In this document: positions 1 to 64,000 of the stretch, piece by piece
Layout of the letters: the number at the start of each line of letters is the position of its first letter
Numbering within the stretch: the first letter of the stretch is position 1
Source: Sphagnum compactum
Taxonomy: Eukaryota
Length of the DNA: 64,000 bases
Direction: 5' to 3'
NCBI GenBank assembly: GCA_965153455.1
Contig: OZ234493.1
Span: 29,440,213-29,504,212 of the forward strand
Made by a program: the position numbers and the translations under genes
Notes under the pieces: model-generated
What the model was told of the DNA's origin: nothing
Seen by the model: the letters and a program-made list of their open reading frames with translations, nothing else
Database searches by the model: none

Positions 1-1369
1 TTTTACTCTTGTAAGAATACTATGTTGGTGCATACAAGGTTAAATGACTTCCAATAATGTCAATTGATAAATGCTCATGACCGTAATGCACATCTAGATG
101 AGGCAATGCCTACTACACCTCGTTGAGATGGGCAAGGACCTCCTATCGGGCTTTCGGGCAAGATGGCATTATTTTGGCAAGATGGTATTACTTTGGTTTT
201 GGATTAGTTGAATCATAATTTTGTGTGTCTTTTTGTGTTGTTTTGTGTGGACATGTTGTGATGTTAGTTTTTGGAGAAAGAGTCTTGCTATAGGATTCCC
301 AAGTTTGACATCTACTCGACTGGGAATCATGGGTGCTTGGAGGAGATGTCAATTGCCCAACTTCGTGAGGCACTTTGCCAAGCCAAGGAATGGAGTAAAC
401 AAGAAGAAGAGAGAAAGCGCCAAGATGTTCGAGCTATGCAAGAAAAGGTTAGTGATTCTAAATTTGCCTCCCCCAACCCGTCCAATCATGATGGAGATGA
501 AAGACCCCAAACCCTAAACCTTAAGAATGAGAGAAACCCAAGAAAGGGATTGGGTCTTAATGTGCATTTAGAGTTGAGGTGATTGTAGATGATTGTTCTA
601 TGACCGAACCAATGTCGAAAAACAAACAATGCATGGGCAAATATACTTTATCTTTGTATCTTCTTAAACATGGGTACGACAATGTGTTGTATCTTTGTGA
701 ATGCAGAGACAAAAGTTGTTGATTGACACATCAAGGGTAGTGACACGGATGCGCCAAATATCACGTGCCCAATATTTGAGCAAAAAGATGCACGAGAAGG
801 ATAAGGAAGTAAAATTAGACATGCAATATTTACATGAAGACATGCAACATCATAGATATGCACAACAGGCACATACCTGATGGTTCTTTTGTGAAAGGAG
901 CAAATCGATGTTACACGACATTTTTTTGCAACTTGCCTCAGCACATTGCAAGGTCAAAACATCAATGTATTGTTTGAGAGCCTGAGAATATTAAGGGTGA
1001 AGTTACAACCTCTCTTTCATACCATGGAAAGCAATAGGAAATGAAGTTTATAGGACTTGCCAAACATACAACAAACAGACCAACACTATTTAGAAGGTGG
1101 GTATGTATGTGTGTGCAAAATAAATGGCTTTTTTGTCTAATAAGTATGGCAAAATTAATTTCACCCATGTTTTGTAGAGTGTCAAAGCTCTGGAGTATCC
1201 ACTGTGCACTATGTGCACGCCTCTATTGATATCTACCATATCCAAAATAGTGTGTATTTGTTGGAAATAGTTGAGAATATGGAGAGCAAATGGTAAAGCT
1301 TTCAGGTTCAAATTTCATATTTTCCTTTTTTCTATTTTTATGAATGATTTGGAATTGAAGTTATTGCAA

Positions 1370-1612
1370 ATGGATTGGAAGTCTACCTCCTATTCATGGA
1401 AATTCAAAGAAATCTTAGGATGAAATAAAGTTCAACCAAGAAATGTAATTTATAATTTATTTCATCTATGGTGTAGTTCATTCACAATTTTTATTTTTGC
1501 ACTAGAAGTTCAAATCCCATGGATGTTCACATCCATGAAATATCATGAATTTGCAATGGATGAAGTTGTGTTGATGAAATTTTATGGACAAAATTTCATG
1601 GATGAAAAACTA
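1370..1612. repeat. Dispersed repeat (probable non-autonomous TE fragment), second copy at ~31350-31570
   Basis: The stretch 'gaaatcttaggatgaaataaagttcaaccaagaaatgt...ggatgaagt.gtgttgatgaaatt.tatggacaaaa' recurs almost verbatim near 31379-31550. Confidence 0.8.
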
Positions 1613-3430
1613 TTTTGAAAATTTCCAAAATTTAAAAAAAAAAACCCTCCAATTTGAGGCTTTTGGAAATTATGAAAATAAAATAACCATCGGTTGGTTG
1701 GTTCAAGGCTTTTGAAAGTTTTTTAGCAAACTAGTGAATTTTAGCTATGGGTCAAAACCAATTCTTTGAAGTTTTTTTTGGGTAGAACTACACATCAAGG
1801 GTCCACACACACCCAACCATTACCTACCAGGTCTGTTTGTGATAAAGGGAAACTACCAATCAATCAAGGCTCCATATATACCTGGCCTATACCTGGCAGT
1901 TTTTTCTTCGACAAAGAGGAAACTGCCCGGTCCACGGTTGGTTCTCATCTGGTTGAGAGAAAGAGAGAGATGTGAAACATACTTCATACAAATCCTTTGA
2001 AATTGTGCCACATAAAGCATTGATTGTGAGCCGGTATTTAGTGCATAAAACACTCCTGCAACATCTTGTTACATGCTTCCCAAATCTGTAACAATTCATA
2101 ACAAAAAACACATTAGTCATGTAAGTAGGTCCATCCTAAGTAAACAAAGCACACCAAACCATCCAACTTTGTTCTTGTGAAAAACAATTTAAAATTTCAC
2201 AAGATCCAAAAAAGAAACAAGATAATCTAACAACTATTTTCACAGACTCTTTTTTTTTTGCTCTCCAAATTTTAAAAAAAAAGGTTCTTTAAAAATATAT
2301 TTTAGAGTAAACAAGAAGATTACTATAATAATGAGCATGCAGTTTTGTTAAGGACTGCAAAATATTAGTTGCTTGCTATATAACACATAGGGAATTGAAG
2401 GTAGCACTATTATTGTGTGTGACATGATTTTCTCATTATCATTATTACTAAGACAATTGTTATTTTTAGACCCATGGAGGATGATCATTTGAAGATTTTG
2501 ATCAAATCTTTTGCCCAATCCGCACCAGATTCCTCAAATTTTGCCTCTTATAACAATCAGTGCCAACACCCATTACTCCCAAAAAAGTCCTTTTTTCAAA
2601 TGCAATAAATGGATATGTGGAGAAAATTATGACAACAAATAGGGGTTGGAAAAAAATTGAAAGCATAAGAGCAACACAAAGAGTCAAACTCTTGAGAATT
2701 TGCATATACAAAAGTTGCCAATGCGTCTTCCACATTGTCCTTGCTGAAGACTTGATTGATTGCATCGATTTTGCAAAAAATAGAATGATGTGTACGTCAA
2801 CCTATTTCGTCATTTGCTTGAGATGGGGAAAAATACTTGCTCAACCCATTTGATTATGAATGTAATGTCCCCCAGACGTTTTGGGTTTAGGGTTTAAACC
2901 CTAAACCTTAAAGCACCCAACAAAGCTTTTTGTTATCATCTATCTAAATGGAAAAATTGTGCACTTGTGGAGAATGTTTTTTTCTCTAAAATTAGTTGTT
3001 GGGCTATTGAACTCATTCAGAATGTTTTTTATTGCAATTAAGTCTCATGTCGTCACTTCATATAGTTGTTTCTCAAGCTCGGGTAGCCTCTGCCATCCCA
3101 TTCCTCATTTCCAAGAAAAAGTAGTAGACCCATTTGCAAGGTTTGTACCAATGTTGGGTGGGTATCAACTTTCAAACATACCAAGTGGAATTGGTATTGG
3201 ATCTTTTAAAAACCCTTGTTACCAGCCTAATCTCGATATTAAAATCTAGACAAGGCTGACTTTTAGCTAGTATGTGGCAGATATAGACCTGATATTGAGA
3301 TCCATATAACACTGGTATAAAATTGGTATTACCTCAAATCACAATTAGGCAGGTATTAGTATGAGTTTGACATTGCTTCAAGTCATACCAATCCAATCAG
3401 TTTTTTCATACCATGAACAATACCCTCCAA

Positions 3431-3990
3431 GGTGAAAACACACGACAGGGGGGTCAAAAATGTTGTCACATTATGCTCTTTTCCAAAGGTGTGCATGTTT
3501 GAATTTCAACCATGGTAATATTAGAGCATATTTTTAAAATTTTTTGCATAATATGGTAGATTATAACACAAAGAATTCAATCACAAAGAAATTCCTTTTT
3601 TCAACTTATACTGTGAGGTTCCAAAGTATATTTGTGACAAAAAAAATGTACGTCATTATGTATTAAAAACTGTAAATATATTCAAAAAATGATTCAAATG
3701 ATTTATAATTTTTATGACATTTGTAGTTTTTATTAAACATTGTAATTCTATATGATTGGAATAAGTTTATGAGCTATGTGAAGAGTTTGACAATTATCAT
3801 ATCATAAATGGGTGTTTTTTGGGGGTTATGACTATAAGTATGTGGTAAATTAACATTTTGACAAACTCTCACTTTCAAATGGAAGATGATAAATGAAACC
3901 CAAAATTAAATGCAATACGTTTTGTAAAATATACTTTACATAAATGTCGTGAAAGTGCCCAAAGTGGCCCCCCCATAGTGTGTTTTCACC
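3431..3990. mobile_element. MITE-like element with terminal inverted repeats
   Basis: ggtgaaaacacac...gggggg at 3431-3453 is inverted by ccccccc...gtgtgttttcacc at 3968-3990. The interior is AT-rich and non-coding. TSD not resolved. Confidence 0.65.
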
Positions 3991-4125
3991 CTCTAGTCTA
4001 TATACCAAGCAAGAAACCCTGGTAACTACCCAACACTAATTTATACCAAAATGGACTATCATGTACATGTGCAAGAAATTTGTAATTTGATTACACTCGA
4101 GCAAGCATCGGAAATGAATATAAAC

Positions 4126-4211
4126 CTGAAGAGGAACAAAATGTGTTGCAAGCCCACAAGCAAACATTTCTACTCCATCTAAGCAGCTCCCAATTAGTGC
4201 AAGGTACTCCC
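4126..4211 (-). pseudogene. Orphan exon of a 3-hydroxyisobutyryl-CoA hydrolase (CHY1/HIBCH-like, enoyl-CoA hydratase family)
   Basis: Translates GEYLALIGSCLDGVEMFACGLATHFVPLQ, matching the family motif GEYxGLTGARLDGAEMLACGLATHFVP. Bounded by tttgcAG and GTttat on the minus strand. No other exons of this gene were recognised. Confidence 0.75.
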
Positions 4212-7200
4212 CTGCAAATTTCCAAACTCCATCAAAAGGGCAAGCATAATAGACTGAGATTTCAGTGGGGTTATAATCAAGCAAGCAAACAACATTCAAA
4301 TATATCCAAAAATCCAATCAATACAAATGGCAGTACTAGAAAGAAAAAAAAAGTAAAAATAAACATGCCCACAAACAAATAAACGATTCTATTGTTGAAT
4401 TTAGCTGCAATTGCCGGAAGAAAAAGGAAGCGAAAATAAAGATGACACAATTTAATGCATTTGATCATTTAATGAACAATGTTAGAAGAAGAAAGGAAGC
4501 AGATAAGAGATGCTCATGAAAATTGCATTCATTGGGTTTTGATGGGAAGGGAAGGACAATTATCAAGATGACCAAGGAGGCGTGACAACCAAAAAAAAAG
4601 GAACCATAATTGGTGTGAAGACCTAGGGCTGCTTCTAGCAATTAGTAGTTTCATTGTCAAAAATCCCTGACTAAAAAATAGTACATTGAGTACTAAGAGC
4701 CTAGAAGATCACTAGAAACTTGAAGAGATAACAAAACTTCAAAAGCAAAATAGGAATCATAGATGAATGCAACCTTTTCTAGTGAATTTCAAAATTATGA
4801 ATTTCAAGCACCATACTAGCACAAGAAGGAATCATGTGTGAGTCAAAATTATATGAGCCATCAAATAAAAAACAAGGAGCTATAGGGCTACAGGGGTTAA
4901 GTTCTCCAGTTCAGGATCGGCCTTTCTTTTCTGCTGGCGAACTGGTGCAAAATTGCACTCAAAAATAGTTTTTAAGAGATGATTCGTTTGTAGATTTCAT
5001 ACAGGACTCCAAAATGGCTCATTTCCAAGTCCTGGTAAACCACTTAGAATCATCTCTAACACTTCACCACCTTCCTGAATGTGAACGGCACATAACAGGG
5101 ACCTGCATTCTTTCTGGTACAGTTCATCAGATCAGATGCATCTGATGTAATACACTCATGTTTGCCAGCGAGTGATTGTCTGAAACTAAAATATTAGTTA
5201 ACATTTGTCAGAGAAAGGAGGTCAGTTGCAAAGGCTACAGAGCAAGCATTGCCCATCCCTGGGACCTGACACTTGACCACCAATTTTCATTAAAGTCCAT
5301 TGTACAGAACTGGGGCCTCCATTTGCCACATCCTCGCTGGTACATAGTGAGAATTTTCCCTGTTGAGGGCTTACTTTAGGGGTTCTAGCAAGTACCCTGA
5401 AAATGAACACCAGAGCTTTTGAAGTTCTGTCTACACAGTACTCACTCATGGAGTGTACATTGGTGTACAGAGATTTCTGTGTACATCAAAGATTTATGAA
5501 TTTGGTCTTAATTTTATTGTATGGGTTCATTTTTTTCCTTTTGTAATTGGATGTGGAACACATCTTCATAACCGGGCAGGAAGTAGAATTTTTTTCTTGC
5601 AATTACCCCATTAAATTGATGCTTCGTGAATATATTAAGATAATGGTTTGCATTTAGTGTGTGAAAGGGGCATCTCAAATCATATTGTTTTCTATACTCA
5701 AAGGCTATAGGCTTTGTAATGGGTCTGAAATAGTGTGCACCTTAATGTTGGGGTCCATTGCAGAAAGGGCTTGTGAAGATGTGTCTCAAATTAGTGTAGC
5801 CCGTAATATAGGGATGTATTGTAGAAAATGGAAGACCAATATCCTGCCAACATTAGTTGGAATCACGGCTTGTGGGACATCTATTCTTAGTTCTATTACA
5901 TTAGGTGTGAAGGGCATCTCAAATTCCTTTTAAAAAAATCTGAAACTTTGAAGTTTGAACAGCCTGGTTTCTTGGGTGTGTTGTGCATCAGCTCATTAGC
6001 AGACCAAAATTTCTTTCTCTAACAGCATTGGTAATTTTTACCTACACTTAGTGCTACGACCTCTTTGAATGGCTTGAGTATTGACCAACTCCTATACAAC
6101 TTCAAACCTTAAGTTGGCCATTTGTTCAGTGAGATGTACGTCTACCATAAAAATCTTTTCAAACTAGGAAATATCTTATGATGTGTTTTAACATTCTAAG
6201 TGCATGTTCTAATTCATTAGCTTGCATTTTCACCTTTCAAGCCTACCCTCCCTACATATCTAACCCTTACACTAAATTAAGGTCTCTAATTGCACATTTC
6301 CCATGCGTCTAAGAACAGCTCCATGGTGGGGGCCATTTGGGTGTTTAGCAAGGTTTATACATCCAACACTGTTTATTAATTGTTTCCCAAATTCCATTCC
6401 CAAGTTGTAAACACAAAAGTTTAACATCATAAGGTGAAACACTATATAAATGCCCCAACCAACCATTATAGCTAGCAAATCAAAAGCATGGGAAGCACCA
6501 AACAGGTGCAACAATACAATAAACTAAACGACGCATTAAGCTTGATGCAATTAGAGGATAGTGTATTAGTGCTTACCAGGAAAATCATTTTCAATTGTTT
6601 TTTTATTGTACCCAAACTATGATTAATGTTTTAATTATTTTTCGTATGTGCAATATTTTCAAAGGAAAAAAGTGAAAATAAAAATGGGTGGTTTCATGAA
6701 GTGCTTGGGCCCAAAACTTGATCACCTAGGAGGAAGGGACTGGAAATATTCAAACAAGTTGCCCTAGCAAGAAAGACACTTGGAAATCCCAACCAAGTTG
6801 CCCCAAGGATAAGCAGTGGATGTTGAGCTGCTACACCAGACCCCATGTTATCAGCTACAGGTATTCATACATTGCCACTTTTGCAGAATTTTAATTTTCG
6901 AATCTCTTGTGTATGATCCCGGTTTTGGTGGGTGGTCTCTGTTTGTGTGGGTCAATTTTTTTCATTGGTGAAATTTCATCACATTTTGACCTGGAGAATA
7001 CGATTTTGATGTGGTGTCGTGTTTTTTCGTGGAGAATATGTCATAAATCCATCAAGTTTGAAGAATTTTTTTCCAATACACCTAAATTTTATGAAGTAGC
7101 CGAGAATATAGAACCCAGCCAGATCCTTTTGCTGCGAATTATATTCTTAATATCTTGACTCCTTCTAGCAAAAGTACGAATCCAACTGCGTCACTTTTCG

Positions 7201-9839
7201 CCACTTGCAGCTTCACGTGCCCGCTCCAGAACGGGGGGCCCTCATTTTCTTTAGACCATCGCATCTTTTTGCTTCAACCACACAATTCACCACATAAACT
7301 ACAACTGGAATAAACAAGTTCTGTCCATTCCCTCTGAGAACACACTTACCTCGTAGTTGATCGCCCATTTGATTCATCTGCACCTGGTACGGAACTAGTG
7401 GGAGTTGCATCTTTATTCTATGTAGCCACTCCGCTACAGTTCACCGATAGGGAAGTGATGTAGTATTCTTTGCCTGGGATTCACTCTACACGTCTACAAT
7501 ATAATTGTTGACTCTTTGTATAAAGAAAGAATCTGGTTTCGCACAAATCTCCAAGTGGGCTCTCATTTCTTTGCCACCAAACCGTGTGCACCACCGGACA
7601 CCAGGGAACACTTAGATGGCACGTCGCTCATTTGATACTGTGCATGGTACAGAGTTGTAGGACCCAAAACTCTATGCTCCAGCTATTCAACCAAGTCTCC
7701 ATTCAGCATCTGTGGGAATACAGAGGTTTGAAAAACCTGGTTTTGCGTGTCCGTGTTGAATTTTTTTACCTACAGAGCTGATGGGTTCTTATTTTTGGAA
7801 TTCGTTCTGATCCATGTTTACATGTATTAGAATTAAAGAGGAAATCAATTTAGATTTTATTGAAATTTCTTTGTTTTTTATTTGGGTACATGATTTGCCA
7901 TGAATTGTGGTGAATTTTTCAAGTTTTTATATAGTTTTGAAACACAATTTGAGGGGGGGGGGGTAAGAAACCAAGTTTTGCTACTTTTGTCAAACAGACA
8001 TGGAAAAGAAAACATTAGTTTGAGTTTTTTGAAATGTAGGTCTTGGAAACATACTCTAAGAACAACTTGGCAATGGATGCCATTTGGGCCTTTAACAATG
8101 TTTATCACATCTAACATTGTGTATTGGTAACAATAAATGTAACATGTTGGTAATTTTTGGTTTGTATTGAAATCAAATTTACAAATAAATCATTATCAAA
8201 TTTCGTTATAATTAGAATCAGAAATTTTATTTATCAATATTTTTAAATAAGTAATATTTCGGTTATTTAATTTAATACTTACTTAAATAAATAAAAATAA
8301 AAATAATATAACTTTACATTAATCATTTTTATTAATTAAATCACCTATGAAAACATAAAAACATTAAATTTCAATGTTTTGTAATATTTTAGTGTCCACA
8401 CTTTTTAATCAAAATTTAAAAATACTCACATCAACATTGAAAATGATATATCCATCATAACATTTTATGAAAGTTGACAGTTTACATTATTTTTATCAAT
8501 GTCATGTTTATGAAATTAACTAGATTTAATAAACTCATTCTAATCATCAAATTCATTAATATTTAGTGGGAAATGGCATTTGATAATCTTTTAATATCAC
8601 CTTCACACGAGACTTGGTTTTCAAAATCTAAATATTGAAGCTTTCGAATCATTGCTTTTGATTTTGGATTTGTGGTAAAAAAAATTTGATCCTCATTTGT
8701 TCATTATTGATGTTCATTGCTTGCATCTTCACAAAGCAAATATGGATGATTTTGCAAAAATCTCTTTTCTATACCTAAATCTTAGAATATATAGATTCTA
8801 GAATTTAAGCTTTTAAGTGTTTAGGGGTGCATTCTCTTTCTTAGGAACCAAATTTTAGTAATGGTTATTTAAGATTATAGGTTTTATGGCTTCAAAATTA
8901 TCTCATTGATATAATTTTGTAAAAATTTTACATAGGTTCTTTCATTATGTATTATGTTGTTAAAATCCAAAATAAAAGATGATGAAAACAAAAATATGGG
9001 ATGCAAAAGCATGCCATTTGCTGTATGAAACCAACACTTTTGTTGTTTAAAGAACTTTTAAAAGGCCTTGAATTTATTTGAAAACGACACTTATGAGAAT
9101 TTCTTTTTATACACCTTTACATAAAAGAATAATACAACATCCTTTTGGGTCATAAAATTTTTTAAAATATTTTTGGTGACTTGTAAATCATGCTTTTAAA
9201 ACTATTATCCCCATATGACCAATAATGTTATGCCACATCAACTTGACAAGCTAATCCATTCTTTATGATGATTTTATCTTTTGGGTGTTTTTGGCTCCTC
9301 ATAACATGAATGCACCTTGAGTCCTTACTTTTTAATTGTCATTTGTTATAATATCATGTATCCTCTCAATTGTTGAATCTTTGTGTTCATTCCTTAGATT
9401 TTATTCTAACAAATATGGAGTCTTGACTTTGGGTATTTTTATTTTTTGAAGGCTTGACCTTTCTATACCTACTTCCTTACAATTTCAAAAATTAGAATGC
9501 AAGTTCTTTTAAGTATTGACATCAGTTTTTTTTTGGTTTATTTGATAATCATTTGTTATTATTTGAAAGACTTGCTTCTATCATTTAAAGGCTCAACTTC
9601 CATAATATGACTTGATGACTTATCCATATTTTATTGAAATATACATCCATTATGGCCCCCTTGCAAATTCCCAATAATTTCAAGTTTAAAGCCAATTTAC
9701 ATTCTTTCTTCATTGCTTCAAGATGAAGCTAATCCATCTTCTTCATCACAATGCACTTTTATTTCTCCTATTGGGATTTCACCAACAATAATGTTTGATG
9801 AAGCTTGTGAACACATGTCTAGAGGTTAAATCCACATAG

Positions 9840-10320
9840 AAAATGAAATTACAAGAAAGGTTTTAAAAAATTTAGGATGTTTGAACATCTCACTCACCAT
9901 GGGTTAAATTTGATAAGAAAAGTGCAATGCATCAAATGAAATGTAAACTTTGCATGTCTATTGAAGGAAAAAAGAAGCTTTGGCTCAAAGTTAAACAACT
10001 TGTTGAAATTGTTGGATGTCAAAAATGTTTAGTGTCCATGCATGATGTCCATGCCATTTCATATTATTTCAACAAGGACTCGGTGCATTTTAAGAACTAA
10101 CATGTTTACACTACTTGTTTTGCCCTAGGTTCTATCTTCGAGCAATTTTATATTGATGTCCCTTTTGATAAAAAAACAACAATACGTGTAGTTTATTATA
10201 AATTTTCCCATTTTCACCCATAAATAACCTATGATTAATTATGAAGCTTTTCAAGCCTTGTTCCAAATGCTTAAAGTAAAAAATGTGTTTAGAAAACATT
10301 GGTTGAATGGTTCACACTTG
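9840..10320 (+). mobile_element. Highly degraded hAT-type (ZNF862-like) transposase N-terminal remnant
   Basis: Reading through frameshifts gives QMKCKLCMSIEGKKK..KLNNLLK..GCQKC...YYFNKDSVHFKN and later FQMLKVKNVFRKHW. Many stops. Family assignment is from recalled resemblance. Confidence 0.4.
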
Positions 10321-12929
10321 TCTTTACCACATTTGATAATAATTTTGCTATGATGGTTAGATTTTTACTTAACTTTATGGTTAAACAAAGTTAAATTAAA
10401 AAAGATTTAAAAAAAGTCTTTATGTCATTCAAAAGTCCCTAATTTAGTCATTTTCGGTTAGATTTTTTCTTTTTTTGGGCAATATGTGTTAAAAAGTTGT
10501 CTAAATGGGTGAATCTTTCAAGTGATCAAATTTGTCCAATTTCTATTACGTAGTTTACATTTAATCAACTTTAACATTAAAAAATAGACTAATATGGAAT
10601 GTTTTATCTACCAAAGGTGATTCACTTTAACTTGCAATTATTTGTAGTTCTATGTTTGATTCTTTCCATCCATATGCAAGAATGAAATGTGATTTTTTGA
10701 TGAATGCAAGAATTTGAATCATTGTATCTAAATGACTTGTTACTTTTTAATTGATACCTTCCATTCATGCATTCAAATTAAAATTTGTGTTTTTTACTTG
10801 AAAGTAAGAATTTGAATTAGTGTATCTAAGTGAGGTAATGTTACAATTAATTCCTTCCATCCATATACAACTTGGAAGTTTGAAATGTGTTTTGTCATTG
10901 TAACAAAAAATTGGATGTCTTGTATCTAAATGAAGTAATATATTCAAAGTCTCAACTTGTAAGTTGTGACTCTAAGTACTGAGACTAATTAAAGTTGAAG
11001 CTTGCACATTTGCTTCTATTAACAACTAATCGATGTTCTAGGTAGTCAAATCTACTTTCTTTGCAAGCACCTTGTAGCCAAATGCACTCCCCTACCAACA
11101 CATATGTCGTCAATAATTTTGATCATGCTTATTATGGTTGTAGCCAATTTATAAACATTTGCAAATGACAACTTGCCAACATAACCACTACAAGTTGATA
11201 GTTGCAACTTTTGATGCAAAGTTACATTTAATTTTAATGCAAGTTGGTAGTTGGATATCTTGGCAACTTCAATTTCTAAATTTCAATTTTCCCATGTTAG
11301 CTAGCATCTATGTAAATGAGTGTATTAGATATAAAGTTTTAAGAGGTCATGGATATTTCAGTAAACATACATAAGGTTAAAGTTGCAATGTAATTTTGCA
11401 TCAAAATCAGCTAAAACAAAAAGGGGAAAAGAGAGAAAAAACCAACACCAAAATTCTGATGTAGAATGATGGTTTTGGGCACCCAAATCTTCAAGAAAAA
11501 TCCCAAAATAGTATTGAAACCACAATATTGGAACATTGAAATTTTGAGAAGAAAAAGTTTGGCATTGAAATATTATCAAGAAGAAAGATGGAGTAATTTT
11601 TTTTTCAAATAGAAGTTTAAAAAAATGAAAATATGAGAACAAAAAGAAATTAAGTAACAAATTGTAAAACCCAAAAAAACTTGGGGAGCAAAACAAACAA
11701 CTTGTCGCATAATGATTTTGCCCATTTACCCAAGGGAGAGGTCCAAACTAGAACTTCCATTTGAATGGATTTAAAACTTCTTATATGCATGCACGCATGC
11801 ACTTCTATGGGACACCTATAAAACCCATGCTATCATATGCATAGTTGTCACCCACACATTGGTTCAAGATTGAGCCAAAATCTTATCCCCAATCTGGCAC
11901 TGATGTGTAGTCTCTTCCTCATGGGCAAACCCAATAAATGGAAAGACCAACCTCCTGCATGAACCAATATACAAGTACCTAATACCCAATGCACCACTCT
12001 TGATTCCAAACCCACCCTCTTCCATGTTCATGCTATCTTAGTACTTGCCCCATGCCATGGCATATCCTCTTTTCATTATACCTTTCCCCAATGTATGTGG
12101 CTTGCACAAACTGATTCCTTTTATGATAGTAAAAATCAAGTTGTTTTCATTTGAAGCCAAGAGAGTGATTGAATTCCATGAATATACCACATAGATGTTA
12201 CATCTTTTTGCACCTCATACAGATGCCACAATTATGCTATGTTTATGGATCCACAAGCATTGCAAGAATTTCTAACATGATGTACACCCCCATGTCAGGA
12301 GTGCTTTCTTACTACTGGGTGGCAAATGTGGAAGGCCACAATGTGCTTGATTGCAGTACTTTTTGAGTGGATTTTGGTATGAATGCTGCAAAAGAGCAAA
12401 TGAAGTGGATTTGTCTTGTGGTGTGTTTGAAAGTAAAGGACAACTTGAGGCTAGTTGTGTGATATGGTAGAGGAGGGAGGGAGAAAGGGGTCAGAGCGTC
12501 ATCAACTCCATACATATGTATCTAGATAGCATGAGATTGGGCCAGACACCTTAAATGACCATGCCAATGCTTTCAAGAGGGTATAATCAACTCTTACAAA
12601 TGAGCATTTGTGTTGCTTGCATTTTTTAGACCTAAACCCTAAACCTGCGTTGTTGTTGGCCCAAGTGTGAACATGTTACTCAACTAAAATTTCCTTCCAA
12701 AACTATTTTTTGAATTTGATTGAATTTTCCAATGACAAAAAACTATTCAAAAATTCAATATCTCCCACACCTTAGGTCTAAAAATTTCCTAATTGCCTTC
12801 ATTAAATCCTACTCATCAAGAGGTTTCAAAGATAGATGGCATTCCCAAGGGTTCAATTTGTGTTTTAGCCATGCTATTCACTAATCTCCGAGCATAATGT
12901 TCCCTAATTCTGCATACATGGACCATCAC

Positions 12930-14400
12930 CAGTGTTGTTAGGTACCGTTTAAACGTTTAAATGAAAAAACGTTTTTTTGTTGTTTAAACGGTGTTTAAAC
13001 GTTCTCCTTCGGTACCAAAAAAACGACCATATAAAAAAACGGTGCAGTGCCAGTTGCACTGCGGAGTGCGGTTCGTCGGCGTCGCCCCAAACGTCGTCGT
13101 GCATATAAAAAAACGGTGGAGTGCCCTATTGCAGTGCCAGTTGCACTCAGCACTATGGTTCGTCGCGCCAAACGACACGTCGCTCGTTTGTGTCATTTGT
13201 TGATGAGTGTGAACACCGGCAAGCATGGAACCGAGCGCAAGCCTTGCAATGCGTGTCAGCACTTTATCCAAACTGATCGCATGGCCAACAAGACGCAACG
13301 TTTCGTTCGCTGCGTCCATTGCACTGACGCGTTTGAGAAGGGTGTTCCTGGTGCTCGTGAGGCCATCGATGTGTGAGGGGTAAAGAACGCCATGGAGTCA
13401 CATTTGCGTCAGTGCAAGTTTTACGAAATGCAGGACATGCAGATGTCTGATCCGGAGCCCAGCACCTCTCAAGCTCAACATCTCGGGGCTGGGCCGCCGA
13501 CTTCCTCGCGGACGTCGACCAACCACAACAGCTCCAAGCGAGCACGCCAGCAGCCAATCCTCAAATATTGTCCGGCTCCTATTCTGAATGAGGAGAAGAT
13601 CAAATTCCATAGCCTCTTGCTGGAGTTCCAGGCCGAAGCCAACCTTCCCGAGTCATTTGTCAGCCGGTAGAGCTTTCGGCGCCTCATCAAGTTTTGCAAT
13701 GCGGAAGCCGCAAAAGCGCTACCTACCCGCCAACTTCTGGGAGGCCCAATCTTGAACAAGTACGCGGACATGGTGATCATGCAACGTTGAAGGTGGCGGC
13801 ACCACCTAGTTCGGGAAAACGTGTCAACTTCTTGTTTGACGCTTGGGAAAATATCACAAAAACCCACATTCTCAGTGTCATTTTGTCATTGGTGGGCCTC
13901 TGCGTCACGTTCGGCACATTCACTTGTGGAAGTCGACATGACGGCCTGGCCATCGCCGAGCATCTTGAGAGCATCCTGCTATCGATGATTGCCCAAGGTT
14001 GGGATGTTGGCGTCGTCGTCACTGACAACGCCGGCAATTGTGCCCGAGCTCGACGCATCCTGGCATTGCACTGGCCCAAGATCGTGTTCCTGTTCTGTTA
14101 TGCACACCAAATCAATCTGTTGGTCAAGGACGTCATCGCCACCGGCTGGCAAATTACGGTCTGGCGCACACCATTATCTCGACATTGAACAAGTCGACAG
14201 CGAAGTGGCTGCCTCGTTTGCACGACGTTATGAAGGCGACGAACGGGTACACTTTGGCTCTTGTCCAAATGGCCGACACGCGATGGAACTCAGTTCAAGG
14301 GATGTTAGCGTCGTTGCTGCGGGTGAGATCGGCCTGCTAGATGTTCATCCTGCGCTAGAGCTCACACGCCGAAGGGCAAGAAGTTGACGCGTTTTCCGAA
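12930..14400 (+). mobile_element. hAT-superfamily DNA transposon, transposase pseudogene (BED-like zinc finger + DUF659), 3'-truncated
   Basis: Starts CAGTGTT, a hAT-like terminus, followed by subterminal repeats. Peptides: VRCVHC...MESHLRQC (BED-like), FLFDAWENITKTHIL, VVTDNAGNCARARRILALHWPKIVFLFCYAHQINLLVKDV, DTRWNSVQGM. In-frame stops (TGA ~13374, TAG ~13668) and frameshifts. GC is clearly higher than in the flanks. Confidence 0.85.
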
Positions 14401-15149
14401 GTGCATTAATTTAATATTTTCTTCAACATCAACTTCTTGTGTGAGCTGATTTAATATTTTCCACAAACCTGTCTCCCAGGTGTGTTCAAAAAGTCATGAA
14501 CTTATGTAAGTCATTTCTCCATCGTTATTTTCTGATGCAATACAACAATTGGAGGTGGAACACACCATAGCTAGTTGACAGTTGTTAGTGTAATGTGTGG
14601 GACAACAATGGCTTATTTAACGTTCTGAGAATCCTGCCGCTGGTTGTGGGCTACAACATATCCCATTCCTTAAAATTGACAATAGAAGTCAATTAAGCAT
14701 TTAAATCCAGGACGAAGGCATACTGAAAATATACTATAGGGTGGGTAAGCCACTGCTGTCCGGCAGAATGGCATTCTGCCCTGGTGACCAAGGACAGAGC
14801 CCGTGGCCCTGAGAGAGGTGCCTTACCCAGCATAAGAACTGAGGAGATGCATCTTGATGGGTGGCTGAGATTGCCTTTTTAAAAACCTGCCTCCACTCCA
14901 GGGATCTTACAACCCCTGCTCCAGGAACCTTTAGTGAAATCTCCTGCTCCCTGCGCCTGGAGCGAGAAATTGAACTTTGAGAGTGCCCCCAGTTTGTACT
15001 ACATAATTGATTGAGGGTGTTATGTTCATTTATTTTGTGTCTAGCTTCCCCCCTACCTATCCTCCTGTTATCACATTTATTGAAAAAATCCGTGTGGTGA
15101 TGTTGCGTCTACTGCCAGATGTATATAGAGTTCAACTTCCACTGAGAGA

Positions 15150-17640
15150 AAGAAATTAGTTCAGTACAGACTGCAAGACCTGGACAACAGCTGAGGTACC
15201 TATCACCAGAAGCAAGTCACCACCTGTCAAGCCATTGTGTGCGCACTCCACTACTTCTTCCTCATGACACTCTCCAAACCATGCAACATGTGATCAACGC
15301 AATCCATAGCACCGTTTGCAGCAAGGCAGCTGAACTGAATATTTGCCTCTTTTGCCATGGGCTGGTGCTGTCTATACTCCATGTGGAGATATGTCCCCAT
15401 TCAACCCAACCAATTCATTCCATTACTAAGGAGTTAACAAAAGCAATGGAAGGTGAAAAAAAGACACTGAGACTTTGTATAAATCTACTACTTCGACAGA
15501 TAACAGATTCTTGCCCAGAATCTCAGGCCTTCATTGTAGCCTCTTCAAAAATGGACCACTAAAATAGACTGTCAAATTTTTAGTGATATCTGGAGCTGAG
15601 AAATGCAGGTGGGGTTGAGTATGATCATCTTCGATGATTGGATATTCAAGGAAGACAAGTGCAGCATGAGCCCCAAACATTAGTTACATGTCAAATTTGG
15701 TTGAGTTTGTTGAAAACCTTCATACCTACAGAAGGGGGGTAAGCAAGAGAAACTGATTCTCAAGTGCTGGACAAATGGGCCACATCCAGATCAATCTGTA
15801 TGTTGACACAGTAACAGCAGTGTGTCCTCCACATGGAAGCATGCAGCTCCACAGCATTGCTGCACAACTGTGAACAGTTTGAGTTTTCATGCAGTCATGG
15901 TCATGAGATGAAACGGTGATACTCTAAAGCTCGATGCAATATACATCAATAGAAGATATCATGCTTATGGACTGCTATTGCATATGGCTGGCCTAACAGG
16001 GATGCCAGAATCATGTCAACAGCTGAGGCATAAAAAGGTGTTCACTGGCAAACTTTTAGTCATGCTCTGCAGAAACCAAAAGTGAATCAGCAACAACTAC
16101 TTTTCAGACTTGGATCACACCCCTAAAAGGAGCACTAGCCAGGTGTTTGCACCTTTATGAAATGCTTGTGGTTATTCTAGCTTCGTCAAGTCCCTTCATT
16201 TGTTAAATAATTGAACATGTGCAAATTGACAAACGTTTCATGGAACTTGCATTTGTGAGGCCAGCAAAGCGATTGTAGTTGAGCCAAGATGGTGTAAAGC
16301 TTGCTGTGGCAATCACACCAGCACTGTAACACTGCCAATGCGTAATGCCTTGCATTTTGGTGGTGCTGCCGCAACAATGCGTCTGCAAATTCGCCCAATC
16401 CTTTCCTTTATCCTTCACTGCTGTCCATGCTCTAGAATCTCCCACCTCATTCAAGCCCAGGAGAAGCGCCATAGTTTCCATTATAAACTAAGAGCTGAAC
16501 ATTCAACTGCTGCACCTAGGTACCCATAGAGCTATTCTCTAATCTGACATATTTAGGGTTCAAACAAACACTAGGAGACCAGCACTGCTCTCCCTCTGGA
16601 ACACTCCATTTTCTCCACCCGATCCCAAACACTTATGCTGCCCTTATTTGTAACCCCAGAGTGAATCCTCAGAACCTGAGCAAGGCCCTACCTTTGTCAC
16701 GGCCTTCAGTGGAGCAGAATAGCCAATGGGTCCACTTGTATCAAATCCCTATATCAAATGCACAGCTAGAGTAGTGGCTGCATTGTCATCTTTCTTTTCA
16801 CCTGAGACTAGCGTATGAAGGGAGATGTTCAACACAGAAATTGGAGTCAATACGTCTGAGTACATCTCAATCCTTGAATCTGGAGTACTAGTTGCATTTC
16901 CGATTAGGTGATGAGACAAGCTGCAACGATTGTCATGGGGCACTGGAGAAATTTTCAACTACATTGCTAGCCAAACTGCCACTCTTCCCCTGGCATTTAT
17001 CACATCTGTCCATTCCTTTGATGACACGAACAGAATTGTTTTTTGAAGGATTGGATGGGGCCTTGCTCTCGTCTCCAGCCAGAAAAACAAGGACGATGAG
17101 GGCAGCTTGCAGTCTCGTCACAGTTGGAGCGGCGCAAGTTACTAATAACCAGGCCCTTGAATATCTGTTTTCTCATTCCTCCCTTCAAATGTTTTGAGGG
17201 AGCGAACAGAAGTGGCGAACAGGCATATGCACAGCGAGGGCAAACCGATCGATTGCGCATTCGCACCTCAGGTGGTGGGCCCGCCAAGCGGATTCGCTAG
17301 GGTTACCACTTGCCTCCTAAGAGGCAAATATCTGGGGCTACTGTGTCGACAATCGGAACGTGCGGTTCTCCTCTGTTGCTTTACGCGCTGTTTCGCATCT
17401 TCTTTCTGCTGCACGAGTAGTCTGCTGGCCCTGCCTTGTGGCGTCGAAGCTGAAGTTGGCCGTTGCCGTTCGTATCGATCGTTTAGGAACATCTCCCATT
17501 CTTCTTTTTCTTCTTCTGCACACAGATCACCGAGATTGCGCGACCGCCTTGCAAGCTGACGAAGAGGCGGACCACGACCACTACCCACCACTCTCTGATA
17601 TTTGTGCTCCAATACTGCATCGATCCAACTAGCACAGTGC
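15150..17640 (-). pseudogene. Degenerate intron-containing coding relic, possibly a CxC/KDZ (Kyakuja-Dileera-Zisupton-like) transposase
   Basis: Minus-strand fragments: LAVLQCWCDC..LCWPHKCKFHETFVNLHMFNYL, SMTKSLPVNTFYASAVD..ALEYHRF, KFD.VTNVWGSCC, and [15 protein letters not shown]. These loosely follow the CxC + KDZ motif order. A donor-like GAG|gtgcga lies near 17266. Many stops. Confidence 0.3.
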
Positions 17641-18790
17641 ACTGCATCTTCTTTTGCCGCATCGAGATCTGGCGCCCGACCTACAAGCTGACGAAGAGAC
17701 GAAGCACAACCGCGACCCCACCGCGTTCTGGTGTGTGCGCTACCAAGCTATACCGATCCAGCTTGGCTCCACCTTTTTCCGGATCGAGATATTTCCGCCC
17801 TGCAAGTTGACGAATAGACATACCATGACGGCAGACCCCGTCGCATTCTGGTGTCTATTCTACCGAGCTACACCGATCCAGCTAAGTTGCGCCTTCTTTT
17901 TTCGCATGGAGATCAGTCCCGTCCTGTAAGCTGACAAAGAGACGAACCACGTTGCACCTTCTTTTTTCGCCTGGAGATCAGTCCCTTCCTGTAAGCTGAC
18001 AAAGAGAGGAAGCACGACCGCAGAACCCACCGCCTTCTGGTGTGCGCGCTACCAAGCTACTCCGATCCGGCGGGGCTGCACCTTCATTTTCCGCGTCGAG
18101 ATCGGGTGGCCGCCCTTGCGAATTCACGAACAGATGAACCACGACCGCAGACCCCATCGCCTTCTGGTGTATGCGCTAGCAATCTAGACTACACCTTTCT
18201 TCGCATCGAGATTGGGCGCTCGCACCTGCAAGCAGACGAAGAGACGAACCACGACCGCAGACCCCACCGCCTTCTTGTGTCTGCGCTACCAAGCTACTCC
18301 GATCCGGCGAGGCTGCACCTTCATTTTCCGCATCGAGATCGGGTGGCCGCCCTTGCAAACTCACCAACAGATAAACCACGACCGCAGACCCCATCGCCTT
18401 CTGGTGTGTGCGCTACCAATCTAGACTACACCTTCTTTCTCCGCATCGAGATTGGGCGCTCGCACCTGCAAGCAGACGAAGAGCCGAACCACGACCGCAG
18501 ACCCCACCGCCTTCCGGTGTGTGCGCTACCAAGCTACTCCGATCCGGGGAGGCTGCACCTTCATTTTCCGCGTCGAGATCGGGTGGCCGCCCCTGCAAAC
18601 TGACGAAGAGATGAACCACGACCGCAGACCCCATCGCCTTCTGGTGTGTGCGCTACCAATCTAGACTACACCTTTTTCCGCATCGAGCTTGGGCGCTCGC
18701 ATCTGCAAGCAGACGAAGAGACGAACCACGACCGCAGACCCCACCGCCTTCTGGTGTGTCGCGCTACCAAGCTACATCGATCCAGCCCGC
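17540..18790. repeat. GC-rich tandem array with higher-order (~240-bp A+B dimer) structure
   Basis: Anchor 'accacgaccgcagacccc' at ~18011 (degenerate), 18137, 18247, 18375, 18487, 18615, 18724 gives alternating ~128/~110-bp monomers. More diverged monomers lie at 17540-18000. Confidence 0.9.
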
Positions 18791-19016
18791 ACATAGCGCT
18801 GCACCTGACCGATCCCCGTACTGCACCATGCTTTTCGCCCTTCTGCACCCGCACAGATACTTAGTGAAGGAAGGCTGAGCCTGTGGGCGATTGTGCCATC
18901 TCGCATCAGTTCCTACTTCTACCTTACGAATCTCATCTCTGCTGCACGGAGTTTCACAACGCGTAATCAGACCAACTCTTCCGCAATCTCGTAAACGGTA
19001 ATGCCACCCACGAGTG

Positions 19017-22000
19017 ATGGCCGATGTGAGTAAAAACCCAACCCATCATGCACCCTTTTCTTTTCGCCCGATCGTTTTGGGGCATCCATTCTTGAGCAAA
19101 ACACAACTCGCATCGACATTCCTAATCGTTTTTTTATCCAAAGTTCTTTATTTCGAAGGTGGTGAGGGCGATCAATTGTTTGTGAGGGTGGAACTGGGGT
19201 TTTCGATGTGCAGATGCGTCCCGTGACTCAAGTGTGGCCACCTGACGACCACAAGGGTCCCATTCATTTTGACGTCGTGTTCTTCCACGGCTTCCAATTC
19301 GGGCAGGATGCACAAAACATGTGGAAAACGACATGGTCAACACTAAACCACCCGGAAACATGTTGGCCCCAAGAATGGCTGGGACCAGAATTGGGTGACA
19401 CTGTCCGAATCTTGCTCGTCTCGTACGATGCATATGCCACCAAATCCAAGTCCCATAGATTTGGAAATACTGAAGATGTTTCACATATTGCAAAGAATTT
19501 GGTGCAAAGCTTGGTGACCAGGTTTGATTAAGAACTTATATTTTTAATTGTTTGTTGTAAAGATTGCATGGATTTAGGATTTAACATGCACACAAATTAA
19601 CTATACTCTAAAATTACAAATAGGTATTAGAAATATTGGTGTTTCAAATATGTTGTAACTTCCAGAAGCATGCCTTTGTGGAAGACAAAGGGGTGATGAA
19701 TTTAGATCTAAACTATAAATTCCATCCAAACTATAAAATTCATTGTAGATTGTTCTTTTTAAGGTGTCTATGTGCAAGTTGCAAGTATTCTGAACTTAAA
19801 CATACAAGAGGCATTCACTTGCACTTGTGGGATGTACAAAATTTACAGTGAGCACATCTTATCATATTGATTGTAAAAGAGTGGCACACATGGCTATTAT
19901 GTGGTCGTTTAATCTTGTGTTTGTTTGATCTTGATCTACAGTCGCAAGTGGAAGTTGGGCCAAGAACACCCCTTTGTCCTTGTAGGGCATAGCTTTGGTG
20001 GTATTGTCATCGAAAGCTTGGTCATTGAGATTCATAGGATATCTCGACAACAACATCGTGACAATCTAGGGAAAAGAGATGTTGGAAATGCAAATGCTTT
20101 TCTCAAAAATATGGCAGGGGTGGCCTTTTATGCAATACCACATGTTGGGTCACGACAATTAATCGAATATATTTGTAGACAATGTGAAATCAGTTTCCAC
20201 TCCAAGCAATCGGCCAAAGCAATTATCTTGGAAAATATTGATTCCTCCATATCCAAGGCAGCAGATTTGTCAAATGGTTTCTTTAACATACTTCCAAGTT
20301 GCACAAATGTTTATGGTGTTTATGCTTTCATCGAAACCCAACCTATTGATGATAATGTGGTAAGTGATGAGCATTGTCAATTGTGCAATGGATCGCTACT
20401 ATTTAAAGACTATTGTATAAAAACTCAATAAGATTGGAAAACATTTTGGTTTGCAGGGTATGATTGTGGAATATGGACCAGCCCAAATTCCAGGACACAA
20501 ATCTTATAGAGTTGAAGGTTGTGATCATTTCAATGTTTGCAAGCCACCTGATCAAGACCATCCAAGTTATGATATGCTTCTACAATTTTTGGAGGGGTGT
20601 CGAAAGGTAATAATTGTAGTCCAACTTACAAATATTGGAGATTAGTATCAGTCAAAGTTGAATTTATTGATTTGTCAATGTCTATGTTGATTAGCAATAT
20701 CTGAAGTTGATTAATGTTTACGTCTTCAATGTACTAGCGTAGAAGAAGTTGCAAGGCTCATGTAGGATGTTGGAATGTACCAAATGGATAAGGCAAAATA
20801 ACAATTTCAATTGAGACCACCCAAATTGAAAGATTTTTTGCAATGTGCATATTTTTTATCAAAGCATATGGTACAGATACTAAATTTAAAGATTTATAAA
20901 CCTTTTCACACAAAGGGCAACCTTGGGGCAACCTTCATATTTTTGTTTTTTACATTCCTCCTTGGGTTTTATGGATCTTCCTTATTGTTTTTGTCAATGA
21001 AAGTTGGCTAGGACATTGAAGCAATTTGTGAATGTAAAAGGATTGATTGTAGCTTGTACTCTTAATGGGCAAAGTTTGATTTTCTTTGTTATTTATCAAA
21101 ATGCAAGTTATGGGTTGCAAGGACTAAATGAGTTTGCGGTTATGTAGGATTTTCTATCGAGGCATGCAATCCTACCAACATTGCCAAAACATTTGATTGG
21201 GTTGGTTGAATCTATTGCCAATGTTAAGCGAAAAATTGTGGACAACCATATGCTAGCTGTGGTTGGAATGGGTGGAATTGGGAAGACAACATTGGTGAAG
21301 AAACTTTATCATCAAATACATGCTGATTTTAACAAATCAATTTTTTTGGAAAATGTCAAAAAACGTGACATTGTGGAAGTTCAAAAGAAACTCATCATGG
21401 ACTTGTGTGGCTTGAAATTGTCGGATCACACAACTTATCTTACATATTTTAAAGAATGTTGGGTAGAAATGAAAATACTCGTGGTCATTGATGATGTTGA
21501 GGAGACTCAAATAATTGAGCTATTGGGCAAAGACATAGGTGGCATCAAAAGAAGTGAAAATGGCAGTAGAATCATTATGACAGGGCGAAATTGGAAAGAT
21601 TTTGAAAATGTTATACCTAAAGATGGGCAGTTTGGAATGGACGAACTTAATCATACACAAGCAATGGAGCTTTTTTCTTGGAAAGCTTTTGGACAATCAA
21701 TACCTCCTAATGATTTTGCATCCATCACAAATGAGGTGGTACATGCATGCCAAGGGCTACCATTAAGCCTTGAGGTCACAGGTTCATGGCTTTGTACCAA
21801 AAAAACTTCACGAGAATGGAAAGAAAGTTTATTTCGTTTAAAGAATGCCGAACCTTTTGGTGGGGGTCGTATTGACAATGATAAGCTTTGGGGGCAACTA
21901 AGGATTTGTTATTATGACCTCGCCAATGAAGAACGTGAAATGTTTTTAGATATTGCTTGTTTTTTTTCAAAATATAATTCAAAATTTGAAAGCATTTGGC

Positions 22001-23400
22001 AATGGCCAAGGCAAGATGGGATCACAATTCAAAAAGCCTTACAAATATGGGCGGTGTCATCACAACATTCACCAATGATTTGTTTACAAAATTTGATGGA
22101 TAGATCACTTGTCAAGGTGAATGATAAAGGTAATTTGGTGATGCATGATCAATTACGTTATATGGGTCGACAAATTGTAAGAGAAGCTTCTTGTTATGAA
22201 TGTCGTAAACAAAGTAGGATTTGGGACAAGGAGGAAGCAAGAATGGTCCTTTTTAATGAAAAGGTATTTATTTCATCCTCAAATGTTCTTGAACTTTTAA
22301 ATTGTTTACCTTGATGGTTAAAACAACATTATGTGAAGTGTTACATATATGTATCAAAATCTAAGTCCATTCATGGCAATGCATATAAATTGGGGATGAG
22401 TTCCTTGAACTAATTGGTGTGGTGCTTTGTTGGTTTTTAGGTCACTTCGAATATTCAAGCCATGTGGTTGCCAGAAAATCTAGAACTACCACAAGAAGCA
22501 GCAACAACAAACTTTCACAAAATGAAGAAATTGCGAATGCTCATCATGGAAAGAGCTAGTGAGGCATTCATAGAATCTTGTTTTGGACAACATTTTCGCC
22601 AATTGAAATGGCTCCACATAAATTCTCACATGAAACAACTTCCTAAATCCATGCAACACCTTAATGGTTTAACTGTTTTGCAATTGCAAAATTGTCAAAA
22701 CTTGGTGTTCATACCAGAATTTGTCATAAGTAACATGACTTTACTAATGCATTTGGACTTCTATAACTGTTCGTCACTTATTGCGCTACCAATGACAATT
22801 GGGCAGTTGAAACATTTGACCGAACTACAGTTGGTACATTGTGAAAATCTTAAGGAGCTTCCTCAAAGCATTGGCAACCTCTCTTCATTATCAATGTTGA
22901 ACTTATCTTGGTGTAAGTCCATTGAATCATTACCAACAACGATTGGTCAATTGCAACATTTGACCCAGCTACGGTTGGTACAATGTGAAAGTCTTCAAGA
23001 GCTTCCTCAAAGCATTGGCAACCTCTCTTCATTATCAATGTTGAACTTAGCTTGGTGTAAGTCCATTGAATCATTACCAAGAACGATTGGTCAATTGCAA
23101 CATTTGACCGAGCTAAACTTGCAAGTATGTGTAAATCTTAAGGAGCTTCCTCAAAGCATTGGCAACCTTTCTTCATTATCAATGTTGGACTTAGTTGGTT
23201 GTAACTCCATTGAATCATTACCAACAACGATTGGTCAATTGCAACATTTGACCCAGCTATGGTTGGTAGGATGTGAAAATCTTAAGGAGATTCCTGAAAG
23301 CATTGGCAACCTTTCTTCATTATCAATGTTGGATTTTTATGGTTGTAAGTCCATTGAATCATTATCAACAACGATTGGTCAATTCCAACATTTGACCTAG
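19017..23400 (+). CDS. Alpha/beta-hydrolase-NB-ARC-LRR immune receptor (HNL-type NLR), LRR region prematurely terminated
   Basis: Exons ~19017-19025 (or start at ATG 19214), 19214-19521, 19942-20359, 20457-20606, 21148-22263, 22441-23400; GT-AG and phase-compatible. Hydrolase motifs: DVVFFHG, CWPQEWL, GHSFGG (GxSxG), DHFNVCKP. NB-ARC motifs: GMGGIGKTT, LVVIDDV, GSRIIMTGR, GLPL, MHD. 24-aa LRRs follow. Confidence 0.9.
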
Positions 23401-24630
23401 CTACGGTTGGTGGCATGTGAAAATCTTAAAGAGTTTCCTCAAAGCATTGGCAACCTCTCTTCATTATCAATGTTGGACTTAACTTGGTGTATGTCCATTG
23501 AATCATTACCAACAACGATTGGTCAATTGCATCATTTGACCGAGCTACGGTTGGTAAATTGTCAAAATCTTAAAAAGCTTCCTAAAAGCATTGGCAACCT
23601 CTTTTCATTATCAATGTTGGACTTATTTGGTTGTAAGTCCATTAAATCATTACTAATAACAATTGGTCAATTGTAGCATTGGACCAAGCTATTGTTCTGA
23701 AAATGTGAAAATTTTAAGGAGGTCCCTTAGAGCATTACAAGCCTTTCTTTCATTATCAATCTTGCACTCATCTGGTTGTAAGTCCATTGAATCATTACCA
23801 ACAACGATTGGTCAATGGCAACACTTGACCAAACTATGTTTGCAAAGATGTGAAAATTTTAAAGAGCTTTCTAATTGCATTGCAAGCCTTTCTTCATTAT
23901 CAATATTAGACATATCTCATTGTAATTCCATTGAATCATTACCAACAACAATTGGTCAATTGCAACATTTGACCATACTATTGTTGCGAAAATGTGAAAA
24001 TTTTAAAGAGCTTCCTCAAAGTATTGCAAGCCTCTCTTCATTATCAATATTGGACATATGTAGCTATAATTCCATTGAATCATTACCAACGACGATTGGT
24101 CAAGTGCAACATTTGACCCAGCTATGGTTGGTAGGATGTGGAAATCTTAAGGAGGTTACTCAAAGCATTGTAAACCTCTCTTCATTATCAATGTTGGACT
24201 TATCTTTCCGTAAGTCAACTGAATCATTACCAACAATGATTGGTCAATTACATCATTTGACCAAGCTACTATTGGCAAGATGTGGAAATCTTAAGGAGTT
24301 TCCTCAAAGCATTACAAGCCTCTGTTCATTATGAATGTTGAATTTATCCGGCTATATATCCATTGAATCATTACCAACAACAATTGGTCAATTGCAACAT
24401 TTGACCAATCTACGGTTGACAAATTGTGAAAATCTTAAGGAGTTTCCTCAAAGCATTGCAAGCCTCTTTTCATTATTAATGTTGGACTTATCTGGTGTAA
24501 TTCCATTGAATCATTATTAACAACGATTGGTCAATTATAATGTCTGATTGAATTACAATTGATAGGTTGTGAAAATCTTAATGAGCTTCCTCAGAGCATT
24601 CCAAACCTCTTATCATTATCAATGATAATG
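23401..24630 (+). pseudogene. Degenerate continuation of the NLR LRR array after the stop codon
   Basis: The same 144-bp unit (LPTTIGQLQHLT.L.L..CENLKE / LPQSIGNLSSLSMLDL..CKSIES) continues with stops at 23674, 24332 and ~24518-24540, and with frameshifts. Confidence 0.88.
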
Positions 24631-25949
24631 ATTTTAAGATAATGTAATATTATTTACAGTAATTAATTTCTTTTATTGTAAGAATTTAAAATATATAATG
24701 TAAAAATATATGTTTTTAAAAAATAATTATTTAGTGTAACTTATAAGTAATAAATAAAATCATTTATAAATATTTATAAAAGTGATTCATTATGGATAAC
24801 AATAGTAGAAAAAACCTTAAAGGTCAATAAATAATTTTAAGAATTGAAATATTAATTTTAGCTTCCAAAAAAACAATTCAAAATTCAAAATCATTTTTCA
24901 GATGAAATAAGTTTTTGAATTTAAATAAAAATTTCAGAATTGAAATTTCAATTTTCAAATTCAAAATTGAAATGAACATTTTTAGACTCAATTTATAATT
25001 TTTTGAATTGAAATATTAATTCTAAGAATCTAAAATAATAATTCGAAATTACAATTTCAAGTTTCAAATCAAATAATTTTTTAATTTAAATTTAAAAAAT
25101 CAAAATTGAAACATTAATTGTTAGGATCGAAAATAATAATGAAGAATTCAAATAAAAAATTTTAAATCAAATAAGTTTTTTGAATTTAAATTAAAATTAA
25201 AAAATTCAAATAAAATATATACAGAAATATATATTTATGATATATGTAATATATCGTAAATATAATTTTAATACATACATAAAAATACACCTTTACGTCA
25301 TTGTAGAGTACCTTTAGGATGTGACTAAATTGGTGTCTATTGCAACTAATGGGACATATCAACATATGCATGAATGAAAACAAACCTAAAATCCATCCAA
25401 CCGATAGGATGAAGTTTTCAATAATTACATCATAGTTGTAAGAGTTGCCAAAATACTTGAAATATGATCTTATAGTCGTAAATATTCCCAAACTTAGTTG
25501 CAAACAACTACAAGTCGCATGTAGTTGCAAACGAAGTGGTTACGTTTTGGCTGACTAGTGTATCCTAAATGCCAGAAGGAAGTGGATTGGAAGGGTGAAT
25601 TAGTTAATCCACCCCTAATTGTGAACTTGTTACTAATGATTTGTCGAAGGTTTTCATAATGCAATAATGGATTTCAATTATAATTTTAATTTGAATAGGC
25701 CATTATATCTAAAATTGTAATGGTTGAATATGGTGAAATTAGTGAATGATGCATTTAAAAATAATCACATGCACAAAGGAATCTAAAGTTTTCAAAGCCT
25801 CGACATAGTTCTAGTTATTTGGTTATAAATATAGCCAGTTCACCAAACCCACATGGCTTATCATGCCAATTTTGAACATTATGTTAAACTTAAAAAATTA
25901 GTTATGATACTTGTTCATGGTTTTTAGAAATCTTGAAAAAAAAAATAAT

Positions 25950-28900
25950 CATGTACATGCAACTTTATTAGTGTGGCCAATGTGTTTCTTTTTAGATTTA
26001 ACATTGTTGTTGTTGTTGGTTTGGGTATTTTGGAAAAGGATAAATAATATTGTTATTTATATTGTTTCTAAAATGTAATCGCATTTTGTGATAAAATATA
26101 TTTTGATTCTTTTAATCAATTCCAAATGTTATGTTATGGGTTGTTGCATACGATATTGTAGAAAGACCACATGATGAACTATCTATTTATTGCATGACAT
26201 TTGCATATTTGTATAACAATTGTTCAACATTTGTTAATTTAAAAAATAATTGTTTGATGTCATTGAGCAATATTTTTGTTAATGGTAGTTTTGAATAATA
26301 TATTGTACAATGTGAATCAAGTGCAAAAGTGTTTATTTTGATTAAAATCCAATGATTATTGTTGATGAAAACATGTTGAAAATATTTTCTTACAATTTTG
26401 TCTATTGTTCCCATGTTTGTGTAAGTGTGTTGTTCATATCTTAGAGATTGTAATTTGTCTTTATATAATATTTGCATAGCCATTCCCAAATGTTGGTCGT
26501 TTAACATCCATTTGAATTAAGAAGTATGTTTTCATCTTTGTTTGTTAATTGAAAATTTTCATGCCAATAATGTATGACATCATCATTATTCATGGCATTG
26601 TTTAAATCATCATTATTTCAATAGGGTTGTCATTTTTTGTTTTACACATTTCATGTTGCATTTGTTTCTTTTCCTTAAGGCATTTGGGAGTAATGGTTTT
26701 TTCAATGTTTGACATCACAACGGGTATTGTTGTCATATGTAATGACCCTTTTTAAAAATTAGCCTTGTGTATGTCTTGGATTATGATATCTCGTAAAATC
26801 ACGAGCCCTTTAAATAACGTAAACATAATAATGTTACATATATGTTGTGCATATTGGATTACATGTTGTTAAGTGGCTAATGAAGGTCTATCACCAAATC
26901 TTCAAATGTTTGTCCTTGAGTTTTGAAATTAGTCAAACAAAAATATGAGGCAAGTGGTAATTGATAATGACTAATATTAAAAGTTTTGGAAGTGTTTGAT
27001 CCTTGTATGGAATGATGATATTGGAAATTTCTAATTATCGGTGATATTGGTATGACATTCTTACGTAGACCTTTGAGGTTTATGTTTTGTAACATTTCAT
27101 GTTTTTGTATGAATTTATTAAGATTAATAAGAACGTTAATGGGTGGGTGCATTAAATTATCATGTTGAATCCAATGTGATTTTGTGAGTAAAATACTTTG
27201 GACATAACCAATTGTCCCTTTAAGAATTATTGTTTTTGGATATATGTTTTGAGTGATTATGACTTTCATTCCTCTATAAATCTTTAAGAATGGTGCTAAA
27301 TTTTGATTTTTATTTGTTGGCATGGTTTTCTTTATAATGAATTAGATGTCATTACGTATTGGATTTTTAAAATAAATATCAATAGCTAAAATTGTATAAC
27401 ATTTTTGTTTTAATGAATTTGAATTTATTTTTATGATTTGATGGTTGATGGCATTGCGTAATTCATTTCAAGGAACTATGAAGGTTGCCATCCTCCATGG
27501 ATTTTCAAATATATTTATTTAAATTAGAAAAAAATTGTGTTTTGAGTAATTCAAAGTTTGATTTAGAAATTTTCCCATTCTAAGATTTTTAGAAATGATG
27601 TGTAAAAGATGTCTGTGCTTTGTCACATTTGTTCTATCAATATTATGCTATTAGCATGAACATAATTTTTTCATAAAATTTTACCAATAATTTTCTTAAA
27701 GTTTGTTTTATGAATGCAAAGGTTGGTTGGATATTTGTTGAATACAATGGTGTATCAGTGATAGGTGGAAATTGTAAAAAATCGCCCATGAACATTATGT
27801 TCATCTCACCAAATGATAATATATTGGATTTTGATTTTTGCAATTTCAAATGTATTGTAGCAAACATGTTACAACTAACCATTGAAATTTCATCAATAAT
27901 TATGAATTCAATAGTTGACCAAATATCAACTATTACGTTTGATTATTAACAATGGCATGTTTTTCAATGGACAAGCCTAATAATGAATGTACAATTGTTC
28001 CACCCACTAACAATGTTGCATTTGCAATGTATGCCACAATGTGAATTTCTTGTTCATTATTCATTTCATAAAAAAATCTTGGATGGCTTTGATGACTTAT
28101 GTTTTTCCTATTCTCATAACACCTCCTACATGTTGTAATATTTGTTTCCTGGAATTCATTTGTGTGAACTTTTCAAATGCACGAACTTGTAATTTATTTA
28201 ATTTATATATTTAATTTATTAGTTTTTTAATGGACATTGGTGAATAAATATATTCATAAATTGATTTTATATTATCTATATTTGTATACGATTTATTTTA
28301 TTTATTTATTTCAATTGTGGGTACATGTCGTAGTTGAGGTTGTTGTGGGTTGTGATTTACATGTGTGTGATTCTTGTTTATATGTAGATGCATAATATCT
28401 GGCGTTGACATATTAAGTATATGATTTTATTTAATATATGGCTCCATTATTTTATATTATTTTGAGGTTCACTAGTTATCATATTCATGTCATCTATTTT
28501 GTTTTTTATACGTTTTATAATTTTCCATTGATTCAATTTTTCTTGTTAATTCAATTATATATTCTTTACTATTTGTGTTACATAATAAGTATTCCATTTC
28601 TAGTTGTTCAAATTTTGTTCTTGTTGTTTAGTATTGCATTGTATTATAATTTTGTCAATTTCTTCATGTATCATGTTTTCAACTTGTTTTAAATAGGAAT
28701 GATTTGTTATTGATTCATCATTTTCATTATCATGACATTCATATTTATTGAAATTCTAAGTAATTTAGTTGCATCTCTTGAATCTTTGCATTCATGTAAA
28801 ATTTTGATGTTTTTAATTATTTGTTTTGTAAAGTTGGAAAATTTTGAAAATGATTCATTCAATGTTGCACTTTCCATGACATAGGGAGGTCCTTTTTGAT

Positions 28901-29700
28901 ATCGAACAAAGTTCACCATGAAAAAAAATTAATAAAAGTTCTTCGAACATAATTTTTTGGATCATTTTTTTATGATGGTATTGTATAGCTTTGAATGACT
29001 AGTATTTTAGGTATTTTATATTCATATATAGTATGTGTTTTGTATTGAAGGTGATCCTAATGAAATCAATGACTACGAATATTATTGATTTTATTTGTTT
29101 TGCTAGAAAATTCATATGGAAAAAAAATTCAAAAATATTAGGTATTTGTTGATAATCGGTTCGAAATTTGTGTATGATATATTCTGATTTTTAAATTTTT
29201 TTGTCAATTGTAAATGTCTCAAAATTCTCATTTATGAAATTATTGTTTTTATTTTGGTTCATATCTTTGTTTTCTTGTTCATTTACCCGTGTTGATAAAC
29301 TATACCATGGTATATATGTGAAATCATAATCGATGATGTGATCTAATAAAATTTAATAAATAATTATCTGCTTTTGAAGTCGATATTTCTTGTTGGCCTT
29401 TAATTGTATTTAAACATCATATCAGTAAACGATGACTTTTGTTAATCAAATCATACGAGTTTATGTTATTATCAATTGAACTTCAATTTTTTGAATTGCA
29501 ATTTGTAAGAGGGAATACATGTGTGTAGGTTAGATGGATGTTTTTGTGATGTAATAAATCAATGATTTATTATATTTACTAGAAGCTATTATAATTTTTA
29601 GATCATGATTACATTTGGATGTTGATAATATCCATGGATTTGCATTATTTAACTATTTGTCTATTTTTTTAGTGCAATAGTCTAGTGTCATTGTCAAAAT
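25950..29700 (-). mobile_element. Helitron relic: Rep C-terminal region, PIF1 helicase and a C48/Ulp1-like protease segment
   Basis: Minus strand: NPWILSTSKCNHDLKII...SLIYYITK (Helitron Rep region), VGGVMRIGKT*VIKAI (Walker A), GGTIVHSLLGL, IIDEISMVS (Walker B), MGDFLQFPPI, QLPLASYFCLTNFKTQGQT. Then LNDQHL...NNNHWILI...SSCGL. Many stops. Confidence 0.85.
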
Positions 29701-29749
29701 GAGTTTCATTGACAGGCAAAGCTTTGCATGATTGAGAATGTGGGTGGAG

Positions 29750-31050
29750 TTGATGAAAATGCATCAAGTCCCCACATTCAAACCATCAAACAAATAAACA
29801 TAATGCACAATGCATCTACACACAACAAACGAAGACATATTAAAACACATTAAGAAAAAACACATTCAACTTTCAAGCTCCCAAAACCAAAGACAAAAAA
29901 TTTAAAGGTTTAAAGTTTAGGAGCTTACCTTCATTGTGAAATGCAACAGCTTCTTACTATTGCATGCTAAATCCAAAGTCCAAAATGTGGTTGTTGTTGC
30001 AAGTTGTGTCCAAAAACTAAAATCAAAGCAACAAAACATAGTAGCCAAGTAGCAAAACACAAAAGCGAAGCCAAAAAGAAATGCGTAAAACATTTAGGGT
30101 TAGGAGCTTACTTATCAATTAGGTTTCTTGTTTTTTCAAGTTGCGCCTATTGCATCCAAAACCAAGTAGAGCCAAGTAGCAAAATCAAGAAGCAACTTGT
30201 TGCTCCAAGCAAAGTCAAATTCCAAGAAAATAAAGCATTAAGTAAAGAGAAGCAAAATGTCAAGAACATTAAACATAGAAAAATAGAGTGCCAAGAACAC
30301 CAAACACTGAGAAGCAAAGTGCTGAAAGAGCACCAAGCACCAAGCACCAAGCACATAGAAGTAGAATGCTAAGAATGCGAAGCACAGAAAAGTAGAATGC
30401 TAAGAGTGCTAAACACAAAAAAATATAGTGCCAATAACACCAAACATCGAAAAGCAGAGCTCCAAGAGTGCCAAACACCAAGAAGCAAAATGCCAAACAT
30501 TAGAGAACAAAGTGCCAAAGTGCCAAACAAAGTGCCAAACATCTCAGAACACCACACATCACAAAGTGCCATGCATTAATATCAAAAGAAAGAACTTTAA
30601 AGCGCAAAGTTGAAGCAAAAATAAGCATTGAGCACAAATCACAAAGCATAAAAGTCCTAATGCCCAAAAACACAATGCCAAGCATTGCAAAATGCCACTG
30701 TCCATGCACCACAGAGTACCACCATCCATGCACTATAGAGCACCACGCACAAAGAATGAAAGAAAGAACATGTAACTTTAGAGTGCAAAGCAACTTGAAG
30801 CAAAGGTAAGCAATGAACAAAAATTACAAAGCGCAAAAACACAAATTGAGAATGAAAGAAGAAATTTCAAAACGCAAAGCAACTTGAAGCAATGGTAAGC
30901 ACTAAGCACAAATCACAAAGTGCAAAAGCACAAAAGCACAAAAGTCCCAACGCCCAAAACCTCTATGCCAAAAGCTTGAAAGTGACAAGTTCTTTGTTCT
31001 TCGCTCCTCTTGAACCTAAACCTAATTGAAAACCTTAAACCCTAAATGAA
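29750..31050. repeat. Low-complexity, A/C-rich minisatellite-like repeat region (likely internal TE repeat)
   Basis: Recurrent short motifs aagtgccaaa, aagcaccaa, aagcaacttgaagcaa and taggagcttac, with strong A skew on the + strand. Confidence 0.6.
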
Positions 31051-31349
31051 CTGCATATCCAACATTTTTTTAAACCCTAATCATTGGATATTAATTTCTT
31101 ACAATCCCTTTTAGCAATATGGTTAGATATAAAGATAATCAAACAAATCGGCATCCGGCAGTTGTGCACATTGCCAGTTATGAAAAGTGTAAAAAAATCC
31201 AGATATGTATGTATACATATGTGGCCATTGTGCATATGCATAACCGGATGAATCTGGATAATTGGACAACGTTGGCTTATACCTAGCGTTCTAGTCTACA
31301 AGAGCCTCATTGCCAACTTCCAATGATCTAGCATTGAAGCCATCCTAAT

Positions 31350-31570
31350 GGAATGGAAGTCCATCCATGAAAATTCAAGAAATCTTAGGATGAAATAAAG
31401 TTCAACCAAGAAATGTCATCATTAATTAATTTCATCCTTGGTGTACTTCAATCCACAAATTTATTTTTTGCATTTGAAGTCCAAATTTCATGGATGAACA
31501 TTCATGACATATTGAATGGATGAAGTAGTGTTGATGAAATTCTATGGACAAAAAAAATTATGGATGAAAA
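31350..31570. repeat. Dispersed repeat, copy of 1370-1612
   Basis: Direct sequence match to the 1370-1612 stretch. Confidence 0.8.
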
Positions 31571-33066
31571 GTTGAGCTTTCATGGAGTGAAGTTCATCCA
31601 AAAAATCATGCTTGCTAGAAGGGACATCCATGGGCATCATGGCCTTCAACAATGAGCTTGACATCCCTTTGCATACTCGAACAAAAACAGAAGGGTTGTG
31701 CTAGGAAGTGCTCCTCTCAACCAAAGACCCGTAAAGTCAAGAGAGAAAGAGAGAATGGAAGCCTGTGGAAAAATAGTAAAAATCAGGGGCAATCTGATCT
31801 TTTGGAACAGAAGAATCAGCAGAAAAAAAATTCTGGAAAAAAAATTCAAGCATTGGGCAGCTCAGAAAATTTTAACAGATGGGTAGCTTGAAACTCATTC
31901 AGGCAGTCCACGAGATGAAGTGGACTTGGCAATCTGGCAATGTTACCTCGGTGATGAGGAGTTGGCCACTTGTGAATGGTGACTTAGCCATATCGGTACA
32001 TTGCTATTGGTCAAACATCTTCCGGCCTTTAACCACTTTGGTGTTTGGGCAGCACCAAGATGTGTCTAGTCATCACTAGACACATCATCTTAGTCCAACA
32101 ATTGGGCAGCCAAGGGAAAAAAAAAAAGTAGACAAAAGTAGGAAAACAGAAAGTAGACAATACTTCTGTATTGTCTGCAATAAGTATTGTTGATTTAATG
32201 TCTGCCCTTAAGAGCTTTAGTAGGCATGAGGATATATTATGTGTCACTGATGGGAACTAATAAATGGCTATGATATATTAAGGGTGCATTTCATGGACCT
32301 ATATCACCTCGAACGAAAAATTAATTTAACAATGGATTTTTAGACTTTTTTTTATCAAATTCCTTTTGATAAAAGAAAGAATTCACAAGGGGGTAACCCA
32401 TTATAACAAAAATTTCCTTTAATAGTTTACCATGTAAAAAGAAGTCATTTCTTATTATTAGTTTGTATAGGTACAGATTTATGAAAAATATAAGGAAATG
32501 TTAGTGAACCAAGACATGATCAGTATCTTGGTTCAATATGTTTCTTCCTTGTTTGTTCATCTAAAACATGACATGACACCTTTTGATTCCACTACCAAGT
32601 TTATCCCAAACTCTATGCACACAACTCTCCTAACCCTCTCAATCAAATCTCTCATAAGTTTGTTGGAATGTGTAGCATTGAAAATTCATATACTTCTAAA
32701 ATTTTCTTTTGTTGGTGGTCAATTGGAACTTATGTTTTCTTGTTGCAATCGACTTAAGAAGGTGAAATGCCTTGGCAATTGTGTCATTTTAGGTTAAGGA
32801 TATTTCATTTTGATAATGCTTTGCTTAGCTTGAAGATTTTTGTAAAGAATCTTTTGGTTGGAGTGGAGATATTCAAACAACATTGTATTGCTTTGAAAAT
32901 TAACTATGGATTTTTATATACGTTTGTTTTAGGAAGGAGCTTTAAGATCTAGGATCATAAATATGGTTATTATATTCCATGAAAAATATGATCTCAATTG
33001 CATGCCCTAGTGAATTTATATAAATATGTATCTTTGATGTAATTTTTGGAAATTTTGTAGGGAAAA

Positions 33067-36000
33067 ATGAAACCCAAGAATGTTTCATCTTCAAACCTAG
33101 GTTTGAATTATGAAGACATTGGGGATGAGCATGGGCAAATGACATACATTGGTCCAATTTCCAAAACTCAACAACTAATTGAAGATATTATGATGTCTAA
33201 AGACCCAACAAGAATTCTTAAAACAACATCAACAATCCCTACCGCAATTGCAAGTTCTTCTAATATTCATGAAACTAAAACTGTTGCAAGTTTCATGATT
33301 CCAAAAATGGCACCACAACAATCAAAAACTCAACAAATGATTGAGTCATTCCTTGTTTCAAAGTCTCATGGAGATCAACCATTAGATGATATATTTTCAA
33401 CATTCGAATCACAAGCTCCAAAGTTGATGGTATTGGTCCAACCTTCAAGTTTCTTGGAAGATGGTATAGTTGATATTACCCCACGTACAATATATGTAGA
33501 TCAACCAACAAGTGATACATCTGATTCCTTAGAATCACAATCTCCACATTTAATAACATCTATTCAACTTTCAAGTTCAAGATCACCACCAATGGACGTA
33601 ATGCCATTAACTACAATCTTGTCATACCTGTCAACAAATGATACATCTCCAATTTCAACATCACATTCTCCAAACTTGATAACATCAATCCCACCATCGT
33701 TGAATTCACGATTCTTAATTGATGGTGGGATGTCACCATTAACAAACTTGCCCAAAGCTATTTTGAAAGTTGAAAATTTTGATGAAATACCTCCATTTGA
33801 TAAGGCACAAATATTGTTTCCACAAGGAGTTCCACAAGGTAGTCAAGAACCCCACTTTGTCAATGATATGTTCCAAGGTGATCACAAATTGAATGAAATG
33901 TTACCACCTACAATGGCAACAACATTACAAAATCCAAAGATGGGAAAGCCAATGCTCCCATCTATAACACAATTCAAACCAAAAACTCAACTAAATATTG
34001 AAATATTCCCACCAACATCGGCACCAATATTACAACCTTCAATGGAAGATGTTGAAGAAGGATCAATGGAAGAATCAGTGTCTCTCACTAAAGAAGAGTT
34101 TACACCAAAAATTCAAGTTGAAAATGGGATGTTCCCACCAACATGTGCAACAATATTACAACCTTCAAAGGAAGTTGTTGAAGGAGGTTTGATGGAAGAA
34201 TCAATGTTCCTCTTAACAACAGAACTTACACCAAAAACTTTATTAAAAACTAAGATGGTTTCGCCAACAGAGGCATTAATATTAAAACCATCAATAGGAG
34301 AGATTGAAGGAAAAGCAATACAAGAGTCAATGTCCTTCTCTACGAAAGAAATTACAACCGAAACTCAATTAGAAAATGGGATGTTCCAACCATCATTGGC
34401 AACAATATTACAACCTTTGATTGAAGAGGAGATGAAAGAACCAAAAGTGTTTCCATCTATGAAAAAGTCTGTACCAAATGCCCAAGTAAATAATTATGAA
34501 AATTTCCCATCTACATCAAAAACAATACTGCAATCTTCAATGAGAAAGGTGATGGAAGAACCGATGTTCTTGTCTACAAAAGAAATTACATTCGCAAAAC
34601 AATTCCCACCTAATATAACTACAAAGGCACCAATGTTCCCACCTACAACATTGGATAGGTCCCCACTTGAAATGATCACACATGTGATTGCACCACCTCT
34701 AATTGCAACGGTGCCCCTTCATTCTTTAGGTGAACAAAATATTCCAAAACTCCTTAATACATTTCCAACTACATCATCAAGGAAAGGAGAACATGATGAG
34801 TTACAACCTTCTTCAAATGTACAAAAGGAAGTTTCAAAAATCAATATGTCAAGTCATCAAAATTGTGCATTGTTACAAATTTCACAATTTGAAAAATTAC
34901 AAGAGCAACAACAAGACTTATTACATTTTCAAGATGATGCATTGGTGGAACATTTGCAATGTGTGTGTGCACCAGAACAATCATTTTCAAGCAATCAAAA
35001 TGTTGTGATATCAAAGAAACATTTGGATCTTAAACATGTAATGGAACCAAAACAAGAATTTTCAAATCATCAAGACATTGGCACATTGGCTACATGTTTT
35101 GAAATAAAAAAATGTGGAATTGAACCACACGATTGGAACCATGAAAATGAAGAATGTAAAACAACAATTTCATTAGAAACTAATAGCACATTGTCAAATG
35201 TCATATCTTCCAAATCCAAATATTGTCTACATTGTTTGGAATTGGATAACTTGAATGCACTTGGTTCATTACACATTACTACTATTTCAATGCCTTGTTT
35301 GACAAAAGGGGACAATTTTATTGGCAACAATAACACCACTTTTATACAACAATGTTATTTTTATGCTCACAAGGATCAAACACCAAGTAATGACAAAATC
35401 TTAAAAGCAAGACTTGAAGATGAAAGTGCTTCAGAAGAAATAATTTTTGCCACATCCACATGGCATGAAAAACAACATGGCCATGGCCAAGGTGGTGATA
35501 ATTGTGTTATGGATAAATTTGAACCAAGTTTTTCAAAACACAAATGCGGAAGCAACCACCAAATCCAAATAAACCATATGAACCCAAGTAATGATAATAG
35601 TTCAAATTGTTCAACACAAGTAATTTTCGAACTTTCAAAAACCACATAGGAAAGATTCAAAGGTTATTGCACACTTTAAGTTGTGATCAAATTGGAAATG
35701 ACAATCATCCAAAACAAGAACCATTCACCTTGGGGTCCTCATGGTTTATTATCCATGTTTGCAGTACAGGATTATCAATTTGTTGGGTCAACAATGGCAA
35801 ATGATGTTCAAATACACAACTCAAAGTATGATTGTCTTGTGAAAATTTCTTACTGACAAATTTTTTCAAATTGTTAAAATAATTTTTTTTTACACAATTT
35901 CAATTATATCATTCTTCACAAATATGCAATGTTTATGACTTGTTGTGCTGAATTTAGTGTTGTTTATTTATTAGGGGAAGAATTCAAGTTTGTAATGATT

Positions 36001-39000
36001 TGAGTCACATGGATTTGAAACTACACACAAGATTGTTGGAAGTTGTTGATTGCTTTCCTCTCCAACAATTTGCAACACAATTTTGCAATCTCAACTATGG
36101 GGAGACAACAGATAACATTCTCCAATTCATTAAGGCATAACTTTATAATTCCTATTTATTTAATATCATTTTTTTCATAGAAAATAATTTAGTGCACATT
36201 GACAAGTTGACCATGATGATATATATAATACAATTCATGACCAAAAAATGTGTGGTTGGTAGGAACCTTTGAAAGCACCATTACTTAAGTATGTGCAAAG
36301 TGGATGTATTGCCACCACTGTGTTTTCACGTAAGCTTTACATTCTTTTCATTTCCAAAATTTCCATTTAATATTCATTTGGGTTATGGATCCTTTTAAAC
36401 ACATAAATAAATTCCCCAAATTTCAAAATCATGTGTCACATTGTATCTATATGTAACAACTATGACAATAAGGGAAATCAAAGCTTTACATGACATTTTT
36501 AATCTAACTATGTGTCAAAATTGAGGTTGATGGAAATAGATTTGATGGCTTACATGGGAGATTTACCATCAAAATATGACAATTTTTATCATGTAAGCCA
36601 AATTTTATCCATGGGGATGAAACATACAAACTTGTCTGATGAAATATTCTTTCAAATTTGCAAGCAAGTCCACTACAACCCCAATAGGCAAAACTTCATC
36701 CTATGGACCCCAAATGGTTGATTGATTCAAATGACCTTTCATTGGTACAAACAATCATGTTGTTTTGGATTTTTATATAAACTTTCAACTAGTTGACTTG
36801 TTAAGCATTTCAAGAAATTGCCATGTCTATTATTGGTGTGAATGAAGATGTAGTAGCCATTATTGAATGTAAGACAAAAATTGACAAAATTCATATTGCA
36901 ATGAATAATTCTAATTGTGAAGTATTGTGTAATGGGTGATGAAAAGAGAACACAGGTTGAGTTGTCAAAAAGGATGGCAAGCATTGGCACTTTGTTGTGG
37001 CATTTTAACACCATCTTCTATCTTGAAGCTATATTTGGAGGCTCATCTAAAGCTTATTGTGTGACCTTAATCCTTAGCCTCTATAACCTTAAAACCTTTT
37101 TTATGCAAAACATTGTACATTTATTTTGGCAAACCATGGTTAAACTTTCCTCTTAATTATGCTTTCAAAATGGTTAAATATACATATTAATGTTATATGA
37201 TGCTTTAGACAAAAAGTGTTATGAATATCAAAAGAATAAATTTATAGGAAACTCATGATAATTGATTGATTATCTCTAGGTGGCTGAAGATGGATTTAAG
37301 GGGGCAACATTTATGTCCAAAGACCAACATACTTGTAATTTAGTTTGTATGGCATCTTATTGTCTAAAACGCATGAAGAAGTTAACTCAAAATGGGCCTA
37401 GGCAATTTCTTCCTTTACCAAAAGAAATCAAGGCAGTTGAGGTCTTTTTTTCCACTCCTCATATTCCAATTGACTTTTGTATTTCCACCATTATGAAAAA
37501 TGTAATGTTGCATAAATGAACTTCCTAAATACATTAAAAGTCCTTGCCATTGTCCAAGAGGTTCTCACTTGGTTAGTAAAGCACATGTCCTTTAGTCACA
37601 ATACCACCCATGTCCCCATTCCATACATGCACACATCCTATCCATGGCATGTATACTGTGCATTTGGCATTGCATGTAAACATATGCATGCATATTTCCT
37701 TGATCATGTTTTTATTGGATAATGGTTGGCTAGGGGTAGCCATGTGGCCTTGAGCACAATGGCAAGGCCTTTTAATGCATTTTCGACATTCATTTAACTC
37801 TAGTTTTGGGGTAGGTATCAAAAAAATTGCAGGTTTCGAACATGGCACATGCTACTATATCAACATGATGTAGAATCCTGGGCATGCCTTGGACACTTAT
37901 ACTTTATAAACATATTGGGGCCAAGCTTTTGATACTTGAGCTTGGGCCAATGTATTCCTCATACCTTTTATCACAATCCTATGAATTATGTCTTGATGAT
38001 TTAATTTGATAAATTGTGAATTGTAAATTCATCCCTAGAGCTAACATAAACTTTGTCTTTTGCAGAACAAGGAATACATCCATATCCATTTTTTTATTCC
38101 AGGTGGAAATTGCCAGGTTTATTCCACTTCATGTGCTTGATATTTCCAACAAGTTATTCACAATTGAGGATGACCATCAATGGTTTTCTTTTTTCCTTTT
38201 TTTTTTCTTTGCAAATTTTCAATATTAGAAATTTGATTTTTTTTTCCAATGATTAGAAAAATTAGTTGAAATTACACAAGAAAAACACAAATTTCCAATA
38301 TCAAATTTTTTGAAATTCTCAAAAAAAAAATCAGTTTTGAAATCAAAAAATTACCCAAAAATTCCAAGGTTTTTTGTGGAAAAAGATAAAATTTACAAGA
38401 AAAGAAAACACAATGAACATTTGACCTTGTTAAAGGAATTGGTATATTTGAACTCACCTTTTCACAATGGGCATGAATACTGCAGATCAAAAATATTGAT
38501 CCAATGAGCACAGCTGAAGAATTGACAATGGAAATGGTAAAAAAGATTGGTCTCTTGGAGGCCAAGTACTATGGCATTTTCCATGTCGACATGAATGGAG
38601 GTCTCCCTTGCACTTCATTTGAAGACCTTAAAATCTATAAAGTACCATGGAATTGGTTGTCTATTTTTTTTTGCAATGTGGAAAGAAAATTTTGACTAAT
38701 TTATTGAGACCCATCTCCATTAAATCTAAATGCATGGAAATTATATTTGACTACTTGGCTCTATGAGGTACCTTGTCCATTTGACTAGGCGGTGCTTACC
38801 ACTTCTTTTGCTTGTAATCACATTAGAAGTTTGATTCTATGTCACAAAGTTGTTTCTTCATATTTTTATAATAAAGTACAAAGAAATATGCACCTAAAAC
38901 CTAAGGCAGGATCATGGGTCCACAATATTACAAAGCTTCCATATATAAAGTTCAATGGAATTGAACTATGTTGAGAACCATGTTTTCACAATCATTTATC

Positions 39001-42000
39001 ATGATGCTTACACTTTTTATTTTCTAAAAGAGAATATGTACATGACTTTGATTTAATTGCATATCTTTCTTTTTCACCACTAAACAAGCATCGAAAACAA
39101 AATTATTGTGGTTTCTATTTGTTTGTTGCAAATTTGATCAAGAAGTTCAAATGGACAAACATCTTGAGAATGACAATATTTGATAAAAAAACCATATGTG
39201 GGAGATTTCTTGACATGACATTTGATGCATCTATGATTTGCTTTCAGTTGAAACCCTCCTTTCCTCAAGAGAATATATAACAGATTCAATGGCAAGATGG
39301 AATCGTGGTCTGACCACGAGATGCCAAAATGTGGAAAACAATCAAGTTGGACTTGAGAAAACTAGCAATGGAGGCCTCACTACAGATTTAAATATTTCTC
39401 AACAAGCTAATACAAGTGACATCTTCATAATGAAGCGGAAGCTTTTTTTGAAGTGCAATGTTGCATTTCCAAGCACGGCAATTGAGGCCATGGTTTTGTC
39501 TTTTGACTATTTTCAGGTATTAAGTCATTGTAAAGACAAAGGATTGCAATTCCTACATCTTGGATTTCTTTAGACAAATTTTATGATTTTTTCAACCCAA
39601 AATTTGGGAAATTTGCATTCATCTAGTGTGAATTTGAATAATTTTGCTAAGTTTTGGGAAACTCTTGCCAAATGTATGATATCACCAAATTGGAGAAAAC
39701 TTTGTTCCAACTTCCTATCATAAAGATTGCACTTCAATTACATTCATTCGAATAGATAAGTTCAGTACCAAAATTTTGACAAGAATTGCATTAAAGTTGG
39801 GAACCCAAATCAGGAATATTACATCAATTCCTAGTGGTGAAGGTGAGCAACTGCCAATGATTCTCCGCTTGAAACATGGCCTCCCTTAGATAGCACGGTG
39901 TTATAATATATGTGAAAGGATCCATGATTAGCTTTGTTGGAATGGAGTTGGGATTGTTAGGCAGTGCATGAAGTGGTGACAGGATTTTTTACTCTTGCGG
40001 AGGTTGATGCTTTGATGTTGGGGGCGCTCCAATTAAGAGCAAATTATGGTTCAAATATCTCAAAACAACAAATCACGTACACCTATTGATCCAAGCAATC
40101 CTTTAAATATTCAAATTTCATCACACTTTAAAGAAGAAAATGACACTAAGTTCATTTACCAACTATGACTCATTACTTCATTCACCATGCAAGGGTCAGA
40201 AAAAGGCTGCAACTTCTTTATGAAAGCCAATTAACACTTGAAAATTGCTTTTCATTACAGGAACTAATGCTTAAATGTTTATGCTAAAAAATTCTTAGTG
40301 TATTTGGAGGGTACCTTATCTTCATGGATATCCTTTTTAAAAAAGAGGACAGATCTTACACCTACTTTTGCAGAGTGGGATGGATCTTACACCTAATAAG
40401 TAGGCATAAGAACTTGATTAGGCTAAATTGGAATGGACACTGAGAGGGTATTATTGTTGTTGACAAATGGAATAGAGAATTGAAAGCTGAAACATTTGGG
40501 GCCAAGGAGTTCATTCAAGGTAGGGATAAGCGATGGAACAAGGCAGTACTCAAGACTCTAGACGCATTACCAGCAGGGAGGAACTTCATTGAATGTAGAC
40601 AAGATTATATGGAGTTTTTGCAGAGTTGTTGCCCTCTTTATGGGTCCTGCTTTTTCTTTGTTAAGGCAAGTCAAATGTACATATACATCATTATAGGAAA
40701 TGTTTCTCAACTATAACTAATCTCAAAATTATAATAATGTTTTTGTTTCTTTTCTGAGTTTTTTGAGAGAATGTAATATTGAAAAAGATTGGCAATTTGC
40801 GTATTGATTAATATTAGATGCTAGCACACTCACATGGAAGTGAAAACATTTGGTGGGATGGGTGGCATATTGGATAGCAAAACAATGATCCAGAAATGCC
40901 TCTGCAAATGTTTCTAGCTATCAATGCGAGCGGTGTCCATTTAACTGAGGTTGTCACTAAGGTATCATAAAGACCTACCTCAAATTTTCTAAGCGTATTT
41001 AAAGGGAGCTTTTTAATCATAATATTGGACAAGACAAATTCCATTGTGTAAGAAATCTTCTATAATATAAGGCATCTTCATGACCAGACATGTTGGCATT
41101 TTGATTAGTTACATTGGTCTTTATGCAACATAAGGGCAACATTTTAGTGCATTCAGGGTTTCTCAACCCCATGTGACCTTAGTTAGGTTCCCGCCTTCAT
41201 CCATGGAGCTCTAAAACCATGAAAGCCTTTAAGCACATTTGGTTGTGCACAACATGTGAAACCACATTGGGAAAAAATTATGTAATGATAAAGCATCTTC
41301 ACCAATGGCTTATTGTAAACTATTTTGAAACTGGGTTTTCAATAGTGTGAAACTTGGTTTGCACTCTGGACCTACATATATGTTTTGAGCATAGTGCCAA
41401 ACAAGATGGTTAGTAAAACAAAATGACTACTTTTTATCAATCGGCCATAACTATTAGCCCAAGAGCTTGGCATTCAAATAGTCTATAACTTTTCACTGTC
41501 CAATTTTTCATGTTTAAAAATAACATGGGGGAAATAATTGACATTGTGTGTTGGATGTGATAAACACAATATATATAGGCCCAAACTTTGGGGGCGGGTG
41601 TGGAGCTGCTCTTACTAGTTCTAGATATCTTTGATGGATAGAAGACTAAATGTTCTATGAATGTGAGGGGTGTAACATGAAACTTTGACATGGGAAACAG
41701 GAATTATTTGTGCGCATGCAGTTTGTTGAAATCATGGGATGGAGCATTTCAAAATCCGATTTTTCAATCTTGTCATGCAAGGAGTATTTGTTCTCATTTT
41801 AGCCTCTGTATAAGTTATATTGTATTGGTGACTAATGTAATCCTTGAAACAAGAACAATGCCCTCCTCTCTCATTGAGATCTAAAAAATTAAAATGGATT
41901 AACCATAGTTGGAAGTGCCAATCTTCTTCATTCTGATCAAAAGCATGAGGACTAGCTAAAATATAAAAGTTGTGACATGTGAGTTATTTATCATGAGTTC

Positions 42001-42326
42001 CCTTTTTTTTTGGCAGGGGGAAAACTCGAGAGTTTTGGCTTGAAACCCAACAGGTGTGAGTCTAATAATGTTGCTCATCCCAATGGTCGATTTACAAATT
42101 GTTTGGAAGATTGAGATGATAAATTGAGATAATCTAAAACTGTCACAATATACTTGTAAAATATGATCATTTGTTAATCTAGTTCCTCTATAGTTGTTGG
42201 TCAAAAATAGAAAAAGATTTTACATAACATTGTTGAATGTTGGAGTTGCAGGGTGAAGAAATAGGGCACACAATTTGCTTATACAAAGAAGACCAAGATT
42301 GTCAGCAAAGAATGGAACAAAGATGA
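33067..42326 (+). CDS. Motorless MyTH4-FERM domain protein with a long repetitive low-complexity N-terminus
   Basis: Exons 33067(33061)-35587, 35765-35825, 35975-36134, 36263-36329, 36540-36687, 36956-37058, 37280-37441, 38066-38116, 38486-38600, 39248-39516, 39961-40076, 40476-40665, 40878-40961, 41701-41783, 42017-42053, 42252-42326 join in frame. MyTH4: LMAYMGD, LSDEIFFQICKQVHYNP, KGWQALALCCGILTPS, YCLKRMKK..GPRQFLPLPKEIKA. FERM: IDPMSTAEEL, KRKLFL, ALMLGALQLRANYG, YMEFLQSCCPLYGSCFFFVK, LAINASGVHL, ETQQGEEI. The 5' end is uncertain because an acceptor at 33060 suggests upstream exons. Confidence 0.85.
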
Positions 42327-42699
42327 TTGCCCTAAAATGGAAATATTGAATTGGTGTTCCTTGTTCCTTCTCATTTCAGTACCCAACAATGCCTTGACTA
42401 CCATAGTACGATGGCAAGTTCAAGATTTCAAGGTCGAATAATAATTTTATTTGAAATAGACTAGTATTCCAAAACATTCTAAAAGATTTTCTATTTTCCT
42501 TCACAATTTTTTCCCTCTTTGAGGTTTATTTTTTCAATATTTCAAAAAATGATGTAATTAGTGTTGAAGCTGCAAAGGTACTTTGGTAATTCAATAACAA
42601 TCTATGACAATGTGACCTTGTTCAAGTCATCAGTTAAAATAAAAGAACCTATGAGATTGAATTCATTAGTACAAAATTTGAAGCAACAAAACAAAATGT

Positions 42700-43060
42700 T
42701 GCTTGTGGTTGTACCCATAGGTAATATCTCAATCAAAACTCAAATAGGTTTTACAATGTCTAGTTTATTCATTGACTCGTGTGTTACACTTCTTTGCTCT
42801 TTGAACCCATGTGAACAAAGAAATTTGGGGAGTGTTATATTTCCTTAAAAAAACCCCTCCTACAATCATCAATTCATGTGAGGTGCAAAATTTGTGTAAT
42901 GTTTCCAACAATCTTCCAAACCTTTGTAAAAGACTCACATTTGTATTACGTGCTCCCAATTCATGTTCCCTATGGTATCCCTCTAAGTTGATATCCATCC
43001 CATTCATGTTGTCAATGTTGATGTCCAAGCAATGGTCCACCCACAAGCCCCCTTGCTAGT
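42700..43060 (-). mobile_element. Degraded LINE endonuclease-domain fragment
   Basis: ORF 42765-43046 (...RFGRLLETLHKFCTSHELMIVGG...) resembles the segment after GDFNAR in AP-endonucleases of non-LTR elements. Short and eroded. Confidence 0.35.
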
Positions 43061-44582
43061 CATATGTCAATTATATCACAAGTGTACATAGCTCATTCCT
43101 ACATTGCTTTAACTTTTCAACCGTTCAACAAGTGGGTTCAATCAAATTGAAAGGCACTCATAGGAATTTCATGATGTATTTGGGGGTCACCTCATATTCA
43201 TGAATATTAGTGTTGCCTTTATCAATTGAACATATATTGTAACATACATTTATAAAGTATATATGTTCATGTGGAATCCAATTTTCCTAAAAATTGGTTA
43301 AAAAATCATTATTTAATTTGCAATGACAAAATTTTCTCAAACTTCAATCATTTTCACAACATAGTTGCGAAAATGATGAAATCGCCTCCATGCACCCATA
43401 CTCACTGAAGGCTTTCTTAGGATACCAAGATTGCAGCACCCCAAATTTCTTTAAGATTTTTTTTTGGAATTTTTGCTGATGAAAATACTCAAAATTCAAT
43501 AACTTTTGCATCATAGGTCTAAAAATTTATGAAACATTTTCATGCACCTCTATTCATCAAGAGTTTTCTAAGGGTGCTAAAAACACCCAAGGGAGGGGCT
43601 GGAGGGAAGGCGGAGATCTGAATGTATTGGCCGAACTGCATTAAACCTCTTGTAATGTTGCTCATAGTGATTGGCCCCATGGTTTGGGAGTGCCAAAAGC
43701 ATTCCCCATGTAATGTGAATGGTGATAGTACTAAAGGATAAATAAGATGGTCAATGGGAATCACTACTAGAAATTTTGTCATATGCAACCACCACGTTTG
43801 CAACTGGGATGCAACTACGGGTCGCATGCAACTATCTTTGGTTTTTTATGCAACTACAATGGATTTTTGCCCCCTTTTTGGGTGTGTATGCAACTATGAT
43901 CACCTTCATCCCAACCTTTGGATGATTTTTGTGATATATCATCGTATATATTTGATATGCATATACTCATAGTTGCATGTGCAACCAAAATAGGCCAACT
44001 ATGGTCTTTTGGTAAGCTGGGTACACATTTTTTGTACCCAGCGACCATTTTTTCAAACACAATTGCAGAACGCGGGAGAGTGTCGTGGTCTTCGGTGTCT
44101 GTCTCGAGCTTCTCAGCGGAACCCTAAACCTAGGCGTTGGAAACCCTAATGGGATTTCCTTCACTCTTCTCTAGGTTGTGCACAATTTCTCGTTTGCAGA
44201 TTGGGCTTTGTAAGAGGAATTGCAGAGCCCTTTTTGCTTGCTTGCTTGTTGCTTTTCCAGACTAAGAACTGCTTAGGTCTGGCTTGTTTGGTGTTTTTGG
44301 GAGAGTTCTAGGATGGTGGGAAACCAGTTAGAGTAGTACTAGTGGATATTGTTCATGAGCTTTGGAGGAGGACGGGGTGGAGAAGTGCAGAGAGAAGAGG
44401 CTTCTTTTTGTCTCTATTTCGGTAGAGGAGCGAGGCAGGAGCTTCTTCTTTGCTGCTGTGCGTGATTTTTTTTCCTTGGCAAGGATGACTTGATTTGGAG
44501 GTTATAGAGGAGGGCCCGTCGTGTTTTTGTACCACTGGTTAGATCATCGCGTTGCGTGCGAAATAGGGCAATACCGCGGCCG

Positions 44583-45332
44583 ATGGCAGCAGATGGAGAA
44601 GAGCGAGTTCTAATCACAGCACAACAGATTGTGAGATCGTTAGGCACCACAGATACTGCAATGACGGACGACATGCTCCAAATTCTCTCGAACTTTGATC
44701 ACAGATTCTCTAGCATGAATGACAAGCCCAAGAAGCTAGAGTTTAGTACCTCGCATGAGGTAGGCACAACAGCTACAGATGAGGATCTGCAGTCGAAGCG
44801 TTCCCGACCTTCTTCACGGGGTGCGGGCGGTTCGAAGATGATCGAATCGCGCCTTGATCATGCGGAGGATGTGGTGGTTCGATGGCATCTGCGATACTCA
44901 GAGCGAGCCAAGCAGCAGAGGATTTTCGAGTGCCCGGAAGAGGAGGCTTCCACTTATCTGGAAGCGGTGGACGAGGTACAGAACCTGCTGGATCAGTTGT
45001 CCGTGCAAAACAAGGAGGAGGAGCAGCAGCCTGCAACCCTGGAGAGAGCACAGAACGTGATTCAGCTGGCGATGGAGAGACTAGAGGAGGAGTTCCGCCA
45101 CTTGCTTGCGCAGAACAGCCGATCTGTGGACCCGGATTGGCTCTTTGACTCCATGGCAGTGGCTGGATCGTTCAGAAGCTCTTTCGATGACGATCATCAT
45201 CATACCGTAGATGATGCCGTAGCAGCATCGGAGATCAGCTCCTCCGGGGAGGAAGATGCCGCCGGAGATGAAGACGAAGACGTTCTCCCGGTGGCAAGAC
45301 CCAGAGAAATTGTGCCGACGACAGTGGATTTG
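44583..45332 (+). pseudogene. EXO70: Exo70 (exocyst subunit, F-clade-like) 5' fragment, exon 1
   Basis: MAADGEERVLITAQQIVRSLG...DDMLQILSNFDHRFS...YLEAVDEV...IQLAMERLEEEFRHLL...VDL is the typical plant Exo70 N-terminus. It ends at TTG|gtgcac (possible donor); the ORF otherwise stops at 45344. Confidence 0.88.
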
Positions 45333-45586
45333 GTGCACGCGTGAACGAACAACGAGAGAGGGAGAGAGAGCGCGATTTTCAGATCGATCAAAGTCATTTT
45401 TTCCTGTGTCGTTCTTGCGGGATCTGTGGCAGCAGTGGTGCTTGTGTGAAGGAATTTTTTCGTGGATTTTTATTTTCTAAAAATTTCACTTTTTTGTTGA
45501 GGATCCAGAAGAATACATATTGTGAGGTTGTGTTTTTGTTGTGGGAGTTGGGGGGGGGGGGGGAGGGTTGGAGTGAAGAAAAGAAG

Positions 45587-48500
45587 ATGGATTGGAGCAA
45601 TGTGACGGTGGAGGAGCTTGTGGATGCTCTCAAGGAAGTGGAGTGGGCCACGCCGCCAAGGCCACTGCCGGAATTCTTTCAGAAGTTTACCACCCCCAAG
45701 ACTCAATCCAAATGGAACGCTCGCCTTAAATGCAACGTTTACTAGTAAAAGCCCTTCACTTCTTCTTCTTCTTCTTTGTTTGTATGCGTGTGTGTGCGCG
45801 CTTGTGTAGTGCATCTTACTCTTTGGAAGATCTTACTCATGTAGGCAGATGCGTCAACAGCATGAATGTTTTTTTACTTTGGTTCCGAATTTTATTGTGA
45901 AGCTTTTGCTCTGGTTTCAGCCATGACCAGACACCTTCCGGTCTCCCAAAAGGTTCAGAGAGACGCAGAGATTATGATAGGATGGTGAATTTTGGGGAGC
46001 TGTGTTAGAGTCTTAGCTGGAAAACCTAGCTGGAAACCCTAAATGTTGGATCCAAATGCTGCTGTGTTTTAGGGTTACTCCTTTCACTACATCATGTGGC
46101 CATGATGTTCTTTTGTAAAATCCATCCTATGTGGTACTGTTGGTGTAGCTCAAGAACCCTTGAGCTCCCTTCTGTAGGATTTGAACTTTGTTTTTGCCTT
46201 TGAGTAACATGTGACCCTCTCTCTCTATGCCTTTGGCTTAGATGAGTGTGATTACAGGGACAAGCTAAAATCAAACAAATTTTTACCCCTCATAAGCTTG
46301 TTGCATTTTGAAAGAGGATACTAGTGACATTTTTATTATTAGAAGCTATATCTCTTGAGATATAGCCAACATCATGATGGAGTCTTCCTGCTGCTTCCAG
46401 ACATGCAACAGAAACTCAGGATGCAGATTTGTAGCATTGTTTGCCCAGGTTTTGGACTGTTCATTATATACTTATCCACACCACCCACCATCAGTCAGGA
46501 GCTGATGAAGTCAGTAGGTAGTCATGGCAGCTCATTGCTACTATTCATGATGAAGGTGATTGTCTGACACTTTATGAGCAAGTCTCATACAGTTTATGAC
46601 TGCACTTGTCGTGGAGATTGTCTGCAATATCATAGATACTTGAGTGACACATGGATTGAATTTTTCTTGCCTGTCATGAGGCTTGTGTTGTACATGAGGA
46701 CTGAACTATCAAGTTTAATAGAATAGAGTACCAGTTCTTGGTCTCTGGCAACAGGGCAGATGGACACCTACACACATGGATTGAAAGTTTGTCTCACCTG
46801 TCATTAGATCGTGTTGTACACAAGGGCTGCACTATCAAGCCTGATAGAATATAGTGCCAATTGTTGGGCTCTGGCAACAGGGTGGGCACCTGCACATGCA
46901 GATTGAAAGTTTTCTCTCACCTTTCCTTAGATTGTGTTGTACATGGGGACTCAACTATCAAGCTTCATAGAATGCAGTAGCAGTTATTGGACTCTGGCAA
47001 TAGGACCTACACCCACACATCATATTGCCATTGAAGTTCTAGCAATTGGAATTTTGTCCTTTCTTGTCTTTTATCCTCCAACATTCTTGTCCTGAAAGGT
47101 TGTCTTTATGCTCTCTGTTTTCTTCCTTCTTTCTTTTCTGGGGTTTCCTTATTTTCTTGCTGTTTCCCCTTTGTCTTTCCCTTTGTATTCCGTTCCTCTC
47201 TCTTCTTGCAGTTTTTTGGTCCTCTCTCTCTTTTAGGTTTTCTTGAGCTAAACATCATGGCTGAATTTTCCAGTTACTGATAGTCTTATGACAGAACTCA
47301 GGATTCAGTCTAAACTTTAAACTCTAAGCCCTCACCCCTTGCCAGGAACTGATGTCCCCTGTCTTTGGGCTACCAACATAATTGTGGCCATGTGGGCCTC
47401 CTTATTCATTCTAAACTGTCAAAAAGTGAAATACTCGAATTGGGGCTGCAAGACCCGATTTCCTTTTAGTAATTGGTTGTTTTGGCGAAAGCTGCTGATT
47501 ATCATTGACAGATTGGTATGAAGATTATGACCACTGAACCCATCATTGAAACTATTCTGACAATTTCTCAGAAGAATAAAAGAGGTCATGCCCTTACCTT
47601 AGGACAATCTTGGATATCACATTTGAAATAGTCTGCATTATACTCATGAGCATTTTCTCTCCTCTTTTCTAGCTCTTCTTTCAGATCATGCTTGTGAACA
47701 TGCTTCCTCTACCTTCTGGATGTTCTTTTTACAGTTATAAGTATGTGTGCAGCATTTGTGACTGCATACATCATCACATACAACACTCAATCTAATACAT
47801 TCTAAAATGTATTGGATGTGCAGCTATCGAACCAACTACTTGATCATCTTGACTCTGATGCTTGGTGAGTCAACTGATCACTGGCTAACTTGGAATTGAG
47901 ATTTTTCATATGGCCAAATGAGTCTGTGTACAGTCCAGGAGATGGTATCTGCGTTTGGTTAAGGCTGAAACATGCTAATATCTGAATACAGTCCAGAGCT
48001 TCTTTTTACTTGGAGGTGAATCATTTAAAAAAGAGTTATGATATGAGCTGCTTGAATATTTCTCAGAGTGTTTCTGATAACAAAATTGTTTGTCTACAGT
48101 GATTGCACTTCTGCGACGACCTTTGGGACTCATTGCAGTGATTTTTGCAGCTCTGAGCATTGGATGCCTGAATGACAGGTAACGTAAACTATTCTAACAG
48201 GCATGAGAAAGCTGAAGCATTGTATCACACAGCACCAGAACAAGCTCCTTTATGCATCGAGGCAAAATAGCAATTAATAGTTCCTGGGAGAGATGAAAAG
48301 TACTACTGCTTGTGCGACATTAAGAGATTGATCATTACTTCTTGAACATCCTGGCACCTTGGTTGTCATTAATGTGCTGTCTTGTCATCCTCCAGATCTG
48401 CTCAGAGCTCTGGGAACTTTTGAAAACTCTCAAATTATGAACAATATTATTCACTTTTTCTTTCTCATAACCAGTTTCTTAGTTTGTTTGCTGATGAGCT

Positions 48501-48946
48501 ATTTTGGTGAATTTGCAGTTTTGCAATGTCAGTAAGTGAAAAACTGATAAAAGCAATAAGGAAGATATCACCACCACTTGCTGCTAAGATGCGGCCACCT
48601 GTTAGGTATGCCTGAACACAACTAGCGTTATCAAACACAGATGCAGTTTCATCTCCTTACACCATACCAGATGTTTCTGGGAGTAATTGATGTTCAAAGT
48701 GACTAGTTGCCCTTAGCAACCAATTTTAGCAGAATTGGAATCCACTTTCGGCATCAGTTTCACTCATTGAAATTGAATGGCGTGTTTAGCATCCTCCACC
48801 TGTCCAGAAATTGGAAGAGCTGAATACATGGAATTTTTGCTGTGGGCTGTCCTTTTGCAGCTCAGGAACAAGAGGTCGTCCACTTAAAGGAGCAGTTTAC
48901 ATATGTGGCAAAGATCGCCGTTTCTTTGTTGTTGGCTTGATGTCAG
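45587..48946 (+). pseudogene. PRA1: PRA1 family (PRA1.A-type prenylated Rab acceptor) exons 1-5, lacking the 3' exons
   Basis: Exons 45587-45744, 47824-47864, 48100-48178, 48519-48605, 48861-48946 join in frame: MDWSNVTVEELVDALKEVEWATPPRPLPEFF...RLKCNVYYYRTNYLII...LNDSFA...LAAKMRPP...VYICGKDR. The C-terminal HASxRTPNLKARLNTFREEF part was not found. Confidence 0.88.
46645..47020. repeat. ~123-bp tandem repeat x3 in PRA1 intron 1
   Basis: The unit 'acatggattgaa...gtgttgtaca...actatcaag...atagaat...ctctggcaa' occurs three times. Confidence 0.8.
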
Positions 48947-49105
48947 GTATGCAACTTGATGACCATCCATGGTTTTCTTCAAAACTGTTTTTCAGATGTT
49001 GTCAGGAAGATAAGAGACCTTAGGGAAGGAGAGAAGTGCTAGAGAAGCAAAATTCAAATGACTACTTGTCACCCAAAGGAGAGAGGTGTATATTGTACAT
49101 GATGG

Positions 49106-49375
49106 ATAAGTGGTGAAGTTGTAATGGGCCTTGGTAACATAGCCCAGCGAATGATTGCCGCAAATCACCAGCTTGAGTGTTGTCAGGTGTATGTGAATTG
49201 TAGGAAGGCTGTGCTGGAGGACAGTTTGTATGGACTTGGGGTGGAGAAGCTCAGCATTGAGGAGGTCCAGAAGATGCCTTGGGATATCCTGGAGGACACC
49301 ATTCGGAAGTGGATCCAGGCAATGAAAGTGGGAGCTTTGGTGTTGTTTGCAAGTGAGAAGCTGCTCTGTGAACAG
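49106..49375 (+). pseudogene. EXO70: Exo70 fragment, exon 2 (continuation of 44583-45332)
   Basis: ISGEVVMGLGNIAQRMIAANHQLECCQVYVNCRKAVLEDSLYGLGVEKLSIEEVQKMPWDILEDTIRKWIQAMK...EKLLCEQ|gtttct directly continues the ...VDL of exon 1. The expected acceptor reads GG rather than AG. No further Exo70 exons follow. Confidence 0.85.
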
Positions 49376-51582
49376 GTTTCTCTCATCATCTCTCACACTA
49401 ATAGTCTCAGCTTTTTTGCCTCCACAAGACCCAATGCAAATAACCATATTTCAGCTGACTCACTTTCAGTAACACCCAGCTTTGCAACCCAGTCATTGCT
49501 ATGACACCTATTACAGAGTAACAGGTGTTGGAGGACAAGGATGTGATTGGGCTTGGCATATGTCTGATAACAGGTGTTGGAGGACAAGGATGTGTCCACC
49601 ATGGGGTGCTAATCAAGGAGTCATGGTTCCGAGTCCAGTTAGGTGAAATTGTGGCAGGTAAAGGTAACACCCCGTTGTTGGTGCCAAATGAGAATGATGA
49701 TCCCCCACAATGTGTATTGAAGGATGTAATAGGTTCAAGCACTGTATGGGAAGGTCGTTTAATGCAAAAGCATGCTTAAGTTAAGGGCACTATAGGTCGG
49801 GAGCTAGTTGATTTTTGAATCCTAAAACCCTAATGAGTAGTTATGGCCTTTTTTGGGTGTCAATGATATTTTGGACATTGTATGGTTTAACAGACCTGAT
49901 AGAGTGATGGATTCCTGGTTGCTGTAATTGGAACAATGGCCATTAAACCCCATTGGATGGAATTTCAATGTTATTACAAAGGGTAATTTGTTGGTCACAG
50001 ATCGATGTGTGTAATATTTATTGGTTGATTTTTCAGCACTAGTGGAATATAATAGAGACCTGATATGTATAATGTACATTAGTTAAAGTAGGTGTAGGTG
50101 TGTGAGGAACCCCAATATGGGCAAGGCAATGGTTAATGCTACTAATCTAGTTGCACATGTGACTATAGTGGCACACCTCAACCTTAAAACAGCAGTTGCA
50201 TTTGTAACTAAATCTAACAGTTGTTGTGCTGCCATGTGGCACACTATAAATGGTAAGATGAAAAACCCTAACCCTAACCCTAACCCTAACACCTGTAAAG
50301 TGGGACCATGTGACACATGGCGCTTCAAGCTACCAAAATACTAGTTGCAAATGCAACTACATCGTGCAGTCACTAGGTTGTCATATGGCATCATCCTGAT
50401 AATTCAATGGGGGTTAAACCCTATAACCCTAACCCTAATCTGTGCCACGTGTACAATGACATAGCATGGTTGATCAAGCCTTAAACCCAACACGTGTCCG
50501 CACCCCAACGGCTACGACTTGGACGGTCTAGATTAATCAAAGTAATTCTTAAAATTAAATATTTAATTACAAAATAAAAGTACACGTGTTCACATACAAT
50601 TGGGTTAGCTAATTAACATGTAATGCAGTGTGAACGCAACCCCTGTAGTTGCATGTAGTCGCACTTACGACTGCTAGTATAGAGTGTGGGTGGATGAAAC
50701 CATATAACCCAACCATATATACTTGTCATATACGGACTGTCGGATGCAACTGCAATTTTGATGCAACTTGTCTTAGGCAACTAGGCGAATTTCTAGTTGC
50801 AAGTGTCGCTTGCAACTGAAAACCAGTTGCATAAGACAGTTGCAAAATGGCAAATTTCTAGTAGTGAATTATCCCATGCATTTTCTCATGTGATGTAAGA
50901 AGGCAAACATAAAATGGTCAATAAGATAAAAAGTCATTGATTGGTTGAAATGGCTAAGTGTTCTTGGCCAAAGTATGAAGCAAGTTGAACAAGATTCCTT
51001 ATGGGTCCAAGTGTGAACTCAAGCCCAAGTGTTATGTTGTGTATAGAAGAAAGGTTTGCATTTAGACCTTTTAAAGAATTGAGCTCCCATTGAGATGGTG
51101 ATAGGTTGAGTTAGAGGGATTGAAATTCCTAAAGTCTCAATGCAAACCCATCATCTATGTAAAGAACTACAAAGACTTCCTATTTTATCTTTGAAAGCTC
51201 TTTCTTTTTTTTAAATAATATATTTGCCCTAAAGTTTTTCATGGTTACTTTGCTATCATCATCCTCTTTTGTGTGTAAGCTCCATCTTTGCATGCAACCT
51301 TCATTGTTGTTTTTTAACTTTTATAATTTCATGTTTGCTAGATTATAGAAGGGATTTGAGGGGATTTAAGATTTTCCATGTGACAATCTAGTTCACTTTT
51401 ACAAGGCAATTTTGAGTTGGGTCTCAATTTCCAAATTAAAGGATTGTTCCAGGTTTTTTGAATTCTTTTTTTTCCCCCCCCCAAACTTTGGCAATTTTGT
51501 TTTGGCTCAATTTTACAAACAATTTTAGGAGGTTGTGAGGATATGGATCACCTTTTCAAGGCCGTTTCATATCTTGTCTTAA

Positions 51583-54500
51583 AAGGCGTAAAAGAAATCC
51601 TTTGATCTGCGCACTTGTCAGTGTTTCGACGAAGAGAAAAGCGACAGCTTAGGGTTTAGAAAAAGGAATTGATGAATTTTTGCAGCTGTTGTTGTTGAGG
51701 TTCTTGAGGAAGAAGGAAACTGGAAACTCTGTAGATGCCATAGCACTCACTGACAAGCACTAAAAGAGGAGTTTTCTGCGGAGGATTTTTGAAAATAAAA
51801 TTAGTTGTGATTCCTAAACGTCCAGTTCCAAGAGCTCCATTGCAGTTGCTATACGTCCAAGGAGAGAGAAGAAAAGAACAAGCTTCTTACAAGCTTCTCC
51901 TTCGTCTTCTTTGCAAGGCGGGTGCGAGAAGGGTCCACAAGCTACGAACACTACTAAACCAGTTCTCGTTACCGTTTGGAGGTGGGCAAGGTGGACCGGG
52001 CCCTACTATTCTGAAACGGAGGAGCAAGGGAGGTAGGCATTAGAAAAAGGTTTGAAGTGGTCTTCAAGTTGATCGATGCGCGAGAAAACTCCACAATTCA
52101 GGACTTGCGCGACAACGAAGACGACCGACGACACAAGACGCTAAGCCACGCTACGCTGCAAAAGTAAGAGCGGCATCAGCAGAGCAGCCCCTATCCCGCG
52201 TTCATTCACTCGAGGTTGAAAGAGGTTGGGCCTGCCATCGCCACTGTCCTCGCTGCAACCAACCTTGTGCCAAGCACAAACGCCAGCAAAGACAGTTCTA
52301 GGTTCTTGGTTTTGACTTTTGAGGCCTTTTTTTAAAAATTTATTTTTATTATTTTAATTTTTTTGGGAGGGTGAAGGAGGGACGTAATTCTGGTCTCTTT
52401 TTCTCTTCTCTTCTATTTTCTTTTGTTCTCTAAACCCTAAAACCTCTTCTTTTTCTCTTCTTTTCCTTAAACCCTAAACCTCATTTCTTCTCTTCTTCAA
52501 AGCTCTTCTCTTCTCTTCTTCTTCTCTTCTTTAAACCTTAGACCTCTTCTCTTCTTTAAACCCTAAACCTATTTTCATTTCTTCTCTTTCACTTCTCTAA
52601 ACCGTAAAACATTGCTTGGATTTTTCCCTATGTATTTTCAGCTCACTTACTTGCCTAAAGAAACCTCTTTTCAACAATGTACCAGCCAGGCTGTATTGGG
52701 ATCTTCTGACCATAGGCCCTTTTCCTATACCATTTTTGTTTTAATGGCTAAAACCCATGTGTTTTTTGACTTCTCAAGTCCTTTTTAAAAATTAGACATT
52801 GATCTAGGGTTTAAGATTTGAAAAACTCCGCGATGGCACTCGATGCCGCACCGCTGCTATGTCCATTCAATGTAGCATCAGACATTTTCACGCTGAAGAA
52901 GGACACTGCCAAGACGTACTATAACAACGCCTCTCAATGTTCTAGACAATGCACCCCTTGGGGTCTACCAAGCAGCCCTGGCCGGGTACTGGGTAGCCCT
53001 GGGCCTCAAGACCGATAGCTCACCTGTTGACGCGTAGTTGTCCAAGATGGAGGCGGTCATTGAAAACATTGCGTCTCTCGCGGCCGCTGGCAACCTTACA
53101 ATCAACCAACTTATGGAGCATAAGGCGGCCGTGGCTGTCATAGCCAAGGTTGTTTCTGCGGAGGAGCCCAAGTGGACCATAGTGATGGCCAAGAACGTGC
53201 GCCAGGTGGTCAACCAAATTGTGGAGACCCTGGTTGATGCGCCCAAACAGGAAGAGCGCAAGCTCAACTTGTGCCTCATGGGCTTTGAGGCCAAGGAAGG
53301 TAAGACCGAGAAGGAGCTGGTGCAGCGACTCAACACAGAGCTATTGCAAGAGGAAATGAGGCTGTGCGCCAAGGTCGTGACCGCCATGCGGTAACGGCCT
53401 GCGACCGCACGAGCCTCCACCTCGGCGGCGGGCGTGTGCTTCGGTGCGGTGTTGCTCAAATTCGCAATGAGCGAAGACCGTCGAGCCGTGCTACGAGGGC
53501 ACAAAAGCCTAGGAGGGACCAAGCTAGGCCTAGATGAGGACCTCACGCCCGTGCGGCAAGCGTTTAAGTCATAGCTGTGGCCGCTGTTCAAGGAGGCCAA
53601 GGCGGCAGGCAAGCGCGCCTTCTGGCGCGCAGCCAAGCTCTTCATCAATAGCATTCGGATTTGCCCACCCGCCTCTATTTAAGGCCACAAGGACCAGAAA
53701 GACCTATGCATGGTATTATGGAACATGCACGGGGATGGTGTACATAAACTGGAAACGGGGGTGCAAATACTAGAGCTATTTCAGGATGCTGACCTTGTTT
53801 TATTAATCGAAACTTGGCACTTCCCAGGCCAACATTTGCCACACGTTGAAGGGTTTGACTCACTTGCGGTAGCGCACACTTTACAACCGGGAAAAACAAA
53901 AGCGATAAAACATAGCGGGAGGGGTTGTTGCTTACTTTCGCAGCCACCTCAGCCCAAACCTATCACAGTGGAAGGAAGGAAGGAAGCCACAATTCTTATC
54001 TATGGCTACGGGTCAATAGGGGTGCTACCCCTGACTTGTTTGTCTGCGTGGTGTATGTTGCCCCTATTGGCTCCAAACACAAGAACGAATCCTTGTTCCA
54101 AAACCTGGCAGTAGATATTGCTAAAGTTCAAACTCTAAGGGGCATAATATTATTGGGAGGGGATTTTAATGCGCGTACTGCAGCGTTACTAGATACCATT
54201 GACACTAGCGACCTTCGTGAACTGTTACAGGTGCCCAAGCTCGCTAAGACTGAGTAACCAAGTGTTGTGGTTAAGCGACAAAACCGTGATGTTAGTGTTG
54301 GTGGCTAGGGCCACGAGCTCCTAGACCTATGTTGTGACGCTGGGTTGTTAATCCTCAATGGCCAGACACCTAGCGACAAATCAGGGGAGTTCACTTGCTT
54401 GGCAAATGGGGGGTGTAGCACTGTCGATTATATTGTTGGCTTAAACGCCTACAATTTGGCAAATTATTACACACCTCGAGGTGATAACAAACGAAACCCG

Positions 54501-57500
54501 CTATTGTGCGATGGGGGGGAGATTGTGACCACAGGCCATTACGCTTACGGTTGAACATCGATTGTAGCTTTGTTGAGCCACAACATACAGTTGTAACAAT
54601 TTTTTTACCTAGGTTCAAATATGATAAATCAAAAGTTGAAGAGTATCAACTTGCCCTAATAGCAAATCTTGGAAACCTATGGGTTGCTGACTCAATTGGG
54701 CATCTGGGGGCAGACGGGTTAGTTGACCTACTGCAACAGTGCGTGGGTGCTGCAGCAGAGTCTACTTTTGGCAACAAGCTTTTGGGAGGAAACTGTAGAG
54801 CGAGACATTGCCATAAACCCTGGTTTGATGTTGACTGCCGTATAACGAAGCGTGAGCTGAGGCTTTGGCTGAAACCCAACCCTGATTTGCACGCCGTTAA
54901 ACATCAGGCAAGTAAACTTAAAATTTTATTAAAAGAGAAAAGAATTTTTTGGGAAACTGCAATAGCTCAACATATGTGTACGCTTGTTAAGGTGGATGCA
55001 CTCTCGTTCTGGAAAAAGTATCGGCCAAGGGTACCCGTTGGACAAAATCAGTGCAGCTACGCTTTTGGAAGGCTTTCGCGGGTTAGTTGGCGAGTCTCCG
55101 CCACCCATACGGTTGTGAATTGATCATTCGACCCAGGTGACGGAACCTCCACCTAGCCACACCCTAAACACAAATATCACACTTGCTAAGTTGCTTTAGG
55201 CACAAAAAAAACTACAAAGGAATAAGGCTGCTGGTTTGGATGGTATGAAAGCTGAGTTCATTTTGGATGCGGGAAAGCTACTACACATGCCATTATTGAC
55301 AACGTTCAACTGCTTTCTGGCGGAAGGCTTTCCAGAAGCCCTTTCCACTGGGGTGGTCCACGTGCTCTTTAAAGGGGGGCGATGCCTTCGAATTTGACAA
55401 CTATAAGGGGATAACTGTCGCAACCCCACTTTGGGTTAAGTGTGAGGGTGAAGCCCACACTCCCAAAAGTGGGAAGTTGGAGTCCTCCGGGACTCCCAAA
55501 AACTCAGAGGCAATTATAGGGGGTCAAAACACCTCGCCTTGAGGTGTTCTTTATATCAATGGAAAGGTCTTAAAGTGTAGATGTCTAAAATGCCCTCGCA
55601 TTGGCCATTTGGATATCTGCAGCCCAAGTTATGGGCAAAAGAAGGGCCAGGAGCCAAATTGGCAGTTTGACTCCTGACCACTAAAAGTTGGGAATCGAGC
55701 CCTTCTTGACGTTTGCAGAAGGAGTGCGACATGGCGTTGGAAAGCTCTCAAGGAGATCTACAACTTTGGTTGAGACCTCGCTCCAATCGGATGTTGCAAT
55801 CGGGAGATATGAGTTCCCAAAGTTCCGGGACTCCAACCCGGGACAGTTTCGGGACTCCAACTTGGGAGTCTCGGGAAAAAGAGCCATTTGGATGTAGCCT
55901 CGGCGGAGAAGCGCAGAGTATACTATATGGGGGAAGGTGGTGGCTTCCCCCGAGTTCGGGCCGTGGTGAGTCAAGTAGTCCAAAGTGCCCGTGGCTTGTC
56001 CCAACACCCAAGGGTGTTCCCGAATGCTAACTAACCTTCTTGTGGTTGGTTTTGGATGCAGATTCAAGCTTGATAATCTAGTCCCTCTTCCTAGTCTAAT
56101 CCCGGGACTTCTAGCACGCCCCTCTACCCCCTTTTAGTGCTGGAAGTCGGGAGCGGCCTTCAAGTCCCAATTTTCCGCAACTCTACGTAGTTGGATCCTT
56201 AAGTGGGTTCAAAAAAGGACTTGGGAGCGCGTCAATAACTGTTGGGCCTATCCTAGCAAAGCTGTTCGCTATGATCCTTGACAAAAGGTTGAGCAAGTGG
56301 GCTGAACAACATGGGTTACATGCCAAGGGTCAAGTTGGGTTTCACAAAGATTACCGCACTATTGACCAACTCTTCATACTGCAAACTTTGATAGAACAGA
56401 ACAAGGCAAAAAAAAACCCACTCTATTATTGCTTTGTGGACTTCAAAAAGGCGTTCGATACTGTGCCGCGTGAAGTGTTATGGGAGGTGTTGGCAAGCCT
56501 CGGGGTGGAGAGACGCTTCTTGCGATGCCTACAGGCGATGTATACCAAGGATACCGTATGCATCAACCACCCAAGTGAGGGTGTCACCTCTAGCTTCAGA
56601 TGCCAATGAGGTGTGAAGCAAGGTTGCCCTCTCAACCCCTTACTGTTTGGGCTATATTTGGATGCCCTAGAGGGGCGCATGGACGGCAGAGAATGCGATG
56701 CACCGACCCTAGCAAACGTGCATGTATGGTTGTTGCTTTTTGTAGATGACCTTGTTTTGACGTCGGAGTCAGAGGTGGGACTGCAGCAACAGTTAGACGC
56801 GCTCTAGTAGTTCTGTGCTGAACGTGGATTTATAGTGAACGTGAAAAAAATAAAAGTCATGGTGTTCAACTCTGCTGACCCATGCCAAGAGTTTGTGTTT
56901 GAAGGTGATGCTATTGAACGTGTGCAGACCTTCAAATACCTGGGGATCTTTCATCGAGACCACCCCGAACCTGGATAGTGCAGTGGAACATCAAGCAGCT
57001 GCCAATAGGCGCTCATTGTTCGCATTGAACCGCCGTTGTGCGGAGCTACGTATTATGGACGTCCAGTTACGCTGTGACCTCTTCAACACGTTGGTGCGTT
57101 CCACAACAAGTTATGCCTATGAGGTTTGGGTGGATTCCAAGAAAATAGAGGCTATTGAAGTAGTGTACCGAAGGTTCCTCAAGTCCTTGCTCGGGGTGCG
57201 AAAAATAACTAGCACGTCCATCGTGTTGGCAGAATTTGGCAAATTCCCCTTTGAACACTTTGCATGGGGATAAGCGCTGTTGTACTATAACCGTGTGAGC
57301 ACGGTCATTAAAGATTGCATCTTGGGAAAGGCATGGGAAGCCCAGCTCGCTATGCTTGCTATGGGAAGAACTTGGGCTAGATCCGTGAAAAAATGGTTAC
57401 TCAAGAATTAGCCCCAAGAGGTGGTAGGTTTTCTGCCTTCGGTTCAACCGTCGTTGGAAACAGCGCTTAAGCTTGCAACGACCCGTGTGTTCTAGGCGAG

Positions 57501-58282
57501 GACTGATCAACCACTGCTGGGAACGGCTCTTGGGACAACGCACATACATCCAACTCGTCTAACAGGAGTGAGAGGCTGGGCGGAGAACCAAGTACTTTGG
57601 CACAATGCGCACAATGTATGGGTGGGAGTTCAGATGGCTAAACTGGCCACGTTACAACTAATGCAGCCGGTTGGTGCTAGATCTACGACAGGAGGCCCGA
57701 TCAACCAAGAGGCTGGGGCCCCACCCCCTCCAGGTTTTCCCCACACAATATTGAGTGTAAAAAGGGTGAAGGATAATATGTGGCTGGTTTACATTGAAAA
57801 TCTCTTTACCAACCGCGAGATCAGGACCAACGTGCAGACAAGATACTTGCACTTCAAGGGTATGTTATACGAGAGCGAAAACTACTTGTGTGACATCAGC
57901 TGCGTTCAGCTACAGAAAGCTCTAGCTCGGTTTCGGTGCGGTAACACGCAGCTTGAGGTAGTGCTAGGTGCGTGGAAGGGCGTGCCATATGCAGAGAGGC
58001 TTTCTTGAGGTTGCGATTTGGGGAAGGTTGATGATGAAGAGCACTTGCTTCTTGTTTGTCTAAATACACAGAAAGTTAAGGAATGCTTTTGTTTGGCCTT
58101 GCCCCTCACCCACACTAGCATTCTTGTTGATCTCATGTAGACTACGAACACGGTCGCCCTGGCCAAGTTTGTGGCATGCTGCTACTAGTACTAAAGGACA
58201 ATCTATCCTCCATGAACTACCTTTCGTCTAATGGACTCTCTGGTCCTAAACGGACATAAAATTGTAAACAGTAAACAAACAA
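51583..58282 (+). mobile_element. Near full-length non-LTR retrotransposon (ORF1 + EN-RT ORF2), inactivated
   Basis: ORF1 ~53047-53682 (ERKLNLCLMGF, LGLDEDLTP). EN: LWNMHG, LIETW, GGDFNART, STVDY, DCDHRPL. RT: KAAGLDG, CFVDFKKAFDTV, GVKQGCPLNPLLF, LLFVDDLVL, FKYLG. C-terminus ARFRCGNTQLEV...ERL..C..DDEEHLLLVC. The 3' tail is aaacagtaaacaaacaa, and a candidate TSD TCTTAA lies at 51577-51582 and 58283-58288. Confidence 0.9.
55416..56234. mobile_element. Solo LTR (819 bp) inserted into the LINE reverse transcriptase
   Basis: TG...CA ends, with 5-bp TSD ATAAC at 55411-55415 and 56235-56239. Removing it restores RT NYKGITVGPILAKLFAMILDKRL. Confidence 0.92.
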
Positions 58283-59119
58283 TCTTAATATTCAAATTGA
58301 AGATTTGCTAAAAAAAACTTCTTGTGATTTTTGTTTTTCAAGTTCAAAACCAAGCAAGCTTTTTCTCAATGTTCTTTTGGCATCTATAAAGAAAAAATTT
58401 GTTATAGAAAAGAAAAGGGGTGTAAAAGAAAAGAAATGAAAAGAAATGATAAAAGAAAGGTTTGAAAATCGGTCCTTTACGAAAATCATAAGGTCTCGTT
58501 GACCATTGACTAGGATCTTATGTAGGTCATATGATCCCATGCTAGGTTATGTTTCAAAACAGATTGAAAATAACAAAGCGAAAATTGGGGTTGGTTCTTT
58601 GTGTATAGGCCCTAATGTAATGCCTTGAGACCCCACGGTAAAAGGTGTAAAAGAAAATAAAATTGTTAAAAAAAAGTGGAAAATTGGTTGCTTACAAAAG
58701 TTGTAAAGTCCTATTAACCATTGATCAGGATCTTATGCGGGTTAAAGAAACCCACGTTAGGTTACATTTTGAAAAGAAACAAAAACATCAAAGGAAAAAT
58801 TGAACCAATTTCTTTACAAGAAGGTTAAGGCGTGATCATAAACAATTATTTTCTAGCCATGAAAAAAGCCATTCTTGTAATTTTTAATGAATTTTCCAAT
58901 GATAAAAATCATTCTAAATTCAATATACATTCATTTGAAAATTAGGAAACAACAAACATGTACAACACCTTGTCAAGGGCTTTTGGATTGTCAAGGGCCT
59001 TTAGATGGTCCCAAAAGCGTAATGAGGGGCCCCACGGTTCAAGAGGGTGAAGGCATTGGTCACAAAACAAACACTTATAATGTTGTAAAGATCCCTCCTA
59101 GGCAAAAGAAGGGATCTTA

Positions 59120-59465
59120 CACCTCGTTCAGGATCTCAAAGTATATGTTTTCTCTTTTTCAAGATCTCAAGTGTAGGGTTTGAAGACCACCCCTAGTTTG
59201 GCATTTCACTTTAGAGGTTAGAGTGGTTAACCGACCTCGTTGAGGACCTCAAAAGCATATCTCTCTTTGTTTACTCTTTTTCAAGATCTCAAATTTAGGG
59301 TTTGAAGACCCCTCCTAGTTTGGGGATCATTTCAGTGTAGAGGTTAAGTGATGAACAGTGGTTGACGACCTCGTTCGGGATCTCAAAAATATATCTCCAC
59401 TTTCTCTTTCGAGACCTCAAAGTATACAGCCCTCTTTTTCAGGATCTCAAATTAGGGTTTGAAGA
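59120..59465. promoter_or_regulatory. Three ~120-155-bp tandem units upstream of RPS28, each with a telo-box (TAGGGTTT)
   Basis: The unit 'acctcgtt..ggatctcaaa...ctctttttcaagatctcaa..tagggtttgaaga' repeats, with TAGGGTTT at 59174, 59296 and 59453. Telo-boxes are established elements of plant ribosomal-protein promoters. Confidence 0.6.
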
Positions 59466-59619
59466 AGGAGGAGAAGAAGAAGAAGAAAGAAGGAGGCGGC
59501 TGTTAAGAGCCCTCTTTTGCTTTTCGCTCGTGTTGCACTGCGGTGTCTTGCCCGAGAGCCATCGCTAGTTCCCTTCGCGCTTGGCATATTACTTACTTCT
59601 TCAACTTGTCGGCTTCAAG

Positions 59620-60657
59620 ATGGTGCGATCCTTTTTCGCTTTCTTTTTCTTTTCTTGTAAAACTTATTTTCCTTGCTTTTTTTGTTCTATCTATCGGAGT
59701 TTGTTTATGAAGATGTGACGTCTTGTGCATCCGCTTTTATGGTTGTTACTGTCGAGTTTGTGCTGGATTTGATGTTTCCCTGATGGTTTTAGACTTGGAT
59801 GTTTTTAGAATGTTCATTTCTTCTCACATGTTTTGTATTCTGGATTTGTAGTTTCTGACATTCCAAGAAGTGATTTTCCCTTTGTCTGACTGGTTCTAGA
59901 GTCTTGATACATGTCGGTGTTTCCTCTTTCTGGAATTATAGTGATGGTCAGTCAAACTTTGTGTTATAAGTTCCTATAGCGCCTCTGGGTCCATTTCGCC
60001 TTTTTTTAAATTAGGGTTTCTGTTTTGGGTGCCGGATTTTGGATATTCTTTTTGTGAGCAAGGCTTGTGAAGTAAAAGAGTTTTGGTTTAACAAATAGGT
60101 CAAAAACAGGTTTTTGCTCGAGAAACTGCATCTTGGAACAACTAAAAACTCTACAGCACTACCATGATTTAGTATGTGTTGCACAACTATTCCAAGCTTT
60201 GTTAGCTTGTTGATTTGACTATCCTTTTTGGTGCTTAGAAGACTTACAGGGTTTTGTTGTGACCATGGTTTGTTTTGGAAATTGCAGGATTCAGCTGTGA
60301 AGTTGGCAATCGTGATGAAGGTGATTGGACGCACAGGGTCCCGGGGACAAGTGACTCAAGTGCGCGTGAAGTTTCTGGATGACCAAAATCGACTCATCAT
60401 GCGCAATGTCAAGGGACCTGTGCGTGAAGGTACACTCTTACACTTCTAACACTCCCATCCCTCATGTTGTCTTTCTTGTCAGGAGTAGACTGGGCAGAAG
60501 GTTTATTGGCACAATTTTAATGCAATCACACACTCCTTGTGTGTTTTTCTTCATCTCTCTTACCATAGCTTATTGAGATGAAAGTGTCTTCACTTGTTAT
60601 GCAGGTGACATTTTGACTCTTCTCGAATCAGAGAGGGAAGCAAGAAGGCTCCGGTGA
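59620..60657 (+). CDS. RPS28: 40S ribosomal protein S28 (eS28)
   Basis: Exons 59620-59622 (ATG only), 60288-60429, 60605-60657 give [65 protein letters not shown]. Confidence 0.97.
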
Positions 60658-63600
60658 TCTGCCTGCAAAACGCAGGTTTCTTTTGGAATCTATCTTGCCT
60701 GGTAGTCTATACAGTTTTATCTTCTTGCTACAACACATGCTCTGTTGAAACTTGTTCTGTTGGTGAGATGGAACCTAACAGTGGCTCCTCTGATGAATTT
60801 TACAATGATGTGCGGAATGTATACTTTTTGCAGCTATTGAGTTGACAACTAAGATCAACTATATTTGTTGGGGTCTTCTTGTGCTGAAGAAGTGGCCCAG
60901 TCTTTAATGAATGGGGCATGTTTGGTCATGCTGGCCTCATATATTCCAATGACCAGATTGTGGGTTGTAGGGTTTACTATCTAATCTGGTTCGGTGGTTG
61001 TTGGTTAATGAATGTGAGAAGTCGCGATGCCATGGTCTTAATGTGTTTTCAGGTCACTTGTCAGCCCTAATGGGTAAACACAAATCTTTGATGCTGATGG
61101 ATGTGAACAAATGAATTAAGTAAAACTCATGAAATGCAGTTAGGGAAAACGCTCAAGGGGAGTGAAACAGTTCACATGATAGCAGTGTTAGAAAATTCAC
61201 CAAGGTTATGCAAAACAGAATCATCTCCCACAAATGCAGAAACATGAGAAGCTTCAACTGTTGAAGTTAATTAGGCTTTGTTATGTTTTAAGCACTCAAT
61301 TGTTGTCCAAACATGAGTCCATTATGTTCTTTCGAGAAATGAGTAAACATCCTTTGGTGATGTTTATGCATTTTGGGATAGAGGGTTGTACCCTATGCAA
61401 CTTTGGATTTTAAAGAGCGATGTGGGTTTTTTTTCAATCATTTGGGTTTATGTAGCTTTGTGCATGTATTGAATTAAAGTCCAAAAAAATTGGACATCTT
61501 AAACAAGTAATTGTTCAAGCGGATTTCATCTCCAAAAACATAAACCAACTTACGAGCTCATCAAAGTTTGGCATGAGTGAGAACTTGTTTCTTACTGTTT
61601 CCTTTAGGAAGGGGAAAAGTGGGACTCTTGGTTGGTCATTCATTCTGGGAGTCTTTCAGAGTGAAGTTTAGAGTTTTCCTGAAAGTCATCCTGTCTTCAC
61701 CCTGTCTTTGGGCCTCTTTTCACCCCTTATCCCTTCTTTGAATGAGGTACGCAAAGTAAGTAAGTTTTATTAAATCTGCATAACGTTCGAGGTAATTACA
61801 GTAGTTGTACATGTACCAGCAGTGAAAACATATGTAGCAGCAGCATTTAATGCACAAGGTTCGAAGTAATTACAGTAATTGTACACGTACGAGCAGTGAA
61901 AATATATGTAGCAGCAGTGGAGGCGCTCAGGAAAAAGGAAAGACGGGTCGAGGATGAAACTCAATTTGGCACAAAAAGTGGTGCGTTTCTGAGTTTGACG
62001 CCCCCTTAAGACTAATGTACTTTTTTGCAGGTTTTTCTTAATCTCACCCGGTTTTGGACCAAACTCAGGGTACTAGTGCGGTGTTTTCCTGACTTTACGG
62101 AAAACTGTATACTTTATTATTGTGCCCACTTTGGATTAGTTTGATGTTGCCACCAGGTCTCTTAGTGCTTCGGCACTAATGTGTCAGTAAATTAGTTTGT
62201 TTTTGAAGTTTAGTTTGATTTTTTGGGGGCAATAAGAAGGTTTTATTCTGAAAGTCTTCTTTGATTTAACATACCCACAACAAGGGTCAGGAGGCTAGTG
62301 GAAAGTATTGATACTTTGGAAGCACCAAAAGACCACAGTTCTCTTGTCTAGAATTATTTTATTTTATTTTTAAAATTTCTAATAGCCTGGCAAGCCACAC
62401 ACCTCTTTAGAACCCATAAGGTAGCATGCAACATTACCTGATATAAATCATGATCAATTGCACTTTAAGAAAAAATTTAAGTTTTTAAAAGTGTCTTTGC
62501 TCAAAAAAAGAACTGCAAAATAGCAGGAATTCATCATCCCTTATAATAATAATAATAAATAATTAAACTTGAGCTCCAAATTGTTATGCACTACCAGTGA
62601 TGATTTGCTTTCTTATTATGTTCCCATATGATTATTATTAATTCATCATTATTCATGTCAATTTAATTTCAATTAATATAAAATATGATGGACACACATT
62701 AATTTGTCTTTTCCTGTCTATGTTGGTAGGTAATGAAATGGGGTGAATTAGTTATAAGTATAAGAGATAGTTATTAGAAAAGGAGTGTGGTTGTTTTAGG
62801 ATAAGAGCTAGTTATCAAGAAGGAAGTGAAGTAAATAAGCTTGGAAATGAGTTGGTTATACTTCGAAAATGTTTTTGGCATTGTCCAACCATATGAACCA
62901 TATGATCGATTATGCAAAATCAATAAGGAGCCTAGAAAAATTATTAAAAAACCACCCATATACCAGTTCCTCGAAATTCTCGTCATTGGAATAACTAAAT
63001 AATTTCAAGTTGGCTGCTTTAATTTCATCTCAATTTCAATTCATGTGCTCCAAGTTCATCATCATGGATTTGCTGGCTTGAATATTGGGCACCTTGGAAA
63101 GTTTGCAAAATGTATTCAGGAATTGCCAAAATATAGCATCTTTGCTGCAGTTAGTTTGGATAAAAGATTAATAATTACAAGCCAGGGATGGGTATCTCTC
63201 TCCACCCACTCCCTTTCTTGCCAAGGAGGTTGGGAGGTTTGTAAGAGACAAGGGTAGGTTTGTAGGTAGGTATGAAGGCTTCAGACACACTATCATTTTT
63301 ATGATATATATAGACAGAGAGGTTATTGAAGGGATGTTGGGCAGTTGCTTAAGCAGAGCAACTAAATAGCCCCATGAAACCCATCATATATGCCCCTCTT
63401 TTTTGAAAGGAACAGTTAGGTATGTGGGGACTGAAAACAAGCAAAGCAAAGGGATCTCTTTGCAAAGGGATCTCTTGCAAGAACAAGAGGTGAAATGCCT
63501 GGAGGGATTGACAACAACAAGAAGTACCTTGACACATTCCACAACCATTGAACAAAATTAAAACCACAAAAGAAGATGCCATAAGGATTTGGCATTTTGG

Positions 63601-64000
63601 ATTTAAGTGCGTTAAGTGATTGCACTTGTCATGAATTGCATGTCATTTTCATCATCTTCTTCATCACTTCAAGTAAGTTTTGCAATCCCTTCCAATTGTC
63701 AAAAAACTCTATAAATGCAATATTAGGTAGTTTGTGTTTTGGTGAAGGCGTTTCTCAACATGCCATTGCTGAATAAAGCAAAAGCCGAACAATTAGGGAT
63801 GTGTCAAATTCCATACCCATTCCAAAGCTTGACGTAAGTAATATTTGGACATATTGCGAGGTGGGTGTTGTTAGTCAATTTTGTGATGTCTCCTTTGAAT
63901 CTGGAGACAATCAGATTGAACTTTTTATGTCAAAATTTTTTTTATCTGTAATTTCCTTCAATTTGGCAACCACCCTCTTGTTTTGTATACTTTCTTCAAT

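Follow-up and report, generated by a model that had tools for sequence, protein, structure and literature searches.

PLEKHH and MAX-1 are animal motorless PH-MyTH4-FERM proteins in which the MyTH4-FERM tandem is C-terminal. In plants, KCBP is the sole MyTH4-FERM protein described according to the available part of one report, which also states that its MyTH4/talin-like region binds microtubules (PMC1434745). For myosin X, the accessible section of another report describes a basic patch on MyTH4 that binds tubulin tails, with residues R1643/K1647/K1650 (PMC3155308).

We analysed a 64,000-nucleotide stretch of Sphagnum compactum DNA (the window), for which a sequence-only reading had proposed an intact, motorless MyTH4-FERM gene. 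Our results make it likely that this is a functional nuclear land-plant gene of a streptophyte family, encoding a motorless protein of ~1390 aa with a fast-evolving, low-complexity N-terminus and a MyTH4-FERM cassette of the myosin VII/X-tail type.

Gene structure and domain content

Splice models were built by script, in frame, and two variants were obtained. In model B, positions 33067-42326 of the + strand give a single spliced open frame of 15 exons (4167 nt, 1388 aa) with one terminal stop. Model A (16 exons, 4230 nt) differs at exon 11, in place of which it has 40151-40194 and 40445-40665. Model B appears to be the better of the two, because its lengths fit the homologues better. The start codon, an ATG at 33067, lies six bases downstream of the in-frame stop delimiting the 33061-35649 ORF. 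The terminal TGA is at 42324-42326, closing a last exon of 75 nt (24 codons and the stop). The 14 introns have 14 AG acceptors, 11 GT donors and three GC donors, two of which have weak flanks. The protein runs from an 840-aa Ser/Thr/Pro-rich first exon through MyTH4 to FERM.

Five collinear related loci, with ~93.4% nucleotide identity to the window gene, were available for comparison; two of them (L003 and L005) stop short of exon 13. All splice dinucleotides, including the three GC donors, were kept in every locus over its reach, and no frameshift was found in any of the five.

All exons lie on the + strand. Exon 1 (33067..35587) encodes the 840-aa region; its chosen donor, CAA/GTAATG at 35588, is one of several in frame. 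Exon 2 (35989..36134) encodes the N-terminal extension of MyTH4, with a length that matches the homologue alignment, and ends in a GC donor (AAG/GCATAA); this donor and the AG acceptor are kept in 5/5 related loci. Exon 3 (36263..36329) begins the MyTH4 region and holds a conserved PLL motif. Exon 4 (36540..36687) encodes the MyTH4 core, is 54% identical to Marchantia by tblastn, and ends in a phase 2 GC donor (TAG/GCAAAA) whose GC is kept in 5/5 loci. The position of this intron is common to other plants, whose ORF fragments read through at the same codon. Exons 5 (36956..37058) and 6 (37280..37441) continue MyTH4 to its end; both were matched by tblastn, the latter with 58% identity to Marchantia over 31 aa.

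The FERM region starts in exon 7 (38066..38116), which was placed by homologue alignment as the first strands of F1 and has splice sites kept in 5/5 loci. It continues in exon 8 (38486..38600; F1, tblastn) and exon 9 (39248..39516), which completes F1 and, after a variable insert, opens F2; in the related loci this exon is longer by an in-frame insertion of 9 nt. Exon 10 (39961..40076) encodes F2 and is 62% identical to Marchantia over 32 aa by tblastn. The following intron contains a repeated element at ~40288-40470, as judged from read depth and loose ends. Exon 11 (40476..40665) spans the end of F2 and the start of F3, matches Selaginella by tblastn (E 4e-13) and has a GC donor (AAG/GCAAGT) kept in 5/5 loci. 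The rest of F3 is encoded by exon 12 (40878..40961), exon 13 (41701..41783, with alternative in-frame donors at 41772 or 41790), exon 14 (42017..42053) and exon 15 (42252..42326). Exon 14 has a T-rich acceptor tract and the donor CAG/GTGTGAGT, and shows zero substitutions in the 3/3 related loci that reach it. Exon 15 supplies the C-terminal helix of F3 in 24 codons before the TGA at 42324-42326; relatives show a +3-nt indel here and a stop 3-4 codons earlier.

Pfam detected MyTH4 (PF00784) in three exon-ORF pieces: 36503-36718 (profile 2-34, 32.7 bits), 36933-37061 in exon 5 (profile 29-64, 32.2 bits) and 37280-37516 in exon 6 (profile 71-105, 21.3 bits). The curated cut-off is 27 bits, which two of the three pieces pass alone. 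On single exon ORFs, matches were found to RA_2/FERM_N at 38477-38692 (exon 8), RA_2 at 39226-39570 (exon 9; weak, E 0.13, well under cut-off) and FERM_M at 39961-40086 (exon 10); these FERM matches are sub-threshold on single exons (RA_2 17.8 bits, FERM_M 18.1 bits). Seven plant homologues, all motorless and drawn from Marchantia, Riccia, Calypogeia, Selaginella, Ceratopteris and Chara, were made into a profile without the window sequence. The model B protein matched this profile with 506.5 bits over positions 190-695 of 700; the highest score among 20 shuffles was -0.7 bits. The homologues aligned end to end with the spliced protein bear RA_2, FERM_M and IRS (the F3 lobe) above threshold, and this profile alignment places the three lobes F1, F2 and F3 directly behind MyTH4.

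Kinesin and myosin families were absent among 148 ORFs of at least 75 aa outside 33-43 kb of the window (Pfam), among 124 + strand ORFs of at least 20 aa inside the gene, and among 106 + strand ORFs of at least 27 aa in 24332-33066 and 42327-44507. No kinesin was found between the FERM stop (42324) and the next gene at 44508, and no myosin head in the 860-aa upstream ORF or the flanks (Pfam). Pfam scans of a Marchantia relative (P0016; MyTH4, RA_2/RA, FERM_M, IRS) and of a shorter Ceratopteris isoform (P0013; MyTH4, RA_2/RA) showed no motor, and for the remaining matches the precomputed Pfam lists name neither kinesin nor myosin families. The initial description of the gene held: the frame is open through the exons to the 24th codon of the last one, where a clean stop follows; MyTH4 and then FERM are recovered by profile, PF00784 in pieces and the spliced protein on the family profile; and Pfam matches to kinesin or myosin number zero in the gene, its flanks and the rest of the window.

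The N-terminal exon and its probable join to the cassette

The exon 1 ORF (860 aa) had no Pfam match at E up to 1. Its N-terminal region is 27% S+T+P, and by this composition and the lack of a Pfam match we call it putatively disordered. A 126-nt tandem repeat (x3.5) lies within the exon at 33978-34417. Against the related loci, exon 1 showed a dN/dS of 0.68-0.71, and 3/3 indels were multiples of 3; neutral evolution, simulated 5000 times, left its frame open in only 0.6% of runs. At a dN/dS of about 0.7, the exon appears barely constrained. The exon 1 ORF has many relatives, about 89% identical.

We infer that the 840-aa exon is joined to the remaining exons, although the polyA RNA-seq run X7 described below contains no RNA junction between the two halves. 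We give some weight, as a less probable reading, to two genes: the 860-aa ORF (33067-35649) with its own stop, and a separate ~540-aa MyTH4-FERM-only protein starting at ATG 36009. This ATG, inside exon 2, is in frame as an alternative start and is kept in 5/5 related loci, and the ORF stop at 35647 is TAG or TAA in 5/5. Of the T-rich acceptors, the one at 35975 looks best, and the final 300 nt of the ORF offer it no GT donor in frame. However, acceptor 35989 can be reached by ten in-frame GT..AG pairs, and its AG is kept in 5/5 loci. An N-terminal extension also precedes the conserved cassette start in 6/7 aligned homologues, mostly of about 125-215 aa, with Ceratopteris reaching about 700 aa; the exception, the Riccia B model, begins right at the cassette. 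Similarity between the N-terminal regions of the window protein and the Ceratopteris protein was looked for and none was detected. The database 'proteins' whose end coincides with the ORF stop derive from small contigs of JGI/IMG, ENA and Logan. They resemble plain ORF calls and so provide no evidence for a stand-alone gene. A single gene with a long first exon remains our preferred model.

Selection, copy status and expression

For exons 2-15, dN/dS against the related loci was 0.34, 0.31, 0.29 and 0.20, with dS (0.055-0.096) about equal to intron divergence (0.059-0.069). Indels in multiples of 3 made up 5/5 of the exonic ones and 5/51 of those outside exons against L001, and 2/2 and 4/43, respectively, against L004. 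When intron-like divergence was simulated 5000 times, exons 2-15 kept an open frame in only 2.3% of runs. Together, the conserved splice sites, the in-frame indels and the dN/dS of 0.20-0.34 indicate, at the level of sequence, a gene under purifying selection rather than a decayed copy.

We consider it very unlikely that the locus is an unexpressed relic that lost its function recently and has not yet acquired stops. Such a relic would fit the zero reads in run X7, the two weak GC donors, and one further related contig whose 36-aa fragment (P0007) would require exon 4 to be shifted by +1 nt, which may reflect either misassembly or a dead allele. Against it, the low dN/dS of exons 2-15 is accompanied by dS at the intron rate, exonic indels are all in frame compared with about 10% of non-exonic ones, the GC donors persist in 5/5 loci, and chance openness of exons 2-15 is as rare as given above. 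The window gene also retains 62/73 family-invariant columns (Selaginella 75/90, Riccia B 71/103; other members keep 69-100% in a leave-one-out count), and its replacements at these columns are conservative.

Even more doubtful is a copy borne by a mobile or multicopy element. Six protein clusters at 81-89% identity, short contigs differing by 3-4% in three runs, and TE pieces nearby (a PIF1 fragment, RVT and hAT) would agree with this. However, the related loci are collinear over 32044-43430 including introns, and share the same downstream neighbourhood, matching the window at 50866-51445 and 58585-60668. The contigs are environmental and may represent different species or alleles, and the unit has neither terminal repeats nor a transposase.

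In run X7 (one polyA run, about 12% read, tissue unspecified), depth was 0 in 24/24 bins over 32000-43615, and 21-83 on the neighbouring gene at 44100-46035; the reads are of another genotype, with 524/832 only 95-99% alike. For Marchantia, the available part of one dataset gives mean TPM values for Mp4g21760.1 of about 1e-5 in the wild type (BoGa) under far-red and 0.57 in the swi3 knock-out; the wild-type and knock-out means for Mp4g21760.2 are 0.21 and about 1e-4, respectively (PMC13190419). Every value for these transcripts there is <1 TPM, and the Arabidopsis-ID field is blank (PMC13190419).

The protein may act as a passive linker. By analogy with myosin X and KCBP, a basic surface of MyTH4 would hold microtubules, while the FERM lobes would grip a peptide stretch from a cargo or membrane protein and the variable N-terminus would provide lineage-specific contacts. 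Few cell types probably express the gene; our leading guess is spermatogenic cells. To our knowledge, every named relative comes from a plant with flagellate sperm.

A motorless streptophyte family and its neighbours

The named matches comprise five liverwort proteins from four species, one lycophyte protein, one fern protein and Chara: Marchantia polymorpha Mp4g21760 (MARPO_0090s0045), Riccia sorocarpa R1sor_014862 and R1sor_027348, Riccia fluitans R1flu_015344, a Calypogeia fissa protein, Selaginella SELMODRAFT_414494, Ceratopteris KP509_04G017100 and Chara braunii CBR_g11025. The searches behind this taxon range have known blind spots. Identity between the window protein and each homologue is 32-37% over 459-524 columns (Chara, 33% over 216 columns), the same distance as the homologues show among themselves. 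In a 19-row tree of the plant family and myosin cassettes, without KCBP, the window protein and eight plant proteins formed a clade (support 100/99) against 10 myosin MyTH4-FERM cassettes. Its nearest row was the second Riccia type, and it had no settled place within the family. On these comparisons, we judge that the gene belongs to the same family as two liverwort types (the Marchantia Mp4g21760 group and another in Riccia) and the Selaginella, Ceratopteris and Chara proteins.

Our literature searches found no paper on a motorless MyTH4-FERM plant family. Its members are already in databases as "hypothetical protein" entries, to which the window gene adds one. This grouping with motorless plant homologues agrees with the proposal of a little-described motorless family. 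The suggestion that it was kept in bryophytes stood as far as the liverwort members go but was too narrow, as a lycophyte, a fern and Chara also have it.

When 1.84 billion representatives were searched exhaustively by phmmer for relatives of the MyTH4 exon, 21 matches were returned, among which KCBP was absent; 0/15 longer matches scanned had a kinesin domain. Four of the 15 were myosin-like, three with heads (P0015, P0017, P0021) and one (P0022) in myosin VII/X-type tail cassettes. We regard a truncated duplicate of the KCBP kinesin that lost its motor as extremely improbable. A few residues just past the F2/F3 border may resemble those of KCBP, and KCBP is the only such plant protein described in the source cited at the outset. 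Against a duplicate, the longer matches include no kinesin and four myosin-type proteins. In addition, the available part of another report lists Marchantia KCBP as Mapoly0012s0174, a gene separate from Mp4g21760/MARPO_0090s0045, and gives 93% identity between moss and Arabidopsis KCBP FERM-C (10.1101/629733), compared with ~35% between the window protein and its own family. The view that the gene is not KCBP was upheld, and this indirect comparison supports its not being a recent copy of KCBP either.

Like PLEKHH and MAX-1, the window gene is motorless with a C-terminal MyTH4-FERM; unlike them, neither it nor its plant relatives have a PH domain by Pfam. Among solved structures, the family profile matched myosin VII/X/XV-type tails best (myosin VIIb, E 4e-52; also VIIa and Dictyostelium myosin VII; myosin X, about 1e-34), followed by talin F1-F3 (about 1e-17). 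The MyTH4 exon alone matches myosin VIIb, and the Marchantia member is filed under PANTHER PTHR22692 'myosin VII, XV'. Alignment of the exon to solved chains yielded no usable match for the equivalents of myosin X R1643/K1647/K1650. The window gene differs from these myosins in having no head, IQ motif or SH3 and one cassette rather than two, and the plant family forms a clade apart from the 10 myosin cassettes tested. With KCBP/ZWICHEL, a kinesin-14, it shares a single MyTH4-FERM cassette in a plant protein, which in KCBP binds microtubules in the part of the source available (PMC1434745); however, KCBP carries its cassette N-terminal to a coiled coil and motor, whereas that of the window gene is C-terminal and motorless. 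With the streptophyte family itself it shares the order of variable N-terminus, MyTH4 and F1-F3, the lack of a motor and one intron position; from most members it differs in an N-terminal region of 840 aa rather than about 125-215 aa.

Gene model and splice sites

A long plus-strand open reading frame (ORF) spans 33061–35649; its first ATG lies at 33067, and it gave no Pfam hit. Downstream of 35649, short ORFs matched successive segments of the MyTH4 profile, three in all, and more weakly RA_2/FERM_N and FERM_M. Gene models were built by reading the DNA, with tblastn of plant homologues as a guide, followed by in-frame assembly by script. Model A comprised 16 exons (4230 nt) and model B 15 exons (4167 nt; 1388 aa with a single terminal stop). 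Model B, which omits a doubtful 44-nt exon of model A, agreed better with the homologues in length. The spliced model B protein scored 506.5 bits (profile positions 190–695 of 700, residues 880–1376) against a profile made from seven homologues with the window protein left out; the best of 20 shuffles scored −0.7 bits. The sequence-only reading had proposed that the exons splice in frame, ending 24 codons into the last exon, and that they encode MyTH4 and FERM domains. The domain matches and the profile score bore out the latter, and both models supported the former, as they run from 33067 to a TGA at 42324–42326.

In model B, all 14 acceptors are AG, whereas the donors are GT in 11 cases and GC in three (36135, 36688 and 40666, plus strand). 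GC-AG introns make up roughly 1% of plant introns, and GC donors usually have strong flanks. Three of 14 in this MyTH4-FERM gene is far above that rate, and two of its GC donors (GCATAA and GCAAAA) have weak flanks. On both sides of the three donors, the coding sequence agrees in length with the homologues to the residue, and ORF fragments from other plants read through or stop at the very codon at which the intron after exon 4 is placed. As GC was also present at all three donors in all five collinear related loci, we regard them as real rather than as modelling artefacts. Canonical GT alternatives to two of them (36717 paired with 36949, and 40670 with 40894) were rejected because they spoiled the length match and deleted residues conserved in the homologues. 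Most exons span only 37–270 nt, three introns are GC-AG and ORF callers pick up only the big first exon, which shows how such genes escape notice.

Two introns showed further features. A small repeated element at approximately 40288–40470, in the intron before exon 11, had raised depth, loose ends at 40288 and several odd joints in sequencing runs X2 and X4; the related loci also carry it. In the intron after exon 12, 134 nt (41061–41194) were missing from two loci (L004 and L005).

We then considered whether exon 1 and the MyTH4-FERM exons form one gene or two. Exon 1 is rich in Ser, Thr and Pro (27% combined), and its protein showed no similarity to the N-termini of the homologues. It contains a 126-nt (42-codon) tandem repeat at 33978–34417 (3.5 copies, 71% matches), whose copy number varies, since the related protein P0001 has ~76 extra residues there. 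The ORF could be spliced to an acceptor at 35989 through any of ten in-frame GT..AG pairs; both the AG of this acceptor and an in-frame ATG at 36009 were kept in five of five loci. Six of the seven aligned homologues, all but the Riccia B model, have an N-terminal extension, which reaches ~700 aa in Ceratopteris. These in-frame pairs onto a kept acceptor, together with the extensions, favour a single gene in which exon 1 would be spliced to the MyTH4-FERM exons.

Relatives without a motor domain

In plant cell biology, KCBP is regarded as the plant MyTH4-FERM protein; the motorless family adds a second. Neither the gene, its plus-strand flanks nor the rest of the window yielded a kinesin or myosin domain, in agreement with the motorless architecture proposed from the sequence. 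Queried with the MyTH4 exon, a word-index search returned no candidate, and an exhaustive phmmer search of 1.84 billion representatives gave 21 hits. These included Marchantia Mp4g21760 (666 aa) and the 1108- and 1251-aa isoforms of Ceratopteris KP509_04G017100. None of the 15 hits (of 21) scanned with Pfam had a kinesin domain. Marchantia P0016 contained MyTH4, RA_2, FERM_M and IRS with the motor absent, and the shorter Ceratopteris isoform (P0013) contained MyTH4, RA_2 and RA behind an N-terminus of ~800 aa. Using the Marchantia protein as the query added Riccia sorocarpa (two types), Riccia fluitans, Calypogeia fissa, Selaginella and Chara braunii; the precomputed Pfam lists of the Riccia, Calypogeia, Selaginella and Chara relatives included no motor families.

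The window protein shared 32–37% identity with family members over 459–524 columns (Chara, 33% over 216), and the members were as distant from each other as the window protein was from them. It kept 62 of the 73 columns invariant in the other members, and the replacements were conservative. In a 19-row tree of nine plant proteins, the window protein among them, and ten myosin cassettes, the plant proteins formed a clade (support 100/99) with no firm internal order. An ESM Atlas look-up with the Marchantia protein returned motorless MyTH4/RA_2/FERM_M clusters and myosin VII/X clusters, with no kinesin family or name among the rows listed. Against solved structures, the exon 11 ORF gave only a chance nitrogenase match.

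Marchantia KCBP is Mapoly0012s0174 in the excerpted text of 10.1101/629733, a gene separate from the family member Mp4g21760 (MARPO_0090s0045). On this indirect evidence, together with the lack of a kinesin domain in the gene and in the scanned phmmer hits, the gene is read as not KCBP, as the sequence-only reading had it.

The family is already in databases, as hypothetical proteins. Searches by family gene IDs found no publication; those on MyTH4 in Marchantia found work on KCBP only, and among the matches listed for MyTH4 with antheridium or spermatozoid none named MyTH4. Among the matches listed for MyTH4, FERM, land plants and kinesin, no title or abstract described a motorless plant MyTH4-FERM protein. 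Family gene IDs and MyTH4/FERM were absent from the PMC6290024 and PMC12849711 supplements. FERM and the gene IDs were also absent from the main text of a study of genes common to sperm-bearing plants (10.1101/2021.07.25.453666), whose supplements may list the family. The suggestion that this family is little described therefore held for the gene IDs and MyTH4 terms searched.

Related loci, selection and neighbouring genes

The ORF relatives at 81–89% identity proved to stem from ORF calling on small contigs (JGI/IMG, ENA and Logan). Our first reading of these as a multicopy or transposon family was rejected because the contigs are small and environmental and the loci collinear and syntenic. 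A metagenome contig scan yielded five loci collinear with window 32044–43430 at ~93.4% identity, introns included, and related loci extend downstream to the RPS28e side of the window. Two of the five (L003 and L005) stop short of exon 13, and splice sites were counted only as far as each locus extends. When model B was projected onto the five loci, all exons and splice dinucleotides were kept where covered and no frameshift was found; in three loci the stop came 3–4 codons earlier.

For exons 2–15, dN/dS was 0.34, 0.31, 0.29 and 0.20 in four loci (L005 not included), with dS near intron divergence. Exonic indels were all multiples of three relative to L001 (5/5, vs 5/51 non-exonic) and L004 (2/2, vs 4/43). 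Together with the kept splice sites and the intact frame, these values indicate clear purifying selection on the MyTH4-FERM cassette. In exon 1, dN/dS was 0.68–0.71, and the exon stayed open in 0.6% of 5000 trials of random substitutions at the observed number; selection on it is chiefly for an open frame. One further related contig, with a 36-aa fragment implying a +1-nt shift in exon 4, counts against a live gene; it may be a dead allele or an assembly error. Taken with its relatives, the gene shows that non-seed streptophytes have maintained, under purifying selection, a second MyTH4-FERM family, one that lacks a motor.

The window consists of plant nuclear DNA. Upstream of the gene, in AT-rich sequence, lie a DUF659 (hAT transposase) fragment (13613–14185, plus strand) and a Helitron-type PIF1-helicase fragment (27646–27942, minus strand). 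Pfam hits placed an NB-ARC/WHD_ROQ1/LRR (NLR) gene at 21148–24517 (plus strand), spread over five ORFs that abut or overlap and differ in frame (21148–22311, 22441–23397, 23401–23673, 23660–24331 and 24335–24517); short introns may account for this, or the gene may be broken. Downstream, a high-copy repeat at 43616–44099 had a summed contig depth that ranged from 471 to 6674 across three runs, whereas depths nearby were in the tens. An Exo70 gene starts at 44508, and the ORF after its Exo70_N exon (45272–45742, plus strand) had a PRA1 match below threshold (E 6e-5; 23.1 bits, cut-off 30.1). Loose ends of RNA reads at 44320, 45332 and 45337 resembled splice donors of this Exo70 neighbour. Further downstream are a reverse-transcriptase piece (56115–56606) and an exon of RPS28e, which is spliced. 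Three loci (L001, L002 and L004) pass from window ~43761 to ~58585–60668, with 50866–51445 matched in L001 and L004 only, so ~15 kb of the window (43762–58584) is missing from them, including the expressed Exo70 gene and the reverse-transcriptase piece. This difference is either an insertion in the window or a deletion in the related loci.

Expression, putative role and comparison with known cassettes

In the single RNA run used (X7, polyA, ~12% read, tissue unspecified), whose reads differ from the window, depth was zero on 32000–43615, which counts against a live gene, and 21–83 on Exo70. A word-based look-up of sequencing runs listed no RNA run, and six runs of unspecified kind contained 0.21–0.22 of the words. 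In Marchantia far-red samples, both Mp4g21760 transcripts were below 1 TPM: in the wild type and the swi3 knock-out, respectively, Mp4g21760.1 was at ~1e-5 and 0.57 TPM, and Mp4g21760.2 at 0.21 and ~1e-4 TPM (PMC13190419 supplement). Such low values are compatible with cell-type-restricted expression but do not prove it.

The family was present in Chara, liverworts, one lycophyte, one fern and the window plant. The named relatives all come from plants known for flagellate sperm. In Arabidopsis, excerpts of PMC1434745 place MyTH4-FERM domains in one kinesin and no other protein. On these two grounds, a putative role in spermatogenic cells is our leading guess, albeit a tentative one. It is conceivable, if rather doubtful, that the ancestor of streptophytes already had a second MyTH4-FERM lineage, without a motor, that tracks flagellate sperm, ties spermatid microtubules to membrane or cargo, and was lost with motile sperm. 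The array tethered in this way would be that of the spline and flagellar apparatus. If true, this would be a plant-specific sperm-cytoskeleton adaptor that vanished together with motile sperm. As Marchantia has a member, knock-out and localisation tests of the family are easily reachable.

A search with exon 6 against solved structures, aimed at locating the counterpart of the myosin-X basic patch R1643/K1647/K1650, matched nothing usable. In myosin X, as outlined in parts of PMC3155308, the MyTH4 domain engages tubulin tails through a basic patch, and cargo peptides dock in the F3 groove of the FERM domain; in KCBP, the MyTH4/talin-like region binds microtubules (excerpts of PMC1434745). By likeness to both, the protein would tether microtubules to a membrane or cargo partner without driving their movement. 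The solved cassettes closest to the family profile were those of myosin VIIb, myosin VIIa, Dictyostelium myosin VII and myosin X, with the talin FERM next.

Follow-up and report, generated by a model that had tools for sequence, protein, structure and literature searches.

A probable non-autonomous CACTA Pack-TYPE transposon in Sphagnum with PRA1 gene sequence inside an Exo70 gene fragment

Results

The window analyzed here is a 64-kb stretch of DNA, assigned to Sphagnum by its best protein matches, and its positions 43762-50866 form a CACTA-ended element of 7,105 bp. The left TIR (43762-43776, + strand) matches CACTACTAGAAATTT exactly and is complementary at 15 of 15 positions to the right TIR (50852-50866, - strand), each being the sole partner of the other, since the window holds only these two exact copies. 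With up to two mismatches allowed, the window gave three matches, a number reached in none of 100 shuffles. By a rough estimate, about 0.6 perfect 15-bp inverted pairs less than 10 kb apart are expected per 64-kb window; such a pair is therefore not rare on its own, and the case for the element is made by the combination of its features together with evidence from its family. The trinucleotide AAT, read directly at 43759-43761 and in identical form at 50867-50869, makes up the two copies of the TSD. The outer flanks had been proposed to be two parts of one interrupted repeat, but their similarity did not go beyond chance (score of 38, against 25.3 +/- 4.5 and a maximum of 40 in shuffles) and no longer flank-to-flank homology was found. 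The element sits in TE-rich intergenic DNA.

A single metagenome scan, for which the Exo70 piece served as query, returned 59 related loci (designated L), possibly from several moss species, so that locus counts are not copies per genome. The left subterminal region (43762-43995, + strand) has eight TGCAAC/GTTGCA motifs and is conserved in the left ends of the family. The density of these motifs is 33 per kb at 43762-44000 (8 sites) and 15 per kb at 50140-50866 (11 sites, spanning 50150 to 50844), against a background of 1.0 per kb in the element interior and the rest of the window alike. Both ends share the layout of TIR, 7 nt and TGCAAC, and the inner edges of the subterminal regions are marked by an inverted pair (43969-43993 and 50142-50166). 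The left region is followed by a family-shared segment with telo-box-like AAACCCTAA motifs (43996-44315, + strand), for which homology is continuous from the left end in family copies; it has no counterpart upstream of the parent-type Exo70 gene at L009, where homology begins at about 44316. On the other side, the family-shared right end (50256-50866, + strand) is 85.6-86.5% identical to its counterparts in L002/L003, L016/L017 and L050, and contains two telomere-like runs of AACCCT (50264-50290 and 50424-50438). It is preceded by a segment seen in the window copy only (49520-50255, + strand; no match in the 59 loci), which opens with a 49-bp duplication and has 27-bp perfect repeats at 49519-49545 and 49568-49594. 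Elsewhere in the 64-kb window neither terminal region recurs, and an Rfam search of 43000-51600 matched no family.

The element contains 58 ORFs of at least 50 aa, two of which match a Pfam family at E<=0.001 (Exo70_N and PRA1), while none matches a transposase family. The CACTA TIRs, the flanking AAT, the subterminal arrays and the lack of a transposase over 7.1 kb, all put forward in the original prediction, are thus borne out. Neither the window nor the ORFs scanned from long loci (14 of the 35 with at least 180 aa) yielded an autonomous partner or transposase, and movement of the element would need a family transposase acting in trans. The ORF at 49522-49776 provides a lead only: it looks like the C-terminal domain found in CACTA accessory proteins and could be a relic of one. 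It has 51 relatives at E<=0.001; the one within P0185 adjoins a weak Transposase_24 match (E=0.0055), and Atlas neighbours of P0185 bear DUF8039/Transposase_24, with scores below 0.9. The ORF itself has no Pfam match, and DUF8039 was not matched in it or its relatives even at E<=10, in a Pfam copy that may lack this model.

Two pieces of an Exo70 gene lie on the + strand. Part 1 (44316-45338), identified by tblastn, Pfam and alignment to L009, comprises 267 bp of upstream/5'UTR sequence and codons 1-252 in an open frame; tblastn places aa 1-250 at 44583-45338 with 92% identity to the Sphagnum fallax Exo70 P0001, and the Exo70_N domain is detected with E=1.9e-17. DNA identity to L009 is 95.2% over 44319-45335, and 95.7% over 44319-45332 in a second alignment. 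Part 2 (49112-49519; 94.8% to L009/L055) comprises codons ~253-339, ending at 49378, and 141 bp of the parental intron 1; by tblastn, aa 251-339 are located at 49106-49378. The frame is open in both pieces (252 and 89 codons). L009 and L055 carry intact Exo70 genes, in which aa 1-339 are encoded by one exon that is followed by an intron and then by aa 340-706, and have neither CACTA end nor PRA1. Both pieces of the window element therefore come from that one exon, and the earlier description of them as exon 1 and exon 2 is incorrect. Part 2 directly adjoins part 1 in L009 (position 3027, then 3033), which means that the 3.77-kb PRA1 segment interrupts coding sequence of Exo70 rather than an intron, and that 3 bp have been lost. 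Divergence from the parent is equal for the two pieces (95.2% and 94.8% identity), as a single capture predicts. Aa 340-706 were found nowhere on the + strand of the window, and only the first 38 of the 372 positions of Exo70_C could be aligned, below cut-off (E=0.0057), so the element lacks the full C-terminal domain of a functional EXO70. Ka/Ks against the parent was 0.68 for part 1 (27 changes) and 0.33 for part 2 (7 changes), numbers of changes that are too few to show selection and that include the parent's own constraint.

The PRA1 segment (45339-49111, + strand), recognized by tblastn with the S. fallax PRA1 P0068, comprises up to 248 bp of upstream/5'UTR sequence, exons 1-5 (aa 1-150), introns 1-4 and the start of intron 5. 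The inferred exons lie on the + strand at 45587-45744, 47824-47864, 48100-48178, 48519-48605 and 48861-48946, each with 88-98% identity to P0068, the short exon 2 having been found separately. GT-AG is kept at all four introns and a GT donor follows exon 5. Retention of introns and splice sites points to acquisition at the DNA level, in agreement with the original prediction. The Pfam PRA1 score on exon 1 is below cut-off (26 against 30.1 bits), and aa 151-208 were found nowhere on the + strand of the window; the complete domain (~208 aa) of a functional PRA1 is absent, with exons 1-5 only, and both genes are 3'-truncated here, as had been claimed. Intron 1 holds a 123-bp tandem repeat of 2.9 copies (46647-47004, + strand; Tandem Repeats Finder, 77% matches). 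Intact parents had been expected elsewhere: for Exo70 they were found at L009/L055, and for PRA1 at the protein level only, as complete proteins of 208 aa from S. fallax and S. tenellum. In S. fallax, the locus tags of the Exo70 parent (01G) and of PRA1 (12G and 06G) denote different chromosomes. Delivery of PRA1 by a second transposon was considered and rejected, given that there is no inverted repeat pair at 45339/49111 and that these edges lack CACTA ends.

The module common to the family consists of the left end and a 1.0-kb Exo70 5' fragment. Alignments reach the exact left terminus in 12 loci; the terminus has no more than one mismatch in 8 distinct loci (12 locus entries), and L002, L045 and L058 have more diverged ends. 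The TE-borne sequences form 25 clusters at 99% identity. Nine different left flanks were seen in addition to that of the window, i.e. at least 10 insertion flanks, and mobilisation after capture is therefore observed for the Exo70 module but not for the PRA1-bearing form: PRA1 was present in none of the 59 loci of a scan that could retrieve Exo70-bearing relatives only. Matching 3-bp TSDs flank all three complete elements, namely the window element (7,105 bp, AAT), L002 (3,391 bp, TTT) and L050 (6,131 bp, TGT), and the same left and right ends are paired in L002 and L050, each with its own TSD. The idea that other copies with different cargo should exist is thus confirmed in metagenome loci. 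The right end of the window element is less similar to the family (~86%) than its left end (~91-93%), so the window element could itself be a hybrid.

Among TE-borne loci that extend 150 bp or more past the break in Exo70, 34 of 36 share a second cargo, which corresponds to aa 75-471 of an S. tenellum gene model and is RNF4-like (PDB RNF4 RING, E=2.7e-4; Atlas score of 0.92). L023/L059 carry Cpn60 and Rpb2 fragments instead, and in L050 Exo70 breaks at 45069 and is followed by other ORFs. Because sister elements carry such unrelated pieces, the vesicle-trafficking theme of the window element looks coincidental, which had already been allowed for. In the majority subfamily the break falls after 45332, only 6 bp short of where PRA1 is inserted (after 45338), an awkward coincidence if the two events were independent. 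Such elements have been annotated as chimeric genes in at least one public gene model of Sphagnum (P0029, with no Pfam match at E<=0.01). The only match to the terminus pattern in genome contigs, in a Bacteroidales MAG contig of 22.7% GC, had no further similarity and was set aside as chance, and the pattern was not found in viral contigs.

Relatives of the window element have decayed through C>T change at CG/CHG sites; C>T/G>A accounts for 1013 of 1234 changes, and the open Exo70 frame is kept in none of 24. The window copy differs from the family majority at 19 positions, without C>T bias (8:8:3). In a star-like tree it is basal and nearest the parent (support of 0.88), on a branch of 0.012 compared with 0.02-0.05 in other copies. 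Word sharing with sequencing runs was 0.52-0.67 for DNA runs of one organism, 0.35-0.45 for others and 0.21-0.23 for metatranscriptomes, values that are no evidence of presence, orthology or expression.

Discussion

Our results indicate that 43762-50866 is very probably a non-autonomous CACTA (En/Spm-type) Pack-TYPE transposon in Sphagnum, for which a history of captures can be proposed. It combines CACTA TIRs, a 3-bp TSD and subterminal arrays, the kind of ends on which a CACTA transposase works, with host gene fragments and no transposase coding. The two ends could in principle belong to separate elements, or have been brought together by misassembly, and a single perfect 15-bp inverted pair would not argue strongly against this, being not rare alone. 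However, neither terminal region is copied elsewhere in the 64-kb window, the flanking trinucleotides are identical, and the same ends pair in L002 and L050 with 3-bp TSDs of their own, all of which makes it hardly credible that no single 7.1-kb element exists.

We propose that an ancestral deletion derivative would have captured a contiguous 1.43-kb Exo70 piece, made up of 267 bp of upstream sequence, codons 1-339 and 141 bp of intron 1. On the line leading to the window copy, genomic DNA from a PRA1.A-type gene (3.77 kb, with 5'UTR, exons 1-5 and introns) would then have entered at codon 252/253 with the loss of 3 bp. That this step was an insertion is probable; its likeliest route may be that ectopic DNA was copied while a break or gap was being repaired (template switch), a mechanism that we put forward tentatively. 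In other lineages, the Exo70 piece would have been truncated, 6 bp upstream or beyond, and fused to other DNA of the host, which agrees with the hybrid-element route known from Arabidopsis Pack-CACTA. The original prediction of sequential gene capture by a CACTA element in a bryophyte is supported and strengthened; that Exo70 preceded PRA1 is what we infer.

The exact parental adjacency of the two Exo70 pieces and their equal divergence would also be explained if a chromosomal Exo70 gene had already been broken by PRA1 and the chimera had been taken whole, with other subfamilies later losing the part right of codon 250; the nearby break of the majority subfamily would then be a secondary loss at a pre-existing junction. 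We consider this unlikely, since the only intact parent-type loci seen, L009 and L055, are without PRA1, the closest Exo70 and PRA1 genes of S. fallax are tagged to different chromosomes, and no chromosomal chimera was seen among the sampled Exo70-bearing metagenome contigs. Another route is the one modelled by Catoni et al. and documented in Arabidopsis (PMC6379663), in which tandem copies of an Exo70 element around 3.8 kb of PRA1 would have been fused by complementary terminal deletions, so that PRA1 was caught between the left portion of one copy and the right portion of the other. It fits the constant ends and variable centre of the family and the greater divergence of the right end, but both deletions would have to end 3 bp apart in Exo70, a very improbable outcome for independent events, and we give this route little credence. 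Insertion of PRA1 into an Exo70 piece already carried by the element remains our preferred reading.

The perfect TIRs, open Exo70 pieces, intact PRA1 splice sites and unbiased 19 differences favour the idea that the window copy is a live or recently live element of the source lineage, spared the methylation-driven decay of the sampled relatives and possibly expressing from its Exo70 promoter. As a whole, this idea is unlikely. If true, a truncated Exo70-N protein, Exo70/PRA1 chimeric transcripts or small RNAs might act on the parental trafficking genes.

Pack-TYPE elements are a known kind, and no description of them in mosses was found in the literature searched. The published genome paper (PMC9946827) gives CACTA elements as the largest classified class of repeats in Sphagnum (6.8%), and the present element extends to a moss the CACTA Pack-TYPE gene shuffling worked out in Arabidopsis, maize and rice. 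Its family offers a readable series of acquisitions (a parent gene, a copy whose two-part Exo70 piece is intact and at least three different right-half replacements) that can test models of capture. The chimeric nature of P0029 calls for caution wherever moss annotations or peat metagenomes list Exo70 N-terminal "genes".

Soybean Tgm-Express1 and Ipomoea Tpn1 likewise belong to CACTA and hold captured fragments of host genes with their introns; they were found through mutant alleles, whereas the Sphagnum element lies in TE-rich intergenic DNA. Rice Pack-MULEs, which PMC6379663 and PMC8903248 mention, likewise capture at the DNA level, form chimeric ORFs and come to be annotated as genes, but belong to the Mutator superfamily, with long TIRs and a 9-bp TSD in place of CACTA ends and a 3-bp TSD. 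Pack-TYPE is used in PMC8903248 for elements with TIR and TSD, no transposase match and a match to coding genes, and the maize and rice examples given there likewise hold fragments of more than one chromosomal locus per element, with maize Pack-CACTAs reported to hold the most distinct loci; the Sphagnum element differs from them in TIR family and host, and in that its acquisitions can be ordered by comparison with its family and parent gene. Closest are Arabidopsis Pack-CACTA1a and its relatives (Catoni et al. 2019, PMC6379663; Gisby and Catoni 2022, PMC8903248), described as transposase-less, with CACTA-type ends, a TSD and host gene fragments, and, as in the Sphagnum family, with shared 5' and 3' parts around a differing centre. 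The first 8 bases, CACTACTA here and CACTACAA in Arabidopsis (PMC8903248), differ at one position. In contrast to the Arabidopsis case, mobility of the Sphagnum family is read from sequences rather than seen in real time; the window element is also much larger (7.1 kb), its host is a moss, the constant module of its family already holds a gene fragment with promoter, and one cargo lies within the coding sequence of another, an arrangement that the tandem-hybrid model does not readily give. With PRA1 lying among Exo70 codons, a templated insertion is a better fit than the tandem-hybrid route.

Element boundaries and surroundings

The element (43762-50866) opens with CACTACTAGAAATTT at 43762-43776 on the + strand and closes with the same sequence at 50852-50866 on the - strand, both as exact matches. 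No further mismatch-free site occurs in the window, and with up to 2 mismatches there are 3 sites against 0.34 expected, a number reached in 0 of 100 shuffles. AAT lies directly outside both termini, and at both ends TGCAAC follows the terminus inward after a 7-base spacer. The first 239 bp of the element contain 8 copies of this motif or its complement (33 per kb) and the final 727 bp contain 11 (15 per kb), against 0.98 per kb in the element interior and 1.05 per kb in the remaining window. Window sequence and motif density thus bear out the CACTA termini, the AAT flanks and the TGCAAC subterminal arrays of the original prediction. Neither terminal region has a second copy in the 64-kb window, so each end has its sole partner in the opposite end. 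Telomere-like AACCCT/AAACCCTAA runs were also seen in the right subterminal region (50264-50290 and 50424-50438) and in the family-shared segment preceding the Exo70 piece (44119-44150), and arrays of the same kind lie to the right of the element (52408-52570).

A Pfam search at E≤0.001 matched 2 of the 58 element ORFs of at least 50 aa, to Exo70_N and PRA1. None of the 58 matched a transposase, in agreement with the proposed absence of this enzyme, and an Rfam search across the element returned no family.

Elsewhere in the window, an NLR-type resistance gene candidate is located about 20 kb upstream of the element (21148-24334, +); its NB-ARC domain (E=1.5e-26) is accompanied by a Roq1-like winged helix, and long LRR ORFs come next (LRR_14, E=2.2e-38). 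To the right of the element is a LINE-like retroelement with several broken frames (53683-57273, +), whose ORFs match endonuclease/exonuclease/phosphatase (E=0.002) and reverse transcriptase RVT_1 (E=6.5e-9). An ORF at 13613-14185 (+), inside a GC-rich block at 12-20 kb, has a match below the cut-off (E=3.8e-7) to DUF659, a domain of hAT-type transposases. An unbroken, repetitive, Ser/Pro/Thr-rich ORF of 862 aa at 33061-35649 (+) has no Pfam match at E≤0.01.

The captured genes and the Exo70 parent

The best protein matches of the cargo are all from Sphagnum. A 253-aa frame (44583-45341) is 92% identical to a 706-aa S. fallax Exo70 (locus tag 01G), while a 52-aa frame (45587-45742) shares 98% identity with 208-aa PRA1 proteins from S. 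tenellum and S. fallax (tag 12G); its identity to another S. fallax PRA1, tagged 06G, is 92%. By tblastn and a local scan of the window, the gene pieces were placed on the + strand as Exo70 aa 1-250 (44583-45338), PRA1 aa 1-150 in five exons (between 45587 and 48946) and Exo70 aa 251-339 (49106-49378), with both Exo70 halves in open frame. A scan of the window's + strand found neither Exo70 aa 340-706 nor PRA1 aa 151-208, in agreement with the predicted 3' truncation of both genes. GT-AG and the reading frame are kept at all PRA1 exon borders; the PRA1 piece was therefore acquired as DNA, as had been proposed from its introns. PRA1 intron 1 also holds a 123-bp tandem repeat of 2.9 copies (46647-47004). 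Just ahead of it, 46403-46606 is about 70% identical to stretches lying several kb downstream of Exo70 paralogues in three related loci (L046 17634-17806, L048 11319-11520 and L054 17635-17807), suggestive of a small dispersed repeat.

Scanning metagenome contigs with the Exo70 piece gave 59 loci, and 2 of them (L009 and L055) are parent-type loci. These carry an intact Exo70 with 92-97% identity to the S. fallax protein, in which aa 1-339 occupy one exon, followed by an intron and then aa 340-706; neither a CACTA end nor PRA1 was seen in them. Homology to the parent starts at about 44316, 267 bp upstream of the ATG, and stops at 49519, 141 bp inside the parental intron. Of the parental sequence within these limits, 3 bp are missing between the left piece, which stops after 45338, and the right piece, which restarts at about 49112. 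In both parent-type loci, sequence matching 44319-45335 directly precedes that matching 49114-49519, and this adjacency indicates that the two Exo70 pieces together make up a single contiguous 1.43-kb fragment from the first exon and its flanks. The halves are also alike in their distance to the parent (95.2% and 94.8% identity). By this comparison, the 3,773-bp PRA1 segment interrupts the Exo70 coding sequence and not an intron, and the labels Exo70 exon 1 and exon 2 of the original prediction were wrong.

A mobile family with variable cargo

The other loci comprise 5 paralogues of 58% identity and 52 with the Exo70 5' piece in transposon context, or fragments; the contigs may derive from several moss species, so counts are not per genome. 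In 12 loci, homology to the window begins exactly at the left terminus; these have 9 distinct left flanks, none of them that of the window. Complete elements are present in L002 (3,391 bp, with TTT on either side) and L050 (6,131 bp, with TGT on either side), so that all 3 complete elements, with AAT in the window, show a matching 3-bp duplication.

In 36 transposon-borne loci the sequence extends 150 bp or more past the Exo70 piece; in 34 of these the break comes after 45332 and one common sequence follows. This second cargo corresponds to aa 75-471 of P0029, a 471-aa S. tenellum gene model whose aa 1-74 are Exo70. It is an intron-containing, RNF4-like RING gene, judged by a match to the RING domain of RNF4 in PDB (E=2.7e-4) and by the nearest named Atlas cluster, which is RING-type (0.92, 175 shared features); P0029 has no Pfam match at E≤0.01. 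P0029 is thus a transposon annotated as a gene, with an Exo70 fragment spliced to RING cargo (compare L006 and L030). L002 and L003 share the break and continue differently, L050-L052 break at 45069 and run into other ORFs, and L023 (1141-3132) and L059 break at 45213, with Exo70 to about aa 210. In the last two, fragments of two further genes follow, one for a Cpn60 chaperonin (E=9.8e-10) and one for the second-largest subunit of RNA polymerase (Rpb2 domain 2, E=1.3e-18). PRA1 was found in 0 of the 59 related loci. The anticipated copies with the same termini and different cargo were therefore recovered, and their unrelated cargo favours the earlier suspicion that the vesicle-trafficking theme shared by Exo70 and PRA1 is most simply a coincidence.

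Outside the gene pieces, 43996-44315 is common to the family, yet missing upstream of the parent gene. Identity to the family at the left end is typically 91-93% for the closer copies (range 81-93%) and is lower at the right end, where the last 611 bp are 85.6-86.5% identical to family right ends. Between that end and the Exo70 piece, 49520-50255 has no match in any of the 59 loci and opens, exactly at the Exo70 breakpoint, with a 49-bp duplication. For an 85-aa ORF within it, 51 relatives were found at E≤0.001. Most of them are short ORFs, but one forms the C-terminal end of a 367-aa protein that weakly matches Transposase_24 (E=0.0055, below the cut-off). Atlas neighbours of this protein, all scoring below 0.9, include DUF8039 and Transposase_24, and one such cluster is named CACTA En/Spm transposon protein. 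That the segment could be a remnant of the autonomous ancestor is a lead, not a result.

Several family copies differ further on their left side. A 287-bp stretch (44347-44633) that includes the Exo70 start codon is missing in nine loci (L014, L015, L018, L019, L026, L027, L037, L043 and L053), and homology is lost left of 44029-44099 in L030, L032, L039, L021 and L025; about 2.7 kb further upstream, L030 has an LTR-retrotransposon reverse transcriptase ORF (RVT_2, E=2.9e-36).

Decay of family copies

Of the distinct sequences, 33 span 850 bp or more of 44319-45332, and among these 25 transposon-borne clusters were separated at 99% identity. The shared piece gives a star-like tree in which terminal branches measure 0.02-0.05, and the window copy groups with the parent (support 0.88) on a branch of 0.012. 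Counted against the majority sequence of the family, the other 31 transposon-borne sequences hold 1,234 differences, made up of 1,013 C>T or G>A, 65 reverse transitions and 156 transversions, whereas the window copy has 19, split 8:8:3. In 25 representatives, C>T changes per site and copy amount to 0.104 at CG, 0.112 at CHG and 0.023 at CHH; we read this as the signature that deamination of methylated cytosines would leave in silenced repeats. The Exo70 frame is open in the window copy and in 0 of 24 representatives, where premature stops recur at codons 13, 32, 69, 99, 107, 110 and 132 across different copies. The same contrast is seen in the left-end region (43762-44318). Judged from its sequence, the window copy is unusually intact, and this may reflect a recent origin, an unmethylated state, selection or another host species.

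Origin of the chimera

The variety of flanks and cargo shows, at the level of sequence, that the CACTA-ended module with the Exo70 5' fragment is mobile and that the DNA following it varies from member to member. A contiguous Exo70 fragment would have been captured once; PRA1 genomic DNA would then have been inserted into it in the lineage of the window, and in other lineages the right half would have been replaced instead. We favour insertion because the two Exo70 halves adjoin with 3-bp precision in the parent, and for PRA1 our preferred, putative mechanism is a templated insertion that would have accompanied the repair of a break or gap. The tandem-hybrid model of Catoni et al. (PMC6379663) involves two independent terminal deletions; it fits the right-half replacements of the other subfamilies, but such deletions are not expected to yield so precise an adjacency. 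Capture in one step from an already chimeric Exo70-PRA1 locus is a less probable but live rival to later insertion of PRA1, since the break of the majority subfamily (45332) is just 6 bp from the PRA1 insertion point (45338).

Comparison with known elements

In the literature covered, for most papers listings and abstract openings, we found no description of gene-carrying CACTA elements in mosses. Pack-CACTA elements were defined in Arabidopsis, and catalogues for rice and maize include Pack-TYPE elements from several superfamilies (PMC6379663, PMC8903248). The main text of PMC8903248 does not contain the words Sphagnum, Physcomitrella, bryophyte or moss. In the Sphagnum genome paper, CACTA is named a single time, where it ranks first in abundance among classified repeat types (6.8%; PMC9946827). 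On the features described here, we regard the Sphagnum compactum element as a real, well-bounded Pack-CACTA with an informative family.
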